In this document: piece after piece, positions 1 to 64,000 of the stretch | Layout: each line of letters starts with the position of its first letter | Numbering within the stretch: the stretch's first letter is position 1 | Source: a virus | DNA: 64,000 nt | Strand: one strand, 5' to 3' | Virus record (IMG/VR): IMGVR_UViG_3300045988_148502 | Position numbers and translations under genes: made by a program | The notes under the pieces: model-generated | Databases searched by the model: none | Seen by the model: the letters and a program-made list of their open reading frames with translations, nothing else | Told to the model about the DNA's origin: nothing

Positions 1-5
1 AATAC

Positions 6-50
6 AATAGGCGGTAAGCCTTTGTAAATGAAAAGCATACCGCCTATTTT
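6..50 (+). terminator. Stem-loop followed by a T-run; candidate rho-independent terminator for a gene ending upstream of the window
   Basis: Inverted repeat AATAGGCGGTA (6-16) / TACCGCCTATT (38-48), followed by TTTTATT. Confidence 0.35.
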
Positions 51-332
51 ATTGAGTATCAGCTATATCGTGCTATTCCTCGATTGCAGCCTGCGCCGCT
101 GCCAAAATAAGATACTTTTCAATGAGTTATATAATACTTCTCAACAATATTCGTTTATTCAATTTCTTCGTATCTGTCTATTATGATTAATGTTTTCGTC
201 CATTTATCGAAGAACTCGCCGCTACCAGTCTTGATATATTACCCATTTAAGGCAAATAGATAAGCCACAATCAACACAAATACGAAAAACGATACTTTTA
301 TCATCTTAAAGGTTTGAACGCTTTAAAACGGA

Positions 333-671
333 TTATTTACGTTCGTTCACCTGTTTTGATTTAATCAATTCATTGTAGATTGTATGGGCAAACTCCCCTG
401 TGAAATATTCTGCCCAATTCTGATAAGTTAGGCAAATACCGGTTCGAGGGTCTTCATAATCCATGGTTTCCCATATATCTTCCAATTCTGCATAAACCTC
501 ATTGGGATTATTCCCAAGAGTGTCCACCACTTCTTCGGAATAACAGTTTACCAATGTATCTATCCAATCTCCACAATTATCACAACCATCTTTGTAGATA
601 GCATTGAATGCGGCTTTTTTCAATTCATCCATAAAAGGCTCTGTTTTACAATATGGGTACTCTCCGTTCAT
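333..671 (-). CDS. Hypothetical small acidic Cys-containing protein (112 aa); last gene of the repressor operon
   Basis: ORF overlaps the upstream gene by 4 nt (668-671). No motif recognised. Confidence 0.55.
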   Translation of the reverse strand: MNGEYPYCKTEPFMDELKKAAFNAIYKDGCDNCGDWIDTLVNCYSEEVVDTLGNNPNEVYAELEDIWETMDYEDPRTGICLTYQNWAEYFTGEFAHTIYNELIKSKQVNERK

Positions 672-1315
672 TGCTTTTCTAATGTGCCGATATTTTTATG
701 TTCAGGAGATAATTCTGTTAACCTACATTCGTTACCATCAAGCGCGGCTTCAAACATATAATCACTATTTGACAAAGTTATGCTTCTACCATTGCTTTTG
801 CAGGAGAATACTCCCTTGTAATTTTCTGTCTCTGTATCTTGTTTGGAATATTTTTCTCCAATTGGTTCAGTACGTATTAGTGTAAATTTTTGAAGTTTAC
901 AATATGGATATCCGTTGACCGTAATAGCATTTTCTGATACTTCAATCACTCCGTAAGTTCCCTGCTTAAAAACATATTTATATACATAAGTTGCCTCAAA
1001 CATTTTATCTGTTCTTTTTTCTGTTTTTATATACAGATCAGCTTCGGATTCTTGCATGATTAAGTCGTAAGTAGTTTCTGTCTTCACAGTGTAATCACCA
1101 GCTTCTATAGGCTCTCCTTTTCCTACTTCCACTTTTTCAAACTCAACATTATGCAATATGACATCAGAAAAAGAATCTTCCGGAGTAATAGCATCTATAG
1201 CCTCCATACTCAAAAATACACCCGAATAGCGTTCAGCGCCTTTCTCGTCATCTTCACTGCAAGCACATAACAGTAAAGAAGTAATAAGACATATTATTCC
1301 AACTATATATCTCAT
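668..1315 (-). CDS. Putative lipoprotein (215 aa)
   Basis: N-terminus MRYIVGIICLITSLLLCAC is a signal peptide with a lipobox-like Cys. Overlaps the upstream HTH gene by 4 nt. Confidence 0.65.
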   Translation of the reverse strand: MRYIVGIICLITSLLLCACSEDDEKGAERYSGVFLSMEAIDAITPEDSFSDVILHNVEFEKVEVGKGEPIEAGDYTVKTETTYDLIMQESEADLYIKTEKRTDKMFEATYVYKYVFKQGTYGVIEVSENAITVNGYPYCKLQKFTLIRTEPIGEKYSKQDTETENYKGVFSCKSNGRSITLSNSDYMFEAALDGNECRLTELSPEHKNIGTLEKQ

Positions 1316-1686
1316 TTTTTTCCCTCTACTAACTTTTCATAAACCTTAATCAACCTCTCCTTTTCAGCCAACAATTCTTCCAAATGCTTCACTCGTTCTA
1401 CAAGAATAGCATCTGTGCCTACAGACACGTTGCCCATCATCGAAGCAGGACTAAAATCGCCGTTTGTTTCAACTGTATTATTTGATAGTCTTGATACTTC
1501 ATCATCAAAAAAAATTCGTATGTCAGCTTTTAATAGAAAAGCAATCTTCTCTAAGTCTGCCGCTTGAATCTTATTGTTTCTAATGCATCTATGTAGATTT
1601 TGTTCGCTCATTCCAACATCAGCAGCAAGTTTCTTTAATCCACCACCTCTGTTTTCGCTCAATTTTCTAACAATTTCTAAATTCAT
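1312..1686 (-). CDS. HTH DNA-binding protein; candidate phage repressor (124 aa) with a C-terminal coiled-coil
   Basis: HTH-like segment LKKLAADVGMSEQNLHRCIRNNKIQAADLEKIA. Transcribed divergently from the long + strand early operon. Confidence 0.6.
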   Translation of the reverse strand: MNLEIVRKLSENRGGGLKKLAADVGMSEQNLHRCIRNNKIQAADLEKIAFLLKADIRIFFDDEVSRLSNNTVETNGDFSPASMMGNVSVGTDAILVERVKHLEELLAEKERLIKVYEKLVEGKK

Positions 1687-1704
1687 GATTTACAGGAACT
1701 TGAA

Positions 1705-1716
1705 TTAGTCAACTAA
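1705..1716. promoter_or_regulatory. Palindrome TTAGTCAACTAA; candidate operator in the divergent switch region
   Basis: TTAGT/ACTAA half-sites are also seen at about 1734 and 1779. Sits between the divergent genes. Confidence 0.25.
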
Positions 1717-1755
1717 TATTTAATTTCGCATACACTAAATTTTATGACGAAAATA

Positions 1756-1787
1756 TTTGTTCGCCACGAATAAATATATTAGTTTTG
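1756..1787 (+). promoter_or_regulatory. Candidate Bacteroidota-type promoter: -33 TTTG and -7 TAGTTTTG
   Basis: TTTG at 1756-1759 and TAnnTTTG match at 1780-1787, 20 nt apart, about 40 nt upstream of the ATG at 1828. Confidence 0.4.
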
Positions 1788-1827
1788 CACTATAAAGTTA
1801 AACAATAACCCATAAAAAACAAATAAA

Positions 1828-2019
1828 ATGGCAGAAAATCAAGTAAAAGTACGTCCAACTTTAACGGATTTGGAAGTAGGTAAAACGGTTACTTTCCCCA
1901 TTGAAAAGACTAAGAGCGTCCGTGCTCAGGCTTCCGATCTCGGACTTATCCTGAATCGTAAGTACCAGACAGAAACGGACCGAGAAAAGCGTATCATAAC
2001 AGTAATCAGAATATCGTAA
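1828..2019 (+). CDS. Hypothetical protein (63 aa); first gene of the early operon, in a Cro-like position
   Basis: ORF directly downstream of the candidate promoter and divergent from the repressor-like gene. Confidence 0.55.
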   Translation: MAENQVKVRPTLTDLEVGKTVTFPIEKTKSVRAQASDLGLILNRKYQTETDREKRIITVIRIS

Positions 2020-2031
2020 TTTGTAATCATC

Positions 2032-2229
2032 ATGAACAAATTTGTAAATATTTCACAACTGATACTATCCTGCATCATGCTTTTTGCGGTGGTTGTCAGC
2101 ATTGTGGCACATATCATACTTGGAAACATCGCATCGTTCATTGGCTATCTTGTATCAGCTGTATTCATCTTTCTCACATGGAAACTGGTACGTATATCAT
2201 GGATGGAGTTTCAAAATGAAAACAAATAA
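2032..2229 (+). CDS. Small membrane protein (65 aa, two hydrophobic segments)
   Basis: Hydrophobic stretches LILSCIMLFAVVVSIVAHIILG and FIGYLVSAVFIFLTW. Confidence 0.55.
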   Translation: MNKFVNISQLILSCIMLFAVVVSIVAHIILGNIASFIGYLVSAVFIFLTWKLVRISWMEFQNENK

Positions 2230-2461
2230 CCTCTTAACTTACAATATCATGTCTATCAATTTCAAAAAATTAAATTCTCAAATCAAGCCTCTTAAACCGG
2301 AAGCAAGACACGTGGGCTACATCTTTATTGCTACAGACAAGCAAAAGAGAGAAAGTCTGGTTGACTCTATTGCCAAGCCCGGTTCTAAACGTTCCCTAAT
2401 AAAAGTGCTTACATATTTCATTAAAACCGATGAAAATTATCGTGCAGAGTATTCACTTTAA
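2216..2461 (+). CDS. Hypothetical protein (81 aa from the internal ATG)
   Basis: The ORF track gives 2084..2461. The ATG at 2216 (MKTNN...) removes most of the overlap with the preceding gene. Confidence 0.45.
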   Translation: MKTNNLLTYNIMSINFKKLNSQIKPLKPEARHVGYIFIATDKQKRESLVDSIAKPGSKRSLIKVLTYFIKTDENYRAEYSL

Positions 2462-2472
2462 TCCGTAATCCT

Positions 2473-2742
2473 ATGCTCACTATTGATTTTCCCGATAAAT
2501 CCGTTACTTATGACACTTTCGTCCGCGATGTAGCGTCCTCTGTAGTCCGTATGCTTGCCGATACACACAATGATCCCGAAATGGTCAGCCAGCGAAAAGC
2601 ATACGCTATGTTTGGGCGTGGCAATGTGGATAGATGGCGCAAGCAGGGTAAAATAACCCCCTGCAAGCGTCCGGGCAAAGTTGAATACCGCACAATCGAA
2701 CTGCGTACACTACAAAGGTTACAACAAGACTATTTCAAATGA
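2473..2742 (+). CDS. Small DNA-binding protein, excisionase/HTH-like (89 aa)
   Basis: Segment SQRKAYAMFGRGNVDRWRKQGKITPCKRPGKVEYR resembles excisionase-type winged-HTH proteins. Motif-level recall only. Confidence 0.45.
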   Translation: MLTIDFPDKSVTYDTFVRDVASSVVRMLADTHNDPEMVSQRKAYAMFGRGNVDRWRKQGKITPCKRPGKVEYRTIELRTLQRLQQDYFK

Positions 2743-2745
2743 TAA

Positions 2746-2832
2746 GGGAGGATAGCTCAGCGGATAGAGCGGCGGTACGTACCCAAATGGCCAAGATGCA
2801 GCAGGACACAGGTTCAAATCCTGTTCCTCCCA
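2746..2832 (+). tRNA. tRNA-like gene (87 nt) with canonical acceptor, D and T arms but an expanded anticodon region; isotype undetermined
   Basis: Acceptor GGGAGGA/TCCTCCC. D arm GCTC-AGCGGATA-GAGC. T arm ACAGG-TTCAAAT-CCTGT. Discriminator A followed by a T-run. 37 nt lie between the D and T arms instead of about 22. Confidence 0.5.
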
Positions 2833-2862
2833 CTATTTTTTCACTATTAAAAATCAAAGTAG

Positions 2863-4833
2863 ATGAAAGCAATTCAGCTAAAATCAATCACGCTTCGCAA
2901 CTGGCGTGGAGAAAAAGAAAGGACAACACAGTTCCATACAGATGGCACTGTTACACGTATCTGTGGTCGTAACGGTCTCGGCAAGTCCAGGCACATGGAT
3001 GCGTTCTGTTGGCTGCTTTTCGGCAAGGACAGCAAAGACCGTAAAGACTTCAACTTGCGCACCACAGACGAAAAGGGCAATCCCCTACAGCATTGTGAAT
3101 GCTCCGTAGAGGGAACATTAGTCGTTGATGGAACGGAAATTACCATCAAACGAGAGTATAAGGAGCAATGGGTCAAACCTCGTGGACAAGTAGAGGAAGT
3201 GTTCAAGGGGAATGTCACCGAATGCACATGGGACGGCGTACCTGTTCGTGTCAATGAGTATAAGGAACGTATAAATGCCGAAATCATTGATGAGAACCTT
3301 TTCAAGATGCTAACCAATACCGAGTATTTCCTATCGTTAAAACAAGATGTTCAACGTGAAGTGTTAATGTCCATTGCCGGAGCCAAAACAGACAACGAAT
3401 TGGCGCAGGGAAATGCAGAATTTACCGCTCTCGTAGACATGTTGAGTGGCAAATCATTGGCGGATTATCGTCGGCAGATTGCCGCAGAGAAAAAACGTCT
3501 AAAAATGCAAGCGGATGAAATCAAGCCACGTATCGACCAAACGGACAAGATGAAACCAGAAGCCGAGGATTGGAACTCATTGGAAGAAATGCTCACCGAC
3601 AAAAAGAAAGAGCTGGAAGAAATAAACGAACTTCTGCATTCTGAAGATGCTCGCAAGCAATCTGCCATCGATAAAAAAGCTGCGCTGAACCGTGAAAAAC
3701 GGCAAATCGAACAGCAACAGAAGGATATTCTTGCCGCAGAAAGGAGAAGTCGTCAGGAGGAAGCCGATAAGCAGAACGAAACACGTAATGAAATCGAGAA
3801 AGAGTTGAAGAATATTCATTCCGAACGATCGGATTGCAATATAGACATTACCCGTGCAAAAGAACGCATCAAGTATTTGAACGAAGAAATAACTAGAACA
3901 ACAAGCAGACTTGAAGAATTACGTTCCGAATGGGCATCCATTCGTGCCACACAGTACACCGGTGATAATATCTGTCCTCATTGCGGCCAGCCTTTACCCG
4001 ACAATATGATACAAGACGTTCTCCAAAAGTTTGAAGAATATAAACAAAACAGGCTCAAAGAGAATCAATCACGTGGAAAATCCCTGTCGACACAAGTCGA
4101 ATCATACCGAGAGGAATTAAACAGGCGTAATGAAGAACTTGTAGAGCATTCCAAAAAGATTACTGCCATTGACGAATGTATTGCAGGGCTGTATGATCGT
4201 CTGAAATCCACCCCGAAAGCAGCACCGTCCGCCATCAACGAAAACGAGCTGCCTGCGTATGCAGCAAACCTAAAACGTTTGGATGAGATAGAAAAAGAAA
4301 TAGCAAATATCACATATACTCAGACAGATACCGAACTGTCCGAACGTGCCGAGTTGGTGAAATCTGCTATTAAGAACTTGGAAATCCAACTAAACAACCG
4401 TACCATTATCGCCAACTATGATAAAGAAATAGAGCGTCTTGAAAAGGAAGGTCGTGAACTCGCACAGAAGATAGCCGACATAGAGAAACGTGAATATATA
4501 GCTGCTAAGTTTGCCAAAGCTCGCATTGATGATTGTGAGAGCCGTTTGAACTCGCTGTTTGGCATGGTACACTGGAAACTTTTCGATACCACTCTTGACG
4601 GAAACGAATACGAAGTATGTATCCCTATAATTGATGGTGTGTCCTATGGTACGTGCAATACAGCAAAGCAAGTGAACGCAGGTATTGACATCACCAACAC
4701 ATTGGCAAGGCATTACGAAGTCTATGCTCCAATGTTCATTGACCGTGCCGAAAGCGTGAATACATTCATTGCTTCCAACGCACAAATGATATTCTTGCAG
4801 GTTACAACAGACAGTCAACTAACAGTAAAATAA
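2863..4833 (+). CDS. AAA/SMC-like ATPase (SbcC/RecF-like recombination ATPase, 656 aa)
   Basis: N-terminal Walker A GRNGLGKS, a long central coiled-coil, and a C-terminal ABC-type signature region. First gene of a recombination module. Confidence 0.8.
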   Translation: MKAIQLKSITLRNWRGEKERTTQFHTDGTVTRICGRNGLGKSRHMDAFCWLLFGKDSKDRKDFNLRTTDEKGNPLQHCECSVEGTLVVDGTEITIKREYKEQWVKPRGQVEEVFKGNVTECTWDGVPVRVNEYKERINAEIIDENLFKMLTNTEYFLSLKQDVQREVLMSIAGAKTDNELAQGNAEFTALVDMLSGKSLADYRRQIAAEKKRLKMQADEIKPRIDQTDKMKPEAEDWNSLEEMLTDKKKELEEINELLHSEDARKQSAIDKKAALNREKRQIEQQQKDILAAERRSRQEEADKQNETRNEIEKELKNIHSERSDCNIDITRAKERIKYLNEEITRTTSRLEELRSEWASIRATQYTGDNICPHCGQPLPDNMIQDVLQKFEEYKQNRLKENQSRGKSLSTQVESYREELNRRNEELVEHSKKITAIDECIAGLYDRLKSTPKAAPSAINENELPAYAANLKRLDEIEKEIANITYTQTDTELSERAELVKSAIKNLEIQLNNRTIIANYDKEIERLEKEGRELAQKIADIEKREYIAAKFAKARIDDCESRLNSLFGMVHWKLFDTTLDGNEYEVCIPIIDGVSYGTCNTAKQVNAGIDITNTLARHYEVYAPMFIDRAESVNTFIASNAQMIFLQVTTDSQLTVK

Positions 4834-4860
4834 ATAGTTAAATCTTTAATTATTAGAATT

Positions 4861-5751
4861 ATGAACGAAAGACAAATCACACCGGTTACACATCAAAGTA
4901 ACGTTCCTGTTGGCATCAACTTCTTTGACCCGACAACCATTGAAACGCTCAACCGTTTCTCCACCATGTTTGCCAATTCCAGTCTTGTACCCGAAAGTTA
5001 CCGCATTGGCGGTGTTGTTGGCGGTAAGACCGGAGAAGGACCTAAAAAAACGGTCTCTGAAGCCGAAGCAGTAGCCAACTGCGTAATCGCATTCGATGTG
5101 GCCACACGCATTGGCGCATCCCCTCTTATGGTAATGCAGAACTTGTACATTGTATATGGTCGCCCATCTTGGTCGTCCAAGTTCCTAATTGCCACTATCA
5201 ATACTTGTGGACGCTTTGAACCACTGAAGTTTGAATTGACATCAAATGGAGTTTGCAATAACGGTGTGGCAAATGTCAAGTGTGTGGCATGGACTACTCC
5301 TAAAGGTGTTACGCATGATGAGAACGGAAAACCGGTTACATCAAAATCACCACTTGCCTTACGTGGTACAGCCGTTACCATACAAATGGCGATTGATGAG
5401 GGTTGGTATAGCAAAAACGGCAGCAAGTGGCGTACTATGCCCGAACAGATGTTACGTTACCGTGCCGCCTCGTTCTGGTGCTCTACATACTCACCGGAAC
5501 TGTCAATGGGTATGCGTACCGTTGAAGAAAATGTAGAGGACGCCGATTATGTCGATGTTACAGAACAGGTTGCGAAAGAAATTTCCACGCAAGCCAACAA
5601 AGGCACTATCAGTTTTGATGATGCAGTAGCTCCGGTTTCCAACGAAGTTCCGGCAGGTGTTGACCCTGAAACAGGAGAAATTAAAGAGCCCCAAGGTGAA
5701 ACAAGTACCGAAAACCAAGCCTCAACCGAGGATGATGGACCGGGCTATTAA
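4861..5751 (+). CDS. RecT-like single-strand annealing protein (296 aa)
   Basis: Lies between the SbcC-like ATPase and the MBL hydrolase. Segment SPLMVMQNLYIVYGRPSWSSKFLIA resembles the RecT family. Acidic C-terminal tail. Confidence 0.5.
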   Translation: MNERQITPVTHQSNVPVGINFFDPTTIETLNRFSTMFANSSLVPESYRIGGVVGGKTGEGPKKTVSEAEAVANCVIAFDVATRIGASPLMVMQNLYIVYGRPSWSSKFLIATINTCGRFEPLKFELTSNGVCNNGVANVKCVAWTTPKGVTHDENGKPVTSKSPLALRGTAVTIQMAIDEGWYSKNGSKWRTMPEQMLRYRAASFWCSTYSPELSMGMRTVEENVEDADYVDVTEQVAKEISTQANKGTISFDDAVAPVSNEVPAGVDPETGEIKEPQGETSTENQASTEDDGPGY

Positions 5752-5762
5752 TCCTATTTGAA

Positions 5763-6512
5763 ATGAAACTTCATGTGTTAGGTTCTTCATCATCAGGCAA
5801 CTGTTACCTCTTCCAGTCTGAAAAGACTGGTGAGGTACTTGCAGTGGAAGCCGGAGTTAAGTTCAACAAAGTAAAAAAAGTTCTTGACTTCAATCTAAAC
5901 AGCATTGTTGGTTGTATCGTCAGCCATGAGCATGGCGACCATGCCAAATGTGTGGGCGATTTTATAAACGCCTGCATACCTTGCTATATGAGTCAAGGCA
6001 CAAAACATGCGCTTGGTTTCTCTTCCAGCTATTGGGCAAAAGGGCTGTTGCCATTCGAACAAGTTGTGATAAATGGATTTAGAGTGATACCGTTCCCTGT
6101 ACAACATGATGCTGCGGAACCTTACGGATACCTCATCCGTCATGAAGAGTGCGGAACAGTGCTGTTTGCCACAGACACCTATTTCCTAAAATACAAATTT
6201 CCCGGTCTTAACAATGTAATGTTGGAGTGCAATTATAGCAAGGAAATTCTTGATGCAAATTTCACTGCCGGGCGCATTGACAAGAAACGCTACGAACGCA
6301 CCATTAAGTCGCACATGTCCTATGATAACTGTCTCCTCACATTGCAAGCCAATGACCTGTCTCAAGTATGCAACATTCTACTCCTGCATCTGTCCGACAA
6401 TAACAGCAATGCTACGGAGTTTATCCATGGAATAGAAAGATTATATCCAGAGATAGAAATAACAGCCGCTACAAATGGGCTTTCGTTAACATTTAACAAG
6501 AATCCCTATTAG
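5763..6512 (+). CDS. MBL-fold metallo-hydrolase (249 aa)
   Basis: HxHxDH motif SHEHGDH. N-terminus MKLHVLGSSSSGNCY is typical of the beta-lactamase fold. Confidence 0.85.
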   Translation: MKLHVLGSSSSGNCYLFQSEKTGEVLAVEAGVKFNKVKKVLDFNLNSIVGCIVSHEHGDHAKCVGDFINACIPCYMSQGTKHALGFSSSYWAKGLLPFEQVVINGFRVIPFPVQHDAAEPYGYLIRHEECGTVLFATDTYFLKYKFPGLNNVMLECNYSKEILDANFTAGRIDKKRYERTIKSHMSYDNCLLTLQANDLSQVCNILLLHLSDNNSNATEFIHGIERLYPEIEITAATNGLSLTFNKNPY

Positions 6513-6563
6513 CATTTGTGATTATGAGGAAAAATAATAGTAACCAGTAAATAAAGAAGTAAT

Positions 6564-6743
6564 ATGAGAATCTATTTTGATATAATATTTATTGTTTTGA
6601 ATATCATCATTTTTGCTGTTAACTTTCATTTTGCTTTAGAATCCAAATCCTCTAAAGCATATACGTATGCCATTTTAGGAATGAGTTTTGCCATTGCAGC
6701 CATCGTCCTACTTCTATCTGCGGATTTAAATCAAGAATCATAA
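6564..6743 (+). CDS. Possible small membrane protein (59 aa, below the ORF-track cutoff)
   Basis: Hand-translated as MRIYFDIIFIVLNIIIFAVNF...AILGMSFAIAAIVLLLSADLNQES, with two hydrophobic segments. Fills an otherwise empty gap. Confidence 0.3.
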   Translation: MRIYFDIIFIVLNIIIFAVNFHFALESKSSKAYTYAILGMSFAIAAIVLLLSADLNQES

Positions 6744-6831
6744 TGAAAAAATCAGTTGAAAATACTCAATACAAAACTGAGAATTGTAGACCAAACAATA
6801 GTGATCTATCATTTTAATAAAAATAAAAACA

Positions 6832-7107
6832 ATGAGAAAAATTGAGATCGTTGAACATGTTATCAACAATACGACTATTAGTCGCTCACAGGCTATTCAA
6901 GCCGTAGATTGTGCTTTTGATGCTATTGAGAAAGCACTTTGTAAAGGTGAAAGTGTCTATATACGTGGTTTTGGCACTATCAAGACTTATATCACAAAAG
7001 AAAGGAAAGCCCGTAATATCTACAAGAGAACAACGGTAATCATTCCGGCAAGACGAACAGTAAAACTTGTAGTCAGTAAACAACTCAAAGAAAAAATGAA
7101 CTCATGA
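6832..7107 (+). CDS. hup: HU/IHF-family DNA-binding protein (91 aa)
   Basis: Typical HU pattern: ...AIEKALCKGESVYIRGFGTIKTYITKERKARN...PARRTVKL. Confidence 0.85.
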   Translation: MRKIEIVEHVINNTTISRSQAIQAVDCAFDAIEKALCKGESVYIRGFGTIKTYITKERKARNIYKRTTVIIPARRTVKLVVSKQLKEKMNS

Positions 7108-7721
7108 TGCACACGTGGTTTGAATGTAAAATCCGTTATGAAAAGACAATGGAAAATGGCATGAACAAAAAAGTAACAGAACCCTATCTGGTTGACGCGC
7201 TCAGCTTCACGGAAGCGGAAGCACGCATCATTGAAGAAATGACACCCTTTATTTCCGGTGAGTTTACAGTTTCCGACATTAAACGTGCCAACTATAGCGA
7301 GCTCTTTCCCTGTGAGGAAGACAGTGCCGACCGCTGGTTCAAGTGCAAGCTGTATTTCATTACCTCAGATGAAAAAAGTGGAGCAGAAAAAAAGACGGCT
7401 ACCAACGTACTGGTACAAGCAGCCGACTTGCGTGATGCAGTAAATAAACTGGATGAGGGTATGAAAGGCACAATGGCCGACTACCAAATTGCATCGGTAG
7501 CGGAAACTGCCATTATGGACGTCTATCCATATGCCGCAGATGAGTCCATTACGGATACCATCAGTGAAAATGCCAATTCGCCTGTTGTACGAAATTTCAT
7601 ACAATCTCTCCCCGAAGGTTGCAGGACAACGATAACCGTTGGTGGGAAAAAAGTTGTAGTAGACAAGACCGGAAAAGACACCATTGTTACACCCGAAAAG
7701 CAAAGCGACAATGACACTTGA
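7104..7721 (+). CDS. DUF4494-like protein (205 aa)
   Basis: N-terminus MHTWFECKIRYEKTMENG...EPYLVDALSFTEAEARI recalls the Bacteroidota DUF4494 family. ATGA overlap with the HU gene. Confidence 0.55.
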   Translation: MMHTWFECKIRYEKTMENGMNKKVTEPYLVDALSFTEAEARIIEEMTPFISGEFTVSDIKRANYSELFPCEEDSADRWFKCKLYFITSDEKSGAEKKTATNVLVQAADLRDAVNKLDEGMKGTMADYQIASVAETAIMDVYPYAADESITDTISENANSPVVRNFIQSLPEGCRTTITVGGKKVVVDKTGKDTIVTPEKQSDNDT

Positions 7722-8124
7722 GGAAATGCTTCAAATGGAAAGGAAACGAAAAAAGAAGCAAAAATATGACGATGAGGAACATCGCATACAATGCTCTTGC
7801 GTAAAGTGGTTCAATTTGAAGTATCCGAAGTTAAAAGGCCGGTTGTTTGCTGTGCCGAACGGAGGAAGACGTGATACTGTTACAGGTGGCAAATTGAAAG
7901 CTGAGGGCGTAACAGCCGGTGTATCCGATTTGATTCTGTTGAAAAGCAATCGTGATTATGGTGCGCTGCTCATTGAAATGAAAAAGAAAGGCGGCTATCA
8001 ATCTCCATCACAAAAAGAATGGCAAAAGATAATATGTGAAAACGGAGAATACAAATATGTTCTGTGCTTTTCGCTAGATGATTTCATTCGTGAAGTGGAT
8101 GATTATTTGAGAAATGAATTTTAA
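7711..8124 (+). CDS. VRR-NUC domain nuclease (about 137 aa)
   Basis: Motifs FAVPNGG, GVSDLILL and LLIEMKKKGG match the PD-(D/E)xK VRR-NUC pattern. The ORF track start at 7684 is an alternative. Confidence 0.75.
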   Translation: MTLEEMLQMERKRKKKQKYDDEEHRIQCSCVKWFNLKYPKLKGRLFAVPNGGRRDTVTGGKLKAEGVTAGVSDLILLKSNRDYGALLIEMKKKGGYQSPSQKEWQKIICENGEYKYVLCFSLDDFIREVDDYLRNEF

Positions 8125-8135
8125 AAAAGTCAGAT

Positions 8136-8936
8136 ATGGCACGAACTTTTAAAAAAGGTCTTGACTATTTCCCTCTGGATATAGATATATTTAACGACCT
8201 TAAAATAAGAAAACTAATCAAGTATCAAGGTGGAAAAGCTATAACGGTATATGCTCTGCTGCTCTGCAATATCTACAAGAGTGGGTATTATATGAAGTGG
8301 GATAAAGAGTTGCCTTTCATTTGCTCGGAGCTTACGGGATTTGAGGAGGCATATATATCAGAAGTAATCAAAACCTGCCTGACACTGGGGTTGTTTTCAA
8401 AAGAATTGTTTGACGCTGAAAAAGTATTGACTTCTAAAGGTATTCAGGAAAGGTATAGTCGTATATGCGTACAGTGCCGTCGTGTTTGCTATATTGGGGA
8501 TTATAACCTAATCGAGAAAAGAAAGCCCAAACAAACTGAAAAACTGCCACGAAAGAATGACAATCCACAAACGATACAAGGTAGTACAACAGTGCAAAAC
8601 GAACTGCAATACGAGCCTTACTCCATGACTATCGATGAAGAAATTGCCGAACTGAAAAAAGACGAGTGTTGGCTTGACCAATTACAAGTGCTTCATGCAA
8701 CGAATATTTCCTCTTTGCGCAGCAGTCTTGACGACTTCCGGGTGCAATGCCTGGCAGACGGGAAAGACCGGCATTCTTCCTTACAGGATGCCAAACAGCA
8801 CTTCAACGCATGGTTGAGAATTGTAAATGATAAAAATAAAAGAAAAGATGATAAAGTTAGACCCGAAAGCAGAAATCAACGCAGAGGTAATCTTCTCAAA
8901 TCTGATGAAGAGAAAACATATGGTAACTCGTTTTAG
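8136..8936 (+). CDS. Replication initiator / replisome organiser (DUF4373-like N-terminus, 266 aa)
   Basis: N-terminus FKKGLDYFPLDIDIFNDLKIRKLIKYQGG is typical of the Lin1244/DUF4373 phage replication proteins. Lies upstream of the helicase loader. Confidence 0.6.
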   Translation: MARTFKKGLDYFPLDIDIFNDLKIRKLIKYQGGKAITVYALLLCNIYKSGYYMKWDKELPFICSELTGFEEAYISEVIKTCLTLGLFSKELFDAEKVLTSKGIQERYSRICVQCRRVCYIGDYNLIEKRKPKQTEKLPRKNDNPQTIQGSTTVQNELQYEPYSMTIDEEIAELKKDECWLDQLQVLHATNISSLRSSLDDFRVQCLADGKDRHSSLQDAKQHFNAWLRIVNDKNKRKDDKVRPESRNQRRGNLLKSDEEKTYGNSF

Positions 8937-9570
8937 ATTGCCATATACCGCCAAGCAAGTTTACGCTATGCTATATGAAGCGTGCCGGGTGGAAGTTGCT
9001 CATAGGCATAGGGAATTTAATGCCACCGAACAATACAAAAAGCACCTTTGGGACATTTCCAATTGGATTACATCGGAAGCCTCCACTTTCGGATTGTTCC
9101 TTTGCGGCGATGCCGGAAATGGGAAAACCACCATTCTGCGTGCATTGCAAAACCTTATAAACTACTTGCGCTCTGATGAGGGGTATAACAGCAATGCGGA
9201 TGCATATCCGATACGCGGCTACATGATGGTATCGGCTAAAGAACTCGTCTTGCTGGCTAAAGCGTATAACAATCACACACGCGACAACACCTCCGATGTG
9301 GCACGCTACAAAAGGCTGCGCCAAATCGAAATACTCGCAATCGACGAACTCGGCTCCGAACCGAAAGAAAGCATTCATTATGGCGATTACGTAACCGCCG
9401 CCATGGATATGCTGTCTTTTCGCTATGAAGAGCAGTTCTGTACGCTGGTCTCATCCAATCTTACGGCAAAAGAAATTGCAGAATATTACGACGAACGAAT
9501 TGCAGACCGTTTCCGTGAAATGATGCTAATCATCAATTTCGGCAATGAGCAGTCATTCAGAAAACAGTAA
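8920..9570 (+). CDS. DnaC/IstB-like AAA+ helicase loader
   Basis: Walker A GDAGNGKT and Walker B ILAIDELG. The ORF track start 8827 overlaps the upstream gene, so the internal ATG at 8920 is preferred. Confidence 0.75.
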   Translation: MVTRFRLPYTAKQVYAMLYEACRVEVAHRHREFNATEQYKKHLWDISNWITSEASTFGLFLCGDAGNGKTTILRALQNLINYLRSDEGYNSNADAYPIRGYMMVSAKELVLLAKAYNNHTRDNTSDVARYKRLRQIEILAIDELGSEPKESIHYGDYVTAAMDMLSFRYEEQFCTLVSSNLTAKEIAEYYDERIADRFREMMLIINFGNEQSFRKQ

Positions 9571-9586
9571 ACTAATTAAAAACATT

Positions 9587-9772
9587 ATGACGATGAATAC
9601 AGATTATAGTTATTGTTCGGGCGTTACCTGCTCAATCCGCAAGAGTTGTAAACGCTATTTGCCCGATCCACCCGATACACGTTTGCAATGGGTATGGCCA
9701 GCATACAATCCGGGAACAGACAAATGCAAGTACTATGAACCAACTAAAGTAGCAAAAACAAAAAATCCGTAA
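9587..9772 (+). CDS. Hypothetical Cys-rich small protein (61 aa)
   Basis: ORF in the co-directional gene train. Sequence MTMNTDYSYCSGVTCSIRKSCKRY... Confidence 0.45.
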   Translation: MTMNTDYSYCSGVTCSIRKSCKRYLPDPPDTRLQWVWPAYNPGTDKCKYYEPTKVAKTKNP

Positions 9773-9774
9773 TC

Positions 9775-11097
9775 ATGGAAAAGAATAAGTTTACCCATGG
9801 TAGTTTGTTCAGCGGCATCGGTGGTCCGGAAATAGCTGCCGAGGAAATGGGCTGGAAAAATATGTTCCATTGTGAAATAAACCCGTTCGGGAGAAAAATA
9901 CTTGATTATTGGTTCCCAAACAGCAAAAGTTATGAAGACATCACGAAAACAAATTTTACAGAGTGGCGTGGAAAAATCAATGTCCTCACCGGAGGTTTTC
10001 CCTGCCAGCCTTTTTCTTGCGCCGGACAGCGAAAGGGAGCGGAAGATGACCGCTACCTCTGGCCGGAAATGCTACGAGCGATACGGGAGATTCAGCCCGA
10101 TTGGGTTGTTGGTGAAAACGTTGCTGGAATCCTCTCAATGGTACAACCCGGCAGTGAAACTGCGTTGGGACGTGAAGAATCTCTGTTCGGAGAGGTTGAC
10201 CGAAAAAGAATATTGCATCGGCAGGAATACGTTGTCGAAACAGTGTGTAACGACCTTGAACGTGAAGGATATTTCGTCCAACCGGTTGTTATTCCGGCTT
10301 GTGCCGTCGGAGCGCCGCACAGAAGAGACCGTGTCTTCTTTATTGCCCACCGTGCAGACGCAGGGGTTAAAGGTATGCAACGAAAATGGGAAGACAACAT
10401 TCTATCCGGTAGGACTGCTTCCGACACCACGTGCCGTGGAAGTGGTGGAACACCCCATGAAAGCTGCTGCGAGAACGAAAGACAGAACGGGTACGAAACT
10501 CAACAACCTTTCGTCAGGGGCTGCGTTCGGGCTTCTTCCCACTCCGATGGCGAGCGATGCAACAACCGGAGCGATAATTGGAAAGAACGACCAATTTGTT
10601 ACGACCAGAAACGGGACTCCGAGGAGAATCAATCAGAACGGACAGAACGGATGCGTAGGACTTGCGAGAATGGTTCGGTTGCTTCCTACTCCCAATGCCC
10701 GGGAAGCGGACAAGTACAGCAAGAAATACAATCCGAACAGTCAAATGGGCACAGCTTTGACAGCAATGGCGGTGAATGGGATGCTCCCTACTCCAGCAGC
10801 GAGGGACTATCAACCCTCCGTTTCCCCACAAGCATTGAAAAGAAAAAATGGGAAAATGAGGACGGATGCTCTGTGCAACCTGCCGGTAATGTTAGGAGAG
10901 CATCATTCGCAGAACGGTGGAAAAACTTCCCAACTCAATCCCCTGTTTGTAGCCGAGATGATGGGATTTCCACCAGATTGGACGGTATTGCCTTTTCAAA
11001 GTGGCGGCAGGAATCGATAAAGGCATATGGCAATGCGATTGTCCCACAAGTAATGTATGAGATATTCCAAGCTATTCAAGAAACTTATAATCAATAA
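9775..11097 (+). CDS. dcm: DNA (cytosine-5)-methyltransferase (440 aa, frame 0)
   Basis: FSGIGG (9808-9825), PCQPFS (10000-10017), ENV (10114-10122), RRDRVFFIA (10321-10347), GNAIVPQV (11029-11052). The middle third is low-complexity. Confidence 0.85.
   Translation: MEKNKFTHGSLFSGIGGPEIAAEEMGWKNMFHCEINPFGRKILDYWFPNSKSYEDITKTNFTEWRGKINVLTGGFPCQPFSCAGQRKGAEDDRYLWPEMLRAIREIQPDWVVGENVAGILSMVQPGSETALGREESLFGEVDRKRILHRQEYVVETVCNDLEREGYFVQPVVIPACAVGAPHRRDRVFFIAHRADAGVKGMQRKWEDNILSGRTASDTTCRGSGGTPHESCCENERQNGYETQQPFVRGCVRASSHSDGERCNNRSDNWKERPICYDQKRDSEENQSERTERMRRTCENGSVASYSQCPGSGQVQQEIQSEQSNGHSFDSNGGEWDAPYSSSEGLSTLRFPTSIEKKKWENEDGCSVQPAGNVRRASFAERWKNFPTQSPVCSRDDGISTRLDGIAFSKWRQESIKAYGNAIVPQVMYEIFQAIQETYNQ
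10046..11020 (+). CDS. Candidate overlapping +1-frame ORF inside the methyltransferase gene (324 codons from the ATG at 10046)
   Basis: +1 frame is open from 9902 to 11020. (L/M)LPTP motifs at 10415, 10532, 10679 and 10781. NPLFVAEMMGFPPDWT at 10937-10984. The sequence looks protein-like where frame 0 looks off-frame. Confidence 0.4.
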   Translation: MTATSGRKCYERYGRFSPIGLLVKTLLESSQWYNPAVKLRWDVKNLCSERLTEKEYCIGRNTLSKQCVTTLNVKDISSNRLLFRLVPSERRTEETVSSLLPTVQTQGLKVCNENGKTTFYPVGLLPTPRAVEVVEHPMKAAARTKDRTGTKLNNLSSGAAFGLLPTPMASDATTGAIIGKNDQFVTTRNGTPRRINQNGQNGCVGLARMVRLLPTPNAREADKYSKKYNPNSQMGTALTAMAVNGMLPTPAARDYQPSVSPQALKRKNGKMRTDALCNLPVMLGEHHSQNGGKTSQLNPLFVAEMMGFPPDWTVLPFQSGGRNR

Positions 11098-11102
11098 TAA
11101 CC

Positions 11103-11540
11103 ATGGACAATTCAATTTATAAAAAATGCACAGAGTGCGGGCAAACAAAGCATATTTCAGAGTTCAGCAAATCATATCCTAACAGGTGTAAAACTTGTGT
11201 AGCAGAACACACGAGACAAATGAGAGCTGCTGAAAAACTTAAAGCTAAAGTAAAGGCTACCGGCGAGGTCATAGATGTTGAACCGTCAGGTACTATGCAG
11301 GTTTTATGCGGTTCATTCATAACGAAAGACGGTCGAAGAATGCCCGGAACAGCACTTGAATTTGAAAAAGCCATAGACTGGGAACAACGCAGATACGAGA
11401 TTGCGAAAGAGATAATGAAAGGATTTTCAGCCAATTCACATAATCAGTGTGTGGATGCAAGTAGCGAAACGTTAGCCCAGTGGAGCATTAGCGGTGCTGA
11501 TGCTCTTATTGCAGAATTGAAGAAAGGAGGTAAAGGATGA
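11103..11540 (+). CDS. Hypothetical protein with an N-terminal Zn-ribbon-like CxxC...CxxC (145 aa)
   Basis: CTECGQTKHISEFSKSYPNRCKTC. Coupled to the next gene by an ATGA overlap. Confidence 0.55.
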   Translation: MDNSIYKKCTECGQTKHISEFSKSYPNRCKTCVAEHTRQMRAAEKLKAKVKATGEVIDVEPSGTMQVLCGSFITKDGRRMPGTALEFEKAIDWEQRRYEIAKEIMKGFSANSHNQCVDASSETLAQWSISGADALIAELKKGGKG

Positions 11541-12409
11541 AAGTAATAGTTTCATTCAGTGGTGGCAAAGATAGTCTTGCATCACTTCTTTGGGTGCGTA
11601 ATAACCTAACAAAAGATTTTATTACAGTATTTTGTGATACAGGTTGGGAACACCCATTGACCTATAAATATATCGAAGAAGTACAGGAACAACTTGGCTT
11701 AAATCTCATTACCGTCAAGTCAAAGAAGTTTAACGGTATGGTAGATTTGACAAAAAAGAAATCACGCTGGCCATCCTCGCAACGGAGATTCTGCACATCT
11801 GAATTGAAAACCATTCCGATGATTGACTACATACTCGATGAAGTAAACGATGATGTTCTGATTATACAAGGAATACGTGCTGCCGAGAGTGCCAAGCGTG
11901 CCGAAATGTCCAAGCAATGTACGTACTTCAAGTATTATGTGCAGCCATACGGTAAGGATAAGAATGGTAAGGACAAGTACCACACCTATCGTCGTAAAGA
12001 TGTATTGGCATTTCGAAAGAAATATGCTGATGACCTATTGCGTCCGGTATTCGATTGGTCGGCACAACAAGTGATTGACTATATACTTGAAAATGGAATA
12101 CAGCCTAATCCTCTCTACCGAATGGGCTACAAACGTGTTGGTTGCTTTCCTTGCGTGATGGCTTCACAACAAGACATTTACAATATCAGCGTACAAGAGC
12201 CAGAAAGGATAAGCTACATTGCAGGTCTCGAACAACAGTTCAACAGCAGTTTTTTCGGTCCTGATAAAATTTCATCTAAGTATTATAAGGGTGAATATCC
12301 TCTAATCAGCGATGTTGTTCGTTATGTACAAAGTAAACGTGCAGGTGGTTCTCTGTTCGACGATGATGTGGCAACAAGTTGTATGAGCTACTATGGGCTT
12401 TGTGAATAA
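11537..12409 (+). CDS. PAPS-reductase-family PP-loop ATPase (290 aa)
   Basis: PP-loop SFSGGKDS near the N-terminus. C-terminal Cys motifs (GCFPC). Confidence 0.8.
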   Translation: MKVIVSFSGGKDSLASLLWVRNNLTKDFITVFCDTGWEHPLTYKYIEEVQEQLGLNLITVKSKKFNGMVDLTKKKSRWPSSQRRFCTSELKTIPMIDYILDEVNDDVLIIQGIRAAESAKRAEMSKQCTYFKYYVQPYGKDKNGKDKYHTYRRKDVLAFRKKYADDLLRPVFDWSAQQVIDYILENGIQPNPLYRMGYKRVGCFPCVMASQQDIYNISVQEPERISYIAGLEQQFNSSFFGPDKISSKYYKGEYPLISDVVRYVQSKRAGGSLFDDDVATSCMSYYGLCE

Positions 12410-12421
12410 AAAAGGAATGGT

Positions 12422-12691
12422 ATGGCAAATATAAAAGACAATAAAAAAGGATTCAAGGTAATCCAAATAAGTAGGAAAGAACTTGTAGAGGAATTAGGAC
12501 AATATGGTGCAATAGGAATTTGTGACTACTGCAACGAAACTGCATCTACAGGCTATTACATAGCTGTGCTAAATCAATGGTTTTGCCCGAAATGCTATCA
12601 AGCATGGTATCATCGCGCTACTTATTATCCGGAAGATGCAAAGGTAGAAAACAGAAATTTTGAATTTTACAAAAATATTTTTGGATTATGA
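12422..12691 (+). CDS. Hypothetical Cys-rich protein (89 aa)
   Basis: ORF in the gene train. CDYCNE...CPKC suggests Zn binding. Confidence 0.5.
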   Translation: MANIKDNKKGFKVIQISRKELVEELGQYGAIGICDYCNETASTGYYIAVLNQWFCPKCYQAWYHRATYYPEDAKVENRNFEFYKNIFGL

Positions 12692-13155
12692 CAAAAATAA
12701 AACTGAATTGGGCATACGCCAAAGGCGAATTAGATACTGATACATTGAAACTTATTTGCCTACCAGCACGAGGCAAACGCTTATTTGGTGCGGATGAATT
12801 GGATGCGGAACTTTGTATAAAGGACGGTATGAATTACCAAATAGCAGAAATCCACTTGGGTGATGTGGAAAGCTCAAATATTCTTTGTGAAGAGATCGCA
12901 AGGCGTTGGAATGAGCATGAAGAATGGCACGAATGCAAAGAGGACACGGAAGACGTGCCACCAATTGGAACATATTGCATTTTAAGGGTAGAATATCTAT
13001 GCTGTAGTAACAAATGGAAAGTAGATTACTTGACAGCTTATTACAATAAATACGGGTGGACGGAAGATTATTTAGACCAAATAACCTGCAACTACAAGGA
13101 CTACAAGATAACCCATTGGAAACCGATAAACAAACCGAAAGGAGTTGAAGAATGA
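12688..13155 (+). CDS. Hypothetical protein (155 aa)
   Basis: ATGA overlap with the upstream gene. No motif recognised. Confidence 0.55.
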   Translation: MTKIKLNWAYAKGELDTDTLKLICLPARGKRLFGADELDAELCIKDGMNYQIAEIHLGDVESSNILCEEIARRWNEHEEWHECKEDTEDVPPIGTYCILRVEYLCCSNKWKVDYLTAYYNKYGWTEDYLDQITCNYKDYKITHWKPINKPKGVEE

Positions 13156-13469
13156 AAAAAAACATCAAGGAGGCAATAAAGGAACATCTTTATGCAAATG
13201 AGTTTGCAGCAGACCCGAACAATCCGGGGTTTGTGGATAGATTTATTGAACACACTAAAGCTGCGGAATGGGGTGCAAACTGGCGCATCAATAGCGTGTG
13301 GCATGATGCAAAAGAATGTCCGGAAAGGAAAAGAAATTATCTTGCTCAATGCAAAAATGGTAGATTTAACGTAATCCCTGATTCGATGAATTGGGATAAC
13401 TTTTACAAAAAAGCAGAAATTATCCGTTGGGCATACATCGAAGATTTACTACCTAATATGGAGGATTAA
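13152..13469 (+). CDS. Hypothetical protein (105 aa)
   Basis: ATGA overlap with the upstream gene. Confidence 0.55.
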   Translation: MKKNIKEAIKEHLYANEFAADPNNPGFVDRFIEHTKAAEWGANWRINSVWHDAKECPERKRNYLAQCKNGRFNVIPDSMNWDNFYKKAEIIRWAYIEDLLPNMED

Positions 13470-13472
13470 ATC

Positions 13473-13778
13473 ATGAAACCTATATTGAACACTGAAGACA
13501 TTAGGAAATTAAAGACTGATGAACGCTTAATTGAATGTTCTTGCGGCAAAGTGAATTATTATAGATTCCTATGTTTCCACCCACGAAACACGAATTATGT
13601 AATTCTATTGAATCATTGCGAAGAGCCTGAAAGGTTTTTTATTCAAAACCTTATAGACCGGTTCTATACAAATTATACAAGTCGTGATATAATCACTTAT
13701 CGTAGAGATTACGCCATTAAGAAACTCAAAGAGTTTGAACAAGCGTTGTCTGAATTAGGAGATAAAGATGAGTTATGA
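13473..13778 (+). CDS. Hypothetical protein (101 aa)
   Basis: ORF in the gene train. Confidence 0.55.
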   Translation: MKPILNTEDIRKLKTDERLIECSCGKVNYYRFLCFHPRNTNYVILLNHCEEPERFFIQNLIDRFYTNYTSRDIITYRRDYAIKKLKEFEQALSELGDKDEL

Positions 13779-14065
13779 GATATGCACTTAGAAATCAAGA
13801 TAAGATTGCTGCTGCATATAGTTCCGAATACTTGAAAGAGCATATAATCGGAAGCCTTGACAGTTATTTCAATGTTCCAAGAAGTCAAGAAGAGGTTGAG
13901 GATTTTATTTACAGTTCGTGTGTTTGTTATAGCACAAATCAAGGTAACTACCCAATCATGCAAATTAATGACATTGCAGACGATAATGCCATGTTGGAAT
14001 TTGCATGGATAGGAACTCAATATGATGTGATTAAACTTGCCTTTTTAGGCAGAATGAAAGGATAA
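13775..14065 (+). CDS. Hypothetical protein (96 aa)
   Basis: ATGA overlap with the upstream gene. Confidence 0.55.
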   Translation: MRYALRNQDKIAAAYSSEYLKEHIIGSLDSYFNVPRSQEEVEDFIYSSCVCYSTNQGNYPIMQINDIADDNAMLEFAWIGTQYDVIKLAFLGRMKG

Positions 14066-14069
14066 ACCA

Positions 14070-14261
14070 ATGAAAAATGTAACGAAACTCGCTAAAAAGT
14101 CCGCAGGGCTTAGCCAAAAATGTTCGATTTGTCCACTTATGCAAAGATGCACTTTAGAAATCCATAGAGCTTGTTTTGACAGCTTTGTAGAGGGTTTCAA
14201 GAAAGGGACCAGAGCTGCTGAAAAAGAAATAAACAAGAAATTAAAATCGGAACAAATATGA
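14070..14261 (+). CDS. Hypothetical protein (63 aa)
   Basis: ORF in the gene train. Confidence 0.45.
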   Translation: MKNVTKLAKKSAGLSQKCSICPLMQRCTLEIHRACFDSFVEGFKKGTRAAEKEINKKLKSEQI

Positions 14262-14512
14262 ATAAAAAAGAAGTTATACGAACCGCCAAAGCCTTTAAGA
14301 AGATTCTGAAAAAAGGTATTCCTCAAACAGTATGGAAATCCAGCTATTGGGATATTCATGGAAAAAGATACACCGCCTATGAAATAGCTGCACGCTTTTT
14401 ACGGATGAAAGGCTATAACGTGCGAATTGAGATAGGTGATAATACAGAGAATCCCTCTTATTGTTTCGGATACATACGGTTCTATAGGTATGTGGCAATC
14501 AGTTTTAACTAA
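14258..14512 (+). CDS. Hypothetical protein (84 aa)
   Basis: ATGA overlap with the upstream gene. Confidence 0.5.
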   Translation: MNKKEVIRTAKAFKKILKKGIPQTVWKSSYWDIHGKRYTAYEIAARFLRMKGYNVRIEIGDNTENPSYCFGYIRFYRYVAISFN

Positions 14513-14529
14513 TAACAAAAATAAGAGCA

Positions 14530-15045
14530 ATGGAATTTAAATCGCAAATATGTACTACCCATGAGCAGTCAAAAAGATTGCTCGCTTTGGGACTAAAGCC
14601 GGAAACGGCTGATATGGTATATCATCATACAAAGAGTAAGGTACCAGCTTTAGAGTGGGAGTTACAAACCAAGCCGCCTACATTGAGAGGTAAGTTTTGG
14701 ACTCCTCAAAGAATAGCCAAACTTGCATTTCCTTTTCACAAGCATCCTGACGGATCGCCAATGGCCGGAGAAGAAGTATTTGATAGATTGTGGGGTGAGG
14801 ATGTCCCTGCATGGAGTTTGTGTAGGCTGTTGGAGTTACTTCCGACCGAAATCAGAATAGGAACCAGTGAGAATGTTTTTGGCTTGCATCACGAAACAAG
14901 CGATGCTTGGTTACTCTCTTATCCCTATGTGAAATCCTTTGAAACCGCATCACCTGTCGAATCTTGTGTATTGGCTATTGATTGGCTGATTGCCAACGGA
15001 CACTTTAATAAAGAATACTACAATGAAGAAAATAATGTTCAATGA
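14530..15045 (+). CDS. Hypothetical protein (171 aa)
   Basis: ORF in the gene train. No motif recognised. Confidence 0.55.
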   Translation: MEFKSQICTTHEQSKRLLALGLKPETADMVYHHTKSKVPALEWELQTKPPTLRGKFWTPQRIAKLAFPFHKHPDGSPMAGEEVFDRLWGEDVPAWSLCRLLELLPTEIRIGTSENVFGLHHETSDAWLLSYPYVKSFETASPVESCVLAIDWLIANGHFNKEYYNEENNVQ

Positions 15046-15679
15046 TAAATTTGGCTTAACTCAAGCTGTATTGGAAGGGCGGAAGACTATGACGAGAAGA
15101 ATAATCAAATGTCCAAGAACTTTTAGGGGAGAATGGGTCGCAGGATTCAATATACACAGACGCCATTCTGACAAAAAGATTGTTGATTGGCCTTGTATGT
15201 ACGATGCTGATGAAAGAGAGTTTGATATGGGCGAGATATTGCCGAAATATGAACTTGGAGAAGTTGTTGCCATTGCGCAAAGTTATATGGATGTTGACCG
15301 ATTTCATAGAAAAGGGAAAAATGCAGCTTACTTAGAATACTTGGATTCTATATTGCCTGAACTGAAATTACATCCCGGTTGGACTAATAAAATGTTTGTG
15401 AAAGCCGACCTAATGCCCCGCCATATTGAATTTACAGATCGTAAGGTTGAACGCTTACAGGACATTAGCGATGAAGATTGCTTGAAAGAAGGGATATATG
15501 AAGATTCGGGTGATGATGAGTTTCCGCCATCTATATTTTATGAATTTGAGGGAAACAAAGACAATGGATTTGATACTCCACGTGAAGCCTTTGCCGCCCT
15601 CATAGATAAAGTCTCCGGTAAAGGCACTTGGGAAAGCAATCCCTATGTTTGGGCGTATGAATTTGAATTAATGAAATAA
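15023..15679 (+). CDS. ASCH-like domain protein (about 218 aa)
   Basis: N-terminus MKKIMFNDKFGLTQAVLEGRKTMTRR resembles the ASCH/PUA-like pattern (..G.KT.T.R). The ORF track start at 14990 is an alternative. Confidence 0.45.
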   Translation: MKKIMFNDKFGLTQAVLEGRKTMTRRIIKCPRTFRGEWVAGFNIHRRHSDKKIVDWPCMYDADEREFDMGEILPKYELGEVVAIAQSYMDVDRFHRKGKNAAYLEYLDSILPELKLHPGWTNKMFVKADLMPRHIEFTDRKVERLQDISDEDCLKEGIYEDSGDDEFPPSIFYEFEGNKDNGFDTPREAFAALIDKVSGKGTWESNPYVWAYEFELMK

Positions 15680-15681
15680 TC

Positions 15682-15843
15682 ATGAGCATTGCAGAAGATA
15701 TTATAGACGGTTGGTGTTGCCAACTTTGTGGTGTGTACTTTGAAGAAGAACACGGTTACCCTGTTGTTTGCGAAAGCTGCTACAACGAACTATCAGAAGA
15801 AGAAAAGAAAGATTATCAATTAGCAACCCATAAAGAATTTTAA
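15682..15843 (+). CDS. Possible small Zn-ribbon protein (53 aa, below the ORF-track cutoff)
   Basis: Hand-translated as MSIAEDIIDGWCCQLCGVYFEEEHGYPVVCESCYNELSEEEKKDYQLATHKEF. Fills the gap between annotated ORFs. Confidence 0.4.
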   Translation: MSIAEDIIDGWCCQLCGVYFEEEHGYPVVCESCYNELSEEEKKDYQLATHKEF

Positions 15844-15855
15844 TGTATTTATCAT

Positions 15856-16059
15856 ATGGATGCAAAAACATTCTTTACCAAGGTAGTTCTGATGCGCAAA
15901 GCACAGAAAGACTATTTCAAGTGTCGCACCCAACAAAACTTGCGGAAATGCAAGGCACTTGAAACGGAAATTGACGGAGAAATTGAACGTGTAAATAGTA
16001 TTACCGGAGTTTCTTCCGTTTCCAAAGAACCCCGACAGACAAATTTATTCACTGATTAA
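15856..16059 (+). CDS. Hypothetical protein (67 aa)
   Basis: ORF in the gene train. Confidence 0.45.
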   Translation: MDAKTFFTKVVLMRKAQKDYFKCRTQQNLRKCKALETEIDGEIERVNSITGVSSVSKEPRQTNLFTD

Positions 16060-16069
16060 ATCATACAAT

Positions 16070-16306
16070 ATGAACTCAACTGTATTAAAAGAAATCATGG
16101 CATTCCTTTTCGGGCGCAAATATTATGCCAACATTGTAGCAACAAAAGGAACAACAAAGCAAGAAATCTGTTCTTACATTTTTGCAACAAAAGAAGCCGC
16201 CAACCGGCATCGACTGGAAATCGAAACAACTCTGTCATTCCGGTTTGTCGAAACAGTTTCTTTCCGTTCACGCCGGATATATTTCGATTCGTCTGTAAAA
16301 AGTTAA
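16070..16306 (+). CDS. Hypothetical protein (78 aa)
   Basis: ORF in the gene train. Confidence 0.45.
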   Translation: MNSTVLKEIMAFLFGRKYYANIVATKGTTKQEICSYIFATKEAANRHRLEIETTLSFRFVETVSFRSRRIYFDSSVKS

Positions 16307-16342
16307 ACCATAATAATCTGTGAATCATTCTATTTTCGTATT

Positions 16343-16768
16343 ATGATTATCAAAAAACTAAAAACATGGTGGCAGTCACGTAACTACTATGTGATTGCCG
16401 ATGGTAACGACAATTCAATCACGCTATCCAAACGCTTGTTTCTCCATATCAAAGGTAAGGCGAAAAAGGGCGATGCAGCCCAAGTGTTTGTTTTCAGAAT
16501 TGCCGGACAAGATTCTTTCGGCTTCACCGTCAATCCAAATATCGGACAACCGACTCAACTATGCGATATTCAATATAATGACAAGTATAAGTGCATAGGC
16601 TTTGAAAGTCTGTGCCCGTCGGTCGGTCTTATGCTTTATGAGCATGGGTTACCCGGTGATAGTATAGTCAAACTGTCTGTGTCTATACATCATACAAGCA
16701 AAGGTCTCATCTATTATCAAATTGAAAAGCCCAATGGAAAGTATATTAGGAAATATAAGAAAGGCTGA
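16343..16768 (+). CDS. Hypothetical protein (141 aa)
   Basis: ORF in the gene train. Confidence 0.55.
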   Translation: MIIKKLKTWWQSRNYYVIADGNDNSITLSKRLFLHIKGKAKKGDAAQVFVFRIAGQDSFGFTVNPNIGQPTQLCDIQYNDKYKCIGFESLCPSVGLMLYEHGLPGDSIVKLSVSIHHTSKGLIYYQIEKPNGKYIRKYKKG

Positions 16769-17102
16769 TATAGTATTCTATTCTTCGGGAAGAATAGACA
16801 TTACATCTCATATAGCCAAGCAACTTCATCTCTCGCGAGGTGATGTCCTGGATATTATGAGTGAGAACGGAGAATTATATCTTTATGTCAGATACCGCTC
16901 ACCAACCGGCGGTCGGCATGAAGCATGTGTGTTTCCATCCAATAGGCAAGGGAAACATTTCAGAGCCTCATCTAAAAGGCTGTGCTCCGCCATACTTGAT
17001 GTGTCGGGTGTAACAGACAAGGCGAGATTATGCGTTGGAGAGCCTAAGGAAAGCCAATATCATGGCACATTGCTACCAATCATTACCAAACTCCTTTTGT
17101 AA
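16734..17102 (+). CDS. Hypothetical protein, possibly an AbrB/SpoVT-like fold (122 aa)
   Basis: Segment GRIDITSHIAKQLHLSRGDVLDI resembles a swapped-hairpin DNA-binding motif. Weak evidence. Confidence 0.4.
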   Translation: MESILGNIRKADIVFYSSGRIDITSHIAKQLHLSRGDVLDIMSENGELYLYVRYRSPTGGRHEACVFPSNRQGKHFRASSKRLCSAILDVSGVTDKARLCVGEPKESQYHGTLLPIITKLLL

Positions 17103-17109
17103 GAAAGAT

Positions 17110-19806
17110 ATGATTAAAGAAATAAAATACAACGGGTATTCTGCCAACCCATCGGACTATGAGTGCGCCGATGGGGACTTGGCAACATCGATAGGTGTTA
17201 TTCCCGAAAACGGTGCACTTAAACCCATATTGCCGCCATCCGAAGTATTACAATTCAAAGGTGGTGATTCGGTTATGTATATTCATAAATCGGCTAACTT
17301 CAAGCACTATATCATCTTTAACAACAATTCTATCAGTTGGTGGAATGGTTCTGACGCACATCAGCCTGTTTTTCTTCGTTCATTTAACGAGGTATATCAG
17401 GTAACAGCTATTGGCAATACGCTTCTCATCTTGTCAACTGACGGTATGCATTATTTTCTATGGAAAGGAAATAATGACGGATATTTATATCTTGGTACAA
17501 AAATACCTGAATGCCCACTTTCATTTGGGTTGCAGGGTGAAATGGTTCGGACAGATGAATTTTCAATATCATTTGATGCTATTAGTGAAGGCAGCATTTG
17601 GAATGAATTCTCTGATAACAATAAAACGCGAATTACAGACCAAGTACTTGCCCATATCAATAAATTTATTGCTGAAAGGTCTACAAATAAGGGCAAATTC
17701 ATTTTTCCTTTCTTTGTAAGATACGCCTATCGGCTATACGATGGAACATTGACAATGCACTCGGCTCCGATTCTGATGATTGCTTCATCAGACCTTGCAC
17801 CGCAAGTTTTTTGGACACACCTGACGGGAAAGGGAAAGTATACAGATGCGCAACTTCGAATATGTGGAATGATACACGACCTTGATTGTGCCGTTGTTCT
17901 TCAGTCTCGCCTTGATATGCTTAAAAATTGGAAAGATATAGTTCGATCTGTTGATGTGTTTGTTTCAAAACCTATTTATACTTATGACCAAAACGGAAAA
18001 TGTACAAGATTTGCACAATCGGAAAACTATAATTCTTATTGTGTATGCAAACATATAAATCAAGCAGCTTCTACCTCCAAATTTCCAATTCGTTATCAAC
18101 ATCATACATTCAATAAACTATATGCCTTTACATTTGACCCCAACGGACTGACTTATCCAAGTGGACGTTTGATGATTCCTCGTAGAAGTATTGATGATGT
18201 AAAAGAGGATATTCGTTCAACATCGCAATTCTACCTGCTTGAAAGTCTCCGTATTGAACAACTTTCCACTACACGTACAAAACTGGTAATCGAAGAAGAT
18301 TATCTACAGTCATTGGTAACACGAGAAGTTATGACAGATGATTATGACAGTCATGATAAATTGCTTCCACATTATTCGTTTGTTTATAATTCAAGACTTA
18401 ACATCGCAAACATTCAAAAAGAATTATATAACTTGTATAACACAGGAGCGATGATTACATATACCAACGGATATGTTGCTAATTTTGATGGAATGTCCCC
18501 TACTTATTTTGATGGAACAATGCCTGTTTCTGTATACTTCTATATCAAGCAGGATGGTCGGGACATAGTGGTCAATGGAGAATCTTATCAAGCGTCAATA
18601 TTGGATCCGCCATTGCTGTTTTTGTTCTACCCTAATATAAACGCATACAAAGCAGTTATTGTGACGCATTATGGATTACCACAATATTATGAAGTGCCAC
18701 TTGAACAGCACAAATTCCTTAACGGAGCTTTTTATTTTGCCGGTTGGGAAAATCCTCCGACAGGACTTAGTGATTATCCTACAGCAAGTCCCCGTGAACA
18801 GCGAATAATTGATTTACCGAACAAAATATACACATCGGAAATCAATAATCCATTTCACTTTCCGGTTCTCGGTATCAATACAATAGGTACTGGCACTATT
18901 CTTGGTATATCTTCAGCTGTAAAAGCTTTATCAGAGGGACAGTTCGGTCAGTTTCCACTTTATGCTTTTACATCAGAAGGTGTATGGGCCTTAGAAGTAT
19001 CAAATACGGGATCATACTCAGCACGGCAACCTGTAACACGGGAGGTTTGTATAAATACGAACAGTATCACACAAATTGATAATGCAGTGCTGTTTGCCAC
19101 CAATAGAGGTATTATGCTGATAAGTGGTTCTACTGTGCAGTGCATATCAGAAAGTTTAAATGCGGAAGATTTGTTTTCTATTTCTGATTTGCCAAGATCG
19201 GATAAACTTCTATCAGTTTATAATGGAAAAGCAAGCGAAAATGAACGAACGGCTCTTGACGATATTGCTATGATTCCGTTTTTTGATTTTCTTGCCGCTT
19301 GCCGGATGATATATGATTATACCAATCAGCATATCATTGTGTATAACCCGGCTGTACGCTATGCTTATGTGTTTTCGTTGAAGTCAAAGCTTTGGGGAAT
19401 GATGCTGTCAGACATAGTGAACAATGTCAATTCGTATCCGGAAGCATTAGCAATGGCTGACGGAAACAGACTTGTGGATTTTTCTACATCATCTGCTGAA
19501 AACATAACGGCATTAGTGGTTACCCGCCCTTTCAAAATGGATGAGCCAGATGTGTTCAAGACGATAGATACCATCATTCAACGTGGATATTTTAAGTCGG
19601 GACATGTAGTACAAGTACTGTACGGTTCGAATGATTTGTTTAATTGGCATACTGTATGGAGCAGTACAGACAAATATATGCGTGGTTTCAGAGGAACACC
19701 GTACAAAGCATTTAGAATTGCACTCATTTGTACACTTGACAAATCCGAAAGCCTGTTAGGATTTAGTGTCCAGTTCAATCCCCGTATGCTCAACAGACTA
19801 CGATAA
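17110..19806 (+). CDS. Large hypothetical protein (898 aa), possibly virion-associated
   Basis: Long ORF. The ATG at 17110 follows the stop of the upstream gene. No motif recognised. Confidence 0.65.
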   Translation: MIKEIKYNGYSANPSDYECADGDLATSIGVIPENGALKPILPPSEVLQFKGGDSVMYIHKSANFKHYIIFNNNSISWWNGSDAHQPVFLRSFNEVYQVTAIGNTLLILSTDGMHYFLWKGNNDGYLYLGTKIPECPLSFGLQGEMVRTDEFSISFDAISEGSIWNEFSDNNKTRITDQVLAHINKFIAERSTNKGKFIFPFFVRYAYRLYDGTLTMHSAPILMIASSDLAPQVFWTHLTGKGKYTDAQLRICGMIHDLDCAVVLQSRLDMLKNWKDIVRSVDVFVSKPIYTYDQNGKCTRFAQSENYNSYCVCKHINQAASTSKFPIRYQHHTFNKLYAFTFDPNGLTYPSGRLMIPRRSIDDVKEDIRSTSQFYLLESLRIEQLSTTRTKLVIEEDYLQSLVTREVMTDDYDSHDKLLPHYSFVYNSRLNIANIQKELYNLYNTGAMITYTNGYVANFDGMSPTYFDGTMPVSVYFYIKQDGRDIVVNGESYQASILDPPLLFLFYPNINAYKAVIVTHYGLPQYYEVPLEQHKFLNGAFYFAGWENPPTGLSDYPTASPREQRIIDLPNKIYTSEINNPFHFPVLGINTIGTGTILGISSAVKALSEGQFGQFPLYAFTSEGVWALEVSNTGSYSARQPVTREVCINTNSITQIDNAVLFATNRGIMLISGSTVQCISESLNAEDLFSISDLPRSDKLLSVYNGKASENERTALDDIAMIPFFDFLAACRMIYDYTNQHIIVYNPAVRYAYVFSLKSKLWGMMLSDIVNNVNSYPEALAMADGNRLVDFSTSSAENITALVVTRPFKMDEPDVFKTIDTIIQRGYFKSGHVVQVLYGSNDLFNWHTVWSSTDKYMRGFRGTPYKAFRIALICTLDKSESLLGFSVQFNPRMLNRLR

Positions 19807-19860
19807 ATGAAACATATAGGTCAGTTATTTTTAAGGTTATCAGATTGTTTATAAGGAGAA

Positions 19861-19891
19861 AGAGCCGGTATGCGTGATGCACCCCGGCTCT
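19861..19891. terminator. Bidirectional stem-loop between convergent gene blocks
   Basis: AGAGCCGG (19861-19868) pairs with CCGGCTCT (19884-19891). Lies between the + gene ending at 19806 and the - gene ending at 19901. Confidence 0.55.
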
Positions 19892-19900
19892 TGTCTATTC

Positions 19901-20446
19901 TTAAAACGGTTTTAGTTTTCGTCTTATCTTGCCTTTTCGTGAAACAAGGGAAGTCTGTATCTTGATTCGGATATTTCGGGCTTTATCTTCCCAGTTGGCT
20001 TGGCTGCCTGGATTTGTTATGCTCATCCAGTCGGCAAGGACCTTGCAGACCATATATTCGTGTATCAGATGTTTCAGCAACTTCACGGTAGACAATGAAA
20101 ATTCCACAGGCAAAACAAGGGTTATGAGGTATTCTTCCGGCACGGTCATAACATTATCAAGGGGTTCCTGCTTATCGGAAATTTCTTCTTTCGTATAAGG
20201 AAACAACATTTCCACGCATTCAGAATGTACGAGGTTAAGTATTCTCGTAACTCTGTCCACATTACCGTCCTGACCGATGTCGAATACTTGATGTCTGGCG
20301 TGTTCATCTTCCGCTTGCATAATGTCGCCCTCTACAAAAGAATAATTCTCCGCATCGTAAAGCAGTTCTTCCCTTTTAAACACAAGTGTTACCGCTTTTG
20401 TTTTAGACTGGCTGTTTTGACAATATACCATAGGCTTGAACATCAA
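19901..20446 (-). CDS. Hypothetical structural-module protein, paralog 3 of 3 (181 aa)
   Basis: Shares its C-terminal pattern (L.L.lp..f...ih.Y.v...W...t.p..a) with the two upstream genes. Confidence 0.6.
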   Translation of the reverse strand: MMFKPMVYCQNSQSKTKAVTLVFKREELLYDAENYSFVEGDIMQAEDEHARHQVFDIGQDGNVDRVTRILNLVHSECVEMLFPYTKEEISDKQEPLDNVMTVPEEYLITLVLPVEFSLSTVKLLKHLIHEYMVCKVLADWMSITNPGSQANWEDKARNIRIKIQTSLVSRKGKIRRKLKPF

Positions 20447-20959
20447 TTAATCATAAGTCGGTCTTTCCGGACGGCTGCGTTTGTAGAGTGCACGCTTCAC
20501 GTTTTCAAGACTCACCCCGGAGTGTTGTATATACGCATTGGCATCTTCCGGACTGGTTATGGCAAACCACTCTCCAAGTGCCATATCTACAAGATATGAA
20601 TGTATGCCATTTCCCAGTGCGTCCGCCGAAGCGTTGTTATAGTTAGACGGAAGCAAAAACTCCAATGAAAGTTTACCGTTATTATCTATCTCTTCATCCA
20701 TCAGGTTATCGCTTGTTGTATTATCCTCATTGAGATACTCTCCAAGCAGACTTTTTAAAGAGGAAAAGGCATTGGCCAACGAACGACGTATCTGATAGCT
20801 GTTTTCATCGTCATCACTTGCTTGCATATTGGATGCGACTTGATAGCTCTTGCCGGCCGCTTCTCGTGCCTGTCCCGTCAAATACGCTTTGTTCTGAATA
20901 TCATAGACAAGTTCTTTGACCTGTTGTGTCACGGTTAATGTTTTCTTATTTTCTGCCAT
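20447..20959 (-). CDS. Hypothetical structural-module protein, paralog 2 of 3 (170 aa)
   Basis: C-terminus ...YKRSRPERPTYD parallels ...FKRKPMRPTYE of the upstream gene. Confidence 0.6.
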   Translation of the reverse strand: MAENKKTLTVTQQVKELVYDIQNKAYLTGQAREAAGKSYQVASNMQASDDDENSYQIRRSLANAFSSLKSLLGEYLNEDNTTSDNLMDEEIDNNGKLSLEFLLPSNYNNASADALGNGIHSYLVDMALGEWFAITSPEDANAYIQHSGVSLENVKRALYKRSRPERPTYD

Positions 20960-20977
20960 AATATTTTGAATTAATGA

Positions 20978-21427
20978 TTATTCGTATGTCGGGCGCATGG
21001 GCTTTCTTTTGAAAAATGCCTTACGCATTATATCCTCCATATAGGTAGCAGCTTCCGTTGCATATCCGGCAGCTTCTTCCTTATTGGTAAACGTGTACCA
21101 CTTTGCAGTGACATTCATCACGAAGAATGAAAACAAGCTACGCTGCATACTTTCTTTTAGAGCTTCATCGAATGAATTCGACAGCCCCAACGAAAGCCTG
21201 TATTCACTGTCAGCTTCCGTTTCGTCAAGAAGCATTTTCTTTAAACTGTTGCATATGGTATTCTTACTCTCGCACCAAAAACGTTCAAGCATGCTTTTAT
21301 CCTCATCCGTCGTAAATATACGATCGTAGGCAAGCTCATCATCCATTTTCGCACCGGTGTACGATGTGGTCTTTGCTACCTCTTCATATACTTTTTCCTT
21401 ATTGACCGTTAATATAATATCTATCAT
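20978..21427 (-). CDS. Hypothetical structural-module protein, paralog 1 of 3 (149 aa)
   Basis: See the two paralog entries above. Confidence 0.6.
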   Translation of the reverse strand: MIDIILTVNKEKVYEEVAKTTSYTGAKMDDELAYDRIFTTDEDKSMLERFWCESKNTICNSLKKMLLDETEADSEYRLSLGLSNSFDEALKESMQRSLFSFFVMNVTAKWYTFTNKEEAAGYATEAATYMEDIMRKAFFKRKPMRPTYE

Positions 21428-21429
21428 AA

Positions 21430-21978
21430 TCAGAAATCAAACAAATTATACGATAAACCTACACTAAGACATGGAGAAAATTGCGGCGTTTCTCTCAGTG
21501 TTATTCCATATCCTACCTGTAGACTGATACTGAACTTTTTCTTCTTGGGTTTGGGATAATTACCTGTTACGGTCATTATATCACGCCCGGCAAAAAGTAT
21601 CAGGCTGTCAAGTTGTGGATGAAAGCCACTTACATAAGCCCGATATGTGTCTGTTTCATACATCTTCTGCGTAATGGGGATTTCAACCTCAACACTGTCT
21701 TTGTCTTTATTTGGAGGTTTAGTCGTATCTGCTACGTCCGGAGTCTGTTTCGTACTATCCGGTTTTGCAGTAGGAAGAATCTGCGTGATGTATTTAATAA
21801 CGGTACTATCCTTGGGTACAGGCTTGTAATAGGGTATGGTATCGAAAACAGTTATTCTTGTGGTATCATTTATAGGTAACTTTTTATTCGATATGCAAAA
21901 ACGCACATTAAAAAACAGTGATGTGAAAAATAATACCACAAACAATATTGCTACAATATCTTTAAACCATTTTACCAT
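21430..21978 (-). CDS. N-terminally anchored membrane protein (182 aa), possibly a lysis accessory or spanin-like protein
   Basis: Transmembrane segment IVAILFVVLFFTSLFFNV. Lies immediately downstream of the amidase. Confidence 0.5.
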   Translation of the reverse strand: MVKWFKDIVAILFVVLFFTSLFFNVRFCISNKKLPINDTTRITVFDTIPYYKPVPKDSTVIKYITQILPTAKPDSTKQTPDVADTTKPPNKDKDSVEVEIPITQKMYETDTYRAYVSGFHPQLDSLILFAGRDIMTVTGNYPKPKKKKFSISLQVGYGITLRETPQFSPCLSVGLSYNLFDF

Positions 21979-22567
21979 ACTTCTGAATATATCTGGTTAT
22001 TGCCTCTACATGGGTTTTAACAATAGCTTGTTTGCCTTCTTCGGAACAAAGGTACAGGACATCATCCTTGTTATCCTGAAAAAAGTTTTCCGTAAGTACA
22101 GCCGGGCATTTTGTCTTACTCAAAATATAGAAGTTTTCTTCCCAGTCAGGATCGTCGTCAGAATTATCTTTGCGTATTCTTTGACTGATAAAGTTTTTTT
22201 CAGCTTCTTCATACAAGAAAGTTGCCAGTTTATCAGCCTTTGTCTTGCCTTTCGATGTATAAGCGCTCCATCCTCTTGCGTTCATCCATTCTGCACCGTT
22301 TCCGGCAGCATTGCAGTGGATAGAAACAAGAACTACATTGGCCGTTCCATATCGTCCGCAAACTTCGTTTACACGCCTTGCACGTTCTGATAGTGGAACA
22401 TCTACTGTTTCCCGAACAATGCGTTCGGCATCATAACCTCTTGCGGAAAGTTCATGTGCTATTCTATTTGCAATTTCACGTGCATAAGCATATTCACGCA
22501 ACGAACCGTCAGGACTACGTTTTCCGGGAGTGTTTTCACCATGCCCGTTATCAATCAATATCTTCAT
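21962..22567 (-). CDS. N-acetylmuramoyl-L-alanine amidase (Amidase_3-type endolysin, 201 aa)
   Basis: MKILIDNGHGENTPGKRSPDG, VSIHCNAAG and VLTENFFQDN match the amidase_3 zinc-site pattern. Confidence 0.9.
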   Translation of the reverse strand: MKILIDNGHGENTPGKRSPDGSLREYAYAREIANRIAHELSARGYDAERIVRETVDVPLSERARRVNEVCGRYGTANVVLVSIHCNAAGNGAEWMNARGWSAYTSKGKTKADKLATFLYEEAEKNFISQRIRKDNSDDDPDWEENFYILSKTKCPAVLTENFFQDNKDDVLYLCSEEGKQAIVKTHVEAITRYIQKYGKMV

Positions 22568-22581
22568 ACTTATTTATTTGG

Positions 22582-22941
22582 TTAATATTCACTTGGTGGG
22601 ACGCGGTCTGCACAACCATGTTTATTGCATTTCCGGAATTCCAGTGCTTGATTCTGAACGGCAAGCTCGCTGTTCTTTTCGCTTAGCTCGCGGATAGCGT
22701 CACGATACTTGGTTATCTCGGCGTAAAGGTGGTCAATTTTGGCGTCCAGTTCGACAACTCGCTTTTCCTTCTTCTCGTACAATTCTTTCCATTCAGCAGC
22801 ATAAGCTGTGATGTTATCTGCTTCGGTTTTTTCAGCCTCGGCATCTGCCTTTTTCTTTTTGCTTCTAAGCAATAACAAGGGCAATATAACTAATGTGATG
22901 AGCGAACCGACAACTTGGATAATCGTGCTTAGTTGTTCCAT
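22582..22941 (-). CDS. Membrane-anchored coiled-coil protein (119 aa), holin- or spanin-like
   Basis: N-terminal transmembrane segment VVGSLITLVILPLLLL followed by a charged coiled-coil. Lies in the lysis cassette. Confidence 0.5.
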   Translation of the reverse strand: MEQLSTIIQVVGSLITLVILPLLLLRSKKKKADAEAEKTEADNITAYAAEWKELYEKKEKRVVELDAKIDHLYAEITKYRDAIRELSEKNSELAVQNQALEFRKCNKHGCADRVPPSEY

Positions 22942-23174
22942 ATTAAAGTTCCTTCTATTAGTTGTCCTATCATTGCTCCGGCTACTGTAAGACCAAAGTC
23001 AATCCAATCCCATCTACCGCCATGCACCTTGTCTTTATATTCCAAAGCACCTGCTGTCAAAACTCCGGCATACATTGCGGTAAACCAACCAAATGCAAAA
23101 ATGCCGATAATCAGTCCTCCTATGAGGTGTTTCCACCTGTTACTCATTCCGAGCCATTCAATCAACTTTTTCAT
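22929..23174 (-). CDS. Putative holin (81 aa, two to three transmembrane segments)
   Basis: Hydrophobic segments LIGGLIIGIFAFGWFTAMYAGVL and FGLTVAGAMIGQL. Adjacent to the endolysin. Confidence 0.5.
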   Translation of the reverse strand: MKKLIEWLGMSNRWKHLIGGLIIGIFAFGWFTAMYAGVLTAGALEYKDKVHGGRWDWIDFGLTVAGAMIGQLIEGTLIWNN

Positions 23175-23664
23175 CGTTATTACTTTTTAAATTAAATACC
23201 GTCCAATCCACTTCATCCTTTTCTTTCCACCCTTCCTGAACAGTCTTTATCACATAGGCGCACGCTGCTTGGGAGAACGCAATAAAATCATCTGCATTCT
23301 CGAAAGTATGATAGATGGGCGTACCATCTTCCTGTTCATTGATTTTTAGAATAAGCGGATAAGGAATCTTTTCACTACGTTCTATAGCGGAAAAGTTTAA
23401 TTGGTTTTCGGGTGAAAGATATACTGCTTTCCCGTTCCAGACAAAGCCGTTTATAATCTTTTCCTCCGTAGCCGTGTTTATAGCGGACACAACAAGTTCC
23501 TTGACTTCGGAAAGTGTGGGTTTATGGTCGAATGTATGCCGGTACTCCCAGCCATTCTCACTATTCTCATCATCTTTCCCGAAGCCATAAAACAGTATCC
23601 ACTTGGAGCGTCCTGTACGTACAAGACAATCCTGCCGCTTCTTTGTGCCGTAAATCTTTTCCAT
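23158..23664 (-). CDS. DUF4376-like phage protein (168 aa)
   Basis: Segment GFVWNGKAVYLSPENQLNFSA...DADDFIAFSQAACAYV resembles the DUF4376 pattern of fibre-associated proteins. Recall only. Confidence 0.4.
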   Translation of the reverse strand: MEKIYGTKKRQDCLVRTGRSKWILFYGFGKDDENSENGWEYRHTFDHKPTLSEVKELVVSAINTATEEKIINGFVWNGKAVYLSPENQLNFSAIERSEKIPYPLILKINEQEDGTPIYHTFENADDFIAFSQAACAYVIKTVQEGWKEKDEVDWTVFNLKSNNDEKVD

Positions 23665-23731
23665 TGCATGAATTTTGATTTACGACAAAAGTAGCGGATA
23701 CCGAGCGGATTAGTATGTTATCTTTTTCCCG

Positions 23732-25222
23732 TCAGGTAAAATTGTATTTTCGTTTGCCTCCGTCAAACATTTCACATTTGAGAACTGTTTCAAATGGAAA
23801 GCCGTCCTCAATATCGCTGATTTGGTCAAGAATACCTTTCATCTCAACCGATGCAGTAAAGAACTTTCCCCATTCTTGAGTCCTGGGATTGCGGAACGAT
23901 ACCAGATAACGGTCTTCCCCCTCTTTGGTGTCTATTCCTGTTTCAAAATCATGTATCTCAATTGGAATATTTACGATGTCGCTCAAACGCATAACCTTGC
24001 CGGGAAAGCGTTTTTTTCCATCTGCTGGAGTGTACGTAACACCCATTTCGGAAAATTTCTTCATGTTGTTCTTGGTAAGTATATAAAATAAATGTTTGCA
24101 ATCTGCATGGCAGGCCATACCCTTGAATGAACCGATTATTTGCTGTCTCCGTTTCCGTGATTTAATCTTGGAAAGTTTTCGGGCTGCATTTACTTTTGTC
24201 CGTTTTCGTAGCAATGTATAGTCGCCGTAGTTGACAAAGCCAAGGGCATCCATACCGGAGGATATGGGAGCCACTTTTTCGCTTGGTTTTATTGTCAGCC
24301 CTATTTGAGCTGCTTCATAGTGTAGTTTGTCCCGCAATTTCCACAAATCACGTTTACTCTCACCGAGAATAAAGATGTCATCACAAAAACGGAAGTAATG
24401 TTTTGCACCATATTCATCAATCATCCGGTGATCAATATCATTATGGTAAAGGTTTCCAAAGAATTGTGAGGAACGCAGTCCTTTGCTTATGCCATGCTTC
24501 CCGTTGGGATATAGTGCTTTGACAAAATTTTCAAGAATAGGCAATAAGACAGGGTCTCCGACATATCGCCTGATTGTGGAGATTAATATATCATGGTCAA
24601 TACTGTCATAATATCCTTTATAATCGCTTTGATAATAATAGTGTATATTGGGGTTCTCTGCCAATGTATCCTGCACCTGATGGAACAGACCATGCGGTCC
24701 GCGTCCTTGTATGGATGCAGCCGTTGTTTCTATCAATAGGGGTGAAAGATGCTTTTCCAACGGCTCCATAATCGCATTGCTTCCAATACGCTCTATGACT
24801 GACGGGGCTTGCACAATTCTTACTTTCGGTCCGTCATCCACAGTAAACGACTTGAGGTTCTTTATACGGAATGTGCCGTTACCTATCTGTTCTTTCAGCG
24901 CATCAAGTATCTTATGCTTGTTTTTTACATAACGGGCCATTCTTGGTGAACATTCAATGCCATCTATTACAGCTATCTCTCTTTGCCGATTTCCGCTTCG
25001 GGTATCTGCACTTCTCAGATTTGCCATGACACGCTTGAATGACCTTTCCAAATTCTCATCGGATATAATCTCCGGTATGAGATTATATAACGGATAACAG
25101 ACCGCAGTTGCAGCTACGGCCGGTTGGAATAAATCGTATATATCGCTGACCGCCTTCCGGTCTCGTGGGGAGTGGTCCAACCTCTCCCCACATGTGGTTA
25201 AAGATATGTTCCGGCTTTCCAT
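23732..25222 (-). CDS. DGR-type reverse transcriptase (496 aa) with a C-terminal extension
   Basis: YxDD box FRFCDDIFILG. DGR-typical GLRSSQFFGNLY motif. Lies directly downstream of the template repeat. Confidence 0.9.
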   Translation of the reverse strand: MESRNISLTTCGERLDHSPRDRKAVSDIYDLFQPAVAATAVCYPLYNLIPEIISDENLERSFKRVMANLRSADTRSGNRQREIAVIDGIECSPRMARYVKNKHKILDALKEQIGNGTFRIKNLKSFTVDDGPKVRIVQAPSVIERIGSNAIMEPLEKHLSPLLIETTAASIQGRGPHGLFHQVQDTLAENPNIHYYYQSDYKGYYDSIDHDILISTIRRYVGDPVLLPILENFVKALYPNGKHGISKGLRSSQFFGNLYHNDIDHRMIDEYGAKHYFRFCDDIFILGESKRDLWKLRDKLHYEAAQIGLTIKPSEKVAPISSGMDALGFVNYGDYTLLRKRTKVNAARKLSKIKSRKRRQQIIGSFKGMACHADCKHLFYILTKNNMKKFSEMGVTYTPADGKKRFPGKVMRLSDIVNIPIEIHDFETGIDTKEGEDRYLVSFRNPRTQEWGKFFTASVEMKGILDQISDIEDGFPFETVLKCEMFDGGKRKYNFT

Positions 25223-25325
25223 TAATAAATATATATTATCATGCTGTTGCCGAGGCTCGAATCCCTCGGAGAATGGCGGTGGTAATCTCGTACCTGTGCA
25301 GGGTCTCCGATTAATTTAACCAACA

Positions 25326-25441
25326 GAATTTCAGACGCGCCCCGTAGTTCGTGTTCGAGTTCGATGAAGCGTTGTTCGCGTTCGCATAAGCGAGACCGCT
25401 GTTCGCATTCGAGTTGTTGCCGGACCGCAAAACACAACGGC
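25326..25441 (-). repeat. DGR template repeat (TR), 116 nt
   Basis: 99/116 identical to 26338-26453. All 17 differences are T on the + strand, which is A on the coding strand. The TR in the VR reading frame is rich in AAC/AAT codons. Confidence 0.9.
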
Positions 25442-25468
25442 GCGAGGGATTGTCCGCCTTTTATTTTT

Positions 25469-25780
25469 TTAAAGAGTTATGCTTCCTAAACCGGAAATAC
25501 TCAAAGACGCCTTCATACCCATGGCCTTAAACACTCGCGCAATGGTGGAAAGGGTCAGATTACGTCCGCTTTCTATCTTGGATACTTGTGAACGCTGTAC
25601 ACCGATTTTTTGTGCCAATTCCTCTTGGGTCATGTTTTGGGATTTACGGGCTTTTTTTATGGCTTCCCCAATCAAAAATGATTGCAATTCAGCTTCATAC
25701 TTATCCCTGTGCGGTGTACCGACCTCACCTATATGTTTATCCTTAACTTCATCAAGGGTATAAAATTTAATTGCTTCCAT
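25469..25780 (-). CDS. higA: XRE-family HTH antitoxin (HigA-like, 103 aa)
   Basis: HTH segment MTQEELAQKIGVQRSQVSKIESGRNLTLSTIARV. Lies 4 nt downstream of the toxin gene. Confidence 0.75.
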   Translation of the reverse strand: MEAIKFYTLDEVKDKHIGEVGTPHRDKYEAELQSFLIGEAIKKARKSQNMTQEELAQKIGVQRSQVSKIESGRNLTLSTIARVFKAMGMKASLSISGLGSITL

Positions 25781-25784
25781 ATAC

Positions 25785-26129
25785 TTATTTTTTTGAGTTG
25801 AAATATAATATTCTGACGGCTTCCGCCTTGTTTATCTCTTTGCGTGGGGTCTTTTGTGTTTTCTTCACAAATCCATGCGTGGCAATGACCAACGTTTCCG
25901 CGTCGGTGTCCCAAAAAGCCAACAGACGATATTGAATACCTTTATACAGGGTGCGAAACTCCCAAATGTCAGTATCATCTAATTTCTTGAATAAATCTTT
26001 GTCCATATAACCATTGGCTACCTTATCTACATTATAGATAATTTTATCCTTAACGTCTTGGCGCAGAGTGTCAAGAAATGCATCGGCTTCACTCGACATT
26101 ATTACTTTGAATCTCGTTTTCAATTCCAT
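25785..26129 (-). CDS. higB: RelE/HigB-superfamily toxin (Gp49-like, 114 aa)
   Basis: WEFRTLYKGIQYRLLAFWDTD...LVIATHGFVKKTQKTPRKEINKAE matches the Gp49/HigB signature (HGF.KKTQKTP..EI). Confidence 0.75.
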   Translation of the reverse strand: MELKTRFKVIMSSEADAFLDTLRQDVKDKIIYNVDKVANGYMDKDLFKKLDDTDIWEFRTLYKGIQYRLLAFWDTDAETLVIATHGFVKKTQKTPRKEINKAEAVRILYFNSKK

Positions 26130-26230
26130 ATCTTATATCATTCACAATGCAAATATAGTGAAAATGTTCTATATATGGAACGTTTTACAGACAAAAATAC
26201 AACCACATAAAAATTAGTTTCAAAAATCGA

Positions 26231-26279
26231 CTCGCTTACGCGAGAAAAAGAAAGAGGGAGCAGCCTACGGCTCTCCCTC
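26231..26279 (-). terminator. Two stem-loops downstream of the fibre gene and VR: a terminator and a possible DGR target-site hairpin
   Basis: GAGGGAGCAGCC / GGCTCTCCCTC (26254-26279, one bulge) is followed on the - strand by a T-run. CTCGC-GTAA-GCGAG (26231-26244, - strand) has a GNRA-type loop. Confidence 0.55.
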
Positions 26280-26310
26280 CAACGCTTTTTTCGAAATCGC
26301 GAGGTCCGCT

Positions 26311-29300
26311 CTATTCAATTATAACGAATTTTCCGCGGAAGGCCAGACGCGCCCCGCAGAGCGTGTCCGAGCTCGATGAAGCGAAGTACGCGCCCGCAAA
26401 AGCGAGACCGCTGTACGCATACGAGTTGTGGCCGGACCGCAAAACACAACGGCCTCGGCTTCCACTTATCCAAAATCCTGCTGCATAATGTGTTACATAC
26501 ATACTTGTATCTCCCTTGTGTACTCTGCTGGGCAATACATCGCACTTGGCACCATGTACTATGCGCACGACACAATTTCCATTGGAAGCGTCAACTGTTT
26601 TAACAGTCCGTTCGGTTTTGTTTACGGGGTCATAAATATGCACTGTATAATCTATTGGATATGAACTGTCGTTCTCCGTGCATTTTGCCTTGTAGAACGC
26701 TTCATAGCTCGGCACATTAAAAGCGATATAGTCCATCCATTCTGAATCACAACCCACATAATGCTTCAATCCAAGTATGGAGTTGAGCGTATTGCCGGTA
26801 TTATTGCTGTCAGCCATGCCGATGGAATCCAGTTTATTCAGAATGCTGTCATGTCCGCCATTGCCCACAACCGACTGTTCGTTGGTTGTTCCGCTCAAAG
26901 CCCACCATAGATTGCTAATCTCTTTATGCTGTTCGTAATCCTGCAACTGATAGCCAACTCCACGTAAGCGGCAGATGTTTTGGAAATCCTTTGCCGTGTA
27001 ATTCAAACCGCCGATAGGCATCTCAATAGGATTACCCTCACTGTCGTATTTCCATTCGTTAGATGTAACGGACGTCCCGTTGCCTTTCTTCGAACGTATA
27101 TCACCGGAAAGGCTGCGTGGCATCTTCAAACCGTCAACGGTAATAGGATATACACCGACCAGACTGTCGTTGTCGCCAACCGTGTGTTCGGTCCATTCAG
27201 GTTCTATGGCTTCAATACTGCTGCTGTCTACAACAAGGCACTCTATGTCGCCAATGTCACGGAAAGAAGTGAAATAAAACCATTTTGCACCGTTAGGTAT
27301 GTCACAGAACACATAATCACCGATGTTGAAGTCAAAATAGGTATGGCTTACAGACATGATGAACGTACTGAGCACACGGTTGTTTTCGTCAGTGAACACG
27401 CCTCCAAGCCGGGCATGGTTCAGACCGGGCCATCTTACCTGCTTCATTCCTCTCACATCCATCTTGTAGCTGTTCGTATTGGATGCGGTGGTTATGACAT
27501 CCTCGCCTATGACTTCACCGACAACGGCATCAATCGCATACACTCCGGTATTTTCCATATATAGCAATTCCGACAACAGGGATTTTCTGCTATGCAATGC
27601 AGTTGAGAGCGGTTCGGTCTCTGTTATAGAAGGGAAAAAATACTTTACTTGGTTCTTGTAGTCGTTCACTCCCTTGTACCAATGGTGCGGAGCATGCCAG
27701 AATATATCAAAGCCCTCTCCGGCGGTGTCCGTTATGTCAAAGCTGCTGCCGTTTTTCAGGTAGTTGAAATCCGTATCGCTTAACTGCACGCCTTCCATCT
27801 GGTTTTTCTTCGTGTTGAATGAGCATTTATAGGCATGGCATCCTTTCTTGATGGCAAGGGTATGCCCGCTTGGAATATATGTGTTGCCATAATCCGCCCC
27901 CGTCTTATTTTCGGGATTGCTATACTTCTCACACGAATCATTGTCTACCGTATCGCTGATTTTCACAATAGAGAACTGCGAATTATGAAGTTCAAGTTGG
28001 GGAAAATACCGGACAAGCTCTTCGATTTCGTTCTGCTCTATCAGTTCGACCAATATCCATCGTCCGGTTATTCCGCTACACTGTCCTTTTTCATCGTACG
28101 CATTACCATTCGCATCCAATCCTATAGCCCCACCGTTTTTTATGGAACGAAGCATTTCAACACTCGCCGTAGCATTTACGTTGGGAATACGGACGGTTTT
28201 CAATTCACTTGCATTGACCACCTGTTCCAACAGAGTCATCGTATCAATATACGGACATTCATTCACGAATATTTTTGTAACCTTACTGACACCACCAAGA
28301 GAAAGCCCGCCGGGATAAGTCAGATTAGGCAGATTGTTCAATACAAGTTCAGTGATAGTACCGGGAAGGGCAAGCGTACTTATCGGAGAAGTTTCAGCAA
28401 ACGTTATTGCAGACAAAGAAGTATTATCGGCATGCACACTCTCCATTCGTGGACACTTTGAGCAATTGACGGTTATAATTTCCGTGTTTCGAATATCCAA
28501 TGTAGTGAGAAACGGCATGTCTCCTAAATCCAAATTGGTAAGAAATCCGGTGTTTCCAGGCGACATTTTCCATTCCTTATGATTTTCACTACCGAGATAC
28601 AGTTCCTGTAGCAACGACATTTTTGAAAGGGTATTCCCGAATTGAGGGTCAATACTTACTTCACTTAAATCTATCATGCTCATGCGGTCTGCCTGATATA
28701 TGTACAGCATGATGTTTTCCCCATGCTGGAAATCTGTGAATGTACCGCTTTCCCCTGCCTTCAGAAAGATTCCCTGTGTAATGTTTCCACTATCGTTACC
28801 GATACCGAAATACCCACTCTTGGCCGCTTTAAATCTGATGACTGCACCTTCTTTTGCACCGATACGTCCACCAATATAACCGCTTTCCGCCTTGAAATCC
28901 CCACAGCGGTAGTATCCGTCACGGATGCGCCAGCGTTGTTCTATAAAAGCGGGAAGAGATGTCAGCCCCAGTCCTTGCAATGCATAGAAATAGAGGTCGT
29001 TGTATCCTGTATATTTGATATACTTCCGTTCTCCGTCATAACTTGAAACAACCTTAGGCCATTTTTTCATTATCTGTTTTACAAAATAATAGTCAGCTCC
29101 CTTGGGAGAAAACGGTCCGGCACCGATTCCAAGTGTATCGGGAAGCGAACGCATCGTATCTGCTATTGCAGGCAATGTAATTGTATTGGCATTTTGGTCT
29201 ACATCCATAGTCTGCTGACCACGTATATCATTCCAAAGCACGCTTCCTCTTCCGGCGTATGCACTGTTTGTCAGATCACCGGGGTCAACTTCCGGGTCAA

Positions 29301-32300
29301 TGGTTTGCCCGCCGTCATTATCCTTACCGTTGCAGGTATCACAGTCATAAACTTTATTAAGGTACATTCTTCGCGCTTCCATACCGTTTGCTCCGCTATA
29401 AACACCGTCCTTGACGCTACAGCCGTCTTCAAGGAAGAACATCGGTTGCATGTTTTTCGCCTGTTGGTCGACAGCGGCAAGATAATCGGTGAAAAGATAA
29501 TAGGAAACCAACGAGTATGGATTGATGTATTTCCACATCTGTGTCTTCCAAATTTCCTGCCATTTCCCTGCGAGCTCTTCCTTGGCATAATCGCAACTGT
29601 CGCAGAATTTCAGTACTTGGTACAGGTCGAACGGTACTTTCCGTCCCATGGCCAGGTCTATCTGTAACTGGTCATCGTCAATCATGCACTCGAAGTAACG
29701 TGTCCACATCGGGTAGGTTTCCTGTCCGAGTTTGAGTTTCGTTACCCACGAGGACTCTGCGGTAGTAGGTTCCATCATGTCTTCAACGCTGCCAACCCCT
29801 TGCCACCAGTTCATTCCATCATATGTGAGCAATTCGTAACCGCTTACCGGATTAAGGACCTTGCCTGTAATCTTCCACTTGCCGTTTTCCTGCTTCATCT
29901 CTCCGGCTTGTCGCGTCCACTCTCCCCGTTCGTATGACATAAACCGGTAGTCCTGCCCGCAATATAGGGAAAGAAGATAAAGCTTTTCTTTATCGGTGGT
30001 AATATCATTCTTGAAACGTGTTTCTATCTGGTCGATGCTTTCGCCCTTTTGTCCGAAATATTCCACAAAATCTCCATAGTTCACGCAGCCTTTATTGTAA
30101 CCGGGAGTATCTTTAAACCCAAGCGCAACCTGTTCTCCCTTATCCTCCTTCCAGTTCCCTTTTGCATGAAACCATGCGTCTGTCAAGCTTTCCTGTGTAG
30201 CACGGAATGCGGCAATGGGATGATTGGCTGTCGAGTGATTCATTTCCAATCCCTTTAATGATATGTCACTCTTTGCCCAAGTTCCATCAAATGAACGCTG
30301 TGCGGGAGTCAGGTAATTACTTCCGAGTGCACGAAATGTGGCGTTCATCAAACCGCACACACCGCAGTCGTTGGCATTGGAGCTGTCGGAATAATCCACT
30401 TTCACCGTTATTATTTTTACCGGAATAGAATCTTCGCCTACACGGACATAACCTATTCTCATCAGTTTATATGATATTTGAGCATCTTCACTGTCATAAT
30501 CCGGATAAATAGGAGTTACCTCCCAGCCATCATTCTTTTGAAGATAGAAACGGTCGTTCTTGATAGGCCGTTTTGCCGAAGTGGTTCCCTGCCTGCGCCA
30601 TTGCACATTGATAGCCTTAAAACTTCTCCACGGCATAGTCGGATGATAATAGAACAACGTACATTTGAACTTCTTGCTTGTATCAATATCACCGTCAAAC
30701 GTGTCAAAAGTTTGCTGGTCTGACACGACCACATAATAAGGTATGCCTTTTGCGGAAAGGGCTTCTATTGTCGGACGATTCTGTGTATCAAGCACATTCT
30801 CCGCTTCATACTCCTGTATCATTGCTGAAGTATCAGTCAACTTGCACAAATAGTTTCTAAAAGCTTGCGCCCATTCATAATGACTGTTGTAGGCAAGTAC
30901 ATAATACAAATACAAGTCTCCTTCCGTTCCGTCAAATGTTATGGTTTTTGAATTAAGGATAGCACCGCTATTACTGATATATCCTATACAGCCGACCTCT
31001 TCACCATTCAAATACAGTTTGATACAGGAATAATTGCTTCCCCCACGTGATACATAAATGGTAGATGGTTCTACAACTACGGCCATGGTAATTTTTTCAC
31101 CTTGTCGGAATGAGCGTTCCACCAAAGCCGGTTGTCCGGTCTTGCAGTATATCGCAGCTTTATTTCCACAGACATAGAAACCGGCTCCGCTATCAGGGTC
31201 ATAGCATTCTATCAGCTTTGAATCAGCTTCCTTGATATTTTTGGTGGCAAAGGCAAATTGGATGGCACATCCGCTCGTAGTTTCCACTGATGCGTTTCCA
31301 AAAGGATGGTAATCCAATATTTCAGCTGTTACATTTTCTGCAATACGCAAAGAACGCTCCTTAAGAAAGTCTACAAATCCGTTGCTTGACCAGTTTGCAC
31401 CTCGTACATCCATTGTCACTCCGTTATGTGTGATAGTATGATCGCTCTCACTGTTGCTACGTGTAGAAAAATCATATCCGAACAAAGCACCGTCCTTGAT
31501 CGCTATATCAATGGCACTCCCTTTTATCGTAACCTTGATTTCATTGGTGGATACACCGCCACTTTCGGCATGTACGGTAATACTTTGGCTTCCGTCCGTA
31601 CTATATCCGCTTATCTGCTTGTTCACTGTAACCGTTTCGGCAATCATAGCTTCCACAGCTGTAACTTTCTCCTCGCTGTAGAAAACATCTACATGCGTTT
31701 CAGTCTTGCCGGGAGTATACGCAGCCACCTCTACGGTAAGGTTGTCATATAAACGTAACGTGCCGTTGTTCTTGTCATTGAACCTGATGGCGACGATGGG
31801 AGTATTACTGTTTTCGTCCACACACATGATAGCGGAATAGATGGTGTTTCCCTTTACTCCGGATTTCTTCTCCGTACCGTATATTCGTACAGGATATGCG
31901 CCATGCGAAAGTCTTTCTCCGCCACCGAATACATTTGTTGGATTGACAGAGATGCCTTTGGTATAACTGTCGCTTACCGTTGCTTCACCAAGTTTCTTCC
32001 ATTCTCCATTATAGAACATCTCCACTACTGCAAGAATGGATGAAGTGTTATTAGGGAATTTATAGAATTGTCCGATATTTTTTGCCGGACCACCTGCAAC
32101 AAGGATAGTATCACTTGTGTAATTCAAAGCCATGGGTTGTTCTACGGTAATATCCACAGCCATAATGGTAATGGCTTTTTTCTTGGTATTTCCATCCGAA
32201 TCTGTAGCTTGCACAAAGAAGCTTTTGCTGGCGGCACTGCTGAAATAACTTGTGAAGTCAAGTTCAAACTTGTAATCGGTCGCACTTGCAGAGCCTACAG

Positions 32301-34248
32301 TGTTCATATCCTCACTGGATAATGTCAGTCCGGTGCTTGCATCAATAATAGTGATGTTACGAATGACACCAAGCACCTCGTTACCATCAGGATAGCTGAC
32401 ACTACGCAAAGCTACATTGATTTTTATCTCTGAGCCGAATGCCATAATAGGAGCGGCTTCCTCGAAGTAGATAGACAATGTACTATCCTCACTGGAGCCG
32501 CCACCACCTCCATTTTTGGGTATTTTAAGCACAATATCCTCTATCTGTCCGCCATTCAGATTGGTGGCTTTGTAGTAAATGTAGTCTTCATCACTTTCTT
32601 CATCAAATCCGCCGATAGCTTTCTCCTGCATTATGTATGCCCCGCCTGTGGAAAGGGCATCTTTTCCTCCCTCTGCCGGTTTGTCGGATGTTTCCACCTT
32701 GCTTCCGCCACTGCCGAATGCTACCCACGGTTTCAGATCATCAGGGCTGATGTCACTCTTATCGCGTGTGAACTGATAGGCAAGCCATACAGGTGCGCCA
32801 TTTTTATCACTTTCCGCAGTCTTGAATGTAAGGACGATACCGCTTTTCAAATAAGAGAACCCGCTTTCTTTCTCAAGGTCAACAACAGCTTTTATGGCTG
32901 TTCCCAAAGTATATTCTCCATCTCCGCAAAGGTCGTTCACGTTGATGGTGTTGCCTACGTTTCCACCACCGGAAGTCCCGAAATCCGTCCAGTTGCTTTC
33001 TTTACTCCAATCAGAGGTATTTGTCCATTGTTTTGAAACCCATCCGGCTTCTGTAAGGAATATCAAGACAACACCCGGAATCTGCAAAGCAGAAGCATAT
33101 TCAGAAGTCGCACACCTGTCAAGTGCTACGGAAAATGTTATCTCCCTATCTGAAAGGTCAAACAGATGGTTGACATTCACAACGCTACGCGATACGACTT
33201 GTTTATTGAGTGAAAGTATTGCCTTCTTGTTTTCTTCGACCTGCTTCATATCTTCCTGTAACTTCGCACCTTCATCACCGGGGAATGCAGTAGAGCTTGT
33301 ATGTCCGAGAGCAAGGTCGGAGCCAATTGAAGTCAGTTGTTTACCGCTCCAACGATAACTTTTTCCATCTTCTTCACATAGAAAGACTTTGCCGGAAGAG
33401 GGTATTCGCCCGTTTGTACTTGCCGTACCGAAAACATCTGCATCCAACCAGTTGTTATAATAAGTAGCAGTCTCGGATTCTCCGATTGTCGGAACGTATG
33501 CAAGCACAAAGCAACCATGTTCCTTATCATATACAACTTTACAACCCTCATCGTTGGAATTTTTGTCTATGGATTCATTTTTTACAGTAATGCCTACGGA
33601 AATGCCATAAAAATCTACCACGTCATCAATGTATCCGGGCAAATGTCGGCTCGGTACTTTCCCTTGTTCGTCAAGAGGGGCGATTCCTCCGTTTTCACCT
33701 TTTGATTCTTTGAAAGAGTTCAGTTGGCTTCCAACTTCATTCGCCTTGTTGTTTGCCTTGTTTGCGGTATCCTTGGTCGTGTTTACTTGGTCTTGCAACG
33801 AGTTGACACTATCACCAAGCGTGGTGAGGTTGGTGTCTTGCGCTTTGTTGCGGGCTTCTATATCCGTAATGTCGTCCTGCAGTTTGGTAATATCCTCTTG
33901 CAGTTTTTCTACGGCTTCGTTATACTGACCGCTGTCTATGGTCGGGTTGCCTCCACTCTGTCCGGTCGGGACCCATTCTCCGCCATCGCCCACATATATG
34001 GGAGCTGGTAAGGAAACACCCACAAGTGCCCACCATCCGTCATGTGGTAAAGGATAAGCCGCTTTCAGTTTTTCGATGGTCGTGAACAGTCCTTTGCTCA
34101 CTCCCTTGATATTTTTTGCCTCAAGCCAGCCGTCCACCATTACGTTTCCTTTCAAGTGGGTCTTTCCCTGAACGGTCGCGTCACCACCTATCGCTGTATT
34201 GCGACCAACGGAGACATCACCGTCTATATGTTTTGATTCGTAACTCAT
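26311..34248 (-). CDS. Giant tail fibre / receptor-binding protein (2645 aa); DGR target
   Basis: N-terminal beta-helix-like repeats and a coiled-coil (about 33650-33950). Leucine-rich-repeat-like region (about 28150-28560). C-terminal VR in a C-type-lectin-like context (...CGARLAFRG). Confidence 0.85.
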   Translation of the reverse strand: MSYESKHIDGDVSVGRNTAIGGDATVQGKTHLKGNVMVDGWLEAKNIKGVSKGLFTTIEKLKAAYPLPHDGWWALVGVSLPAPIYVGDGGEWVPTGQSGGNPTIDSGQYNEAVEKLQEDITKLQDDITDIEARNKAQDTNLTTLGDSVNSLQDQVNTTKDTANKANNKANEVGSQLNSFKESKGENGGIAPLDEQGKVPSRHLPGYIDDVVDFYGISVGITVKNESIDKNSNDEGCKVVYDKEHGCFVLAYVPTIGESETATYYNNWLDADVFGTASTNGRIPSSGKVFLCEEDGKSYRWSGKQLTSIGSDLALGHTSSTAFPGDEGAKLQEDMKQVEENKKAILSLNKQVVSRSVVNVNHLFDLSDREITFSVALDRCATSEYASALQIPGVVLIFLTEAGWVSKQWTNTSDWSKESNWTDFGTSGGGNVGNTINVNDLCGDGEYTLGTAIKAVVDLEKESGFSYLKSGIVLTFKTAESDKNGAPVWLAYQFTRDKSDISPDDLKPWVAFGSGGSKVETSDKPAEGGKDALSTGGAYIMQEKAIGGFDEESDEDYIYYKATNLNGGQIEDIVLKIPKNGGGGGSSEDSTLSIYFEEAAPIMAFGSEIKINVALRSVSYPDGNEVLGVIRNITIIDASTGLTLSSEDMNTVGSASATDYKFELDFTSYFSSAASKSFFVQATDSDGNTKKKAITIMAVDITVEQPMALNYTSDTILVAGGPAKNIGQFYKFPNNTSSILAVVEMFYNGEWKKLGEATVSDSYTKGISVNPTNVFGGGERLSHGAYPVRIYGTEKKSGVKGNTIYSAIMCVDENSNTPIVAIRFNDKNNGTLRLYDNLTVEVAAYTPGKTETHVDVFYSEEKVTAVEAMIAETVTVNKQISGYSTDGSQSITVHAESGGVSTNEIKVTIKGSAIDIAIKDGALFGYDFSTRSNSESDHTITHNGVTMDVRGANWSSNGFVDFLKERSLRIAENVTAEILDYHPFGNASVETTSGCAIQFAFATKNIKEADSKLIECYDPDSGAGFYVCGNKAAIYCKTGQPALVERSFRQGEKITMAVVVEPSTIYVSRGGSNYSCIKLYLNGEEVGCIGYISNSGAILNSKTITFDGTEGDLYLYYVLAYNSHYEWAQAFRNYLCKLTDTSAMIQEYEAENVLDTQNRPTIEALSAKGIPYYVVVSDQQTFDTFDGDIDTSKKFKCTLFYYHPTMPWRSFKAINVQWRRQGTTSAKRPIKNDRFYLQKNDGWEVTPIYPDYDSEDAQISYKLMRIGYVRVGEDSIPVKIITVKVDYSDSSNANDCGVCGLMNATFRALGSNYLTPAQRSFDGTWAKSDISLKGLEMNHSTANHPIAAFRATQESLTDAWFHAKGNWKEDKGEQVALGFKDTPGYNKGCVNYGDFVEYFGQKGESIDQIETRFKNDITTDKEKLYLLSLYCGQDYRFMSYERGEWTRQAGEMKQENGKWKITGKVLNPVSGYELLTYDGMNWWQGVGSVEDMMEPTTAESSWVTKLKLGQETYPMWTRYFECMIDDDQLQIDLAMGRKVPFDLYQVLKFCDSCDYAKEELAGKWQEIWKTQMWKYINPYSLVSYYLFTDYLAAVDQQAKNMQPMFFLEDGCSVKDGVYSGANGMEARRMYLNKVYDCDTCNGKDNDGGQTIDPEVDPGDLTNSAYAGRGSVLWNDIRGQQTMDVDQNANTITLPAIADTMRSLPDTLGIGAGPFSPKGADYYFVKQIMKKWPKVVSSYDGERKYIKYTGYNDLYFYALQGLGLTSLPAFIEQRWRIRDGYYRCGDFKAESGYIGGRIGAKEGAVIRFKAAKSGYFGIGNDSGNITQGIFLKAGESGTFTDFQHGENIMLYIYQADRMSMIDLSEVSIDPQFGNTLSKMSLLQELYLGSENHKEWKMSPGNTGFLTNLDLGDMPFLTTLDIRNTEIITVNCSKCPRMESVHADNTSLSAITFAETSPISTLALPGTITELVLNNLPNLTYPGGLSLGGVSKVTKIFVNECPYIDTMTLLEQVVNASELKTVRIPNVNATASVEMLRSIKNGGAIGLDANGNAYDEKGQCSGITGRWILVELIEQNEIEELVRYFPQLELHNSQFSIVKISDTVDNDSCEKYSNPENKTGADYGNTYIPSGHTLAIKKGCHAYKCSFNTKKNQMEGVQLSDTDFNYLKNGSSFDITDTAGEGFDIFWHAPHHWYKGVNDYKNQVKYFFPSITETEPLSTALHSRKSLLSELLYMENTGVYAIDAVVGEVIGEDVITTASNTNSYKMDVRGMKQVRWPGLNHARLGGVFTDENNRVLSTFIMSVSHTYFDFNIGDYVFCDIPNGAKWFYFTSFRDIGDIECLVVDSSSIEAIEPEWTEHTVGDNDSLVGVYPITVDGLKMPRSLSGDIRSKKGNGTSVTSNEWKYDSEGNPIEMPIGGLNYTAKDFQNICRLRGVGYQLQDYEQHKEISNLWWALSGTTNEQSVVGNGGHDSILNKLDSIGMADSNNTGNTLNSILGLKHYVGCDSEWMDYIAFNVPSYEAFYKAKCTENDSSYPIDYTVHIYDPVNKTERTVKTVDASNGNCVVRIVHGAKCDVLPSRVHKGDTSMYVTHYAAGFWISGSRGRCVLRSGHNSYAYSGLAFAGAYFASSSSDTLCGARLAFRGKFVIIE
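26338..26453 (-). repeat. DGR variable repeat (VR), 116 nt, encoding the last ~45 residues of the fibre
   Basis: See the TR entry. VR encodes ...GRCVLRSGHNSYAYSGLAFAGAYFASSSSDTLCGARLAF; TR encodes GRCVLRSGNNSNANSGLAYANANNASSNSNTNYGARLKF. Confidence 0.9.
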
Positions 34249-34883
34249 ATTAATACAGATTTAGCCAATTCGTTCAATGCGGCACTTTTTTCCGTATCGC
34301 CGAATGTCGTTAATACTAATGCAGCTATGGTATATATCACAGCATCATAACATTTCTCACAGATTTCTACCGCGCCATATTTGTCTATTTTCGGGTAAGG
34401 CAGATATACAGCACGGCTCACTTTCGCTTCTGTCGTTTTGCAAGAATAAAATTCCATCACTCTTCCTTCTGGCCGTATGGATATGGCGCATACAGGCCGT
34501 TGACATGTTCCCCTTATGCCTTTAAATCGGGAAGACTGTTTTTCATATTCAGGGTCATCGGTGTTTATGGGATTAAATACCGCACGCTCCCAATCGTTCA
34601 TTTGGAAAACGACAAAACGCATGAAATCTTCCGGCAGTAATATCCATCCGCTTTCATGCTCTTTCCAATATATGGCATCACCGAAGTTGTGTCCGCCGTC
34701 AAGCAAATAGGACGGTGCAGAGCTGTGCACACGCTTTACTGCTTCCAAAATCTTTGATGCAATGATGTCGTCAAGTGCAAGAGTGTCCACATCGCCTATA
34801 ATCTTCAACGTATCGCTGTTCATGTTTTGGTCCAGGGCGGTGCGTACATCCTCCTGTATTTTGTTCTTCTGATATACAGCCAT
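34245..34883 (-). CDS. Hypothetical virion protein (212 aa)
   Basis: ATGA overlap with the fibre gene. Lies in the structural block. Confidence 0.6.
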   Translation of the reverse strand: MAVYQKNKIQEDVRTALDQNMNSDTLKIIGDVDTLALDDIIASKILEAVKRVHSSAPSYLLDGGHNFGDAIYWKEHESGWILLPEDFMRFVVFQMNDWERAVFNPINTDDPEYEKQSSRFKGIRGTCQRPVCAISIRPEGRVMEFYSCKTTEAKVSRAVYLPYPKIDKYGAVEICEKCYDAVIYTIAALVLTTFGDTEKSAALNELAKSVLI

Positions 34884-34895
34884 AAGCCCTTATCT

Positions 34896-35429
34896 TTATT
34901 CCAGACCTTCAAACTCAATTCCGTTTGCTGCTGCCTGCTCCATGATTGCCTTGGTCGAGCGCATGGAAGTGCGGCTGATACCGAAAGTGTCTGCAAGGTA
35001 ATCTTTTGCACTTGCAATGTCGCTTACTTTGACTTTGCGAGATGTCGTATTGTTATCCCCTGCGTCTTCTTGCGGCATTTCGTCCTGTCTGCCGGTTTCG
35101 TTGGCAGGCGTGTCTTCACCATTGTGCGTACTTTCGGCATGAAGTTTTTCAGATGAACCGTTTTTAGACGCTTTTCCGGCTGTTTCTACTGTCTCGGATT
35201 GCCCGTGCACAGAATGAAGTTTGAACAGTTTGCCAAACTTGTAATGGTTCTCTACAGACTTCTGTATGTCCTCGTTGTCGGTAGTGAATACACTGCTTCC
35301 GTTTGACAATGGAACGAATGCGATATGCAGGTTCTTCTTGCTCGGAAGTACCACATTAATACTGATATTGGTATTCGCCTTGTAGGTTTTCGTAATCATA
35401 TTCTTAAAAGTAAAAAGGGGACGGGACAC
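34896..35429 (-). CDS. Hypothetical virion protein (177 aa)
   Basis: ORF between the capsid and fibre genes. The central region is low-complexity and acidic. Confidence 0.55.
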   Translation of the reverse strand: MSRPLFTFKNMITKTYKANTNISINVVLPSKKNLHIAFVPLSNGSSVFTTDNEDIQKSVENHYKFGKLFKLHSVHGQSETVETAGKASKNGSSEKLHAESTHNGEDTPANETGRQDEMPQEDAGDNNTTSRKVKVSDIASAKDYLADTFGISRTSMRSTKAIMEQAAANGIEFEGLE

Positions 35430-35473
35430 CTTATCCCATCCCCGGTAATTAATAATTCTTTATGAACTCTTTA

Positions 35474-36916
35474 TTATGCCGCATTTAAATCTTGGGCGGG
35501 TGCTTTAGCCAGTCTCATACGTGCATGTGCCTTTGCATAGCGCAGATACAGGCAGCTCACCTCTTGGATAACTACCGCATCGGTACGGCGGATACCGGCC
35601 TTTTGCAAGTCGAGTACGTTACGTGCCCAAGACACATGTGTTTTTTTGGAAAGATATTCCGGATCCATTGCAAAGCCGCAATCACTCATTCCGTTTACAT
35701 CGAACAGTTCATGATGTATGGTTAATACTTCTCCGAAATCAGTATCCCAAGATTTGAATTTCAAGTTCCATACCTCCACGGTATCTTTCAAGCGGAATTT
35801 TTCGCTCTTTATCTTGGAGAATGCAGAGAGCATATCACTTCCACAGAATAAAATCTTACGCTTGTTACCGATGCCGGTACCAACAAAAAGGTCTTTGGTA
35901 ATATCCACAAGGTTTTCATCGGTAATTATGGCGCATTTCTTGTCAGTATCCCATTCGCCCACCTCGATGTCCTTTCCGGCCATCCACCAGATACCACCTG
36001 TAAACCAAGTGTTCATGCCGTCCTTTGCAATGTGCTTGATAACCTGCTTCACACCGAACAGATAAGTATTTTCCATTGCGAGGCGCATATCATATACACC
36101 GTCTTCTTCAATGTCTGAGAAATTCCAGTTCACTTCTTTGGCGGCAATCTTGTCAAAAGTTGATTGCTCTACCTGAATCATGAAGTTCTGACAATACTGG
36201 GTTTCAGGCATAGGGATATTATTGAATCGTCCTGTCTGAACATCCAATTCCCCACATGCTTTTCCCATGCGTACAAGCGTTGTTCCTTGTGGAATTTCCG
36301 GAACAAGAATCGGCTGTTTGCTTGAATCATCCATTTTGCCATTTACGGCATACACTGTAGGAAGATTTGTTGAGCTGTCCTTTCCGCACACACAAAGCAC
36401 GAGGTCCGGAACGTTGCTGTCATCTTCCGTATATTTCGTTCCGTCCGGTTTGGTGATGGCGCTGACACCGACTACCCTAATGGTATCATCCAACGTGAAC
36501 ATATTCAAATCATCTACCGGCAACGACACGCTCGCACCGCTGAGCATAGCTTCCAGCTTTTTGTTGGTACTGCATTTGATTTCACGTGTACCCACGCTGT
36601 AATACTTCACTTCAAATGAATTGGTGGAGCTTGATTTTGCATAACGGCTGATTTGGTCAATTGGAGTAGCCATCGGACGGATTTTCACGATGCGTTTGTC
36701 CACATCACTCAAATAGAAATTTGGGTCGCCGGTTTCACGCCCTCCTGTTTCAGTGGAAATACCGTCTGTTCCACCCGTACCGTCCGCACCGGCTGTTGTT
36801 TTACCCGCATCAGGCAGGTTCGATGCTTCTGCCATCATGACACCGCTTGATGCACCCGTCACAAACGCCAATATCATCAGCGTAATGCGACAAAAGAAAC
36901 TCATTGTTTTCTTCAT
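35474..36916 (-). CDS. Major capsid protein (candidate, 480 aa)
   Basis: Size and position directly after the scaffold-like gene. Sequence pattern VDKRIVKIRPMATPIDQISRY...FEVKYYSVGTR. An alternative start at 36838 (MMAEAS...) is possible. Confidence 0.6.
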   Translation of the reverse strand: MKKTMSFFCRITLMILAFVTGASSGVMMAEASNLPDAGKTTAGADGTGGTDGISTETGGRETGDPNFYLSDVDKRIVKIRPMATPIDQISRYAKSSSTNSFEVKYYSVGTREIKCSTNKKLEAMLSGASVSLPVDDLNMFTLDDTIRVVGVSAITKPDGTKYTEDDSNVPDLVLCVCGKDSSTNLPTVYAVNGKMDDSSKQPILVPEIPQGTTLVRMGKACGELDVQTGRFNNIPMPETQYCQNFMIQVEQSTFDKIAAKEVNWNFSDIEEDGVYDMRLAMENTYLFGVKQVIKHIAKDGMNTWFTGGIWWMAGKDIEVGEWDTDKKCAIITDENLVDITKDLFVGTGIGNKRKILFCGSDMLSAFSKIKSEKFRLKDTVEVWNLKFKSWDTDFGEVLTIHHELFDVNGMSDCGFAMDPEYLSKKTHVSWARNVLDLQKAGIRRTDAVVIQEVSCLYLRYAKAHARMRLAKAPAQDLNAA

Positions 36917-36957
36917 TGCTCGAAATTTTAAAAGTTAAAAATGTAATTGGTTTATAT

Positions 36958-37749
36958 TTATCTGTTTATCGCCTTGCGTTTTTCACCGCCACGCTCCCAA
37001 ATGTTCTGTGTACCATCATAACGCCCGATTGCACCGAGGTCAGGCATCTGCCGTGAACCGCCACTGCCGCCACCGTTTTTACCGGCAAGGTCGGCTGTAC
37101 CGTCATTTTTGCCTGCTTTGCGTAGTTTTTCTTCAATCTTGCTGTTGCGCCCCTTTACTTCACCCTCGTGTCCGGCAGCTTCCACATCGCTGTCGTGCCT
37201 GATTGCTTTTATGGCCATTTCTATACTTTCACGTGTAAACTTACCCATGATTCCGTCACGTACAATGCCTACAAGGAAATCCATTGCGCTGTCGATGTCC
37301 TCATCCGGCAGTCCTTCTTCCTGTTGCATGGTTTCAAGGGTGGTCAGGGTTTCGTCGAGGTTCTTCTGATACTCTCCCTCGTACTCTTTCTCTTGGGCGA
37401 TTCGTTCCGCAAATTCCTTGTTGGCGGCTGCAAGTGCCTCCTGCTTTTCGGGGTCTTCAAGTGCGGCCTTGAAATCATCCCCGAATTTGCGCACCATACC
37501 GATGATAGGGTCTTCGCCTTTTCTCCAGTCAGTAAGGAAAGCGGCACTTTGCGGGTTGCTTGCAAACAGGTCGGACAGTGCTTTTTCACGTTCCTTGTAA
37601 CCGGACAATTCCTTGTCGTAACCATCGTAATCGTCATTGATTTGACCGAATAACGCTTCATCATCGGCAAATTCTCTGTCCGGATACTTTGCTTTCAATC
37701 GCTCTGTGTATCGCTCGCGATTGCTCTTAACTTCCGTATTATTAGGCAT
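36958..37749 (-). CDS. Scaffolding protein (candidate, 263 aa)
   Basis: Highly charged, helical, coiled-coil-like sequence immediately upstream of the capsid gene. Confidence 0.55.
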   Translation of the reverse strand: MPNNTEVKSNRERYTERLKAKYPDREFADDEALFGQINDDYDGYDKELSGYKEREKALSDLFASNPQSAAFLTDWRKGEDPIIGMVRKFGDDFKAALEDPEKQEALAAANKEFAERIAQEKEYEGEYQKNLDETLTTLETMQQEEGLPDEDIDSAMDFLVGIVRDGIMGKFTRESIEMAIKAIRHDSDVEAAGHEGEVKGRNSKIEEKLRKAGKNDGTADLAGKNGGGSGGSRQMPDLGAIGRYDGTQNIWERGGEKRKAINR

Positions 37750-37869
37750 AATTCAAAAATTTAATTTATAGTCAGATTCTACAAGACAAAAATAGGCAGG
37801 GAAAGCAGGATGTCATGTTTATCTTTTTACGCTCCTATTGGTAACTTTGGTACTATAACGGGAAGAAAA

Positions 37870-38304
37870 ATGAAGCATAAAGGAGCAGTTATGGAATACT
37901 CTATGGAGCGTATGAACGACTTGATGAGAGCATACGATGAATACATTTCATCGTGTGATTATATCCGTATGCCTGAAGTGTATAAAGTAATTGTAAACAT
38001 GCCGTCCCGGAGGTTTTGGGTCAGCGATATTCGTGCAGCATTGGTCGTTTCCGCCATGATGAGGGGTGAGAACGATTTAAGCGGTATGTGGCCGTTGAAG
38101 AAAGAAATGTATGAGGAGATTCATACAAGGGTTGTCGCTCTCAAATCAGAATACCCGGAACTTACCATTTCTGAACTGTGTGCTAAAGTGATTGCTCAAC
38201 CCGCACCGAAATTCTACCTCACGCCGGGTAGTGCCAAGATGATGATATGCAAGGCTAAAAAACGATGGATGCAAGAAAAGTTGAGAAGATTACGGCTCTC
38301 CTGA
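37870..38304 (+). CDS. Hypothetical protein upstream of the terminase (small-terminase position, about 144 aa)
   Basis: The ORF track start is 37810. The ATG at 37870 lies downstream of a TAACTTTG (-7-like) motif at 37842-37849. Function unknown. Confidence 0.45.
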   Translation: MKHKGAVMEYSMERMNDLMRAYDEYISSCDYIRMPEVYKVIVNMPSRRFWVSDIRAALVVSAMMRGENDLSGMWPLKKEMYEEIHTRVVALKSEYPELTISELCAKVIAQPAPKFYLTPGSAKMMICKAKKRWMQEKLRRLRLS

Positions 38305-38783
38305 TTTCTGCCATGATTGTGTGTTTGTCATTTTCAGGAGAATGGGATTGGCAAACTGTCGGCATTTACGCTGGAAGTAATATGCCAGGACGCTTGCTGT
38401 ATCCGTTTTTCCATACGAATATGTTTCATGCCTTGCTCAATTCATGGTGTTTATTATCGATTATTTTCATTTACGATATTGGGATAGGAAGATTGCTGTC
38501 AGCCTATATGATTGCCGTTACAGTTCCAGTTGATACCCTTGGATATTTCACGACAATGGATTCGCCAACGGTAGGATTGTCCGGATTGGTTTTCGCCCTG
38601 TTTGGTTCAATATCGTTTGAGGTATTACGTAAACGGTATTATCAGTTATGGATGCTGTTTTACCTTGTGGCAGGCTTCCTGTTTCCGGGCATAAATGCCG
38701 TATTGCATCTTTGGTGTTATGTATTGGGACTCATCATGGCTCTGCTAAACAAGCCTGTTAAAATCATGCACCATGAAAGATAA
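38265..38783 (+). CDS. Rhomboid-like intramembrane serine protease (172 aa, about six transmembrane segments)
   Basis: HxxxN (FHALLN), GxSG (GLSGLVFALFG), and a distal His in a transmembrane segment (VLHLWCYVLG) in the order expected for rhomboids. Confidence 0.5.
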   Translation: MDARKVEKITALLISAMIVCLSFSGEWDWQTVGIYAGSNMPGRLLYPFFHTNMFHALLNSWCLLSIIFIYDIGIGRLLSAYMIAVTVPVDTLGYFTTMDSPTVGLSGLVFALFGSISFEVLRKRYYQLWMLFYLVAGFLFPGINAVLHLWCYVLGLIMALLNKPVKIMHHER

Positions 38784-40869
38784 GGCCATCAAGGACATAT
38801 TGACAGAGAATGAACGCCGCAATGCGATTGTATATGCAAAGTTCAATCCAATTACCGGAGAAGGTTCTGTCGGTAAACGTGTAAAGTGTACCATCAGTGA
38901 CTTTCCTATACATACCCAGTGGTTACCGGAACGTATCATGAAAGTACCGCTTGTACGCCAACTCATCGAAGCCGGTTCTATTTCCAAATTCCTCACGGAC
39001 TACATGGGTGTGGAAGACAATCAGGATGATCGCTTGAAGGTCATAGAGCAGTTTGTACGAATACGCAGCCGCGAGGATTTTCCGTTTTGGGCGGCAACAT
39101 TTGTCTATATCAAGGCCAAAGGCGGTGGTGAGGATGTCCTGTTTCGTCTGACAAGACCTCAACGGCGTTTTGTGGATCGGCTTGAGAAATTGCGTATTGC
39201 AGGGAAACCGATACGCATCATCCTGCTTAAAGCACGGCAATGGGGTGGTTCCACCACTTCACAGCTTTATATGGCATGGTTGCAGTTGCTTCACAAAACC
39301 GGCTTAAACTCACTTATCATTGCACATCAGGGCGCAGGCTCCGATGAAATCAAGGATATGTTCGACCGGATGATTAAAAGTTATCCTGTCGAAATGCTCT
39401 ATAAAATTGATGAAGCCTACAATGAGAACGAGCCGAAGATTGTAGGAGTGGGAAAATCGGGAAGTATATCGCGCATTCCGCAGCGTAACTGCAAAATCAA
39501 GATTGGTACGGCTGAACGCCCGGATTCGTGTCGTGGCGGTGATTACAATCTTGTACATCTCTCCGAAGTGGGAATATGGAAGGCTACGGAGGGAAAGAAA
39601 CCGGAAGACATTGTGCGCTCCGCCTGTTCGGGTATTCTCCTCAAGCCCTACACCATGATTGTTTATGAAAGCACAGCAAATGGCACCGGGAACTTCTTTC
39701 ATCGCGAATATACTGCCGCAAAAGAAGGGAAATCCCAGTTCGAGGCAATGTTCGTTTCATGGTTCGACATCGAGCAATATACACTCGCTTTTGATTCGGA
39801 CAATGAAAAATGGGATTTTGCAGAATGGCTTTATCAGAATCGGGACAATGAAAATACAGATTCCGAACGTGAGGAATGCGGTAAGTATCTTTGGTCGCTG
39901 TGGGAAAAAGGTGCTACGCTCGAAGCTATCCATTGGTACATAGCCGAACGCAGGAAGTACAATGACCATGGGCAGATGGCTGCCGAATTTCCGTCTGATG
40001 ATGTGGAAGCCTTCGTACATTCGGGAGCACGTGTGTTCGACAAATACAAGGTCGATGCAATGCGCAAGACCTGCAAGAAGCCTAAATATGTCGGTGAAGT
40101 CTGTGCCGATGCGGATGAGGGCAAGAACGCTTTGCAGAACTTGCGTTTTGTGAAAGACAAACAGGGATTGTTGCATATTTGGGAGTTGCCGGAAACAGAT
40201 GAAAAGGAAGTTGTTACAAATCGTTACCTCACGATTGTCGATGTGGGTGGACGTTCCAATAAAGCAGACTTCTCTGTTGTTCTTGTGCTTGACCGTCTGT
40301 TTATGATTGATGGTGGCAAGCCTGTCGTAGTGGCACAATGGTACGGACATTGCGACATCGACCAGCTTGCATGGAAAGCGGCACAAATAGCGGCTTTTTA
40401 TGACAATTCACTCTTGGTGATAGAAAGCAACACCTTGGAAACGCATGACAAGGAGCGGCAGGTAGATGGCGACCAGTCACAGTTCATCCTTAATCAAATC
40501 AAAGAGATTTACCCTAATCTCTATGCACGTGGTCAGTCCGAAGAAGCCGTACGCGAGGGATTGCCTACCAAATACGGCTTCCATACCAATGTCTCAACCA
40601 AACCGATGATTATATCAACCTTAGTCAAGGTTATTCGTGAGAATTTATACACGGAACGTGACGAACGTTGTCTGGACGAATATTTGTGTTACGAGAAAAA
40701 ACCGAACGGAGCTTTCGGAGCGATTACCGGTAAACATGATGACTTGCTAATGACAAGAGCCATAGGCTTGCATATATGTTTCTTTGAAATGGAAATTCCA
40801 AAGATTGTGCTTCGTATCGGACGATTTGTTGTCAAAAAGAAAAAAGCTGTTTCAGCAGCTACAATATAA
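38773..40869 (+). CDS. terL: Terminase large subunit (698 aa)
   Basis: ATPase motif LLKARQWGGSTT, Walker B-like YNLVHLSE, and a C-terminal RNaseH-like nuclease segment (IVDVGGRSNKADFSVVLVLD). Confidence 0.8.
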   Translation: MKDKAIKDILTENERRNAIVYAKFNPITGEGSVGKRVKCTISDFPIHTQWLPERIMKVPLVRQLIEAGSISKFLTDYMGVEDNQDDRLKVIEQFVRIRSREDFPFWAATFVYIKAKGGGEDVLFRLTRPQRRFVDRLEKLRIAGKPIRIILLKARQWGGSTTSQLYMAWLQLLHKTGLNSLIIAHQGAGSDEIKDMFDRMIKSYPVEMLYKIDEAYNENEPKIVGVGKSGSISRIPQRNCKIKIGTAERPDSCRGGDYNLVHLSEVGIWKATEGKKPEDIVRSACSGILLKPYTMIVYESTANGTGNFFHREYTAAKEGKSQFEAMFVSWFDIEQYTLAFDSDNEKWDFAEWLYQNRDNENTDSEREECGKYLWSLWEKGATLEAIHWYIAERRKYNDHGQMAAEFPSDDVEAFVHSGARVFDKYKVDAMRKTCKKPKYVGEVCADADEGKNALQNLRFVKDKQGLLHIWELPETDEKEVVTNRYLTIVDVGGRSNKADFSVVLVLDRLFMIDGGKPVVVAQWYGHCDIDQLAWKAAQIAAFYDNSLLVIESNTLETHDKERQVDGDQSQFILNQIKEIYPNLYARGQSEEAVREGLPTKYGFHTNVSTKPMIISTLVKVIRENLYTERDERCLDEYLCYEKKPNGAFGAITGKHDDLLMTRAIGLHICFFEMEIPKIVLRIGRFVVKKKKAVSAATI

Positions 40870-40893
40870 GTTTAACTATAAAAACAAGGAACA

Positions 40894-41247
40894 ATGAACA
40901 TTTTCAGAAAAATCAGAGCTTCGCTTCGTTTACGTGAAGCAGTCAGACAGGCAGACGAAAAACACAAAGAAACTGGAGAACGTTACTACGTTATGCCTGC
41001 CGGTGGGAAAAAAGGTCAACTTATCATTATGGATAGAAAGAATTTCCGTAAGTTGAAACAGAAAGGCTACATCAATCATAATACGTTTGTGGGCGACCTT
41101 GAACGCGAATGCTTCTACTGCACGACTTATGGAAACGGTTCAGCTATGCTTCCTTCTGCTGTTATTGCATTGAAACGAAAACAGTATTTCTCATGGCTTG
41201 ATTCATTTTCAAATCCCAAAGAGAATGGGAAAGTACGGAAATATTGA
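40894..41247 (+). CDS. Hypothetical protein (117 aa)
   Basis: ORF downstream of terL. Confidence 0.5.
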   Translation: MNIFRKIRASLRLREAVRQADEKHKETGERYYVMPAGGKKGQLIIMDRKNFRKLKQKGYINHNTFVGDLERECFYCTTYGNGSAMLPSAVIALKRKQYFSWLDSFSNPKENGKVRKY

Positions 41248-41446
41248 TGGCATTGCCACACTTACCAGTGACCCGCTCGCACTTGACAATATCAACAAGT
41301 TTAACATCGGAGACCGGGTGATGTGCAATGATAATGGGAAAAGCGGTACTGTATTAGATATAGATACTGATAAATACGGTTGTACCGTTCGTTTTGATGA
41401 TACTGAAGGAACATGGATTGAATGCGACCAATTATCCAAAGAATAA
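41225..41446 (+). CDS. Hypothetical protein (73 aa from the internal ATG)
   Basis: The ORF track gives 41198..41446. The ATG at 41225 (MGKYGNIDG...) reduces the overlap. Confidence 0.45.
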   Translation: MGKYGNIDGIATLTSDPLALDNINKFNIGDRVMCNDNGKSGTVLDIDTDKYGCTVRFDDTEGTWIECDQLSKE

Positions 41447-41448
41447 AG

Positions 41449-41480
41449 AAAGGGGCATATCTGTGATGATGTGCCCCTTT
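41449..41480. terminator. Bidirectional stem-loop between convergent genes
   Basis: AAAGGGGCA (41449-41457) pairs with TGCCCCTTT (41472-41480), and the stem extends inward. Confidence 0.6.
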
Positions 41481-41483
41481 GGT

Positions 41484-43457
41484 TTAAGTTCTCATTGCAT
41501 TATGTAACTGATTTACTGCATCTATATTTGCACCTTGTTCGACCTGTTGAAGCAATTGAGGAGAAAGACCGTCGGGCACTTTGCCCTGCTCCAACTGTTC
41601 CTTCTGTGATTTGATACTTTGCAACAATTCATCTGCAAACGGGAAATCTCCATGCTCAAGCAGCTGCTCTACACTGATTGCCTGAGACTGGTACAACTGC
41701 ATAAGCATATCGTTAGCAAGATGCCTGTATGCCGGTGTTGAAGTGCTTTCGGTAATGCTTAAATCAAATTCTACATCACGTATTTTCTTCGGGTCATATT
41801 CGATTTGTGCACCACTCTTACCTGCAATATTGAATACACGTTTGCTATCATAAAACTGCTGCATATTCTTCACATCCTTATATGCTCCGTCCACTACAAA
41901 ACAACTGAAGCATTCAAGCAGGTCGAGCAATGACTTCGTGGCGTTTTCTGTCTGTTGGTTATAGTGCGATGCACTTTCACCGGAATACCCGGGCTTTCCT
42001 TGTAATGCGCCCGTAACTCCCGATATATCTTCAAAAAATTTGAGTTGCATGTTAAGCAGTTCCGCAATGCCTATATTTGTGGAATTATTGGCCACCTGTT
42101 CCGGCACTTTTCCGCTTTTGCTCGGCTTGTATACGATGACACCGTTAAATTCCGTCCAGCTCTCTGCAATATCGTCAATGCTCACACCATCAGGCAAGCA
42201 GTCTTCGGGCATCATCAGCACGCCTTTGGCACTCGCACGCATTATCCAGTCATAGAGAGTTATCAATCGGTTGGTATATCGCTGTTGGTCGATTACATCA
42301 GCAACGAATGAATGGATTTCACCATCAATGAACGGATATGCCTTGAAAACATATGGATGGCTTCCATGCTCGTAAGGCGTTTCCCCCTCCCTCAATATGT
42401 CGCCAAAAGGAGAAAGGTAATAGAAATACCAATAATCGTCCACAAACCAAGTAGCTTTTATCAACGGAACCTCATCTTCCGGCATACCGGCTTCCTTGGC
42501 CATACGCATACGTTCTTCATTTTCAGTAAGCACCACTTGTGCGTAATCTTCTTCGTCTATTTTGAAAATATCGCCGTTTTGGTAGTCATGGCAACGGTAT
42601 CTCGGTTTTTGCTCCTTGCGCCATATCTCTATCACACGACATCGTCCCGGCTCGCTTGTGAATAGAAAATCGTAGTTTTCCAAGCGGCTATACCCGAAAC
42701 GCTCCGCGTATGTGGTTATGTAATCTTTCCTTGCCGCCCACTTGTAAATGTCACGCAATTGTCTGTATTCCTGCGGACTTGATGCGAACTGTTCACACAA
42801 CTGTCCGAAAGAAATGTCGTGAACTTCTCCAAGCACGGAAACATCCCAACCTCTGAAATCTCTCATGTTGTTGTCGATAAAGAAATTATTGGGTTGTACA
42901 TAGTCCGTCCAACAATCCTCTTTTCCATTACGCCAACCGTACGATTTACGGTGAACGATAAAACCGCTTATCAGGAACTCTTCCATAGTTCGGGCATATA
43001 CATCGTTCATTCGGTTAAGCTGCATGTTGCATTGAAGTATCGTACTCATCGTTTCACCAAGTTTCTGTTCATCCCGATCACGTGCGGTACAAGTCGGTTC
43101 TTTACTTTGGCTTCGATACACGCCAAGCACGCTTCGCACAAGCCTACGGATAAGGTTGTTTTTCAAAGGCACGTTGCCTTGACTTTTAATGTATTCTTCC
43201 TCGCTCATGGATTTTCCGTCCACACAAATCATATCGTCCCATTGGAAACCATAGGTATAGCGTTTGTTTCGCTCCCGGTCTTTCCGAAAGTCGTCCATCT
43301 GGCTCCAATAGTATTGTGCTTCCATAAGAATGTCAAATGCCCTGCGGTCACCATAACGTTTTGCAGAAACAACAGTATCTATCTCGGCGGCATCATTTCT
43401 TCCCGGAGCTATACGGCTCATTGGCAGCAATTTTCTTTCGCTTTTATTTACATGCAT
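41484..43457 (-). CDS. Portal protein (657 aa)
   Basis: Size, position, and N-terminal pattern YYWSQMDDFRKDRERNKRYTYGFQW, typical of portal/connector proteins. Confidence 0.7.
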   Translation of the reverse strand: MHVNKSERKLLPMSRIAPGRNDAAEIDTVVSAKRYGDRRAFDILMEAQYYWSQMDDFRKDRERNKRYTYGFQWDDMICVDGKSMSEEEYIKSQGNVPLKNNLIRRLVRSVLGVYRSQSKEPTCTARDRDEQKLGETMSTILQCNMQLNRMNDVYARTMEEFLISGFIVHRKSYGWRNGKEDCWTDYVQPNNFFIDNNMRDFRGWDVSVLGEVHDISFGQLCEQFASSPQEYRQLRDIYKWAARKDYITTYAERFGYSRLENYDFLFTSEPGRCRVIEIWRKEQKPRYRCHDYQNGDIFKIDEEDYAQVVLTENEERMRMAKEAGMPEDEVPLIKATWFVDDYWYFYYLSPFGDILREGETPYEHGSHPYVFKAYPFIDGEIHSFVADVIDQQRYTNRLITLYDWIMRASAKGVLMMPEDCLPDGVSIDDIAESWTEFNGVIVYKPSKSGKVPEQVANNSTNIGIAELLNMQLKFFEDISGVTGALQGKPGYSGESASHYNQQTENATKSLLDLLECFSCFVVDGAYKDVKNMQQFYDSKRVFNIAGKSGAQIEYDPKKIRDVEFDLSITESTSTPAYRHLANDMLMQLYQSQAISVEQLLEHGDFPFADELLQSIKSQKEQLEQGKVPDGLSPQLLQQVEQGANIDAVNQLHNAMRT

Positions 43458-43522
43458 ATTTTTATCATTTTAATGATTGCTCGGAACAAATATACTGCTC
43501 CGGGCAATCATCCTATGTTTAA

Positions 43523-46500
43523 CTATTTACGGGTTTTGTTCATTTCTTCTATCATTTCCTTTTTGAGTTCGTTCAACTCGGCTTCAATATCCTTGCGTTC
43601 CTCGTCACTGATTGCTTCTTTTAATTCATTGTAGAGGTCGTCAATGTCTTCACGGTAATCCTCGAAGATTTCGTAACGCTCGTATTCGGGTGAATTGTAA
43701 AGGAAATCAATCTTTTCCGCATAGTCAAATATGTCGTTGTCGGTATCTTCTTCATAGTGCTTCAATCGGGATTTCAACCGGTCATGCTCCTCTTTCAATC
43801 GGAAATACTCATTGTTCACAGCCCTGTACTCGGTGCGTTCGTCCCCGGCTTTGACCAGCCTGTTTGCCAACAAGAAGCTGCGAGGGTCGTACTCACGGTT
43901 GCCTGTAACGGTTTCTACCATCTTGCTCAACTTGTCGATTGTTCCGAACACGCCACCGAAATAACCGTTCAGCATATATTCAATCTTTGCCGGATTAAAG
44001 TCAATCGTTCCTTTTGTATATGGGTCTCCACCCGTAGCTTCATTCATGGCATTGGCCAATCCGACAATGTATTTATTGGCACTCTTATACGCCTTTGTCC
44101 ATTCGGGCATATCTTTGTTGTAAGGTGTGTCTTTATAAAGTGGCATACCCGTCCAACTCTTTTCTGCAACGTAGGCTTCCCACAAGGGTTTGTAGGCACT
44201 CGGTACAAAGGCATTCAATCCTCCGCCGCCCTCCAAGAAATCAATAGGTAATATCTGTGTAGCCTGTCCTGTTATGGCTTCGGCAATTTCTCCGTCTGTA
44301 AGATGTTCCTTTCCGTTAAGGACGGAAATCATCAGTTCGCCCATACCGTAAACAGCCCTGTATTCTACCGGAAGAGGAATTGATACCCAACTGTTTCCTG
44401 CCCTGAAAAGAATATTGCTGCGCCTTACATATTCGGGAAGATTATAGTATGCGTTCTTGTCATCATCGTCATCATCATCGCCACCCAAGTAGGCAACAAT
44501 GGCACCAAGAAGGAACATCGCCGCAATACCTGTAAAAGCTTTGGCAGGATGGCGTTTCATCTGTCGTCCAAAGTTTGCCGTACCTTGAATGGCTGCATTC
44601 CAAAACACATAGCCGCTACGACCAAGTCCCGATACCAATGCACTGGCATTACCAGCCTTTGTCTGCCCTGTACTGTCATAGAATTTTGCTCCGCTGCCTT
44701 TCTTGTTGAAGTTTACGCTTATCTCCTTTGCATCATAGATGGCTCTGTCAATGCTCCGGCCCATTTCGCGTGATGTCATGAAAGCGGCAAAACGGGCGCA
44801 GTTCTCAACGGCTCGGTTGTACTCATCGAAACGTCCGCCCAACAAGTCCCATGCTTTTTTTACAGGAATCTTGCCGTTTGATTTTTTCAGTTCCCTGCGT
44901 ATGTCGTTCTTATGTTGTTCAATGTCCCGGATATTGGCATAGCCTGTTTCTCCTCCGTTCATCATGAACTGATGAAACATCGCTTCCGTCTTGTTACTCA
45001 TGTCAAGTGTCCCTTTGCGGTGCTTTGCCAAGAGTTGCTTTATCCTTACAGGATTGGCATACATATAATTGCGATGAAAACGAAGTGCGTAGTTCGGGCT
45101 TTCCCTTATCCAAGTCATGGTGTTGGTGTATAGCATATCTCGCATGAAGTTCGATACGATGAAGTCCGGGTTGCGTGTGGTATAGAACGCACTCAACTGT
45201 CGGTTGATGTTTTCACCGGCACGGAGAATGGCCCCGATTGCCCCCGACATATCGTTGTCGGGATTTGTCTGTCCGTTCAATGCTTGTGCCGCACGTGGAT
45301 TGCCGTTTATGGTAATCACATAGTCCCTGCCGCCACGCTTCACTACAATTTGGTGCTGCCTCATATCCCGGCTTTCCACAATACGGTAAGGAATATTCAC
45401 GGTATCTTTGCCATGCTTGTACCGGTCAGGATATTGCTGTGCCAATGACTCCATTTTAGTTTCAAAGTCCAGCATCTTCCGTTCCACCACTTCGGGAGTA
45501 TCTGTACTGTCTATGTTGTCAGGAAACACTGGCTTCCATTCGTCGGCCACCGTATCGTATTCTACCCAAATGTCGCTCACACTGACAAGGTCGCTCGGAT
45601 GGTTGAGGGCGAAATTAAGGAAACGCTGTTTTACCAATTTGTTCCGGTTGCCCTGCATGATAGCACCTTCTGCCATTGATTGCAGGTTGGCAAACGGGTC
45701 ATCCGCTTTCGACCTGCGTCCTTCCGCTTTCTTGATAGGAGCATTGAATGCACTTTGCTTGTGCGTCAGATATGCGTATGCTTCAGAACTGGTCTTTTCG
45801 TCAAAACCACGTAGCGGAATGTAAAAATCATACATATCTGAAATTTTATCAAAGGTCGCTTTACTCATCATGCCACATTCGTATGACTTTGAAAGTATTG
45901 CTTTGCTCGCGGCATTGACTTTTTTCCAAAGGTCGGTAGTGTCGTGTGCCTGTTCGTAATCGTTAACCATTATCTGTGCTTCCGTTTCGGCATCAGCAAC
46001 ATTATCCATACCTGTAAGGGCTGTAAGTCCGGCATAGTCGGTTTGGTCTGCATCGGTTGCTCCGTTATTGATTGCTTCATTACGCATATATGTATTGCGT
46101 TCAAGGCCGTGTTTCGCCATCATGTAATCAGTCAATTCCTCACGCTCTGCCTCAGTCCTGGCAAGTTTGGCAACCTCATCAAGCATGGGCTTGAACAGGG
46201 TGTGGGCAAACGCATCGGCTTCGGCTTTGTTCACACTTGACAGACGGTTTTCTCCCAAGTATGCGTTTTCAAATCCGTCCACATCCTCAATGTTTGTTTC
46301 CTTGCCAAGGATTGCAGTCATGGCTTCTTTCAAGCCGAGCATACTGTCCTGTAATGCTTCCTGTGATTGGAACATACCGCTTTTTACACGCCTTTCATAA
46401 CGGTCACGAGCCAACTCCCTTTCATGTATTTCCGGGTCACCGGTACGGTATAGTGCATCATCACTTTCTGCAACAGTCTGATGATGTGGGTCGGAAACCG

Positions 46501-49500
46501 CATAATTTCCGACTTTCAGTTCATACTGCTTTGCCACATCAGCGGCTTCTCCCAATATGTTTCTGTATCTGCCCGGTTCCGCAAGGTTCTCGTAACTGCG
46601 CCACAAGATGTAGCGAAGTTCGTTGTCCGATAGAGTAACCCCTCTGAAATCCTCAAAGCCTATCTTATGAAGCATATTCAAGAAGAAATCCTTTATCTGT
46701 TGCCACCAACTTGCGTTGATGTTCTCAAATTCAGTATCTTCTGCAAGCGAAGCAAGATATTCTTCGGTAGCCTTATGGAAATCCCAACCGTTTTTTGCAG
46801 CCATATCTACAATGCGTCTGCGTATGTTCTCATCGGCATTGTTGAATACATTATCAAGGAATGTATCAAAATGTTCTCCGAACAACTGGCGCAAACCATA
46901 GTGCGCCACAGCCTCATGCAGCAGTGTCTGTTCAACATCAAACGTACTTGTATGGTTGGGAATAACAATGGTTATCTTCCCTGTACTCTTCGAGTAGAAG
47001 CCTTTTGCACGCTGCTTCTTTCCATCCAAGACGGAAGCATCAGTAACAACCTCCACATTGTCAAGATGCAGTTTCTCTGCAAGGCTTTCCACACGTTCTG
47101 CCATTCTTTGGCGTTCACGCCGTGCAAATTCCCTCCGCTGCTTTGCCGTTCTCCTTGACTGACCGAGCAGCTTTGCCACTGGGTCATTCTCATAACTGAC
47201 TTCATCATCGTTATATGCACCAATGCCGTTACGTTGGAGAATATCAGTTGTGTCATCCTTTACTTTTACGCCTAATTTGGCAAGTTCCTTGACAACTTCT
47301 ATTATGCGCTCCTCGGGAATATCCGCACGCAACTTTCCTCGGTAAGGGTAGAAGTTTCCACCTGCGGCACGAAGCAAGGTTTTGTTCTCGTAGTAAACCG
47401 CACCGTCTTTCTTTGTCTTTGGAACAGTGAGGTAGAACATCTTTGCCCAACTGTTACCCATAATCTCGACCTTTCCATCGTGGCTTGTTATAGGAGTATA
47501 GTCTTTTATCTGTTGTAAACGACTGCTCAATGGAGCACCGCTCGTTTTCAGCATAGAAGCATTCCATTTGTCGGGCATTAAGATACCATCGTGAACATTA
47601 CCGTCAATGTCTGTATAACTAATGAGTTGTCCAGGATAGCCTCCGTATTCATCTTGTGTATCGGCTATAGCCTGCAAGATATTACCTGTCATAATGAAAC
47701 CTGTCTTTCGTGTCTCACTTGGTATCTGACTATCCCAATTATCAAGTGTGGTGGCACGTGCAGCATCCCAATTATCATTGGTTACCTTGTCAATGCTTCG
47801 CAACGCATCAATCTGTGAAAGTTTAATTTCAATACGTCTGCGACCGTCAAGGGTAGCAAATACCGCAAGTGTTGTTGAGGCTGTAATCTTGCTATCCTTT
47901 GTTTTGTAGCCACAGAAGATAGCAGAAGTAGCAAAGTCGAAAATCATTGACTCAAGGTTATCGGGCACAAGATAAGACTTGCCAACTTCAAACATTCTCA
48001 AGCGGCGCATCATCTGGTCGCTGTTCGTGTTGAGTCGCAAGATGTTGTCCTTATGCTTTGCCTCTACCTTTTCATTGGTCTCTGCGATAAAGTTATCTAT
48101 GGCAACACGCTTTTCTTCATCGCTGCGTTTCTTCTGACCATTGATTTTTTCTGTCTGCTTGGCTATGTCGTCAATGGCTTTTGCCTTTGATTTCTCGTAG
48201 CGTTCATCTTCTGCAGCAATTCTAACTTCGTCCTCCTTGCGGATAGTTTCAATAACATTGTCAAGATAGGTATTCGGCTCAACACCCTTGTTTATCTGTT
48301 CTATTACCTTGCGTATCTCATCCGCTTTCATCGGCTTTCTCAACACATCCATTTCCACCTTTTCAACAAATGAATTGCGAGCAAATGGATTGTTTCCATC
48401 AGGGTCTATGCCCTCAGAAGATATGCGTTTCTCGATAGTCGTTGCGCGGAGTGGCATTACAGTAATCTTTAAGTCGTTACTGCCGGTATCATTGAGATAT
48501 TTAATCAATTCGTTATAACGCCTTACGACATCATCGTAAAACTCCTCCTGCTCTTTTGTTGCCAATAGAGCGACATAACCTGTAATCTTGCGTGCATCAT
48601 CTTCTTGCGGTTTGTAATCTTCAAGTTCGCTTGCCTGCACACGACCACCTCCGAGTCCTCCCTTTTTCAAAGGAGTACCCATTTTCTCGTATATATCTAC
48701 ATTATCACGAAGATACTCAACAACAACTTGACTACCATACTTGTTGAGTAAATCCGGTGCTTCCACATCATTACTTTCACTATCCTGTGAGGTCGTGGTA
48801 TTAGCGTTCAACGATTTCAGTTTGGTGGAAAGCATCATCAGGAAACGGTTCTCGGCGGGTACAGGCAAACCGAGGTTGATGTAATAACCTCTATGCACCT
48901 GTCCTGTACGGTCTATACGTCCTATCATCTGCATATAGTCGTTAATATCGCTCAGCGGCTGTGCTATAATCATAGAACGCTGACGTTGGTCGCTGAATTT
49001 CTCTGAAGCGTGCAAACTGATACCTGTTGATGCAGACTTGTTGAGGATGAGGACATCAAGAACACCACTGTTGAACTCTCTCTGCATTTTCTTTTTGTCT
49101 TTGTCAGTTCTACGCTTGACAACGACACGTCCGTCATCGTTGCGCTCAACATACATATTACGTCCTGTCAATTCACCTACTTTGTATCCTTTCTTGTTCA
49201 GACGCTCGATAATGGCATCAAGTGGACTGATAAAGATATCGCTTGTGCTTTCACGAATGAAATCCTGCAACTCATAATATGCTTTTTCTCCTGCCGGACC
49301 TAATGCCTGTGGAGAATATCGCTCGTGGCGTTCGTTACCGTCCTCATCTTTGACGGTGTACTGCATAACGGTGTCAAGTCCTTTCAGTAGGCTTGCACTG
49401 AATGTTGGCTCATCAATGATTTCTCCTGCGGCATAGTCCTTAATACTGCTCTCCATTGTGCTTTCCAACGCAATAACAGGGTGGCGACCTGCATTGATTT

Positions 49501-52500
49501 CGCCTTCCACTTCATCTGCAATAGCATTGACTTTGAGGGCAAGCATAAGCTGCTTGGTGTAGTTGTAGGTCTTGCTTGCAAATGGCACGTTCTCAACGCC
49601 CATTTTATCTGTGCCTCGCTTCACACCTGCGCTCTCTGCCATAACAGCAAGTTCCATATCCAATGCTTCAATCATCGGCTTTACGTAGTCCTCTTGGAAT
49701 TTGATAATGGCATTGAATGCTGCTATGGTACGGTCGTAATTCTCTCTTGCACGTCTAACAGTTTCGGGGTCAGTGATTGTTTTCCAATCGGTAACAACAT
49801 CGCTCATATCTCGCTCTCTGCGTACCATTTGCCCTGCATTAGTCAATTCACGACTCATAATCTCTTGCAGAGTTACACCGCCTTTCTCAATGATACTAAT
49901 CATCTTATCCGGATCAACCTTTGCTTGGCTCATCGCTGTACGAATTGCATACAAAGGCATTGTGTCGGGACGCTTTGCGAACGTAGCACTTGCAAATGTG
50001 GCGGCTTTCGCTCCACGAAGAATACTTTGCAGATAGGCACCTGTATTGCTCGAACCTGCCGCCGTATGACTTTCATCAAGGAACAGATAGTTATCCTTTG
50101 CAATGGCACGTAAGAATGTGGCTTTCGGGGTAGCCTTGCCATTCTTCACGTTCTTGCTTTTCTTGGTGCGTGCGCCACTCTTTTTGGCAGCTTCCTCCAT
50201 TTCTTGCTGACTGACAACATCGCCAGTGTTTACCTGCGAATAGGTGAGTACAGCGAAGTCATATTCTTCGGGCAATGCTCCCGATGCAAAGACTTTTGCC
50301 ATTTCTGCGGAAGATAGAGGTTTGTGTACTGTATTACCTTTGCTATCAACCATAGCACCGTCAGAGTTGAATATAAACGGCACGAGGTCTCCACTTCCAA
50401 CATCTACCAAGTCTCGGTAAATATCGGAGAACAAGTCTGCTTTCTGTGTGATGAATACAGGTTTCTCACCTCGTTGCACTGCCCAACGAATAAGTGCTGC
50501 CATTTGGCGCCCCTTACCAACACCAGTTTGGTCGCCTATAATAAGGGCTTGTTCCTGTTTCATCTGATAGATTGCCATAGCGACACTGTCCATCTGCTCG
50601 GCGGCAAGTGCTTGATACGTTTCAGCAATGGTATCATATCCGAGTTCTGTCTTGACAAATTCATCTATGCTGCCGTGCTGTGCTTCAATTTGAGAAAGCA
50701 CTTTATCCATTGCCTCGACCATAGCTGCGGGGGCAACGCTTTCAAGTCTGAATGCTGTATTATGAGGACGATAAGGAAGTTTTTCTTCAGTCAAATCTCT
50801 TTTCTTGGGTTTTCCTTTTAATCCCAGTCCGATTCGTTGAACGTCCACTCCATCCACTGGCTGAGGCTCATTTCCCACAGTTCGTTGTTCAAGTCCTCTT
50901 CCGTCAGTTGAAGGCTTTCCAATGGTATCAGTTCCTCTCCCGGTCTCGCCAACTGTATCATTCTGTCCACGTTTTCCCAATACAGGTCGTTGGCCGCTCT
51001 CAGAGTTTCCCTCCAATCCGGTTCTTCCTCTCCGTTCTGTTTGGCTTCCACTCTCATCATCCGCCTCAGATTGTCTATTATGTCCTGCTCCGTCAGTTTC
51101 CCCGGATGCGTTGTCAGCGACAGACAGATGTCGCCCTCCTTGGCTACGTAATACTTCTGTTCCATTTGTCTTTTCATTAAAATTCAATACTTCGTTAATA
51201 ATCTCGTACAGGTCGTCAAAACTTTCAGCCTTGCGGATTGCTTTGTTCTCCACAGGAGGGTATACGGCAGTCTGCGCCCGTTCCTCATTGGTTCTGCGGC
51301 CATCTATCAGTATCATACGAGTGGGGAATGTTGTACCTTGCTTCGCATACAGTCCACCGCCCATGTCAATAACGCCTTTCACGTTATAGTGGTCATATAA
51401 GTAGGTGAAAAATGGTTTCATGCTCTTTATAGCACCATTGTTCGCATACTCCATATTTCCACCGATGATGATAGCGGCTCTGCCGTCATCTTTCATGCTT
51501 GAAAGAGCGTTCAATGTTATTTGCGGGTCAAGTCCCGGTATCTTCTTTCCATCATACTCAACTGCCTCACGCTTTCCGAATGGGGGATTGGCGATAACAA
51601 CATCATAACGCACATCGCCATCGAATGGCTCTGTCGCATCCTGCTGTGTTACTTGTGCAAATCCCTGTTCACGTAGGTTGTCCAGTCGTGTTTTGTCAAG
51701 TTCATTTACATGAACCTGTCCGACTGGAATAGTGAAAACTAACATCCCATTACCCGCAGTTGGTTCTAACACGCTTCCGTCTGCTTTGTCAGCCATTGCA
51801 AATCGGCCGGCAATCCAAGCCATAGGAAGAGGCGTGGAGTACTGCTGCATCTTTATACGGTTGCTGCTTCGTGCCGAAATGGTTGGTTGCATTTCATAAA
51901 GTTTGCAGATTAAATCGTATGATTCTCTGCTAGCACTTCCTTTACGTTCAATAACCTCACGTGCAGCTCTGACCAATCCGTCCTCAACAAGTTCCTGCAA
52001 CAAAATATCAGTTCTTCCATCATTATCTACCTCCATTCCCAACTCACTTGCACGCTTGCGTAGGTCTAAAATGCTTCTGTATGGCTTTGTCCCATTGTCA
52101 AGAGCCGCAAGCATATCAGCCTTTACTGTCATTGCAAATTGGCGATGCAGTTCTGCATCAGCCTTGTCATTTTCAGTAAGTAAATCACCAAATAACCCAC
52201 CTGTTTGATTCCGTGAATTTACTGCTTTTTTCTCATTCTTCTTACGTGCAGGGCGACTTTTTTTGATACGTTCCTGTGCAATCTCTGCCTCTTGCTCCAC
52301 CTCGGTCTCTCTTGTTACGGTTTCGGCGGTAGCAAGCGCATCAATACTTTTCTTATCGAAATTCGCCACATCGAATTGTTGTACCTCATCGTATGGAGTC
52401 ATGTCTGCATCCAGTCCGTTCTCTGCCACCTCCGGCAAATCTCTCGCACCATTGTAAAATGCTTTAAGGTAAGGGCGTATGGCATCGCCCAAGTCTGCAA

Positions 52501-55500
52501 TCATGGCCGTTGCATACTCGGCAAACTTACGTGAACCTTTCTCCAAATGGTAAACAGCCATCTCTGTTCCAATGGCAAGAATCTCAGGGTCTATACCTAT
52601 ATTCATTTGACCGAGCAACTTCTTACGCATACGCTCACGAAGTTCTGCATAACGCTCATCAGTAACAAGACGGTTACCACTCGCTTCAGTCTTTTTCTGC
52701 GAATTGTCTTGTTGTTGCTCACTCCGCATATCGTTGATAAGAGTTCGGACTTCATTAGCAAACTTATCTGCACTATCTTTAGTCAGGAAAATAATATTTC
52801 CTTCATGATAAACGTCTCCACCACGCTTCTCTCCTAAATCCATCACAGCCTGTTTTTCCGCATCAATCATCTTCATCAAAGTACGAACAGAATATCTGTT
52901 ATCCATTTCCTTGTCAACAACGAAATCTGTCCTTTTGTCACGAATTTCATCCTTTGCCTTGCGATCAAGTTCTCGGGTCTTAATTTTATTTTCGAGCGAA
53001 ATGCCAACTGCATCCAAAACTTCTTGCATACCGTTCTGAGGATTGCGAAGAATGTCTAACATTTCCTCTGGACTGTTGGTTGTCTGACGAAAACGTGCAT
53101 CACCAATAGGTATGGAACCGCTCACATCATCACGACTTAATGTAGTTTCCCCTGTTTCTTTATCAACAAAAACAGAGTATTGCCATATAGGAGTATATTC
53201 CTGCCTTTCCTCCTGCTTCGTGGCTTTCTGTTGTTGAGGTTCTGAAAACTGCACATTGCCGTCATTTACTTCTGACAAATCAGACAAAGACAAAGGTGGT
53301 TGTGATTGTGCATCGGTTGCATATTCTGCCAAGCGTTCAGCATCTTCCTTGCTCCGCATCATGAAGCCTTGCTTTTCCTTGTCCCACCAGCCTTTCAGTT
53401 GTTTGGCAAACATTGTGGTGTGCTTCCGAACAGTATCTCTTAATTCATTATTGAACTCCACAAGGTGCATATCCAACACCTTACCTCTTTTGGTGGTGTA
53501 CTGTGCCGGAGTAATGGTGTATGCAGCATCAGTCGGTGTTGTCGTTTCTTCATTGGAATTGCTTTGTTCTAACTTCCGCTGTTCAGCAAAGAGGTCGTTT
53601 ATTTCGGAAATAATGCGGGCTTCCTCAAATATATCACTCTGAACATGTGCGGCTTCTTGTTCCTTGTGCAGTTCTTCAATGCGTGACTTGATTTCAGAAA
53701 GTCTGTCGACTTGTGTACCTGAACTCTGTTCTTCAACACTTTTGACTGACTTGTATTCTGCAAACGCTTTTGTCTTCCGGTGGCTACTATCTATCCATTT
53801 CTCGAAATCCTCCAAGTTTACGGCAGTTACCACTGTCTTGTGATTATTTGCCCAGTCGCTGTCATAATTCGCGAAGTAAGCTGCCTCGGCATCGTCAGTC
53901 TCATTGAAACCAAGCATTACCTTATGCTCATCAAAGCTGCCGTCCTCATTATACTGGTCCACCACGAACACCCTGCGTCCGTTCCACCCGTCAATATCAT
54001 CAGAGAGGAACACGTCTATGTGGTCTCCATCCACGCCCTCCGTGCCACGAATGTAGCCGTAGGTGTTCTGCATGATCGTTTCCCACTTGTTGCCCTCTGT
54101 GTCTATTCCACTACGAACGGATCCTTTCGGGTTCTCAATGGTGATATTGAATGTACCAACCTGCACATGACCTTTCTTATAATTGCCAGCTTCTTTCTGT
54201 TTCTCCGTAGGAGTAGTATCGGTTTCTTTCTCTGCCACTGCAACAGCATTGGCTAAAGACAAAGATGCATCAATATAATTAAGAACATCCAATAAGTCTC
54301 CGAATGTTTGACCGTCATACTCATAAGCGCTACCTATATAATTACCTTTCGTATCAGGTGCATCAACTTTTATAACTTTATGAGTACCATCAACAATAAT
54401 TGTCTGTTTATAAGTATCGCCATACTTTCCGCTTTCAATCCAATCATCTTCTTGAACTTCAATACGTCTTGCTATTTTTGCACTAAGTTGATTGTCAGTA
54501 TCATCAGAAGACAGCATTTCTTCTTGTGATAAAGAAGATTCTATTTCGCTTTGTCCACCAATGCTTTCAGTTCTTCCTGTATCATCAGTTGTCCCATTTC
54601 CGTTCTCAACTCGTTCTCTTGGCGCAAGAGTTCCATTGCTTCCTTGCTGCCCTCGTTGGCTTGTTGCAGTATCGCCAACCAATACATTGCTTCGTTGTTG
54701 TCCATTGTAATCTAAATTTAATGCTTCTTTAATAGCCTGTACGAGCGTCCGAGGGGTATTGTCCGGTTGTTCGAACAGAGTTTCTTCCTGTGTGCCTTGT
54801 ATAAGGTCATAAATCTTGCCGAATGTATTTTGAATGAAGCTTTGGCTTTCACCTTTATACATTGCGGCCAAATGCAGGACAAAGTTACTGAAATTATCAG
54901 CAGGGAGATAACTTTCCCCAGTGACATCATCCATTTGATACTGGCGTTTCCAACTTTCTACGGCAGTACGTGCTTCCTTGAAGTTCTTTGCCTCTACAAA
55001 CATTTTATCTTGGGACAAAGCATAGTAAGCACGAACGGAATTCTGTATCTCATCTACCATTCGTTCACTGTTCGGACTATCATAATCACGAAAAGCAGTG
55101 GCAAGAATAGCCTTTTGTGCTTTTACCGGCAATACGTTGAACATTTCCTCCAACCGTGTACTACCGTCCTTGAAAATGCTTTGATACATGATACCACGCA
55201 AATCATTCTTGGATTCGGGAGTCAAGTTACCCTTGCTATCAAACGCACTCTTGTATTGTGTGGGACTGATGAAACCTCTTTGGCTCATCCATTTTAGGAC
55301 ACTTGCACCGTTGGCATCCACAAGCCCGGCAAACGACACTTCATCGTCCGAGGCTCTGAGTAACAGGTTGGCAAACGAACGTACTTCGATTCCCATACGC
55401 TGTAAGGCATTTTTCGGTTTGATTCGTTCCACACCTCCGCTTTCGGTGTCCTGTGCTACGTATTGTCCCAGAGGAATAGCCGTAGCATCGTCCACATGAA

Positions 55501-58500
55501 GCATATTTACCAGCACCGGACTTTGTAGGGCAGCAATATCTTCAGCACGCAAACCAAACTCTTCCGCATGGTCTTTCAGGTATTGCCTATATGCTTCGGC
55601 CTGTTCCGGATGGCTTTCCCACATCAGACGCAAGGCATCACTGCGGTTGTTTCCCTGTATAACTTCACCACGTTCGTTTACGGTCGGCGCACCGGTGTAA
55701 GCGGTAATACTCGATGTGATTTCTTCCGGACGAATGTTCCCGGCGATTTTCCGTGCAGACAATACGCTCGCTTCGTCATTTCGTTCCTTGGGTTGCGCTT
55801 CATCAATAAAATGCAGAGGATTACGCACACCTTGGATATGGCTCGGTTGCAACAACGATGCGTCAATCACGGCCACATGACCGGGAGCCAGCACATCATT
55901 GCTGAACTTCACGTTCACCTCTTTACCTTGTACGGTCTGCAATGGTTCTTGCCTGTCAATCTTATGGCCGTTCACACGTCTGTACCCCCTTGCGCGGGCA
56001 TCCTGCGGTGTATCATCCACCATGTCGGGAACTCCGTTAAGGGCTTCACGCTCGACGCGTTCGGCTTCCTCACGCTCTGCACGCAGCTTTTCTTCTTCCG
56101 CTTTGCGTAGGGCGGCAGCTTCATCAGCCATTCGTTTGCGTTCCGCATCCGCTGCCATTCTTCTACGGTTGGCAGTACCGGCTATCTTCTGCCAAGCGAG
56201 CAAATCCTGTTTGGCTGCATCAATCGCCGCTTTGCGTTCTTTCTCGGAAGCAATCTTTTCGGCAATGGAGTTGCCACCTTTCGATTTGGCTTTCTCCAAC
56301 TTCTTCAAGGCTTCTTCCTTGTCGGCAACCATTCCATCGGCTACGGTCTGTGCCATATCCTCATCACCCTCAGTCTGCTCCACAATGGCATCCCAAGCTG
56401 TGTCGCTGTCGGCCTGCTCATATAGTGGATTTCCCTGCTCATCCTTTGGTATTCTCTGCATGGCAGGAATATTTTGAGGGGCATTGTTATCATTTTCGGG
56501 AATATTTTCCGCACCATTGTTGCTCTCATTTTCGGCAGGATGTTCAAATGCCACTCCGTTATGCTCCAACAGCATATTGTCAAGTTCATCACGAGTGAAC
56601 AGGTTCACACGTTTTCCGTTGATAGGAGCTTCGGTAAATACCTCATACTTGCCGTCCGCATCGGCATCTGCTGTGATATTGCCACGGACGGTAACGCCGT
56701 TCTCATCGGTAAGCGAAACAATGTCATTGAGGGCGTATTGTGGTCTTTCAGCCTCTTGCATTTCCTGTTTCCGTTCGGCATTCTCAATGGTTCTCTGCTG
56801 CTCGAACTGCGCCACACGTGCCAAGTTTGCCGCATCAGCCTGTTGCTGTATGGTTTCTTTTGCCAACGGGAAGATATTCACGCCGTCCGATACGTTAACT
56901 GTGCCGTCCCCATTATCCACAATACCGTCTTCGTTGGCTACAATCTGAACCTGTATCTGTGCGTCATCTCCTGTAATGGTGTATGTATCGCCGGGGTTGA
57001 ATGTAACCACACCGTCAATCTTGTCGGATGCTTCCTGTGCGAACTGTTGAATGATAGCCTCCTCCGCTGTCATTTTCTCATCGGACGGGTTCAACGGCTC
57101 ATCAATGTTCAATACGGCATCGGGCGACACCTGTTCAAGTGCGCCTGTTTCCGCATCACGCACAATGATACTGCCGTCCGAAGCCCGGTTGTCAATGCCG
57201 CTGCCGTCTGCATACTGCACAAGGTTTCCACCCACCACATACACACGGCGGTCGTCCTGCTTCATCGTAGCCCCCTGTATCATGCCGGAGGTGCGGTTGG
57301 TGCGTGCGTCAACCATTGCGTTGCTTTGCTCCACACGTGCGTCTATATCATCACGCACACGCTGAATCATGCCGTCATATACCTGTTTGGCATTGAGGTA
57401 GTCAATAACCGTTTCCAACTCGCTTTCTCCCCAAAGGCCATTGTTCCGCATTTCCTCCAATGCATTCATAGGATGTATATCCAAAAAGCCAAGCGTGTTT
57501 TCATCCACTATGGCAGAAACCCTCTGCCGCTGGTAGTCACGCATATTCTTGGCATCGGTCATTTCCTGTGGGTCTGCGAGGTTGTAACCGTCAATGTAGC
57601 TTTCATTCATTGACTGCACATCCTCGTCCTGTTCGCCGCCCCGCTTCTGTGCGAGAGTACCGAGGTTAAAGCCCCTCATCATCAACGAACGCTCCATATA
57701 GGTAAGTATTGCGGCTCTCTCATCGTCCGAGAAATCCTTGTCGTTCACGATACCCTCTGCCACACTTCCAATGTCATCGTTGGTCGTAAGGTCTATTGTC
57801 GCCCTTAACGGCTCCCATATTTCTTTGCCAAGCAATTCTGTTGCACGGGCATCTGCCTTGTTTACTCCGTGCTTCATTGAAGCATACTGTACTCCCGACA
57901 AAGTAGCCTTACCTGCACCCATCAATCCCATAGAAAGAGCCATGCCGCCCCAAATGTCGCCATGGAATTGTCCTGTCGCAAGCAAATTGGTACGTGTGCC
58001 GTCCGGGTTCTGCTGATAAGCATCGTCGAGATTGAGCATGGTGCGCCACAATTGCCCATAGTATTCTTCCGTTACCTCTCCGAAATAGTCGCTCACACCC
58101 ATTTTGTTGAATAACTGATGTGTCTGTCCCATGATACCGTCCAACGCACCTGCATCAGTCTTTGAAAGTACTGCACCGATACGCTTTGCACCCACCACAT
58201 TGGCGAGTTTGCTCATATTTCCAAGAGTAACTACAGGGTCAAGGTGCGAACCGAACATTTCCGAATAGTTTTCAACGATGGCATTGGCTTCTCCTTGCCA
58301 AATGGCATTTCCCCAAGTCTTGTCGTTGGAAAAATCATAGTTTCCGTTCTCATCGACAACCACATCACCGAGTTTCCTGTCAATGATGTCGGCCGTGGTT
58401 TTCCCAGCCTGTACAGTGTTGGTCATCAGCGGAGCACGGAGAAGCAGGTCATCAGCGGTTGTTCCGAGAGCCTTGATAGTCCAGTTGGTGGCATACTGCC

Positions 58501-59698
58501 CCAAGCCTTTCACGCCGTTGTCCTTCACGTATGTCTTGAAGCCCTGTTTGGCCATTTGCTCTACCGTTTCTTTGCCAACCACCTTTGTGGCGGCTTTCGT
58601 TCCGGCTTTGGAAAGAACATTGATACCTTTGAATCCACCGCCTGTAATGCCAAAGTCAAGCATGAATGCAGGCATGTGGCCGGTCATCATACCGGCTCTG
58701 TTCCAAAAGCCGGCGTTCCCGCCATACATCTGCTCCGCCTGTCCTTTGTTGTAGAGTGCGCCCATCATTTCATTGTAGGCTTCACGTTCTCCCTCTGTGG
58801 CATTCTCACCTTTCAGGTCATCGGCGTTCATCATGGTCAATGCGTCACGCATATCGCTCATGCCGAAATCCCAAGTGCGGAAATCTCCTGCCACACGACC
58901 GAAACCACGCCAAAAGCCAACATCGATGCCTTGCTCACGGTCTTTCTGCTCTTCAAGGTCTTTGATAAGTTCCTCCGTTTGACGAATGGCGACATCCAAG
59001 GTACTGTTTTCCTTGTCGCTCATCTGACGAGGAACATAGGTATCTGCTGCAAGTAAGAATCCAAGAGGAGCTGTATTCTTTTTTGTATCTTCTTCCCATT
59101 GCTCATGCACTCTCTTGGCACTTGCCTCTCTTTTCTCTTGCAGCTCTGCAAGTTTCAGCATTGCACGGCGCAACTGTCCGTTTACAGACATATCAGCCGC
59201 CTGTCGGTATCTGAAACTCTCCATGTCGGCAAGTCCCTTGCTGGTGTATCGGTTGCCGAGAGGGGTAATGTAGGTTTTCTCCAGTTTTCCGCTCTCCGGG
59301 TTGAACTGCATTTTCCCCTCTGCGGTCTGTCCGCCGCCCAACGGTGCGTTTTCGTGATACTCACGCATGGTTTCCATACGCTCGTTGAAGCCGTCTATCA
59401 TTTGCTCCGTGCGGCGTTTCATCTGTCCTATATTTGCACTGAAGCGTATTTTATCCTGTTCCGTCAACGGCATTTCTTCTGCTGAAGGAGTTACAGGAGT
59501 TTCAGGTGTAGAGTCCAGGGCAGATTGTTCGGGCTGTTGTTGCTCCGACATGAAAGTCCTGTAGTCTGCCGACTTTACACGATATTTCTTCCCCTCACGC
59601 TCCATGATTGTAGAAGCATCGGGAAAGTCTTTCATAAAACTGTCAATGTGTTCATCACGCACATTGTATTTCTTTCCGTTGTATTCAAATATTGGCAT
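43523..59698 (-). CDS. Giant polyvalent protein (5391 aa): ParB-like, InPase-like, N6-methyltransferase, SNF2/Sno-type helicase, zincin-like motif, C-terminal membrane region
   Basis: Single uninterrupted ORF of 16.2 kb. Domain motifs are listed as separate entries. Confidence 0.85.
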   Translation of the reverse strand: MPIFEYNGKKYNVRDEHIDSFMKDFPDASTIMEREGKKYRVKSADYRTFMSEQQQPEQSALDSTPETPVTPSAEEMPLTEQDKIRFSANIGQMKRRTEQMIDGFNERMETMREYHENAPLGGGQTAEGKMQFNPESGKLEKTYITPLGNRYTSKGLADMESFRYRQAADMSVNGQLRRAMLKLAELQEKREASAKRVHEQWEEDTKKNTAPLGFLLAADTYVPRQMSDKENSTLDVAIRQTEELIKDLEEQKDREQGIDVGFWRGFGRVAGDFRTWDFGMSDMRDALTMMNADDLKGENATEGEREAYNEMMGALYNKGQAEQMYGGNAGFWNRAGMMTGHMPAFMLDFGITGGGFKGINVLSKAGTKAATKVVGKETVEQMAKQGFKTYVKDNGVKGLGQYATNWTIKALGTTADDLLLRAPLMTNTVQAGKTTADIIDRKLGDVVVDENGNYDFSNDKTWGNAIWQGEANAIVENYSEMFGSHLDPVVTLGNMSKLANVVGAKRIGAVLSKTDAGALDGIMGQTHQLFNKMGVSDYFGEVTEEYYGQLWRTMLNLDDAYQQNPDGTRTNLLATGQFHGDIWGGMALSMGLMGAGKATLSGVQYASMKHGVNKADARATELLGKEIWEPLRATIDLTTNDDIGSVAEGIVNDKDFSDDERAAILTYMERSLMMRGFNLGTLAQKRGGEQDEDVQSMNESYIDGYNLADPQEMTDAKNMRDYQRQRVSAIVDENTLGFLDIHPMNALEEMRNNGLWGESELETVIDYLNAKQVYDGMIQRVRDDIDARVEQSNAMVDARTNRTSGMIQGATMKQDDRRVYVVGGNLVQYADGSGIDNRASDGSIIVRDAETGALEQVSPDAVLNIDEPLNPSDEKMTAEEAIIQQFAQEASDKIDGVVTFNPGDTYTITGDDAQIQVQIVANEDGIVDNGDGTVNVSDGVNIFPLAKETIQQQADAANLARVAQFEQQRTIENAERKQEMQEAERPQYALNDIVSLTDENGVTVRGNITADADADGKYEVFTEAPINGKRVNLFTRDELDNMLLEHNGVAFEHPAENESNNGAENIPENDNNAPQNIPAMQRIPKDEQGNPLYEQADSDTAWDAIVEQTEGDEDMAQTVADGMVADKEEALKKLEKAKSKGGNSIAEKIASEKERKAAIDAAKQDLLAWQKIAGTANRRRMAADAERKRMADEAAALRKAEEEKLRAEREEAERVEREALNGVPDMVDDTPQDARARGYRRVNGHKIDRQEPLQTVQGKEVNVKFSNDVLAPGHVAVIDASLLQPSHIQGVRNPLHFIDEAQPKERNDEASVLSARKIAGNIRPEEITSSITAYTGAPTVNERGEVIQGNNRSDALRLMWESHPEQAEAYRQYLKDHAEEFGLRAEDIAALQSPVLVNMLHVDDATAIPLGQYVAQDTESGGVERIKPKNALQRMGIEVRSFANLLLRASDDEVSFAGLVDANGASVLKWMSQRGFISPTQYKSAFDSKGNLTPESKNDLRGIMYQSIFKDGSTRLEEMFNVLPVKAQKAILATAFRDYDSPNSERMVDEIQNSVRAYYALSQDKMFVEAKNFKEARTAVESWKRQYQMDDVTGESYLPADNFSNFVLHLAAMYKGESQSFIQNTFGKIYDLIQGTQEETLFEQPDNTPRTLVQAIKEALNLDYNGQQRSNVLVGDTATSQRGQQGSNGTLAPRERVENGNGTTDDTGRTESIGGQSEIESSLSQEEMLSSDDTDNQLSAKIARRIEVQEDDWIESGKYGDTYKQTIIVDGTHKVIKVDAPDTKGNYIGSAYEYDGQTFGDLLDVLNYIDASLSLANAVAVAEKETDTTPTEKQKEAGNYKKGHVQVGTFNITIENPKGSVRSGIDTEGNKWETIMQNTYGYIRGTEGVDGDHIDVFLSDDIDGWNGRRVFVVDQYNEDGSFDEHKVMLGFNETDDAEAAYFANYDSDWANNHKTVVTAVNLEDFEKWIDSSHRKTKAFAEYKSVKSVEEQSSGTQVDRLSEIKSRIEELHKEQEAAHVQSDIFEEARIISEINDLFAEQRKLEQSNSNEETTTPTDAAYTITPAQYTTKRGKVLDMHLVEFNNELRDTVRKHTTMFAKQLKGWWDKEKQGFMMRSKEDAERLAEYATDAQSQPPLSLSDLSEVNDGNVQFSEPQQQKATKQEERQEYTPIWQYSVFVDKETGETTLSRDDVSGSIPIGDARFRQTTNSPEEMLDILRNPQNGMQEVLDAVGISLENKIKTRELDRKAKDEIRDKRTDFVVDKEMDNRYSVRTLMKMIDAEKQAVMDLGEKRGGDVYHEGNIIFLTKDSADKFANEVRTLINDMRSEQQQDNSQKKTEASGNRLVTDERYAELRERMRKKLLGQMNIGIDPEILAIGTEMAVYHLEKGSRKFAEYATAMIADLGDAIRPYLKAFYNGARDLPEVAENGLDADMTPYDEVQQFDVANFDKKSIDALATAETVTRETEVEQEAEIAQERIKKSRPARKKNEKKAVNSRNQTGGLFGDLLTENDKADAELHRQFAMTVKADMLAALDNGTKPYRSILDLRKRASELGMEVDNDGRTDILLQELVEDGLVRAAREVIERKGSASRESYDLICKLYEMQPTISARSSNRIKMQQYSTPLPMAWIAGRFAMADKADGSVLEPTAGNGMLVFTIPVGQVHVNELDKTRLDNLREQGFAQVTQQDATEPFDGDVRYDVVIANPPFGKREAVEYDGKKIPGLDPQITLNALSSMKDDGRAAIIIGGNMEYANNGAIKSMKPFFTYLYDHYNVKGVIDMGGGLYAKQGTTFPTRMILIDGRRTNEERAQTAVYPPVENKAIRKAESFDDLYEIINEVLNFNEKTNGTEVLRSQGGRHLSVADNASGETDGAGHNRQSEADDESGSQTERRGRTGLEGNSESGQRPVLGKRGQNDTVGETGRGTDTIGKPSTDGRGLEQRTVGNEPQPVDGVDVQRIGLGLKGKPKKRDLTEEKLPYRPHNTAFRLESVAPAAMVEAMDKVLSQIEAQHGSIDEFVKTELGYDTIAETYQALAAEQMDSVAMAIYQMKQEQALIIGDQTGVGKGRQMAALIRWAVQRGEKPVFITQKADLFSDIYRDLVDVGSGDLVPFIFNSDGAMVDSKGNTVHKPLSSAEMAKVFASGALPEEYDFAVLTYSQVNTGDVVSQQEMEEAAKKSGARTKKSKNVKNGKATPKATFLRAIAKDNYLFLDESHTAAGSSNTGAYLQSILRGAKAATFASATFAKRPDTMPLYAIRTAMSQAKVDPDKMISIIEKGGVTLQEIMSRELTNAGQMVRRERDMSDVVTDWKTITDPETVRRARENYDRTIAAFNAIIKFQEDYVKPMIEALDMELAVMAESAGVKRGTDKMGVENVPFASKTYNYTKQLMLALKVNAIADEVEGEINAGRHPVIALESTMESSIKDYAAGEIIDEPTFSASLLKGLDTVMQYTVKDEDGNERHERYSPQALGPAGEKAYYELQDFIRESTSDIFISPLDAIIERLNKKGYKVGELTGRNMYVERNDDGRVVVKRRTDKDKKKMQREFNSGVLDVLILNKSASTGISLHASEKFSDQRQRSMIIAQPLSDINDYMQMIGRIDRTGQVHRGYYINLGLPVPAENRFLMMLSTKLKSLNANTTTSQDSESNDVEAPDLLNKYGSQVVVEYLRDNVDIYEKMGTPLKKGGLGGGRVQASELEDYKPQEDDARKITGYVALLATKEQEEFYDDVVRRYNELIKYLNDTGSNDLKITVMPLRATTIEKRISSEGIDPDGNNPFARNSFVEKVEMDVLRKPMKADEIRKVIEQINKGVEPNTYLDNVIETIRKEDEVRIAAEDERYEKSKAKAIDDIAKQTEKINGQKKRSDEEKRVAIDNFIAETNEKVEAKHKDNILRLNTNSDQMMRRLRMFEVGKSYLVPDNLESMIFDFATSAIFCGYKTKDSKITASTTLAVFATLDGRRRIEIKLSQIDALRSIDKVTNDNWDAARATTLDNWDSQIPSETRKTGFIMTGNILQAIADTQDEYGGYPGQLISYTDIDGNVHDGILMPDKWNASMLKTSGAPLSSRLQQIKDYTPITSHDGKVEIMGNSWAKMFYLTVPKTKKDGAVYYENKTLLRAAGGNFYPYRGKLRADIPEERIIEVVKELAKLGVKVKDDTTDILQRNGIGAYNDDEVSYENDPVAKLLGQSRRTAKQRREFARRERQRMAERVESLAEKLHLDNVEVVTDASVLDGKKQRAKGFYSKSTGKITIVIPNHTSTFDVEQTLLHEAVAHYGLRQLFGEHFDTFLDNVFNNADENIRRRIVDMAAKNGWDFHKATEEYLASLAEDTEFENINASWWQQIKDFFLNMLHKIGFEDFRGVTLSDNELRYILWRSYENLAEPGRYRNILGEAADVAKQYELKVGNYAVSDPHHQTVAESDDALYRTGDPEIHERELARDRYERRVKSGMFQSQEALQDSMLGLKEAMTAILGKETNIEDVDGFENAYLGENRLSSVNKAEADAFAHTLFKPMLDEVAKLARTEAEREELTDYMMAKHGLERNTYMRNEAINNGATDADQTDYAGLTALTGMDNVADAETEAQIMVNDYEQAHDTTDLWKKVNAASKAILSKSYECGMMSKATFDKISDMYDFYIPLRGFDEKTSSEAYAYLTHKQSAFNAPIKKAEGRRSKADDPFANLQSMAEGAIMQGNRNKLVKQRFLNFALNHPSDLVSVSDIWVEYDTVADEWKPVFPDNIDSTDTPEVVERKMLDFETKMESLAQQYPDRYKHGKDTVNIPYRIVESRDMRQHQIVVKRGGRDYVITINGNPRAAQALNGQTNPDNDMSGAIGAILRAGENINRQLSAFYTTRNPDFIVSNFMRDMLYTNTMTWIRESPNYALRFHRNYMYANPVRIKQLLAKHRKGTLDMSNKTEAMFHQFMMNGGETGYANIRDIEQHKNDIRRELKKSNGKIPVKKAWDLLGGRFDEYNRAVENCARFAAFMTSREMGRSIDRAIYDAKEISVNFNKKGSGAKFYDSTGQTKAGNASALVSGLGRSGYVFWNAAIQGTANFGRQMKRHPAKAFTGIAAMFLLGAIVAYLGGDDDDDDDKNAYYNLPEYVRRSNILFRAGNSWVSIPLPVEYRAVYGMGELMISVLNGKEHLTDGEIAEAITGQATQILPIDFLEGGGGLNAFVPSAYKPLWEAYVAEKSWTGMPLYKDTPYNKDMPEWTKAYKSANKYIVGLANAMNEATGGDPYTKGTIDFNPAKIEYMLNGYFGGVFGTIDKLSKMVETVTGNREYDPRSFLLANRLVKAGDERTEYRAVNNEYFRLKEEHDRLKSRLKHYEEDTDNDIFDYAEKIDFLYNSPEYERYEIFEDYREDIDDLYNELKEAISDEERKDIEAELNELKKEMIEEMNKTRK
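46878..46930 (-). other. Zincin-like metallopeptidase motif (tentative)
   Basis: TLLHEAVAHYGLRQLFG. HExxxH spacing as I recall it for polyvalent-protein metallopeptidase domains. Confidence 0.3.
48700..50790 (-). other. SNF2 / strawberry-notch-like helicase domain (DarB-like together with the methyltransferase)
   Basis: Motif I GDQTGVGKGRQ (50505-50540), motif II LFLDESH (50062-50088), motif VI GRIDRTGQ (48903-48925). Confidence 0.75.
50818..51177 (-). CDS. Candidate embedded +1-frame ORF (119 aa, acidic, Trp-rich C-terminus) inside the polyvalent gene
   Basis: ATG at 51177-51175 and TAA at 50820-50818. It spans exactly the low-complexity linker between the methyltransferase and helicase domains. 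Confidence 0.35.
   Translation of the reverse strand: MKRQMEQKYYVAKEGDICLSLTTHPGKLTEQDIIDNLRRMMRVEAKQNGEEEPDWRETLRAANDLYWENVDRMIQLARPGEELIPLESLQLTEEDLNNELWEMSLSQWMEWTFNESDWD
51200..51900 (-). other. N6-adenine DNA methyltransferase domain
   Basis: Motif I VLEPTAGNGMLV (within 51721-51780) and motif IV NPPF (51578-51589, in VVIANPPFG). Confidence 0.75.
53800..54260 (-). other. InPase-like domain of polyvalent proteins (tentative)
   Basis: GNYKKGHVQVGTFNITIENPKGSVRSG...YGYIRGTEGVDGDHIDVFLS (anchor 54001-54060). Confidence 0.35.
55560..55900 (-). other. ParB/Srx-like domain within the polyvalent protein
   Basis: Segments LLQPSHIQGVRNP (55801-55860 region) and GAPTVNERGEVIQGNNRSDALRL (55621-55680) resemble the DdrB-type ParB domains described for polyvalent proteins. 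Recall only. Confidence 0.45.
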
Positions 59699-59700
59699 AG

Positions 59701-60882
59701 TTATTTGTTTTTACCGGGTGTATAATCAATCACATCATCATCGCCGCCACCGGGAACATAGTCCACGACCTCATCATTCAGTTCCGAGGTCATGGTGGCA
59801 GGGTCAAGTTTGGAGAGGGAAAGCATGATTGCAGAGGCTTTAGGCGATTTGTGCCAATTCTGTTTTACATAGTCCTCTTTCTTCTGTGGTGTATCAAGTT
59901 TCTTCATTTGACGGTCAAAAGCCCTTTTCTCTTTCTCATCCTGTGGAGAGAGGTCGGCAAGCATAGCATCATACACCTGCTGCATCGAACCTTTCCAAAC
60001 ATTCTCGTAAATGGCTACTTGGTTTCCGCCGCCGTCAGAAAAACCGAGCTGCTTGCCACGTACACCACGTGCGGCTGTCGCTCTCGCTTTATCACGCTCT
60101 ACAGCCACATTGTCATTATGTCTCTTTACTTGGAAATTGTAGGAACGGTCTGCCTGACGTTTGTTTTCATCATAGTTTGCTTGCCAACGCCTATCAGCTT
60201 CTTTGTCCCGACCTTTCTTGTATTCCTGTTCCGCATCATATCGGTCATCTGTAATCTTCTCTCGCTCGTTGCGATGTTGAATGCCCTCATTGTATCTGTC
60301 ATCATTCTTTTTGTCAAGACCAAGCTGCCTTTGCCACTTACGTTCACGGTCATCCCTTTCTTCATCAGCGATTCTTGCCCTCATCAGCCCCTCATAATAT
60401 TCTTTCTCCTTGCCTTCACGTTCTTTCATCAGCTTGTCATATCTCACTTTGGTACGTTCTGACATGGTATTCTTACCGGTATACATATTTGGAGCGTACT
60501 GCGTGGTGAAGAACAAGTTAGAGAGTGCCGATATACCATCACCAATGGCTGCGAATATCTGTTCACGTTTCTGCTTCTTCTTTTCTTTAGCAAGTTCCTC
60601 GTCCGTTGGCGGTTTATAGGGATTGAGTTTTTTGTACAATTCAGCGTATGAGAGACTGCCACCGTTCACATCGGCTTGTTTGGCCGGAGGTGCAGCGACC
60701 GTTTCAGATTGGGAGCCGGTAACGGCAGGAGCCGCAGCTGCTTGTTGTTCCGTCCATTTCTGTGTACCCTTTACCGGGGATGATACGGAAGGAGCGTCTT
60801 GCTGCTGTTCGTGCCATTCCTTAGAGCCTTTGAGCGGAGGCGTACCACCTCCGTTTCCTAAAATATCATCCATTGTTGCCAT
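59701..60882 (-). CDS. Hypothetical highly charged protein (393 aa), possibly an internal virion protein
   Basis: ORF ends 3 nt before the polyvalent gene start. Lys/Arg/Glu/Asp-rich central region. Confidence 0.6.
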   Translation of the reverse strand: MATMDDILGNGGGTPPLKGSKEWHEQQQDAPSVSSPVKGTQKWTEQQAAAAPAVTGSQSETVAAPPAKQADVNGGSLSYAELYKKLNPYKPPTDEELAKEKKKQKREQIFAAIGDGISALSNLFFTTQYAPNMYTGKNTMSERTKVRYDKLMKEREGKEKEYYEGLMRARIADEERDDRERKWQRQLGLDKKNDDRYNEGIQHRNEREKITDDRYDAEQEYKKGRDKEADRRWQANYDENKRQADRSYNFQVKRHNDNVAVERDKARATAARGVRGKQLGFSDGGGNQVAIYENVWKGSMQQVYDAMLADLSPQDEKEKRAFDRQMKKLDTPQKKEDYVKQNWHKSPKASAIMLSLSKLDPATMTSELNDEVVDYVPGGGDDDVIDYTPGKNK

Positions 60883-60893
60883 ATTGAAATAGT

Positions 60894-61373
60894 TTAGAAA
60901 GGCATTTGACTTACCGCATTAGTTACTCCTTGTACAGCTCCCGATATGGCATTGGCCTTGCCTTGCTCAATGGCGTTAAGCTGTTCCACGAAAGCATTGT
61001 CGTTTTGCATATAAGTGGCTTCGATATTGTCCTTACGTGCTTCTGCATCAGCGGCAATCTGTGATGTTGCATCGGCAAGAGCCTTGTTGTTCGCTTCTTT
61101 GGCCGCTGCCACACTTTCATCAGTACCGCCCATGACGGCTGCACTACCGGCAGCGGCTTTGTTACGTTGTTTTATACTCTCTTCAGTTTGCGTAAGGATG
61201 CGTTGTGCGTCAGCCCGCTGAGTGGCATCCTCGTTGTACCGCCTGTCGTACCAGTCCTGATTCTTTTGCCGTTGAGCCTCAACATTACGTTTTGCTTTCT
61301 TCATGGCCTTGGATGCCTTGATTCCACCGAAAATGCTGCCTACTGCACCTATGGCACTTCCTATTAAACCCAT
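60894..61373 (-). CDS. Hypothetical protein (159 aa) with a Gly-rich hydrophobic N-terminus
   Basis: MGLIGSAIGAVGSIFGGI followed by an Ala/Gln-rich helical region. First gene of the - strand block. Confidence 0.55.
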   Translation of the reverse strand: MGLIGSAIGAVGSIFGGIKASKAMKKAKRNVEAQRQKNQDWYDRRYNEDATQRADAQRILTQTEESIKQRNKAAAGSAAVMGGTDESVAAAKEANNKALADATSQIAADAEARKDNIEATYMQNDNAFVEQLNAIEQGKANAISGAVQGVTNAVSQMPF

Positions 61374-61470
61374 AAGACTTTAGTTTTTGATTATTAAAAG
61401 TTATACCTTGCGTGCGAAAGTAAGCCGTTATCTTCGCATCATCATTTTATCTTTTTACATACAGATCATT

Positions 61471-61770
61471 ATGGCAATAGGAAAAAAGACCGGAGGGCGG
61501 CAAAAAGGTACGCCCAACAAAATAACGGCACTGGCAAAAGGGATGATTGAGAAATGGCTTGAAACGCACAACACTATACCCGAAGGAGATGTGATGCCAC
61601 TAATAATGCAGGACTTCATGGAACTTGACCCCAAAGACAGGGTGAAAGTGTCGACAGAGTTCATTAAAATCATCATGCCTAAGAATATCAGCATAGACGA
61701 TGGCGAGGTCAAACTCACCATTGAGGACAAGCTTGCCAAACTTGCCGGAGAAGAAGACGAGGAAGAATAA
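61471..61770 (+). CDS. Small basic-N-terminus protein (99 aa), possibly DNA-binding
   Basis: MAIGKKTGGRQKGTPNKIT... with an acidic tail EEDEEE. The ORF track start at 61387 looks too early. Confidence 0.5.
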   Translation: MAIGKKTGGRQKGTPNKITALAKGMIEKWLETHNTIPEGDVMPLIMQDFMELDPKDRVKVSTEFIKIIMPKNISIDDGEVKLTIEDKLAKLAGEEDEEE

Positions 61771-61900
61771 TCTATTACCCTCTACTTTAGATTGTCTTCA
61801 TGTGTCAAGGGAACCCCAACCCGAAAAGGGGGCGATTTTACTGATTTGCTTTGAAGCGATGTTCGAGAGAATGTCGCTTTTTTCATGTCCAGACCGTAAA

Positions 61901-62312
61901 ATTTCTTCTGAAGAAAAGGGTATTTCTTCGGAAGAAATAGCAATAAATGTACAATTATATCCCATTTCTTCGGATTTCTTCGGAAGATATTGCCTTAATT
62001 GTACAGGAAAGGGGTATTTCTTCGGAAAAAACACGCATAAATGTACATTCTTGTACAGATTGAATTTTTTATGCGAAAATCAGCTCAAAAGTACCTCAAA
62101 AATCTTCTGAAATGGCTGAAATGAGCTATTTTTTGACATAATTTCAGAAGATATTACATTTATTTCTTCAGAAGAAATAACCATAAATGTACAGAAAAGG
62201 GGTATTTCTTCGGAGGAAACAGCCATAAATGTACATTTCTTCGGAAGAAAAGGGTATTTCTTCGGAAGAAATAGCAATAAATGTACAATTATATCCCATT
62301 TCTTCGGAAGAT
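61901..62312. repeat. Array of direct repeats: five ~32-bp units (ATTTCTTC-N-GAAGAAAT palindrome plus ATAAATGTACA box), extra palindrome copies, and a ~66-bp long direct repeat
   Basis: Units at 61922-61953, 62016-62047, 62162-62193, 62204-62235 and 62256-62287. Long repeat about 61909-61975 versus about 62244-62310. Confidence 0.85.
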
Positions 62313-62349
62313 ATACCATAAAATAAATATATATATCTACTACATCTAC

Positions 62350-62369
62350 CGCGCGTGCGTGCGCACGTG
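62350..62369. other. 20-nt alternating pyrimidine-purine GC-rich tract containing the palindrome CGTGCGCACG
   Basis: CGCGCGTGCGTGCGCACGTG sits in AT-rich surroundings between the repeat array and the integrase terminator. Confidence 0.6.
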
Positions 62370-62416
62370 AAGAAATTTTCGATTTTAGGGCAAGAATAAA
62401 AATTGAATAAAAAAGA

Positions 62417-62447
62417 AAGCCTACAAAGAAAAATACCTTGCAGGCTT
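62417..62447 (-). terminator. Rho-independent terminator of the integrase gene
   Basis: AAGCCTGCAAGG...CTTTGTAGGCTT stem on the - strand, followed by a T-rich run. Confidence 0.55.
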
Positions 62448-62475
62448 ATATCATTTCGTGAAGTCACAAAAAAAA

Positions 62476-63957
62476 TCAGAATCCTTTCCCTTTCTGCCGT
62501 TGGTACACCACCGTCTGGTCTTTGTCGAGGTTGACGATTTTGAACATCACCATTGAACGGTTCGGAATATCATCCGGCAGCATAGTTACGAGCCGGGCAA
62601 TCACCTCGTCCACATTGTTGAAGCCTACATCGGTCAGTCCCGCCACCTTTTGCCCGTTGTGGTATGCAGCCGCATTCACCATATAGCGGTATGACAAGCG
62701 GAAATGCACATCCTCCTGTTTCTGCTCACGTACAGAAGCCTTACCGGAGAAGAAAATGAAATCAATTACTTTCTCGTTCAGTTCCCAAGCAGGGGAGAAG
62801 TCAATCTTGATATACCCTCGTGTTACGTTGTGTCCATTGCTATGGTTCATGCCAAACGCCACTTCCGAGATAGAGGCACGTACATCATTCTGAGCTACTG
62901 TTCCCCATGTATGCCGGAACGTGTAAGCCGAATACCACTCTTCCTTTGGCATTCCCATAGCCTTGCATAATTGCCTTATCCCACTGTTGACATTGGCGCA
63001 AAAACTGTCCGATGTAGTCATGCGCTGATAGAAATTGAACAAACGCTCATCATCTTTTGCCGTGTTCATGTACTTTTCAAATAGCGGCTGGATGATTGCT
63101 GGCACCCGCATTTCCATATACGCACCATCCGCACGGAACTTCTTCGTTTTGGCCCGTTGGTAATGGATAATTCCGTTCCGGTAATCCTGCTTTCTTAGAT
63201 TGTACAGGTCAATCGTGTTGATTCCTGCAAGGCAAAGCACCATCATAGCAACATCACGCCCGAACTCCGTCTGTGGATATTTCATCTTACTTTCCGGCAG
63301 AGGGAATGAAAAGAACTCCCGACATGCTTCGGGGGTAATGGCAAGCTTCTCCGCACGATCAGCCGTTGGTATTTCCACTTTCACCCATGGGTTGACTTTG
63401 ATACGGATTATACCGTTATCGTAATCGTTGTACTCCAACATGGCGGCTTTAAATACCTGACGCATACAGATTGGATACATTTCCTTTGCCCTATGTGTCT
63501 GTTCAAGCGACTTTATCCATTTGTTCACCTGCGTAGAGGTCAACTGAGCGAACATCACTTGGTTGGTTCCGATGAACCGTTCCAGATGTTGTAGGGCAAG
63601 CTTGTAGTTCTTGGCATTCCTTTCCTGCCCACGGTCAATCATTCTGTCGATATGCACTCTCGCATAATCCGAAAAACAAATATCGTCATTGCCGTTCGTA
63701 AGAAAATCCACCACTTCCTTGACCGTCCAATGTTCAATGTCTTTTTTGTTGAGCCGCTCGTTATATTCCACTATCCGCCCGGCACAATACTGAAGCACGT
63801 AGGGGTCTTCGATTTCTTTCGCTCTGGAAAGTTCTTTCTTCGTGACCATCTTGTCGGTCTTCATGAATTGTGTCCCCCTATGGTGGGTAACTCTGATATA
63901 AACCGGATAAAATCCGTCCTTGCGTTCTTTTTGAACACACGCTTTAAATGTTGCCAT
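62476..63957 (-). CDS. int: Tyrosine recombinase / phage integrase (493 aa)
   Basis: Bacteroides-type N-terminus MATFKACVQKERKDGFYPVYIRV. Catalytic pattern ...YQRAKT..., AYTFRHTWGT, GMNHSNGHNVTRGYI. About 110 aa extend beyond the catalytic Tyr. Confidence 0.85.
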   Translation of the reverse strand: MATFKACVQKERKDGFYPVYIRVTHHRGTQFMKTDKMVTKKELSRAKEIEDPYVLQYCAGRIVEYNERLNKKDIEHWTVKEVVDFLTNGNDDICFSDYARVHIDRMIDRGQERNAKNYKLALQHLERFIGTNQVMFAQLTSTQVNKWIKSLEQTHRAKEMYPICMRQVFKAAMLEYNDYDNGIIRIKVNPWVKVEIPTADRAEKLAITPEACREFFSFPLPESKMKYPQTEFGRDVAMMVLCLAGINTIDLYNLRKQDYRNGIIHYQRAKTKKFRADGAYMEMRVPAIIQPLFEKYMNTAKDDERLFNFYQRMTTSDSFCANVNSGIRQLCKAMGMPKEEWYSAYTFRHTWGTVAQNDVRASISEVAFGMNHSNGHNVTRGYIKIDFSPAWELNEKVIDFIFFSGKASVREQKQEDVHFRLSYRYMVNAAAYHNGQKVAGLTDVGFNNVDEVIARLVTMLPDDIPNRSMVMFKIVNLDKDQTVVYQRQKGKGF

Positions 63958-64000
63958 ATCGTTCTATGTCTTTATTATATTATTATTTAAATTTATTCCA

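What the first reader, a model, noticed from the sequence alone, without database searches (positions are those of the whole stretch)
9775..11097. C5-methyltransferase gene carries protein-like information in two overlapping frames (~975 nt)
Frame 0 contains motifs I (FSGIGG), IV (PCQPFS), VI (ENV), VIII (RRDRVFFIA) and X (GNAIVPQV). Between about 10350 and 10920, however, it reads as Cys/Ser/Gly/Arg/Glu/Asn-rich sequence that looks like off-frame translation. The +1 frame is open for 372 codons (9902-11020, with an ATG at 10046) and looks like a genuine protein. It has four evenly spaced (L/M)LPTP motifs (10415, 10532, 10679, 10781) plus LLPTV at 10340. It also has NPLFVAEMMGFPPDWT (10937-10984), which resembles the ...GFP..W segment that precedes motif X in many C5 methyltransferases. 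The +1 ORF stops at 11018-11020, just before the motif X codons begin in frame 0. So the target-recognition and motif-IX-like information appears to sit in +1 while the catalytic core sits in 0, and both frames stay open. Possible explanations are an overprinted gene encoding a separate specificity subunit, a +1 then -1 recoding event that yields a canonical enzyme, or paired sequencing indels.
Basis: partly seen in the sequence, partly recalled or inferred. Interest (0 to 1): 0.85.

Follow-up and report, generated by a model that had tools for sequence, protein, structure and literature searches.

The report
Methyltransferase gene hiding its specificity subunit
A phage DNA cytosine methyltransferase gene encodes two proteins from the same ~1.1 kb of DNA in two reading frames, most likely the catalytic subunit and, nested inside it, the subunit that recognises the DNA target; this arrangement is conserved across thousands of phages and prophages and is rarely annotated.

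Summary

- **Two genes.** Frame 0 (9775-11097, "alpha", 440 aa) carries C5-methyltransferase motifs I, IV, VI, VIII and X. The +1 frame (most likely 9932-11020, "beta", 362 aa) lies wholly inside it.
- **Beta layout.** Beta has a conserved N-domain, five "xLPTx" cassettes and motif IX.
- **Conservation.** The nesting holds in about 160 independent loci, from Bacteroides phages to Paenibacillus phages and prophages of several phyla.
- **Selection.** Across the cassettes, beta is under purifying selection (dN/dS 0.06-0.5). Alpha is unconstrained there (dN/dS above 1), yet selection keeps it free of stop codons. Both frames are constrained over motifs IV-VIII and over IX/pre-X.
- **Independent translation.** Bacillota relatives place a Shine-Dalgarno site and start codon inside alpha. 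Some relatives move motif X into the beta frame, and alpha then terminates after motif VIII.
- **Best model.** A two-subunit enzyme: alpha is the catalytic domain with an unconstrained (probably disordered) tether, and beta is the target-recognition domain plus motif IX. Shuffled cassettes suggest several specificities, but this is untested.
- **Precedent.** M.EcoHK31I and M.AquI are the known two-polypeptide C5 methyltransferases. This is a new and very widespread variant.
- **Missing.** No biochemical or expression data were available.

The parts
9775..11097 (+). alpha gene (frame 0, 440 aa): catalytic subunit of a C5 DNA methyltransferase. Motifs I (9808-9825), IV (10000-10017), VI (10114-10122), VIII (10321-10347), X (11029-11052).
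   Evidence: PF00145 E=1.6e-40; TIGR00675; aligns to M.HhaI motifs I-VIII; dN/dS about 0.1-0.3 in 9775-10345 and 11021-11094.
9932..11020 (+). beta gene (+1 frame, 362 aa from the ATG at 9932; alternative starts at 9977 and 10046; frame open from 9881). Nested entirely inside alpha. Proposed target-recognition/motif IX subunit.
   Evidence: Homologs in 556+ viral and 257+ genome loci, always +1 within alpha. phrog_1008 E=2e-29. The start 'MK(T/I)..KQ' is conserved in Bacteroides-phage relatives. Bacillota relatives have an SD plus start 29-37 codons upstream of the conserved 'MTxTSG'.
10046..10339 (+). Dual-coding segment 1: the conserved beta N-domain (MTATSGRK...LLESSQW...LRW...LLFRLVPSERRTEE) overprinted on alpha motifs IV (distal part) to VIII.
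   Evidence: Alpha third-codon-position identity in deep pairs is 0.56-0.70 here, against 0.26-0.42 (9775-9931) and 0.32-0.54 (11021 onward). This includes the comparison with Paenibacillus phage Bloom. Blastn finds 77% nt identity to Paenibacillus phages over query 215-567. Alpha dS is 4-5 times lower than in the alpha-only region.
10340..10936 (+). Beta cassette array (+1 frame). Modules run 10340-10414 (LLPTV..., family F1), 10415-10531 (F8), 10532-10678 (F5), 10679-10780 (F2), and 10781 onward (F0, which continues into motif IX). Proposed tandem target-recognition modules.
   Evidence: Beta dN/dS 0.06-0.5 against alpha 1.1-3.9. Modules fall into 48 families combined in 61 architectures, with fixed first and last modules. 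P0418 is an in-frame deletion of two modules between LLPTP repeats.
10348..10925 (+). Alpha spacer (frame 0, about 190 aa, rich in Cys/Ser/Gly/Arg/Glu/Asn). Its amino-acid sequence is unconstrained, but the frame is kept stop-free to link motif VIII to motif X.
   Evidence: Alpha dN/dS is 1 or higher. No stops, against about 9 expected per locus under synonymous redraw of beta codons, with P(open) below 0.004 in nearly all of 51 distinct sequences; the +2 frame has 867 stops in 40 kb. In relatives where X sits in the beta frame, the alpha frame has 7-10 stops over the same stretch.
10937..10984 (+). Beta motif IX (NPLFVAEMMGFPPDWT, +1 frame).
   Evidence: A hybrid of the beta C-terminus plus the alpha C-terminus hits PF00145 positions 277-323 of 324 (22.5 bits, E=8.8e-5); alpha's own C-terminus gives no hit. 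The homologous LNPDWVEWLMGYPISWT is in frame with motif X in Ca. Megaera, within an end-to-end PF00145 match, and aligns weakly to DRM2 motif IX-X.
10926..11020 (+). Dual-coding segment 2: the alpha pre-X segment (WKNFPTQSPVCSRDDGISTRLDGIAFSKWRQES) overlapping beta motif IX and the beta C-terminus.
   Evidence: Both frames have dN/dS of about 0.2-0.4 while the third frame is at 2.1. Alpha third-position identity is 0.59-0.83 in deep pairs.
10413..10794 (+). Four copies of a 16-nt direct repeat (10413-10428, 10530-10545, 10677-10692, 10779-10794) encoding xLLPTP. Likely recombination points for gaining or losing cassettes.
   Evidence: spacings of 117, 147 and 102 nt are all multiples of 3. Variant P0418 is consistent with repeat-mediated deletion.

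Best explanation
The locus encodes a two-subunit (split) DNA cytosine-5 methyltransferase from one stretch of DNA read in two frames.

**Alpha (frame 0)** is the large catalytic domain: AdoMet binding (motif I), the catalytic Cys (motif IV), then VI, VIII and X. Where ordinary enzymes have the target-recognition domain between VIII and X, alpha has about 190 aa of sequence-unconstrained, probably disordered linker. Its only requirement is to contain no stop codon, so that the ribosome reaches motif X.

**Beta (+1 frame)** starts inside alpha near 9932. It supplies the small domain in trans:
- an N-terminal domain that probably docks on alpha;
- a tandem array of 'xLPTPxAxD' cassettes that probably read the DNA target;
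- motif IX.

Alpha and beta are inferred to assemble on DNA into an active enzyme, as M.EcoHK31I and M.AquI do. The gene sits in the replication module of a Bacteroides phage with no restriction enzyme next to it. Its likely role is therefore to self-methylate phage DNA against host restriction.

The cassettes are swapped combinatorially between relatives. They may give the enzyme several specificities, as the tandem recognition domains of the Bacillus phage SPR/phi3T methyltransferases do.

**Shown:** both frames are real and selected, region by region; beta's C-terminus is motif IX; beta has its own initiation signals in Bacillota relatives; the cassettes are modular.

**Inferred:** physical association, activity, docking role of the N-domain, multispecificity.
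For: 1. **Conservation of nesting.** In 83 of 85 phage loci beta's open frame lies wholly inside an open alpha frame, always at +1. Alpha length tracks beta length. The same holds in most of the 80 bacterial-genome loci across several phyla.
2. **Annotated precedent.** Paenibacillus phage records already list the inner gene ('g55 internal gene').
3. **Region-specific selection.** Cassette region: beta dN/dS 0.06-0.5, alpha 1.1-3.9. Region 10926-11020: both about 0.3-0.4, third frame 2.1.
4. **Wobble constraint.** Alpha wobble sites are conserved only where beta overlaps (0.56-0.83 against about 0.35), even between Bacteroides and Paenibacillus phages.
5. **Stop avoidance.** About 9 alpha-frame stops are expected per locus and none is seen.
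6. **Natural control.** In relatives L127 and L148, alpha stops after motif VIII, beta carries IX and X, and the alpha frame downstream has 7-10 stops.
7. **Motif IX.**
8. **Initiation.** An SD plus start codon is found in 14 of 15 Bacillota loci against an 8.7% background. L148 lacks the internal Met.
9. **Alpha lacks a TRD.** Alpha matches M.HhaI only over motifs I-VIII.
10. **Beta alone is not compact.** AlphaFold gives beta alone pLDDT 55.7.
11. **Cassette shuffling.**
12. **Precedents.** Two-polypeptide C5 methyltransferases, one with beta nested in another frame: PMC2836561, PMC3404938.
Against: - There is no direct evidence that beta is translated or that alpha and beta associate. No proteomics, Ribo-seq or biochemistry was available.
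- Structure prediction was uninformative. The alpha model failed (pLDDT 32.6), and no complex could be modelled.
- No profile or structure match links the LLPTP cassettes to characterised target-recognition domains. Pfam, NCBIfam and PDB all give nothing for beta.
- By plain NG86, beta shows dN/dS above 1 over 9932-10345. Its constraint there rests on suppressed alpha-synonymous change, which phage mosaicism could partly mimic in close pairs. The deep-pair wobble test argues against that.
- The SD statistic picks the best of 3-7 candidate starts, and the loci are not independent.
- A few Bacteroides chromosomal copies keep an intact beta beside a decayed alpha. That could mean beta has a function of its own.
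Confidence: 0.8

Rival explanations
1. Programmed ribosomal frameshifting. The ribosome shifts +1 after motif VIII into the cassette frame and shifts back (-1) after motif IX, giving one canonical polypeptide I-VIII / TRD / IX / X. The nested ORF is not a separate protein.
For: The order of information along the DNA (I-VIII, cassettes, IX, X) is exactly that of a canonical enzyme. In Form B relatives, alpha's stop codon falls right at the first LLPTP cassette, so a single +1 shift there would make a canonical chain.
Against: - The beta frame is open and constrained about 300-400 nt upstream of motif VIII. A shift product would not need that.
- Bacillota relatives have an SD plus start for beta.
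- The alpha frame is kept stop-free across the whole spacer. That is pointless if ribosomes leave the frame.
- Two efficient opposite shifts would be required.
- I did not search for a slippery site systematically, and none was apparent.
- Split C5 methyltransferases are known to work as separate chains.
Confidence: 0.06
2. Beta is a real overprinted protein, but it has nothing to do with methylation (for example an anti-defence or regulatory protein). Alpha is a complete, if unusual, methyltransferase on its own.
For: Beta has no Pfam or NCBIfam assignment. Some Bacteroides chromosomes retain an intact beta with a decayed alpha. Alpha has all the catalytic motifs.
Against: - Beta's C-terminus is motif IX, which alpha lacks.
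- In Form B relatives beta also carries motif X and alpha ends after VIII, so neither chain is a complete enzyme.
- Alpha's region between VIII and X is unconstrained in sequence, so alpha has no plausible target-recognition domain.
- Beta is found with alpha in essentially every locus examined.
Confidence: 0.08
3. Artefact. The two-frame appearance comes from compensating sequencing or assembly indels, or the +1 ORF is a chance by-product of alpha's composition.
For: Public protein sets contain many alpha/beta chimeras with junctions at many different positions. This shows that indels do occur in assemblies of this gene.
Against: - The same two-frame layout is present in a 99.8% identical isolate genome and in about 160 further loci down to 27% beta identity.
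- The intact 440-aa alpha cluster has 1071 members.
- P(chance +1 ORF of 372 codons or more) was 0 in 5000 redraws.
- The beta frame is under purifying selection.
- The chimeras are expected. Any single-base indel inside a 1.1-kb doubly open region gives a long ORF that gene callers report, whereas a nested ORF is normally suppressed.
Confidence: 0.01

Closest known systems
M.EcoHK31I (E. coli HK31; Lee, Kam & Shaw 1995, as described in PMC2836561 and PMC3404938)
   Same: It is a C5 methyltransferase made of two polypeptides. The beta gene lies entirely inside the alpha gene in another reading frame. [quoted passage not shown] Beta's N-terminal part is needed for association with alpha.
   Different: - In M.EcoHK31I alpha is reported to hold the target-recognition domain, and beta is small with only motif IX.
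- Here alpha's variable region is an unconstrained spacer. Beta (362 aa) carries a conserved N-domain overprinted on catalytic motifs IV-VIII plus a whole array of cassettes.
- No sequence relationship to M.EcoHK31I could be tested.
- M.EcoHK31I is part of a restriction-modification system. This gene is an orphan phage gene.
M.AquI (Agmenellum quadruplicatum; Karreman & de Waard 1990, as described in PMC3404938)
   Same: It is a two-subunit C5 methyltransferase split in the variable region. Alpha has I-VIII and beta has the distal variable region plus IX-X. Form B relatives of this family (L127, L148, P0241, P0244) have exactly that division.
   Different: In the window, motif X stays in the alpha frame, so beta is fully nested. 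Even in Form B relatives beta starts about 430 nt inside alpha, overlapping motifs IV-VIII.
Multispecific C5 methyltransferases of Bacillus phages SPR, phi3T, rho11s and H2 (Wilke et al. 1988, Lange et al. 1991, cited in PMC8936443; details from my own knowledge)
   Same: They are phage-borne orphan enzymes with several target-recognition modules of about 40-50 aa in tandem between motifs VIII and IX. The modules can be added, lost or swapped. Here the cassettes are 25-49 aa and are combinatorially shuffled.
   Different: Those enzymes are single polypeptides in a single frame. No sequence similarity of the cassettes was tested, and the specificity of the present cassettes is unknown.
PHROGs phrog_1008 and the Paenibacillus larvae phage 'internal gene' annotations
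   Same: Beta belongs to phrog_1008 (E=2e-29; Paenibacillus beta 6e-72). GenBank records of P. larvae phages list the nested ORF (Shelly_56 'g55 internal gene'; Bloom_57 'DNA cytosine methyltransferase').
   Different: These are bare annotations. The papers I could search gave no statement of subunit role, motif IX content, cassette structure or dual-frame selection.

Membership tests
DNA cytosine-5 methyltransferase (PF00145 / TIGR00675) | Catalytic motifs I (FxGxG), IV (PCQ), VI (ENV), VIII (RxR) and X (GNxV) in one polypeptide | tested here: met
   Alpha: PF00145 139.9 bits; TIGR00675 113 bits, above its cut-off; aligns to M.HhaI residues 16-125 and 132-181; the motifs can be read directly.
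DNA cytosine-5 methyltransferase (PF00145 / TIGR00675) | Target-recognition domain and motif IX between VIII and X in the same polypeptide | tested here: not met
   Alpha's VIII-X region has dN/dS of 1 or higher. Alpha's C-terminal 61 aa gives no PF00145 hit, whereas beta's C-terminus joined to alpha's motif X hits model positions 277-323.
M.EcoHK31I-type heterodimeric C5 methyltransferase | Beta ORF lies wholly within the alpha ORF in a different frame | tested here: met
   Beta at 9932-11020 lies inside alpha at 9775-11097 in the +1 frame. The arrangement is conserved.
M.EcoHK31I-type heterodimeric C5 methyltransferase | Alpha carries I-VIII and X; beta carries motif IX | tested here: met
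M.EcoHK31I-type heterodimeric C5 methyltransferase | Alpha carries the target-recognition domain | tested here: not met
   Only the beta frame is under purifying selection across 10346-10925. The cassettes are conserved as beta-frame peptides.
M.EcoHK31I-type heterodimeric C5 methyltransferase | Both polypeptides are made and both are required for methylation | not testable with these tools
   Needs expression and activity assays.
M.EcoHK31I-type heterodimeric C5 methyltransferase | Sequence homology to M.EcoHK31I alpha and beta | not tested
There were no E. coli plasmid or chromosome matches to beta or to the overlap DNA.
M.AquI-type split C5 methyltransferase | Motif X on the second (beta) polypeptide; alpha ends after VIII / the variable region | tested here: not met
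   In the window, X is in the alpha frame. The feature is met only in relatives L127, L148, P0241 and P0244.
Multispecific phage C5 methyltransferases (SPR/phi3T type) | Several tandem, exchangeable target-recognition modules, each giving one specificity | tested here: inconclusive
   The tandem cassettes are modular and exchangeable. Their role in recognition and their specificities are untested.
Multispecific phage C5 methyltransferases (SPR/phi3T type) | Single polypeptide | tested here: not met
   The cassettes are in a different frame from the catalytic motifs.
PHROGs phrog_1008 | Significant match to the family profile | tested here: met
   Beta E=2.1e-29; Paenibacillus beta E=6e-72 over profile positions 29-283 of 329.
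Programmed-frameshift gene | Conserved shift site, and no need for the second frame upstream of that site | tested here: not met
   The beta frame is conserved and open 300-400 nt upstream of the putative shift point and has its own SD and start. A shift site was not searched for systematically.

The most novel reading that the evidence does not exclude
A very large class of 'short' phage and prophage C5 methyltransferases may all be obligate two-subunit enzymes. The beta profile finds 44,150 clusters at 50% identity. In this reading their DNA-reading subunit is hidden in the +1 frame of the catalytic gene, and its N-domain was overprinted on the most conserved catalytic motifs (IV-VIII). The exchangeable cassettes would make these enzymes programmable and multispecific. 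The stop-free 'junk' spacer in alpha would be the price of keeping motif X in the catalytic chain. That would make this one of the longest and most widespread same-strand dual-coding regions known in bacteria and phages, and one that standard annotation and domain databases rarely report.
Probability: 0.45. Interest if true: 0.85.

Novelty: new variant of a known kind. Interest (0 to 1): 0.72.

Why it matters
**Overlapping genes.** This is a clean, statistically strong case of about 1.1 kb of same-strand dual coding. It is conserved across bacterial phyla, and three selection regimes can be told apart along the gene: alpha only, beta only, and both. It also shows a frame kept open purely as a linker. 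That is useful material for the study of overlapping genes and overprinting.

**Annotation.** Gene callers suppress nested ORFs, and Pfam and NCBIfam have no model for beta. These enzymes are therefore usually recorded as single, apparently TRD-less methyltransferases. Public protein sets also contain alpha/beta frameshift chimeras.

**Phage-host biology.** If beta is the specificity subunit and the cassettes are target-recognition modules, the family would be a natural modular system for re-targeting cytosine methylation. That bears on how gut Bacteroides phages evade restriction, and on the design of split, targetable methyltransferases, which is what M.EcoHK31I has been used for.

Tried and rejected
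- **AlphaFold of beta alone** (111-sequence alignment): pLDDT 55.7, pTM 0.27. Only the N-domain helices and strands reach about 70. Too weak for a fold search, so none was run.
- **AlphaFold of alpha**: only a shallow alignment was possible (27 sequences at 79-100% identity). The model failed at pLDDT 32.6 and was not used.
- **Complex modelling**: the tool takes one chain and only window or database sequences, so an alpha+beta complex or hybrid chain could not be modelled.
- **Family searches on beta and Form B beta**: Pfam, NCBIfam and PADLOC gave no hits. PDB sequence searches with beta gave only chance lysozyme matches at E above 0.1, and nothing for L127 beta.
- **Original papers**: the M.EcoHK31I and M.AquI papers are not held, and the 2009 paper has no held supplements. 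Homology to M.EcoHK31I is therefore untested.
- **E. coli searches**: blastn of the overlap against E. coli genomes gave no match. tblastn against plasmids gave no E. coli hit.
- **Representative search with alignment A1**: It was repeated with A2.
- **Regex classification of architectures**: only 110 of 167 loci could be classified. The counts are lower bounds.
- **Phase variation**: I asked whether the many alpha/beta chimeras mean phase variation. The 319-member 414-aa cluster (P0390) proved to have an unrelated C-terminus, not a frameshift. Only about 3-4% of phage loci are broken. I attribute the chimeras to sporadic indels plus ascertainment.
- **NG86 dN/dS for beta over 9932-10345**: not interpretable, because alpha-synonymous sites are beta second positions. 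The wobble-identity test replaced it.
Full report
**1.

The window is 99.8% identical to Bacteroides phage BS-TP4 over this gene. There it is annotated as a single 'DNA methyltransferase', gp43, inside a replication/recombination module with no restriction enzyme nearby.

Frame 0 (9775-11097, 440 aa) has motifs I, IV, VI, VIII and X at the stated places. It matches PF00145 (E=1.6e-40) and TIGR00675. Against solved structures it aligns to M.HhaI only over motifs I-VI and VII-VIII. Against phrog_363 it aligns as a short methyltransferase with an insertion of about 170 aa.

The +1 frame is open from 9881 to 11020. It contains the LLPTV/LLPTP series and NPLFVAEMMGFPPDWT.

Given alpha's protein sequence, a +1 open run of this length never arose in 5000 synonymous redraws (maximum 267 codons). 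The +2 frame's longest run is 38 codons.

**2. The nested frame is a conserved gene**

tblastn with the +1 product finds the same arrangement in:
- Bacteroides phage BKO1-TP3 (49% identity);
- two gut 'Bacteriophage sp.' contigs;
- a Porphyromonas phage;
- about 28 Paenibacillus larvae phages (27% identity).

The Paenibacillus records already list it as an inner gene ('g55 internal gene').

IMG/VR holds at least 556 loci. In 83 of the 85 examined, beta's open frame lies inside an open alpha frame, always at +1. Alpha length tracks beta length: alpha 343-545 aa, beta 209-504 aa.

GTDB genomes hold at least 257 loci. They come from Bacteroidota and Bacillota, and from single MAGs of Pseudomonadota, Desulfobacterota, Chlamydiia, Cloacimonadota and Peregrinibacteria. 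Most of the 80 examined show the same nesting.

A profile of 111 beta sequences finds 44,150 clusters at 50% identity at E of 1e-3 or better, and 28,477 at 1e-10 or better. Pfam, NCBIfam and PADLOC have no model for beta. PHROGs has one, phrog_1008, labelled 'DNA methyltransferase'.

**3. Which frame is selected where**

Nei-Gojobori comparisons of the window with 24 relatives:

| Region | Alpha dN/dS | Beta dN/dS | Note |
|---|---|---|---|
| 9775-9931 | about 0.1-0.3 | about 1 | alpha only |
| 11021-11094 | about 0.15-0.35 | about 1-2 | alpha only |
| 10346-10925 | 1.1-3.9 (well-aligned pairs) | 0.06-0.5 | beta only |
| 10926-11020 | about 0.2-0.4 | about 0.2-0.4 | third frame 2.1 |
| 9932-10345 | about 0.2 | not interpretable | alpha dS 4-5 times lower than upstream |

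Close phage pairs are mosaic, so I repeated the last comparison on deep pairs, where silent sites should be saturated. Alpha third-position identity is:
- 0.26-0.42 in 9775-9931 and 0.32-0.54 after 11021;
- 0.56-0.70 in 10046-10345 and 0.59-0.83 in 10926-11020.

This includes the comparison with Paenibacillus phage Bloom: 0.56 and 0.61 against 0.26 and 0.38. In this phase alpha's wobble base is beta's second codon base, so this is the expected signature of a constrained beta. It also explains why blastn finds 77% nucleotide identity between phages of different phyla over this stretch.

**4. Alpha is kept open on purpose**

Between motifs VIII and X, 67 loci (40 kb, 51 distinct sequences) have 867 stops in the +2 frame. 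These loci were chosen for an uninterrupted alpha frame, so the informative comparison is with expectation. Redrawing beta's codons synonymously gives about 9 alpha-frame stops per locus, and a stop-free frame in fewer than 0.4% of draws for nearly every sequence.

A natural control exists. In two Bacillota MAG loci (L127, L148), motif X has moved into the beta frame and alpha ends just after motif VIII. There the alpha frame accumulates 7-10 stops across the cassettes. So the spacer is translated, as a linker that brings motif X to the catalytic chain.

**5. What beta is**

Alignments show three parts:
- a conserved N-domain: ...ERERKMTxTSGRK..PxGxLxKxLLxSxxW...LxW....LLFRLVPSxxxTxE;
- a variable number of cassettes that each begin 'xLPTPxAxD';
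- a conserved end: GxTSQLNPxFVExMMGFPxxWT.

The end is motif IX:
- Joined to alpha's motif X, it hits PF00145 model positions 277-323 of 324 (22.5 bits, E=8.8e-5). Alpha's native C-terminus gives nothing.
- In a Ca. Megaera plasmid the homologous LNPDWVEWLMGYPISWT is in frame with motif X inside an end-to-end PF00145 match (171.7 bits). It also aligns weakly to motif IX-X of plant DRM2, at E about 0.02-0.04, which is marginal.

The cassettes are modular. 431 cassettes from 122 beta cores fall into 48 families and 61 architectures. The first (F1) and last (F0, with motif IX) are fixed and the internal ones are shuffled. The window is F1-F8-F5-F2-F0. A natural variant (P0418, on 9 contigs) has lost two cassettes in frame between LLPTP-coding repeats.

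AlphaFold does not fold beta alone into a compact domain (pLDDT 55.7). This fits a subunit that folds on a partner, but it is weak evidence.

**6. Beta is initiated independently**

In 14 of 15 Bacillota loci, a 5-7 nt Shine-Dalgarno match with 7-11 nt spacing precedes a start codon 29-37 codons upstream of the conserved 'MTxTSG'. The background rate is 8.7%. Two caveats apply: I took the best of 3-7 candidates per locus, and the loci are related.

L148 has Ile instead of the internal Met, so the start must lie upstream of it. In Bacteroides-phage relatives the start 'MK(T/I)..KQ' is conserved, which points to 9932 in the window.

**7. Three architectures of one family**

| Form | Where seen | Alpha | Beta |
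|---|---|---|---|
| A | the window; 201 of 256 diverse beta-family proteins end about 9 aa after motif IX | I-VIII + spacer + X | N-domain + cassettes + IX |
| B | L127, L148, P0241, P0244; 16 of 256 | I-VIII | N-domain + cassettes + IX + X |
| C | Ca. Megaera plasmid | I-VIII + spacer + IX + X | a different N-terminus + cassettes only |

In this sample no member had the catalytic motifs in frame with the cassettes, apart from indel chimeras.

**8. Mechanism and rivals**

The best model is a split C5 methyltransferase. Alpha is the large catalytic domain with a sequence-unconstrained, probably disordered tether. Beta is the small domain (recognition cassettes plus motif IX) with a docking N-domain.

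In C5 methyltransferases the small domain holds the variable region and motif IX and makes all the specific DNA contacts. M.AquI and M.EcoHK31I show that the fold tolerates being split, and M.EcoHK31I beta is encoded inside alpha in another frame.

Double ribosomal frameshifting is disfavoured. It does not explain beta's conservation and start signals upstream of motif VIII, nor the need to keep alpha open. A methylation-independent beta is disfavoured by motif IX, and by Form B, where neither chain is complete. An artefact is excluded.

Multispecificity of the cassette array is an inference by analogy with the SPR/phi3T enzymes. I give it about 0.4-0.5.

**9. Novelty**

The principle is known from one enzyme: a beta subunit with motif IX nested in another frame of alpha. 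The differences here are:
- the whole recognition apparatus is in beta;
- beta is overprinted on catalytic motifs IV-VIII;
- alpha carries a selected-open 'junk' linker;
- the cassettes are combinatorial;
- the frame boundary moves relative to motifs IX and X between relatives;
- the family is very large and mostly unannotated.

I found no paper in the searchable library describing this. REBASE and subscription journals could not be checked.

**10. Side observation on public data**

A search with beta returns many 411-416-aa proteins that are alpha-to-beta chimeras with junctions at many different positions. It also returns a beta-to-alpha chimera and fusions to neighbouring genes. In a doubly open region any single-base indel yields a long ORF, while intact nested ORFs are rarely called. 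This is mostly ascertainment: the intact alpha cluster has 1071 members, and only about 3-4% of phage loci are broken.

Noticed in passing
window 9775-11097 (public relatives P0001, P0004, P0007, P0009, P0032, P0041, P0047, P0083): Public protein collections hold many alpha/beta frameshift chimeras of this gene, typically 414 aa, with junctions at many different positions. There is also a beta-to-alpha chimera. They are probably sporadic indels or assembly errors made visible because both frames are open. They would pollute family alignments.
   Followed up: partly
L088 2416-3535 and L099 2416-3481 (Bacteroides sp. MAG and B. reticulotermitis chromosomes; also L089, L100, L101): In these chromosomal copies alpha is decayed: its 5' end is lost along with motif I, the spacer has stops, and motif X is missing. 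The nested beta ORF is still intact at 330-348 aa. This is either recent decay or a hint that beta has a function of its own.
   Followed up: no
L165 1254-2276 (Ca. Megaera polyxenophila plasmid CP113869): This is a third architecture. Motifs IX and X are both in the catalytic frame, and a 177-aa nested +1 ORF (1561-2094) carries only the LLPTP cassettes behind a different N-terminus (SGMMQNG...).
   Followed up: partly
window 10415-10678 relative to P0418: A natural variant found on 9 contigs lacks two cassettes through an in-frame deletion between LLPTP-coding repeats. This shows how the cassette number changes.
   Followed up: partly
window 11537-12409 and 11103-11540: A PAPS-reductase-like gene follows the methyltransferase after a Cys-rich 145-aa ORF. 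The same neighbourhood, plus an N6-adenine methyltransferase, occurs in phage BKO1-TP3. This may be a DNA-modification cluster.
   Followed up: no
window about 43526-59710 and about 26314-34260, minus strand: There are two very long open stretches, of 5,395 and 2,649 codons, presumably giant phage proteins. A 395-codon plus-strand open stretch (56426-57610) lies antisense inside the larger one.
   Followed up: no
window 9545-9772: A small Cys-rich ORF (75 aa) lies immediately upstream of alpha and overlaps the end of the DnaC-like loader gene. In one public variant (P0009) it is fused to alpha by an indel in the A-run before the stop codon.
   Followed up: no
relative P0377 (562 aa): This is an alpha variant with an internal tandem duplication of about 120 residues spanning motifs IV-VI. 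It could be an assembly artefact or a real duplication.
   Followed up: no

Follow-up and report, generated by a model that had tools for sequence, protein, structure and literature searches.

In a window of 64,000 nucleotides, the whole stretch of viral DNA analysed here, we identify an active, Avd-less diversity-generating retroelement (DGR) that belongs to the Hankyphage-like Bacteroides lineage; the temperate Bacteroides phage carrying it is essentially BS-TP4. We put the probability of this reading at roughly 0.95. The locus has the anatomy of a DGR, an adenine-specific pattern of differences between its two repeats (TR and VR), a reverse transcriptase (RT) of the DGR type and, in the natural population, an invariant TR beside hypervariable VRs. 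The DGR itself is already known through BS-TP4, and its lineage is known as well, as the Hankyphage type. The initial annotation of the window had described a complete DGR; TR, VR and RT are indeed present, but the locus has no avd gene, as is known for this lineage. The features of the locus are listed in Table 1.

Table 1 Positions of the DGR components and neighbouring features in the window
Feature	Position	Strand	Basis and details
TR	25326-25441	-	28 adenines, 25 mutable; ungapped TR/VR comparison
VR	26338-26453	-	Hypervariable tract 26357-26430; ungapped comparison and differences from BS-TP4
Candidate IMH-like target-recognition element, GCCTTCCGCGG, at the VR 3' edge	26333-26343	-	TR counterpart is AAATTCTGTTG
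Target gene, 2645-aa phage structural / host-recognition protein, VR at C-terminus	26311-34248	-	ORF; gp14 of BS-TP4
Strong hairpin followed by TTTCTTTTT, predicted terminator of target gene	26254-26279	-	DNA fold -23.4 kcal/mol, z = -2.5
Second small terminator hairpin, predicted	26231-26244	-	Fold prediction
Two Bacteroides-type -7 motifs (TAnnTTTG) upstream of toxin gene	26192-26199, 26150-26157	-	Motif scan
Gp49/HigB-like (RelE superfamily) toxin gene, between VR and TR	25785-26129	-	Pfam Gp49, 65.3 bits, cut-off 23.9
XRE/HTH_3 antitoxin-like gene	25469-25780	-	Pfam HTH_3, 56.9 bits, above cut-off
RT-3 RNA (Rfam RF03068)	25149-25312	-	74.5 bits, gathering score 40.5
DGR RT, 496 aa, with conserved ~115-aa C-terminal domain	23732-25222	-	Pfam RVT_1; PDB sequence and fold matches
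Candidate gene for a CH1-type DGR accessory protein (168 aa, acidic, pI 5.0)	23158-23664	-	Position, homology and published description of CH1

An ungapped comparison of the two repeats, at an offset of 1012 nt, matched 99 of 116 nt, the identity that the initial annotation had counted by hand. A separate repeat search recovered a 110-nt core of the pair at 87% identity, and no third copy of the repeat was found in the 64-kb window. All 17 mismatches fall at a T of the TR + strand and hence at an A of its coding (-) strand; with 28 T among the 116 TR bases, the hypergeometric probability of 17 out of 17 is P = 2.1e-13. Realignment left every mismatch at a TR adenine, and the adenine-only pattern claimed earlier therefore stands. 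The count of 17, however, combines two kinds of difference: 14 are true hypervariable sites within the tract given in Table 1, and the remaining three (26341-26343), where the TR has AAA and the VR has GCC, are constant in every one of the 54 related TR/VR pairs. Because of this constancy, the 3'-terminal AAA/GCC difference is a fixed TR/VR boundary and not a product of hypermutation. An A-free, GC-rich stretch, GGGGCGCGTCTG, precedes it in both repeats, and GGCCTTCCGCGG, which follows the VR in the window, is also present after the VR of Hankyphage. The VR 3' boundary element is a candidate for an IMH-like role in target recognition.

The adenines of the TR are distributed 13, 13 and 2 over codon positions 1, 2 and 3, and ten codons are AAY. 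The 25 mutable adenines fall in 15 codons, of which one is silent, so that 14 amino-acid positions can be recoded; substitution of A cannot create any stop codon. The coding capacity of the TR amounts to 1.1e15 DNA variants and 1.5e14 peptide variants. Our translations of TR and VR agree with those given earlier except at the first TR residue, which is R and not G, a discrepancy that arises because the codon spans the repeat edge.

A published close relative of the window is the isolate BS-TP4 (PQ571277.1), in which a DGR was called with myDGR and gp14 was named as its target (Gut Microbes 2025, PMC12694917). The two genomes are 99.4% identical over 22.5 kb and carry the same element, with the same TR, RT (99.4% aa identity), toxin-antitoxin (TA) pair and target, gp14. 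They differ in the VR allele: the TRs are identical, and the VRs differ at 14 sites, 14/14 of which are at TR adenines and inside the hypervariable tract. The GenBank record of BS-TP4 labels the DGR parts only as 'reverse transcriptase' and 'hypothetical protein', and neither the examined features of this record nor the consulted passages of PMC12694917 refer to the RT-3 RNA, to the CH1-like gene or to any connection of the TA pair with the DGR.

Natural relatives in IMG/VR present the same pattern. Across 54 TR/VR pairs, with 53 different VRs and 10 different TRs, 704 mismatches lie at TR adenines versus 33 elsewhere (737 total). In the 99% group the TR is identical in every contig but L010. 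Genomes whose RTs are 99-100% identical share a constant TR, and their VRs differ solely at TR-A sites; such differences between near-identical genomes require recent activity. The initial annotation had proposed looking for VR polymorphism restricted to TR-adenine positions, and this is what both the BS-TP4 comparison and the 54 pairs reveal. The VR, or a point close to it, is also where at least 17 IMG/VR contigs stop, which is what one would expect if assembly broke on VRs that vary within a sample.

The RT is encoded by an intact ORF that begins 103 nt past the TR and carries the FCDD and GLRSSQ motifs, in agreement with the placement and motifs noted initially. DGR RTs are recognised by a motif 4 of the form [LIV]GxxxSQ together with a YxDD catalytic motif, and in an alignment with the solved Bordetella DGR RT 8ub7, GLRSSQ and FCDD stand opposite its GSLTSQ and YMDD. 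This structure is also the top PDB sequence match (E 4e-21), with a group II intron RT at E 5e-10. The top fold matches are 8ubd and 8ub7 ('DGR ribonucleoprotein reverse transcriptase'), with a TM of 0.75 on target, and tblastn gave 41% identity to the Hankyphage RT over residues 48-496. In sequence and fold the enzyme is thus closest to DGR RTs, and the initial annotation's reading of the locus as a signature of mutagenic retrohoming is supported by the repeats, the RT and the VR polymorphism alike; none of the three refuting outcomes named there was observed. In an AF2 model with a pLDDT of 75.6, the C-terminal domain is predicted to be arranged as b1-b2-b3-helix-b4-b5, and in the family alignment this domain is nearly invariant. 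Directly after the TR lies an RT-3 RNA that spans model positions 1-148 of 148, occurs at the equivalent position in BKO1-TP3 (72.8 bits) and Hankyphage (146.6 bits), and has compensatory changes in 13 of 36 predicted pairs. The related RT-10 motif occupies the same position in BPP-1 (Weinberg et al.).

Damaged relatives, three with collapsed cassettes, one with a VR deletion and one whose TR lacks 13 adenines, together with the absence of Avd, could suggest that the locus is a fossil, in which TR, VR and RT are remnants and the target is no longer diversified. We regard this as very unlikely, since the RT ORF retains its catalytic motifs, the TR has kept all 25 mutable adenines, and the VRs of near-identical genomes have diverged at TR-A sites over identical TRs. 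Even less credible is the reading in which a duplicated segment has diverged by ordinary recombination, gene conversion or diversifying selection, with the RT beside it belonging to an unrelated system, for instance a retron, group II intron or defence RT. The repeats do recombine, as seen in the collapsed loci and in TRs that VR-like sequence has overwritten, but selection or conversion cannot give 704 of 737 mismatches at TR adenines with a constant TR copy. In NCBIfam the RT has weak matches to RT models of group II introns, Drt3a and retrons, every one of them far under its cut-off, whereas its best matches in sequence and fold are DGR RTs and its SQ motif is DGR-specific. No intron RNA domains flank the RT and no retron msr/msd was found; RT-3 follows the TR directly instead.

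Hypervariable sites are places where assemblies of metagenomic reads often fragment or merge alleles, and the many IMG/VR contigs that end at the VR might be taken to mean that the VR of the window is no real allele but a chimera, or a consensus built from a mixture of reads. We attach almost no weight to this explanation: dozens of independent contigs, as well as the isolate BS-TP4, have clean single alleles with the same architecture, and an assembly artefact would neither be limited to TR-adenine positions nor keep the reading frame.

The VR forms the final ~40 codons of the 2645-aa target ORF, whose C-terminal 400 aa are homologous to the DGR target of Hankyphage (BLASTP, E 1e-22). A C-type lectin domain has been reported for the latter, and this homology is the one line of support for a C-type lectin fold of the VR domain in the window. 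An AF2 model of the domain, built on a 21-sequence alignment, reached a pLDDT of 44, and its Pfam and PDB sequence searches gave no match. The VR region is presumably the receptor-binding tip of a host-recognition protein. The strong hairpin ~60 nt downstream of the VR looks like an ordinary terminator and not a Bordetella-type cruciform beside an IMH.

The toxin and antitoxin-like genes are on the same strand, toxin first and 4 nt apart, and the antitoxin-like stop codon is 28 nt upstream of the TR. In the BS-TP4 record the toxin counterpart is labelled addiction module toxin RelE; the antitoxin-like product also has NCBIfam matches to antitoxin-type HTH models, each below cut-off. By gene arrangement and family assignment, the two are predicted to form a type II HigB/HigA-like pair. 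The TAnnTTTG motifs upstream of the toxin gene, against a background of 0.47 per kb on the - strand, are putative promoters, and the - strand scan found no TAnnTTTG in the interval from the antitoxin gene to the RT. All 80 IMG/VR loci have the gene for the acidic protein downstream of the RT, and in the window, BS-TP4 and BKO1-TP3 it follows the RT immediately. Its product is homologous to that of the gene after the Hankyphage RT (E 1e-16) and has a weak DUF4376 match, below cut-off.

Neither the ORFs of the cassette nor 10 small ORFs beside it gave an Avd family match (Pfam, E <= 0.1). Avd is present in ~74% of DGRs, 29% are without any accessory gene, and lineage 3 lacks avd. Because Avd-less DGRs are an accepted class, the missing Avd does not exclude membership; it does mean that the Bordetella mechanism is not transferable step by step. 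An Avd-less Bacteroides lineage, 3a, with Architecture E and a CH1 accessory gene, was described by Wu et al. 2018 (PMC5758913), and the window resembles it in its Bacteroides host, in having no avd, HRDC or MSL gene, and in an RT extended at its C-terminus, by up to ~150 aa in lineage 3a. CH1 is 160-169 aa long with a pI of 4.7 and lies beside the RT, and the acidic protein of the window is a candidate CH1, fitting the description by Wu et al. in size, charge and lineage. By the same published description, the window DGR is a candidate member of lineage 3a. Lineage 3a differs in that no TA pair is among the accessory genes in Wu et al.

Among characterised systems, the DGR of Hankyphage (Bacteroides phage p00; Benler 2018, PMC6199706), whose activity has been demonstrated experimentally (PMC12135933), has the same order of a giant target with a C-terminal VR, a spacer, a 116-nt TR, RT-3, the RT and a ~165-aa acidic protein. 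Its RT has the same C-terminal domain, and its acidic protein and target C-terminus are homologous to those of the window. The Hankyphage VR-TR spacing, however, is ~370 nt and holds a 64-aa basic ORF where the window has the TA pair; its RT starts after RT-3, whereas that of the window starts inside it; and Hankyphage is a Mu-like, transposable phage of 43 kb, whereas the window phage is integrase-encoding and 64 kb. The prototype DGR, that of the Bordetella phage BPP-1, shares AAY codons and an adenine-specific transfer of information from TR to VR, with the VR at the C-terminus of a phage receptor-binding protein, and its RT is the closest solved structure to the window RT. It differs in requiring Avd, in an RT of 328 aa without the C-terminal domain, and in IMH and cruciform elements that are not recognisably conserved in the window. 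The BPP-1 target, Mtd, is 381 aa long, far shorter than the target in the window.

As an active, Avd-less DGR, the locus would work as follows. A transcript would start at the Bacteroides-type promoter before the TA pair and run through the TR and RT-3 into the RT gene. The RT would use the structured RT-3 spacer as the Bordetella enzyme uses the TR-RT spacer, probably priming from RT-3, and would copy the TR to cDNA, misincorporating opposite adenines. At the 3' end of the target gene, this cDNA would then replace the VR and recode 14 positions of the presumed receptor-binding tip, giving access to ~1e14 peptides with no reachable stop codon. The TR may be spared by its different 3' boundary, AAATTC instead of GCCTTC. 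The CH1-like protein, the RT C-terminal domain and the TA pair may each have a role in the DGR. A more far-reaching proposal, which we consider doubtful, is that of a distinct Avd-independent machine, in which RT-3, the invariant OB-like RT C-terminal domain and the CH1-like protein replace Avd. The TA pair would then be no passenger; it would supply an autoregulated promoter for TR and RT, and might act against lysogens in which recombination between the repeats has removed the VR-TR interval. If this were true, collapsed cassettes and eroded templating TRs would represent two natural failure modes of DGRs.

Several relatives carry altered cassettes. Those of BKO1-TP3, L023 and L071 are collapsed and have no separate VR, the VR of L019 is internally deleted, and 13 adenines are missing from the L078 TR. 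VR-like sequence has also overwritten some TRs. In L073, L075, L078 and L010, eroded TRs still template VRs; these, together with the collapsed DGRs, are mildly new observations.

The initial annotation described a complete diversity-generating retroelement (DGR) in which a 116-nt template repeat (TR) and variable repeat (VR), aligned by hand, are identical at 99 positions and differ only at template adenines. The region 23500-27500 was read and repeat-searched, and an ungapped comparison of the two repeats at an offset of 1012 nt matched the hand alignment exactly. Every one of the 17 mismatches coincides with a T in the + strand of TR, hence with an A in the coding (-) strand, and none falls at a non-adenine TR position; with 28 T among the 116 bases of TR, the chance of this outcome is 2e-13. 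The reading of all 17 mismatches as products of adenine mutagenesis has to be narrowed. Fourteen of them (26357-26430) are hypervariable, whereas the last three, where VR reads GCC (26341-26343) and TR reads AAA (25329-25331), are constant in 54 of 54 related TR/VR pairs, so the window carries 14 hypervariable differences and a fixed 3-nt boundary. Each of the remaining 25 adenine positions varies among the 54 related pairs, and these mutable adenines allow ~1.1e15 DNA and 1.5e14 peptide variants. The TR adenines are distributed over codon positions 1, 2 and 3 as 13, 13 and 2. Ten of the codons are AAY, and substitution of A cannot produce a stop codon. No third TR/VR copy was found on either strand of the window, nor was a second VR or a remote target found in it.

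Features of the DGR cassette in the window
Feature	Coordinates	Strand	Remarks
CH1-like acidic protein	23158-23664	-	168 aa, pI 5.0; directly after RT
Reverse transcriptase (RT) ORF	23732-25222	-	Pfam RVT_1
RT C-terminal domain	23732-24073	-	~115 aa (residues ~383-496)
RT-3 RNA	25149-25312	-	Rfam RF03068; 74.5 bits vs gathering score 40.5
TR	25326-25441	-	116 nt
Gp49/HigB-like toxin and XRE antitoxin genes	25469-26129	-	between VR and TR
VR	26338-26453	-	116 nt
Target ORF	26311-34248	-	2645 aa; last ~40 codons are VR

Comparison with relatives bears on whether the element diversifies its target. The Bacteroides phage BS-TP4 (PQ571277.1) is 99.4% identical to the window over 22.5 kb; its TR is unchanged, and its VR differs at 14 positions, 14 of 14 at TR adenines. 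We collected 80 IMG/VR loci with a related RT, which form identity groups of ~99%, 83% and 74%. In the 54 loci that hold both repeats, 704 mismatches lie at TR adenines versus 33 elsewhere, many of the latter due to a single locus with an indel, and there are 53 distinct VR sequences for 10 distinct TRs. VR polymorphism is therefore present among relatives and almost wholly confined to TR adenines. In addition, at least 17 of the IMG/VR contigs stop at or near VR, and about 20 stop inside it or close beside it (L006, L008-L013, L021, L022, L025, L028, L032, L033, L037, L047, L048, L052, L055, L060 and L062). This pattern suggests that metagenomic assemblies break here through VR heterogeneity within samples. 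The three observations that the initial annotation had named as speaking against a DGR (mismatches off the TR adenines, an RT outside the DGR clade, an invariant VR in populations) were each looked for, and none was made. We consider it very probable (about 95%) that the window element is an active DGR. The 140 differences between BS-TP4 and the window are clustered, with 44 in 1.5 kb of the target gene (29000-30500), 16 near lysis genes (22000-23000) and 3 just upstream of VR (26457-26476). None of these clusters lies within a TR-homologous tract, and they are probably recombination patches or the outcome of ordinary selection.

The RT ORF begins 103 nt past TR, as first annotated, and encodes a DGR RT. 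Its closest PDB sequence is 8ub7 (E 4e-21), whereas a group II intron RT reaches only E 5e-10. In the alignment with 8ub7, GLRSSQ and FCDD of the window RT are paired with SQ and YMDD. An AF2 model (pLDDT 75.6) gave as top fold matches 8ubd and 8ub7, both described as 'DGR ribonucleoprotein reverse transcriptase', and the NCBIfam group II, Drt and retron models all scored far under their cut-offs. Residues 48-496 are 41% identical to the RT of the Bacteroides phage Hankyphage in a search of a phage collection, and the Hankyphage DGR has been demonstrated by experiment to be active (PMC12135933).

Between TR and RT lies the RT-3 RNA, which begins 13 nt past TR and occupies the same position in Hankyphage and in BKO1-TP3, a cultured phage relative. 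A seven-sequence alignment contains compensatory changes at 13 of 36 pairs. RT-3 is one of the motifs RT-1 to RT-19 described by Weinberg et al., and a literature search for 'RT-3 RNA' together with reverse transcriptase returned no paper. Evidently, RT-3 serves as spacer RNA in the Hankyphage-like, Avd-less lineage (Avd, accessory variability determinant), giving this orphan Rfam motif a role in DGRs. In the window the RNA covers the ATG of the RT ORF together with its first 24 codons (25149-25222, - strand), whereas the Hankyphage RT starts after RT-3. Because of this overlap, the disorder of residues 1-39 in the AF2 model and the start of homologues at 55% identity ~40 residues further in, the RT start codon is uncertain; otherwise the region may be of dual use.

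Pfam searches of the cassette ORFs and ten neighbouring small ORFs, which took in a 71-aa ORF overlapping TR and a 64-aa ORF of Hankyphage, found no match to Avd. This absence is consistent with published surveys, in which 29% of DGRs are without an accessory gene and avd is missing from lineage 3, lineage 3a being confined to Bacteroides. Parts of the locus that may replace Avd could interest DGR specialists. Across the family, conservation is highest in the C-terminal ~115 aa of the RT, which stay near-invariant down to 55% identity. No Pfam match was found for this domain, whose modelled order of strands and helix (b1-b2-b3-helix-b4-b5) gives an OB-like topology. C-terminal extensions of this kind occur in ~20% of DGR RTs according to published DGR surveys, and the domain is a possible Avd substitute. 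A further part is the acidic protein encoded after the RT, found there in 80 of 80 loci and homologous to the product of the gene after the Hankyphage RT (E 1e-16). The protein matches what has been published on the CH1 accessory gene, whose products of 160-169 aa and pI 4.7 are exclusive to avd-less DGRs, and Architecture E1 is exclusive to lineage 3a (Wu et al. 2018, PMC5758913). Since its sole Pfam match is a weak one to DUF4376, the protein may equally be the product of a phage tail-related gene that merely travels with the target.

Modelling and searches did not confirm a C-type lectin fold in the target. An AF2 model of its last 330 aa, built on an alignment of 21 sequences, reached a pLDDT of 44, too poor for a fold search, and no meaningful match to the C-terminus came from PDB or Pfam by sequence or profile. 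Homology to the Hankyphage target, for which a C-type lectin domain has been reported, extends over the C-terminal 400 aa (E 1e-22).

The fixed GCC/AAA boundary is preceded by GGGGCGCGTCTG, which is A-free and GC-rich, and GGCCTTCCGCGG is likewise found 3' of VR in the distantly related Hankyphage. In Bordetella, the distinction between IMH and IMH*, the VR-side and TR-side 3' boundary elements, reportedly keeps cDNA out of TR (Doulatov 2004; Guo 2008). By analogy, the GCC/AAA boundary is a likely candidate for an equivalent discriminator.

The toxin-antitoxin (TA) slot between VR and TR holds three strongly diverged alleles among relatives, with amino acid identities of 100/93%, 63/58% and 44/33%. 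One subgroup has only a short non-coding spacer in the slot, with TAnnTTTG, a Bacteroides-type -7 motif, just upstream of TR; the Hankyphage slot is a similarly short spacer with this motif and without a TA pair. The relatives compared for the slot include L018, L053, L056 and L042, and also L086. A sigma-70 promoter scan did not exceed the shuffled background and is unsuited to Bacteroides; it was dropped and TAnnTTTG motifs were counted instead. Upstream of its toxin gene the window has two such motifs, against none between the antitoxin gene and RT. Because the motifs occur only upstream of the toxin gene and no terminator-like site was found between the antitoxin gene and TR, it is probable that one transcript carries TR, RT-3 and RT together with the TA operon. 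The embedded pair might putatively drive or stabilise the cassette.

Several relatives carry damaged cassettes. In BKO1-TP3 (L002/L005, 25417-25532) and the IMG/VR loci L023 (3777-3892) and L071 (3786-3901), the VR-type 5' flank of the giant gene leads directly into a repeat that is TR-like throughout and keeps every adenine, after which come the TR-type 3' flank, RT-3 and RT. All of them are without the TA pair and without a separate VR, and a search of the whole BKO1-TP3 genome found no second repeat copy. This arrangement is consistent with a deletion by recombination between VR and TR within the first 23 identical nt of the direct repeats. The collapsed BKO1-TP3 form could also be regarded as ancestral. 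We rejected this reading because complete and collapsed forms share the same flanks within two separate sublineages, which makes independent deletions more parsimonious. Collapsed forms occur in two sublineages or more, and a cultured phage isolate represents one of these.

Erosion of TR was found at other loci. L073 and L075 (both 3786-3901) have the same TR, which retains its TR flanks but lacks 9 of the adenines, and their VRs differ from each other, carry exactly the substitutions of the eroded TR and vary only at its leftover adenines. The TR of L078 (3786-3901) equals its own VR except at the AAA/GCC boundary, and that of L010 (946-1061) has lost 8 adenines; across these four copies, each in the place of TR and flanked as TR is, the loss amounts to 8-13 adenines. 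The L073 and L075 VRs inherit the substitutions of the eroded TR, so a TR can be overwritten by mutagenised sequence and keep templating. Deletion between VR and TR and overwriting of TR thereby appear as modes of DGR decay in nature, and a non-exhaustive literature search found no earlier statement of collapsed cassettes or eroded TRs. Another damaged variant is the VR of L019 (2790-2880), nearly TR-like apart from an in-register deletion in its interior.

The window DGR is already known as an element of a known lineage (Hankyphage-like, Avd-less, Bacteroides), because the BS-TP4 DGR with its target gp14 was reported through myDGR (Gut Microbes 2025, PMC12694917) and the Hankyphage DGR (PMC6199706) has its parts in the same order: target with VR, spacer, 116-nt TR, RT-3, RT and acidic protein. 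This lineage has been surveyed and its activity demonstrated. The value of the locus is as a clean natural example, with 54 TR/VR pairs from one lineage and near-perfect adenine specificity. Leads of modest value come from the machinery that works without Avd, from the TA pair inside the cassette and from the modes of decay in relatives. Elsewhere in the window, ARAGORN found no tRNA, and Rfam called one of 87 nt at 2746-2832 (+ strand; 50.5 bits). A single ORF of 5391 aa occupies 43523-59698 (- strand), and its BKO1-TP3 counterpart is annotated as a DarB-like antirestriction protein.

Follow-up and report, generated by a model that had tools for sequence, protein, structure and literature searches.

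The window, that is, the whole stretch of 64,000 nucleotides analysed here (IMG/VR record IMGVR_UViG_3300045988_148502), carries on its minus strand the 16-kb gene gp3 of BS-TP4, a 64-kb temperate Bacteroides phage. In GenBank record PQ571277.1, gp3 is annotated as 'hypothetical protein' and adjoined by the portal gene, and it is not discussed in the paper describing BS-TP4. The features of this gene considered here are as follows.

43523–59698, minus strand: gp3, a polyvalent DarB-like protein of 5,391 amino acids (open reading frame list and Pfam domains)
49781–50617, minus strand: Strawberry-notch-type helicase N-terminal lobe (AAA_34; Pfam, gp3 residues 3028–3306), the downstream neighbour of the linker
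50818–51165, minus strand: putative nested gene X, read in the +1 frame relative to gp3 and spanning 115 codons and a TAA stop codon, the conserved form of a 119-aa open reading frame
50819–51166, minus strand: main-frame reading of this DNA, a low-complexity linker (gp3 residues ~2845–2960) that joins methyltransferase and helicase
51166–51177, minus strand: four extra codons (MKRQ) of the 119-aa open reading frame, with an ATG specific to this genome
51166–51195, minus strand: predicted translation-initiation region of X, A-rich and unstructured (...aatgaaaagacaaATG; conservation, start-site PWM and folding)
51287–51625, minus strand: N6-adenine methyltransferase core of gp3 (Pfam N6_Mtase, E = 3e-6), the upstream neighbour of the linker
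52352–52612, minus strand: helical 'IRPYLK' domain of ~85 aa (gp3 residues ~2363–2449; BLASTP)
54541–54705, minus strand: second putative nested gene, Y (MDNNEAMYWLAILQQANEGSKEAMELLRQENELR..., 54 aa), in the +1 frame, picked out by the codon-phase scan

With the Pfam domains ddrB-ParB, InPase, N6_Mtase, AAA_34 plus Helicase_C_4 and LPD38, together with a zincin HExxH motif, gp3 combines many unrelated domains, including a methyltransferase-helicase pair, as is characteristic of polyvalent proteins. The N6_Mtase match covers residues 692–804 of a segment beginning at gp3 residue 2001, and Helicase_C_4 is the next domain after AAA_34 (gp3 residues 3492–3745). Between the two enzymes, main-frame conservation ends at ...NEVLNxxEK and restarts at ...KKRxLTEEKL. 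The first-pass annotation had claimed that a 119-aa open reading frame at 50818–51177 fills exactly this junction, and this is where it lies: the frame is present with the translation given, on the minus strand of the window, and frame arithmetic ((59698 − 51177) mod 3 = 1) places it in the +1 frame of the giant gene, as had been stated. It ends at the TAA codon at 50818–50820, and the same bases read in the main frame give the low-complexity Gly/Arg/Ser/Thr/Glu sequence that had been described. X is thus contained entirely in gp3 on the same strand, and every relative checked keeps both readings open. The X region is the longest off-frame stop-free run of gp3 (121 codons; the next has 95). 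Given the main-frame protein, however, a +1 frame this open is expected in ~4% of cases here and in a median of 6% across relatives, and because such a frame is expected ~4–6% of the time, its openness in one sequence is weak evidence. It is the comparative evidence rather than the openness that lifts the putative gene above chance.

The composition of the X product is globular-like, with 38% hydrophobic and 8.7% aromatic residues. An AlphaFold2 model based on a 55-sequence alignment (pLDDT 89.9, pTM 0.84) predicts a compact alpha/beta protein whose core is hydrophobic and rich in Trp. Conserved parts of X are a His-Pro-Gly motif, Lys4, Tyr6, Asn32, Arg35, and a Trp-rich tail. Predicted tryptic peptides of X include EGDICLSLTTHPGK and LTEQDIIDNLR. 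A profile search assigned 84 clusters at 50% identity to the X family, whereas the database searches proposed at first pass returned no known family: X has no match in Pfam (where it is not among the LPD families) or NCBIfam, none in PHROGs at E <0.01 (best E = 0.01, scattered), and none among PDB sequences by profile search (best E = 0.08). Plasmids searched with tblastn likewise gave no match.

Some family members are free-standing, non-nested genes (L040, L105/L106, and L107/L108), and these start at exactly the conserved Met of X. Others are parts of larger proteins, in which X forms a C-terminal or internal domain (P0086, P0104, P0115, and P0124). In the diverged proteins P0086, P0124, P0130, and P0134 of other mobile elements, X follows in frame after IRPYLK domains, which are also found in gp3; in BLASTP against the gp3 IRPYLK segment, P0086 matched with E = 6e-33 and P0134 with E = 8e-15. 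Comparing P0086 with viral contigs recovered the same phages again, as two separate pieces, and no relative of P0134 was found in these contigs. An AlphaFold2 model of the IRPYLK-IRPYLK-X fusion P0124, computed from six sequences only, had a pTM of 0.38, with the X part at pLDDT <50, a quality too low to reveal contacts between domains. Pfam searches of the neighbours of X homologues at L040, L098, and L100 gave nothing useful.

The acidity of X had led the first-pass annotation to liken it to anti-restriction DNA mimics. X would then act as a free protein of the Ocr/ArdA type that blocks host restriction enzymes, a reading that concerns function only and accepts the gene as real. The product is indeed acidic (pI 4.26, net charge −16, 27 Asp+Glu vs. 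11 Lys+Arg), and several features of its genetic surroundings speak for the idea. The host gene is DarB-like, with methyltransferase, helicase, and ddrB-ParB domains, and the related gene of phage BKO1-TP3 is annotated 'DarB-like antirestriction'. Furthermore, one in-frame X fusion lies directly upstream of a type I restriction-modification operon, and the free-standing X gene at L107 comes after a gene for a zincin peptidase of the polyvalent type, identified by a sub-threshold match. Acidity does not discriminate, however, because the whole gp3 protein is almost as acidic (pI 5.0). Searching the X model against PDB and BFVD with Foldseek returned nothing with E <1, no anti-restriction family was matched in Pfam or PHROGs, and the conserved residues form no surface-carboxylate pattern. 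We therefore consider a DNA-mimic function, so far unsupported by sequence or fold, unlikely.

The position of the start required correction. The first-pass annotation was right to place the open reading frame at the domain junction, but the ATG it chose, at 51177, is specific to this genome: at this position, relatives read IQRKRQ-M or STQRKRQ-M without an ATG, and the conserved ATG lies four codons downstream at 51165. In a start-site PWM built from 62 annotated BS-TP4 starts, ATG 51165 scores 7.9 bits and ranks first of the 464 ATGs inside gp3, compared to 3.2 bits for ATG 51177 and a median of 6.6 for true starts. The upstream ATG is thus probably not the start. The product from ATG 51165 begins MEQKYY, and this ATG is invariant in all relatives, being kept even in L034, where the main-frame residue has changed from Asn to Asp. 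The surrounding AAGACAA-ATG-G is conserved at the nucleotide level, main-frame synonymous sites included. The fold energy from −30 to +30 around the X start is −3.6 kcal/mol vs. a gene mean of −10.6, placing it within the least-structured 1.6% of 60-nt windows (median 1.9% across 33 relatives). In Bacteroidetes, initiation relies not on Shine-Dalgarno sequences but on weakly structured RNA and on adenines upstream of the start (PMC6847099), and the predicted start of X matches these rules. X therefore has, in silico only, the start signal of its own that is expected of a nested gene. A single T-to-C change in ATG 51165 would turn the gp3 codon AAT into its synonym AAC and the X start into ACG; it would separate the two functions, with the X start removed and the giant protein unchanged.

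Ribosomes might also enter this frame without initiating in it. Programmed +1 frameshifting just before the linker would yield a truncated ParB-InPase-methyltransferase protein ending in the X domain and no free 115-aa protein. Frameshifting is known to give two products from phage genes, and the occurrence of X as a domain of larger proteins elsewhere speaks for this possibility, as does the synonymous-site conservation just upstream of the ATG. The nearest upstream +1 stop lies only 6–9 codons before the X ATG, leaving a short entry window. Inspection of this window, in which the main frame reads GAA AAG ACA AAT GGA, with variants, revealed no in-frame stop, rare-codon, or prfB-type slippery motif and none of the known +1 motifs. 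The invariance of an ATG with the best start-like context in all of gp3, the free-standing family members that start at this very Met, and the same start-site signatures in Y argue against frameshifting, which we regard as quite improbable.

Conservation across relatives bears out the first-pass claim that the +1 frame is genuinely coding and under selection. At this junction, all 35 IMG/VR loci and all six Bacteroidales genome loci (Phocaeicola, Prevotella, and Alloprevotella) have a run of 109–151 codons free of +1 stops, so that the interruption in close homologues that would have spoken against the gene is not seen. The frame remains uninterrupted in relatives down to ~60% flank identity and ~27–35% identity in X, and the same start, stop, and +1 relation recur in >40 independently assembled phage and prophage loci. 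Motifs common to these relatives are MEQKYY at the start, L-S/T-x-T-x-HPGxLT-xx-D-I/V-xx-N-L-x-R-M, and, directly before the stop codon, EWD; an isolate genome among them has a 100% identical X peptide. Apparent exceptions have other causes. The main frame of L037 is broken ~640 nt downstream of X, but near-identical L081 is intact, making this an isolated defect. P0008 and P0053 were examined as interrupted phage copies and set aside, as they are truncated X fragments in a bacterial chromosomal setting without the giant gene, that is, relics.

A clear selection signal was also found in the +1 frame. Within the linker, dN/dS is 0.31 for the X frame and 1.34 for the main frame; the flanks show the reverse, with 0.04–0.05 for the main frame vs. 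2.3 for the +1 frame. These values are simple Nei-Gojobori counts, a method not designed for overlapping frames, from relatives that are phylogenetically non-independent. A frame-agnostic nucleotide alignment shows the same switch. The flanks vary mostly at main-frame position 3 (0.4–0.5 vs. 0.05–0.15 at the other positions), whereas inside the open reading frame, main-frame position 1, which is position 3 of X, is the most variable and main-frame position 3 the least. The phase switch coincides with the borders of the open reading frame within the 30-nt step of the scan, and over the 4,114 gp3 codons scanned, the flip was found only in the X and Y regions.

These data bear on the simplest objection, namely that a purine-rich linker merely happens to have no +1 stops and that the open reading frame is neither translated nor selected. 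Synonymous recodings of the main-frame protein do leave the +1 frame open in about 2–24% of cases. Against this stand the confinement of the codon-phase flip to the open reading frame and the difference in dN/dS between the two frames, as well as the substitutions in X, which are conservative, accompanied by indels, and protein-like down to ~27% identity. The confident fold model and the free-standing and in-frame homologues that have no overlap point in the same direction. Whether linkers of unrelated polyvalent proteins are equally open was checked in the one distant polyvalent homologue examined, that of Acinetobacter phage MD-2021a (27% identity), whose linker is of similar length and has stops throughout both alternative frames. 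A compositional artefact is extremely unlikely and already contradicted by the comparative data.

The main-frame reading of the same DNA behaves differently. The linker contains 0% aromatic and 80% polar residues and, as its dN/dS indicates, is not conserved as a protein. Nevertheless, given the X protein and random synonymous codons, the chance that the main frame would be open is ~1.6e-5 (about 1e-5 per sequence). Third-position T is found at 0 of 1,416 at-risk codon junctions in X, and its frequency is 7.5% in X vs. 28.8% in gp3 overall. Judged from these codon patterns, selection keeps the main frame stop-free but not its sequence. This strong selection on the main frame rules out two further candidates, an overlap produced by two compensating frameshifts and a gp3 read through X by double frameshifting. 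A broken ancestral in-frame domain, with the overlap due to compensating frameshifts or sequencing errors in this genome, might be suggested by the in-frame occurrence of X in other multidomain proteins and by the entry P0009, a chimera whose X-frame beginning passes into the main frame, but we give it practically no credence, since the same arrangement in >40 loci and a main frame that is actively kept open indicate a stable, selected state. P0009 itself was set aside as a counter-example and is probably an assembly frameshift.

Nesting is also found elsewhere in gp3. The putative gene Y sits in another low-complexity main-frame stretch (gp3 residues ~1665–1720), and its conserved peptide is present in 25 of 29 loci, in each of which it is read in the +1 frame. 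Its pN/pS is 0.33 in the +1 frame vs. 1.24 in the main frame, and its start ranks third of the 464 ATGs in the start-site PWM and falls within the least-structured 1.8% of windows. On these predicted features, Y is an independent repeat of the signature set of X. A third candidate nested open reading frame was found at a module junction in phage BKO1-TP3, where its 21 relatives are all 93–100% identical.

As the best explanation of the data as a whole, we consider it very likely that X is a genuine protein-coding gene nested in gp3 with an independent start at 51165. Ribosomes would initiate independently at this ATG in the A-rich, unstructured gp3 mRNA and stop at the TAA codon. The resulting protein, acidic and 115 aa long, would have an alpha/beta fold and, at its carboxy terminus, a conserved, flexible tail (...E-W-D). 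Ribosomes reading gp3 cross the same DNA in the main frame and obtain from it only the tether between methyltransferase and helicase, a hydrophilic and probably disordered segment. The Gly/Arg/Ser/Thr/Glu composition of this linker is a shadow of the Glu/Asp/Lys/Asn-rich codons of X read one base earlier. Because members of the X family are also found as free-standing genes and, in other proteins, as an in-frame domain, the X reading is probably the older of the two. The linker reading would then be newer and may have arisen when a fusion joined two genes across the small one between them.

Concerning its function, X would most likely act as a partner of the polyvalent protein, a subunit made separately from it, an idea based on gene nesting and domain-fusion logic only. 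It could serve, e.g., as an assembly or packaging helper or as a regulator of the methyltransferase-helicase pair, and it may dock through its conserved tail. A more speculative and, on balance, doubtful extension is that giant polyvalent genes of Bacteroidales are built by bridging small genes, with the nested products as obligate partner subunits. Neighbouring genes would fuse via the other frame of a small gene, which would stay alive and independently translated while its shadow became a disordered linker, and the nested products would control how the injected giant protein folds, how it is packaged, or how active it is. gp3 would contain at least two such cases, X and Y, and BKO1-TP3 may add a third. 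If this is true, low-complexity Gly/Arg/Ser/Thr/Glu linkers would in general signal the presence of hidden nested genes.

Among the temperate phages of human-gut Bacteroidales, BS-TP4 and its relatives belong to the most prevalent; they were found in 31% of the viromes in one gut set (PMC12694917). The largest gene of BS-TP4 is annotated as a single hypothetical protein, yet it appears to carry at least two extra conserved genes. X is absent from the annotation in PQ571277.1, and X and Y are the kind of nested genes that standard gene callers suppress. The combination of a low-complexity linker with a codon-phase flip provides a search rule for hidden genes in giant mobile-element proteins. 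X itself would represent a new protein family linked to the anti-defence equipment that is injected into cells by phages and conjugative elements. It would also be a clear case of dual coding by a large dsDNA phage, with a folded protein in one frame, a disordered tether in the other, and a plausible order of origin in which the nested gene came first and the linker reading second.

Same-strand nested genes are familiar from phages: Rz1 lies inside Rz of lambda in the +1 frame, and in phiX174, B lies inside A and E inside D. Like other fully nested phage genes (reviewed in PMC8227390), X is small, has its own start and stop in a shifted frame, and leaves both frames maintained. It differs in that its host is a 16-kb multidomain gene in a 64-kb phage with no obvious pressure on genome size, and in that it occupies an inter-domain linker. 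Furthermore, the folded, conserved product is encoded by the nested frame while the host frame is unconstrained, and judging by the wider distribution of the X family, the nested reading seems to be the older one.

Among anti-restriction proteins, X resembles T7 Ocr and ArdA in being small, strongly acidic, and encoded by a mobile element in an anti-restriction setting, but its compact alpha/beta model with a Trp-rich core and His-Pro-Gly motif has no detectable similarity to them in fold or sequence. In the Dar system of phage P1, the accessory proteins DarA, Hdf, DdrA, DdrB, and Ulx allow DarB to be packaged, and their genes are separate and non-overlapping. Like X, these are small proteins co-encoded with a giant, virion-carried methyltransferase-helicase, and they served as the model for the proposed partner role, although X shares no sequence or fold similarity with them (PHROGs E <0.01, BFVD, and PDB).

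A further parallel is found in the polyvalent proteins of phages and conjugative elements, which include the methyltransferase-helicase pair of P1 DarB (Iyer et al. 2017, PMC5512222), a study that makes no mention of overlapping frames, frameshifts, or linkers. gp3 shares with these proteins a many-domain architecture that includes an SNF2/Strawberry-notch helicase, and it adjoins the portal gene. The X domain, moreover, occurs elsewhere as a module fused to another gp3-type domain, but in gp3, this module would be delivered not in frame but as a separate polypeptide from a shifted frame.

Read in reverse orientation, the window covers nearly all of Bacteroides phage BS-TP4 (PQ571277.1, 64,274 bp), and the query peptide matches at 100%. 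BS-TP4 is a temperate phage with Bacteroides salyersiae as its host. The phage description, which gives a prevalence of 31% in Chinese gut viromes, does not discuss the giant gene gp3 (PMC12694917). The positions of gp3 and of the open reading frame nested in it, here called X, are:

43523..59698, minus strand: gp3, 5,391 aa, annotated solely as 'hypothetical protein', with the portal gene immediately downstream
50818..51165, minus strand: X in its conserved form, a 115-aa ORF in the +1 frame of the methyltransferase-helicase linker

The Pfam domains of gp3 (ddrB-ParB, inorganic pyrophosphatase, N6-adenine methyltransferase, a Strawberry-notch-type helicase (AAA_34 and Helicase_C_4), and LPD38) form the architecture of a polyvalent, DarB-like protein sensu Iyer et al. 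2017 (PMC5512222). Such giant genes are mosaics: gp55 of Bacteroides phage BKO1-TP3 shares residues 64-2591 (78% identity) and 4152-4538 (79%) with gp3, and an unrelated central block replaces the methyltransferase-X-helicase region.

The first-pass annotation had proposed a 119-aa ORF filling a low-complexity linker, and we recovered it at 50818..51177 (minus strand) in the +1 frame of gp3 with an identical translation. Over the X bases the gp3 frame is indeed rich in Gly, Arg, Ser, Thr and Glu, and in an alignment of 33 distinct relatives main-frame conservation stops at NEVLNxxEK and restarts at KKRxLTEEKL, so that the ORF fills the junction between methyltransferase and helicase. The proposed ATG (51177) is peculiar to the BS-TP4 genome; the conserved ATG lies four codons downstream at 51165 and gives a 115-aa protein starting with MEQKYY. 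An additional in-frame ATG thus lies 12 nt ahead of the conserved start in this genome only (51166..51177, minus strand) and may have a slight effect on X expression; AUG triplets close to starts are reportedly avoided in Bacteroidetes (PMC6847099). No other off-frame open run in gp3 is as long as X. Its openness in a single sequence is not very improbable, as the +1 frame would be open ~4% of the time given the codon usage of gp3 and the main-frame protein.

Using the flanking methyltransferase-helicase protein as query, we retrieved 35 IMG/VR loci (59-90% identity), and the X peptide family yielded six more from bacterial genomes, including Phocaeicola massiliensis DSM 17679 (100% identity), P. 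coprophilus, and MAGs of Prevotella, Alloprevotella, and Bacteroidales. At all 41 loci the +1 frame is free of stops for 109-151 codons at the methyltransferase-helicase junction, with the giant frame uninterrupted. The peptides align as those of a real protein would, with invariant or near-invariant residues (M1, K4, Y6, L15, H20-P21-G22, L24, D28, N32, R35-M36, L79), an E-W-D C-terminus directly before the stop in most relatives, conservative substitutions between conserved positions, and indels confined to loops.

A codon-phase test on a nucleotide alignment built without regard to frame (scan step 30 nt) revealed a switch in variability that coincides with the ORF borders within the scan step. 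In the flanks, main-frame position 3 is the most variable (0.4-0.5 vs 0.05-0.15 at the other positions), and inside X it is main-frame position 1 (position 3 of X), with main-frame position 3 (position 2 of X) the least variable. Nei-Gojobori dN/dS values in the linker are 0.31 for the +1 frame and 1.34 for the main frame, and in the flanks 0.04-0.05 for the main frame and ~2.3 for the +1 frame. Composition as the sole cause of the open frame was addressed with Acinetobacter phage MD-2021a (27% identity, the sole distant homologue examined), whose linker is acidic and of similar length and has stops throughout its +1 and +2 frames. The open frame in relatives, the selection signal, and the stop-filled MD-2021a linker, the three points on which the first-pass annotation had considered its ORF vulnerable, all favour a real gene, and we regard the existence of X as very probable.

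The main frame is also open against the odds. For the X protein encoded by random synonymous codons, the probability of an open main frame is ~1.6e-5 in this genome (median 3e-5 over relatives). At 47 of the 114 X codon junctions here, a T at the end of the preceding X codon would create a main-frame stop; across all relatives, T occurs at none of 1,416 such junctions, and third-position T amounts to 7.5% in X vs 28.8% in gp3 overall. The main-frame product over X lacks aromatic residues and is 80% polar, a composition that results from the GAx and AAx codons of X being read one base earlier. Both frames are thus maintained, and we conclude from these patterns that ribosomes read gp3 straight through X, the segment acting as an unconstrained tether. 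In one metagenomic relative (L037:7007-7061), the giant frame is cut short ~640 nt past X, and 50 nt further on a new gene of 2,750 aa begins; this break is probably a mutation or assembly error, because the frame is uninterrupted in the near-identical locus L081.

The ATG at 51165 is invariant among relatives and is kept even in locus L034, where the main-frame Asn is changed to Asp. The AAGACAA ahead of it is conserved, including main-frame synonymous sites. A position weight matrix (PWM) trained on 62 annotated BS-TP4 starts showed A enriched at -13, -12, -6, and -3, typical of Bacteroidia. With this PWM the X ATG scores 7.9 bits, the highest of all 464 ATGs within gp3 (true-start median 6.6), and the ATG at 51177 scores 3.2. 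The RNA around the X start (-30..+30) has a fold energy of -3.6 kcal/mol vs a gene-wide mean of -10.6 ± 3.7, placing it in the least-structured 1.6% of windows, and the start is likewise unstructured in 33/33 relatives (median 1.9%, maximum 5.8%). This context matches the published rules for Bacteroidetes initiation, namely low structure and upstream adenines without Shine-Dalgarno pairing (PMC6847099). Entry into X by a +1 frameshift from gp3 seems unlikely; the 6-9 codons available before the ATG contain no known frameshift motif that we could see, and free-standing X homologues begin at the same Met as nested X. Independent initiation is the likely route, in which ribosomes would start at ATG 51165 within A-rich, low-structure RNA.

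AlphaFold2 predicts a compact alpha/beta fold for X (55-sequence alignment, pLDDT 89.9, pTM 0.84), with low confidence limited to the last few residues, the conserved EWD tail. An exhaustive profile search extended the family to 84 clusters (50% identity), most of them of 100-150 aa. Many must represent nested copies predicted on short contigs, but some are not nested, including three free-standing genes without a long overlapping same-strand frame:

L040:1493-1801: free-standing X gene P0061
L105/L106: free-standing X gene P0047
L107/L108: free-standing X gene P0057, with a polyvalent-type zincin peptidase gene (sub-threshold match) directly upstream

In P0086, P0124, P0130, and P0134, the X domain is in frame and follows a helical 'IRPYLK' domain of 85 aa, present once or twice; gp3 has this domain too (residues ~2363-2449). 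P0124, P0130, and P0134 are mutually diverged, each from a different 50%-identity cluster. From the free-standing genes and in-frame fusions, X emerges as a module in its own right within the polyvalent-protein repertoire, and this phage lineage encodes it in a shifted frame. As X is much more widely distributed than the linker reading, which is unconstrained, X is probably the older of the two frames. Fusion of the flanking genes across X may have given rise to the linker reading; among the relatives found, none has methyltransferase, X, and helicase as three separate genes. The 348-aa P0124 (IRPYLK-IRPYLK-X; L098:2445-3491 and L099:645-1691) is followed directly by a complete type I restriction-modification operon (two HsdM genes, HsdS, HsdR), and its relatives P0138 and P0140 have an unrelated C-terminal domain in place of X. 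Truncated X fragments of 56-70 aa (L131:3001-3213, also L132 and L133) occur in a Bacteroidales chromosomal setting, with a SusR-like regulator gene on one side, TetR/FabH genes on the other, and no giant gene around; they resemble remnants of a phage segment.

A codon-phase scan of gp3 (4,114 codons, 28 relatives) flagged a single region besides X:

54541..54705, minus strand: Y, a +1-frame ORF of 54 aa (MDNNEAMYWLAILQQANEGSKEAMELLRQENELR...) overlapping low-complexity gp3 residues ~1665-1720

Y measures 54-129 aa in relatives, and its core MDNxExMYWLAxxQQANxGxKEAxExLRQExELR is conserved in 25/29 loci. For Y, pN/pS is 0.33 in the +1 frame against 1.24 in the main frame; the PWM places its ATG third of 464, and this start lies in the least-structured 1.8% of windows. 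The only matches are weak, sub-threshold, and TPR-like. In phage BKO1-TP3, Y is likewise present, within the gene annotated 'DarB-like antirestriction'; its surroundings are unrelated in several IMG/VR relatives (L060, L065, L068, L077). Because Y repeats the whole set of signatures independently, it strengthens the reading of X as a gene and suggests that low-complexity linkers of this kind may flag hidden genes. The BKO1-TP3 gene (gp55) has a further 110-codon +1 open stretch (L109:11479-11808) holding a protein-like 87-aa ORF (MDEYTKKVLRLQGHSEKSIAKMELEERIDAACYRHK...) where its homology to gp3 ends (residue ~2591). This location at a module junction makes it a possible third nested gene; all 21 relatives found are 93-100% identical.

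X matched no family or fold in Pfam, PHROGs, NCBIfam, PDB, or Foldseek searches against PDB/BFVD. The suggestion that it is an acidic, anti-restriction DNA mimic holds as far as acidity is concerned (pI 4.26), but gp3 as a whole is also acidic (pI 5.0) and nothing resembles Ocr or ArdA. Among the functional options, our best, still tentative, guess is that X may be produced separately and act as a partner of the giant protein. Three observations point this way: X is strictly nested where the methyltransferase meets the helicase, other elements fuse it in frame to a domain of the gp3 type, and its C-terminal tail, conserved and flexible, resembles a docking motif. For such a partner the model is the P1 Dar system, in which small proteins are required for the packaging of DarB, although no homology was found.

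Rz1 in Rz and the B, E, and K genes of phiX174 are nested same-strand phage genes. As phages are well known to carry genes nested entirely within another on the same strand (PMC8227390), X is not new in kind. Overlaps and frameshifts go unmentioned in the polyvalent-protein paper (PMC5512222), and a literature search for the combination gave nothing relevant. Compared with the known cases, what is new is the setting in inter-domain linkers of a giant polyvalent gene of a large dsDNA temperate phage, the polarity, with the nested frame encoding the folded and probably older protein and the host frame unconstrained, and the X and Y protein families themselves.
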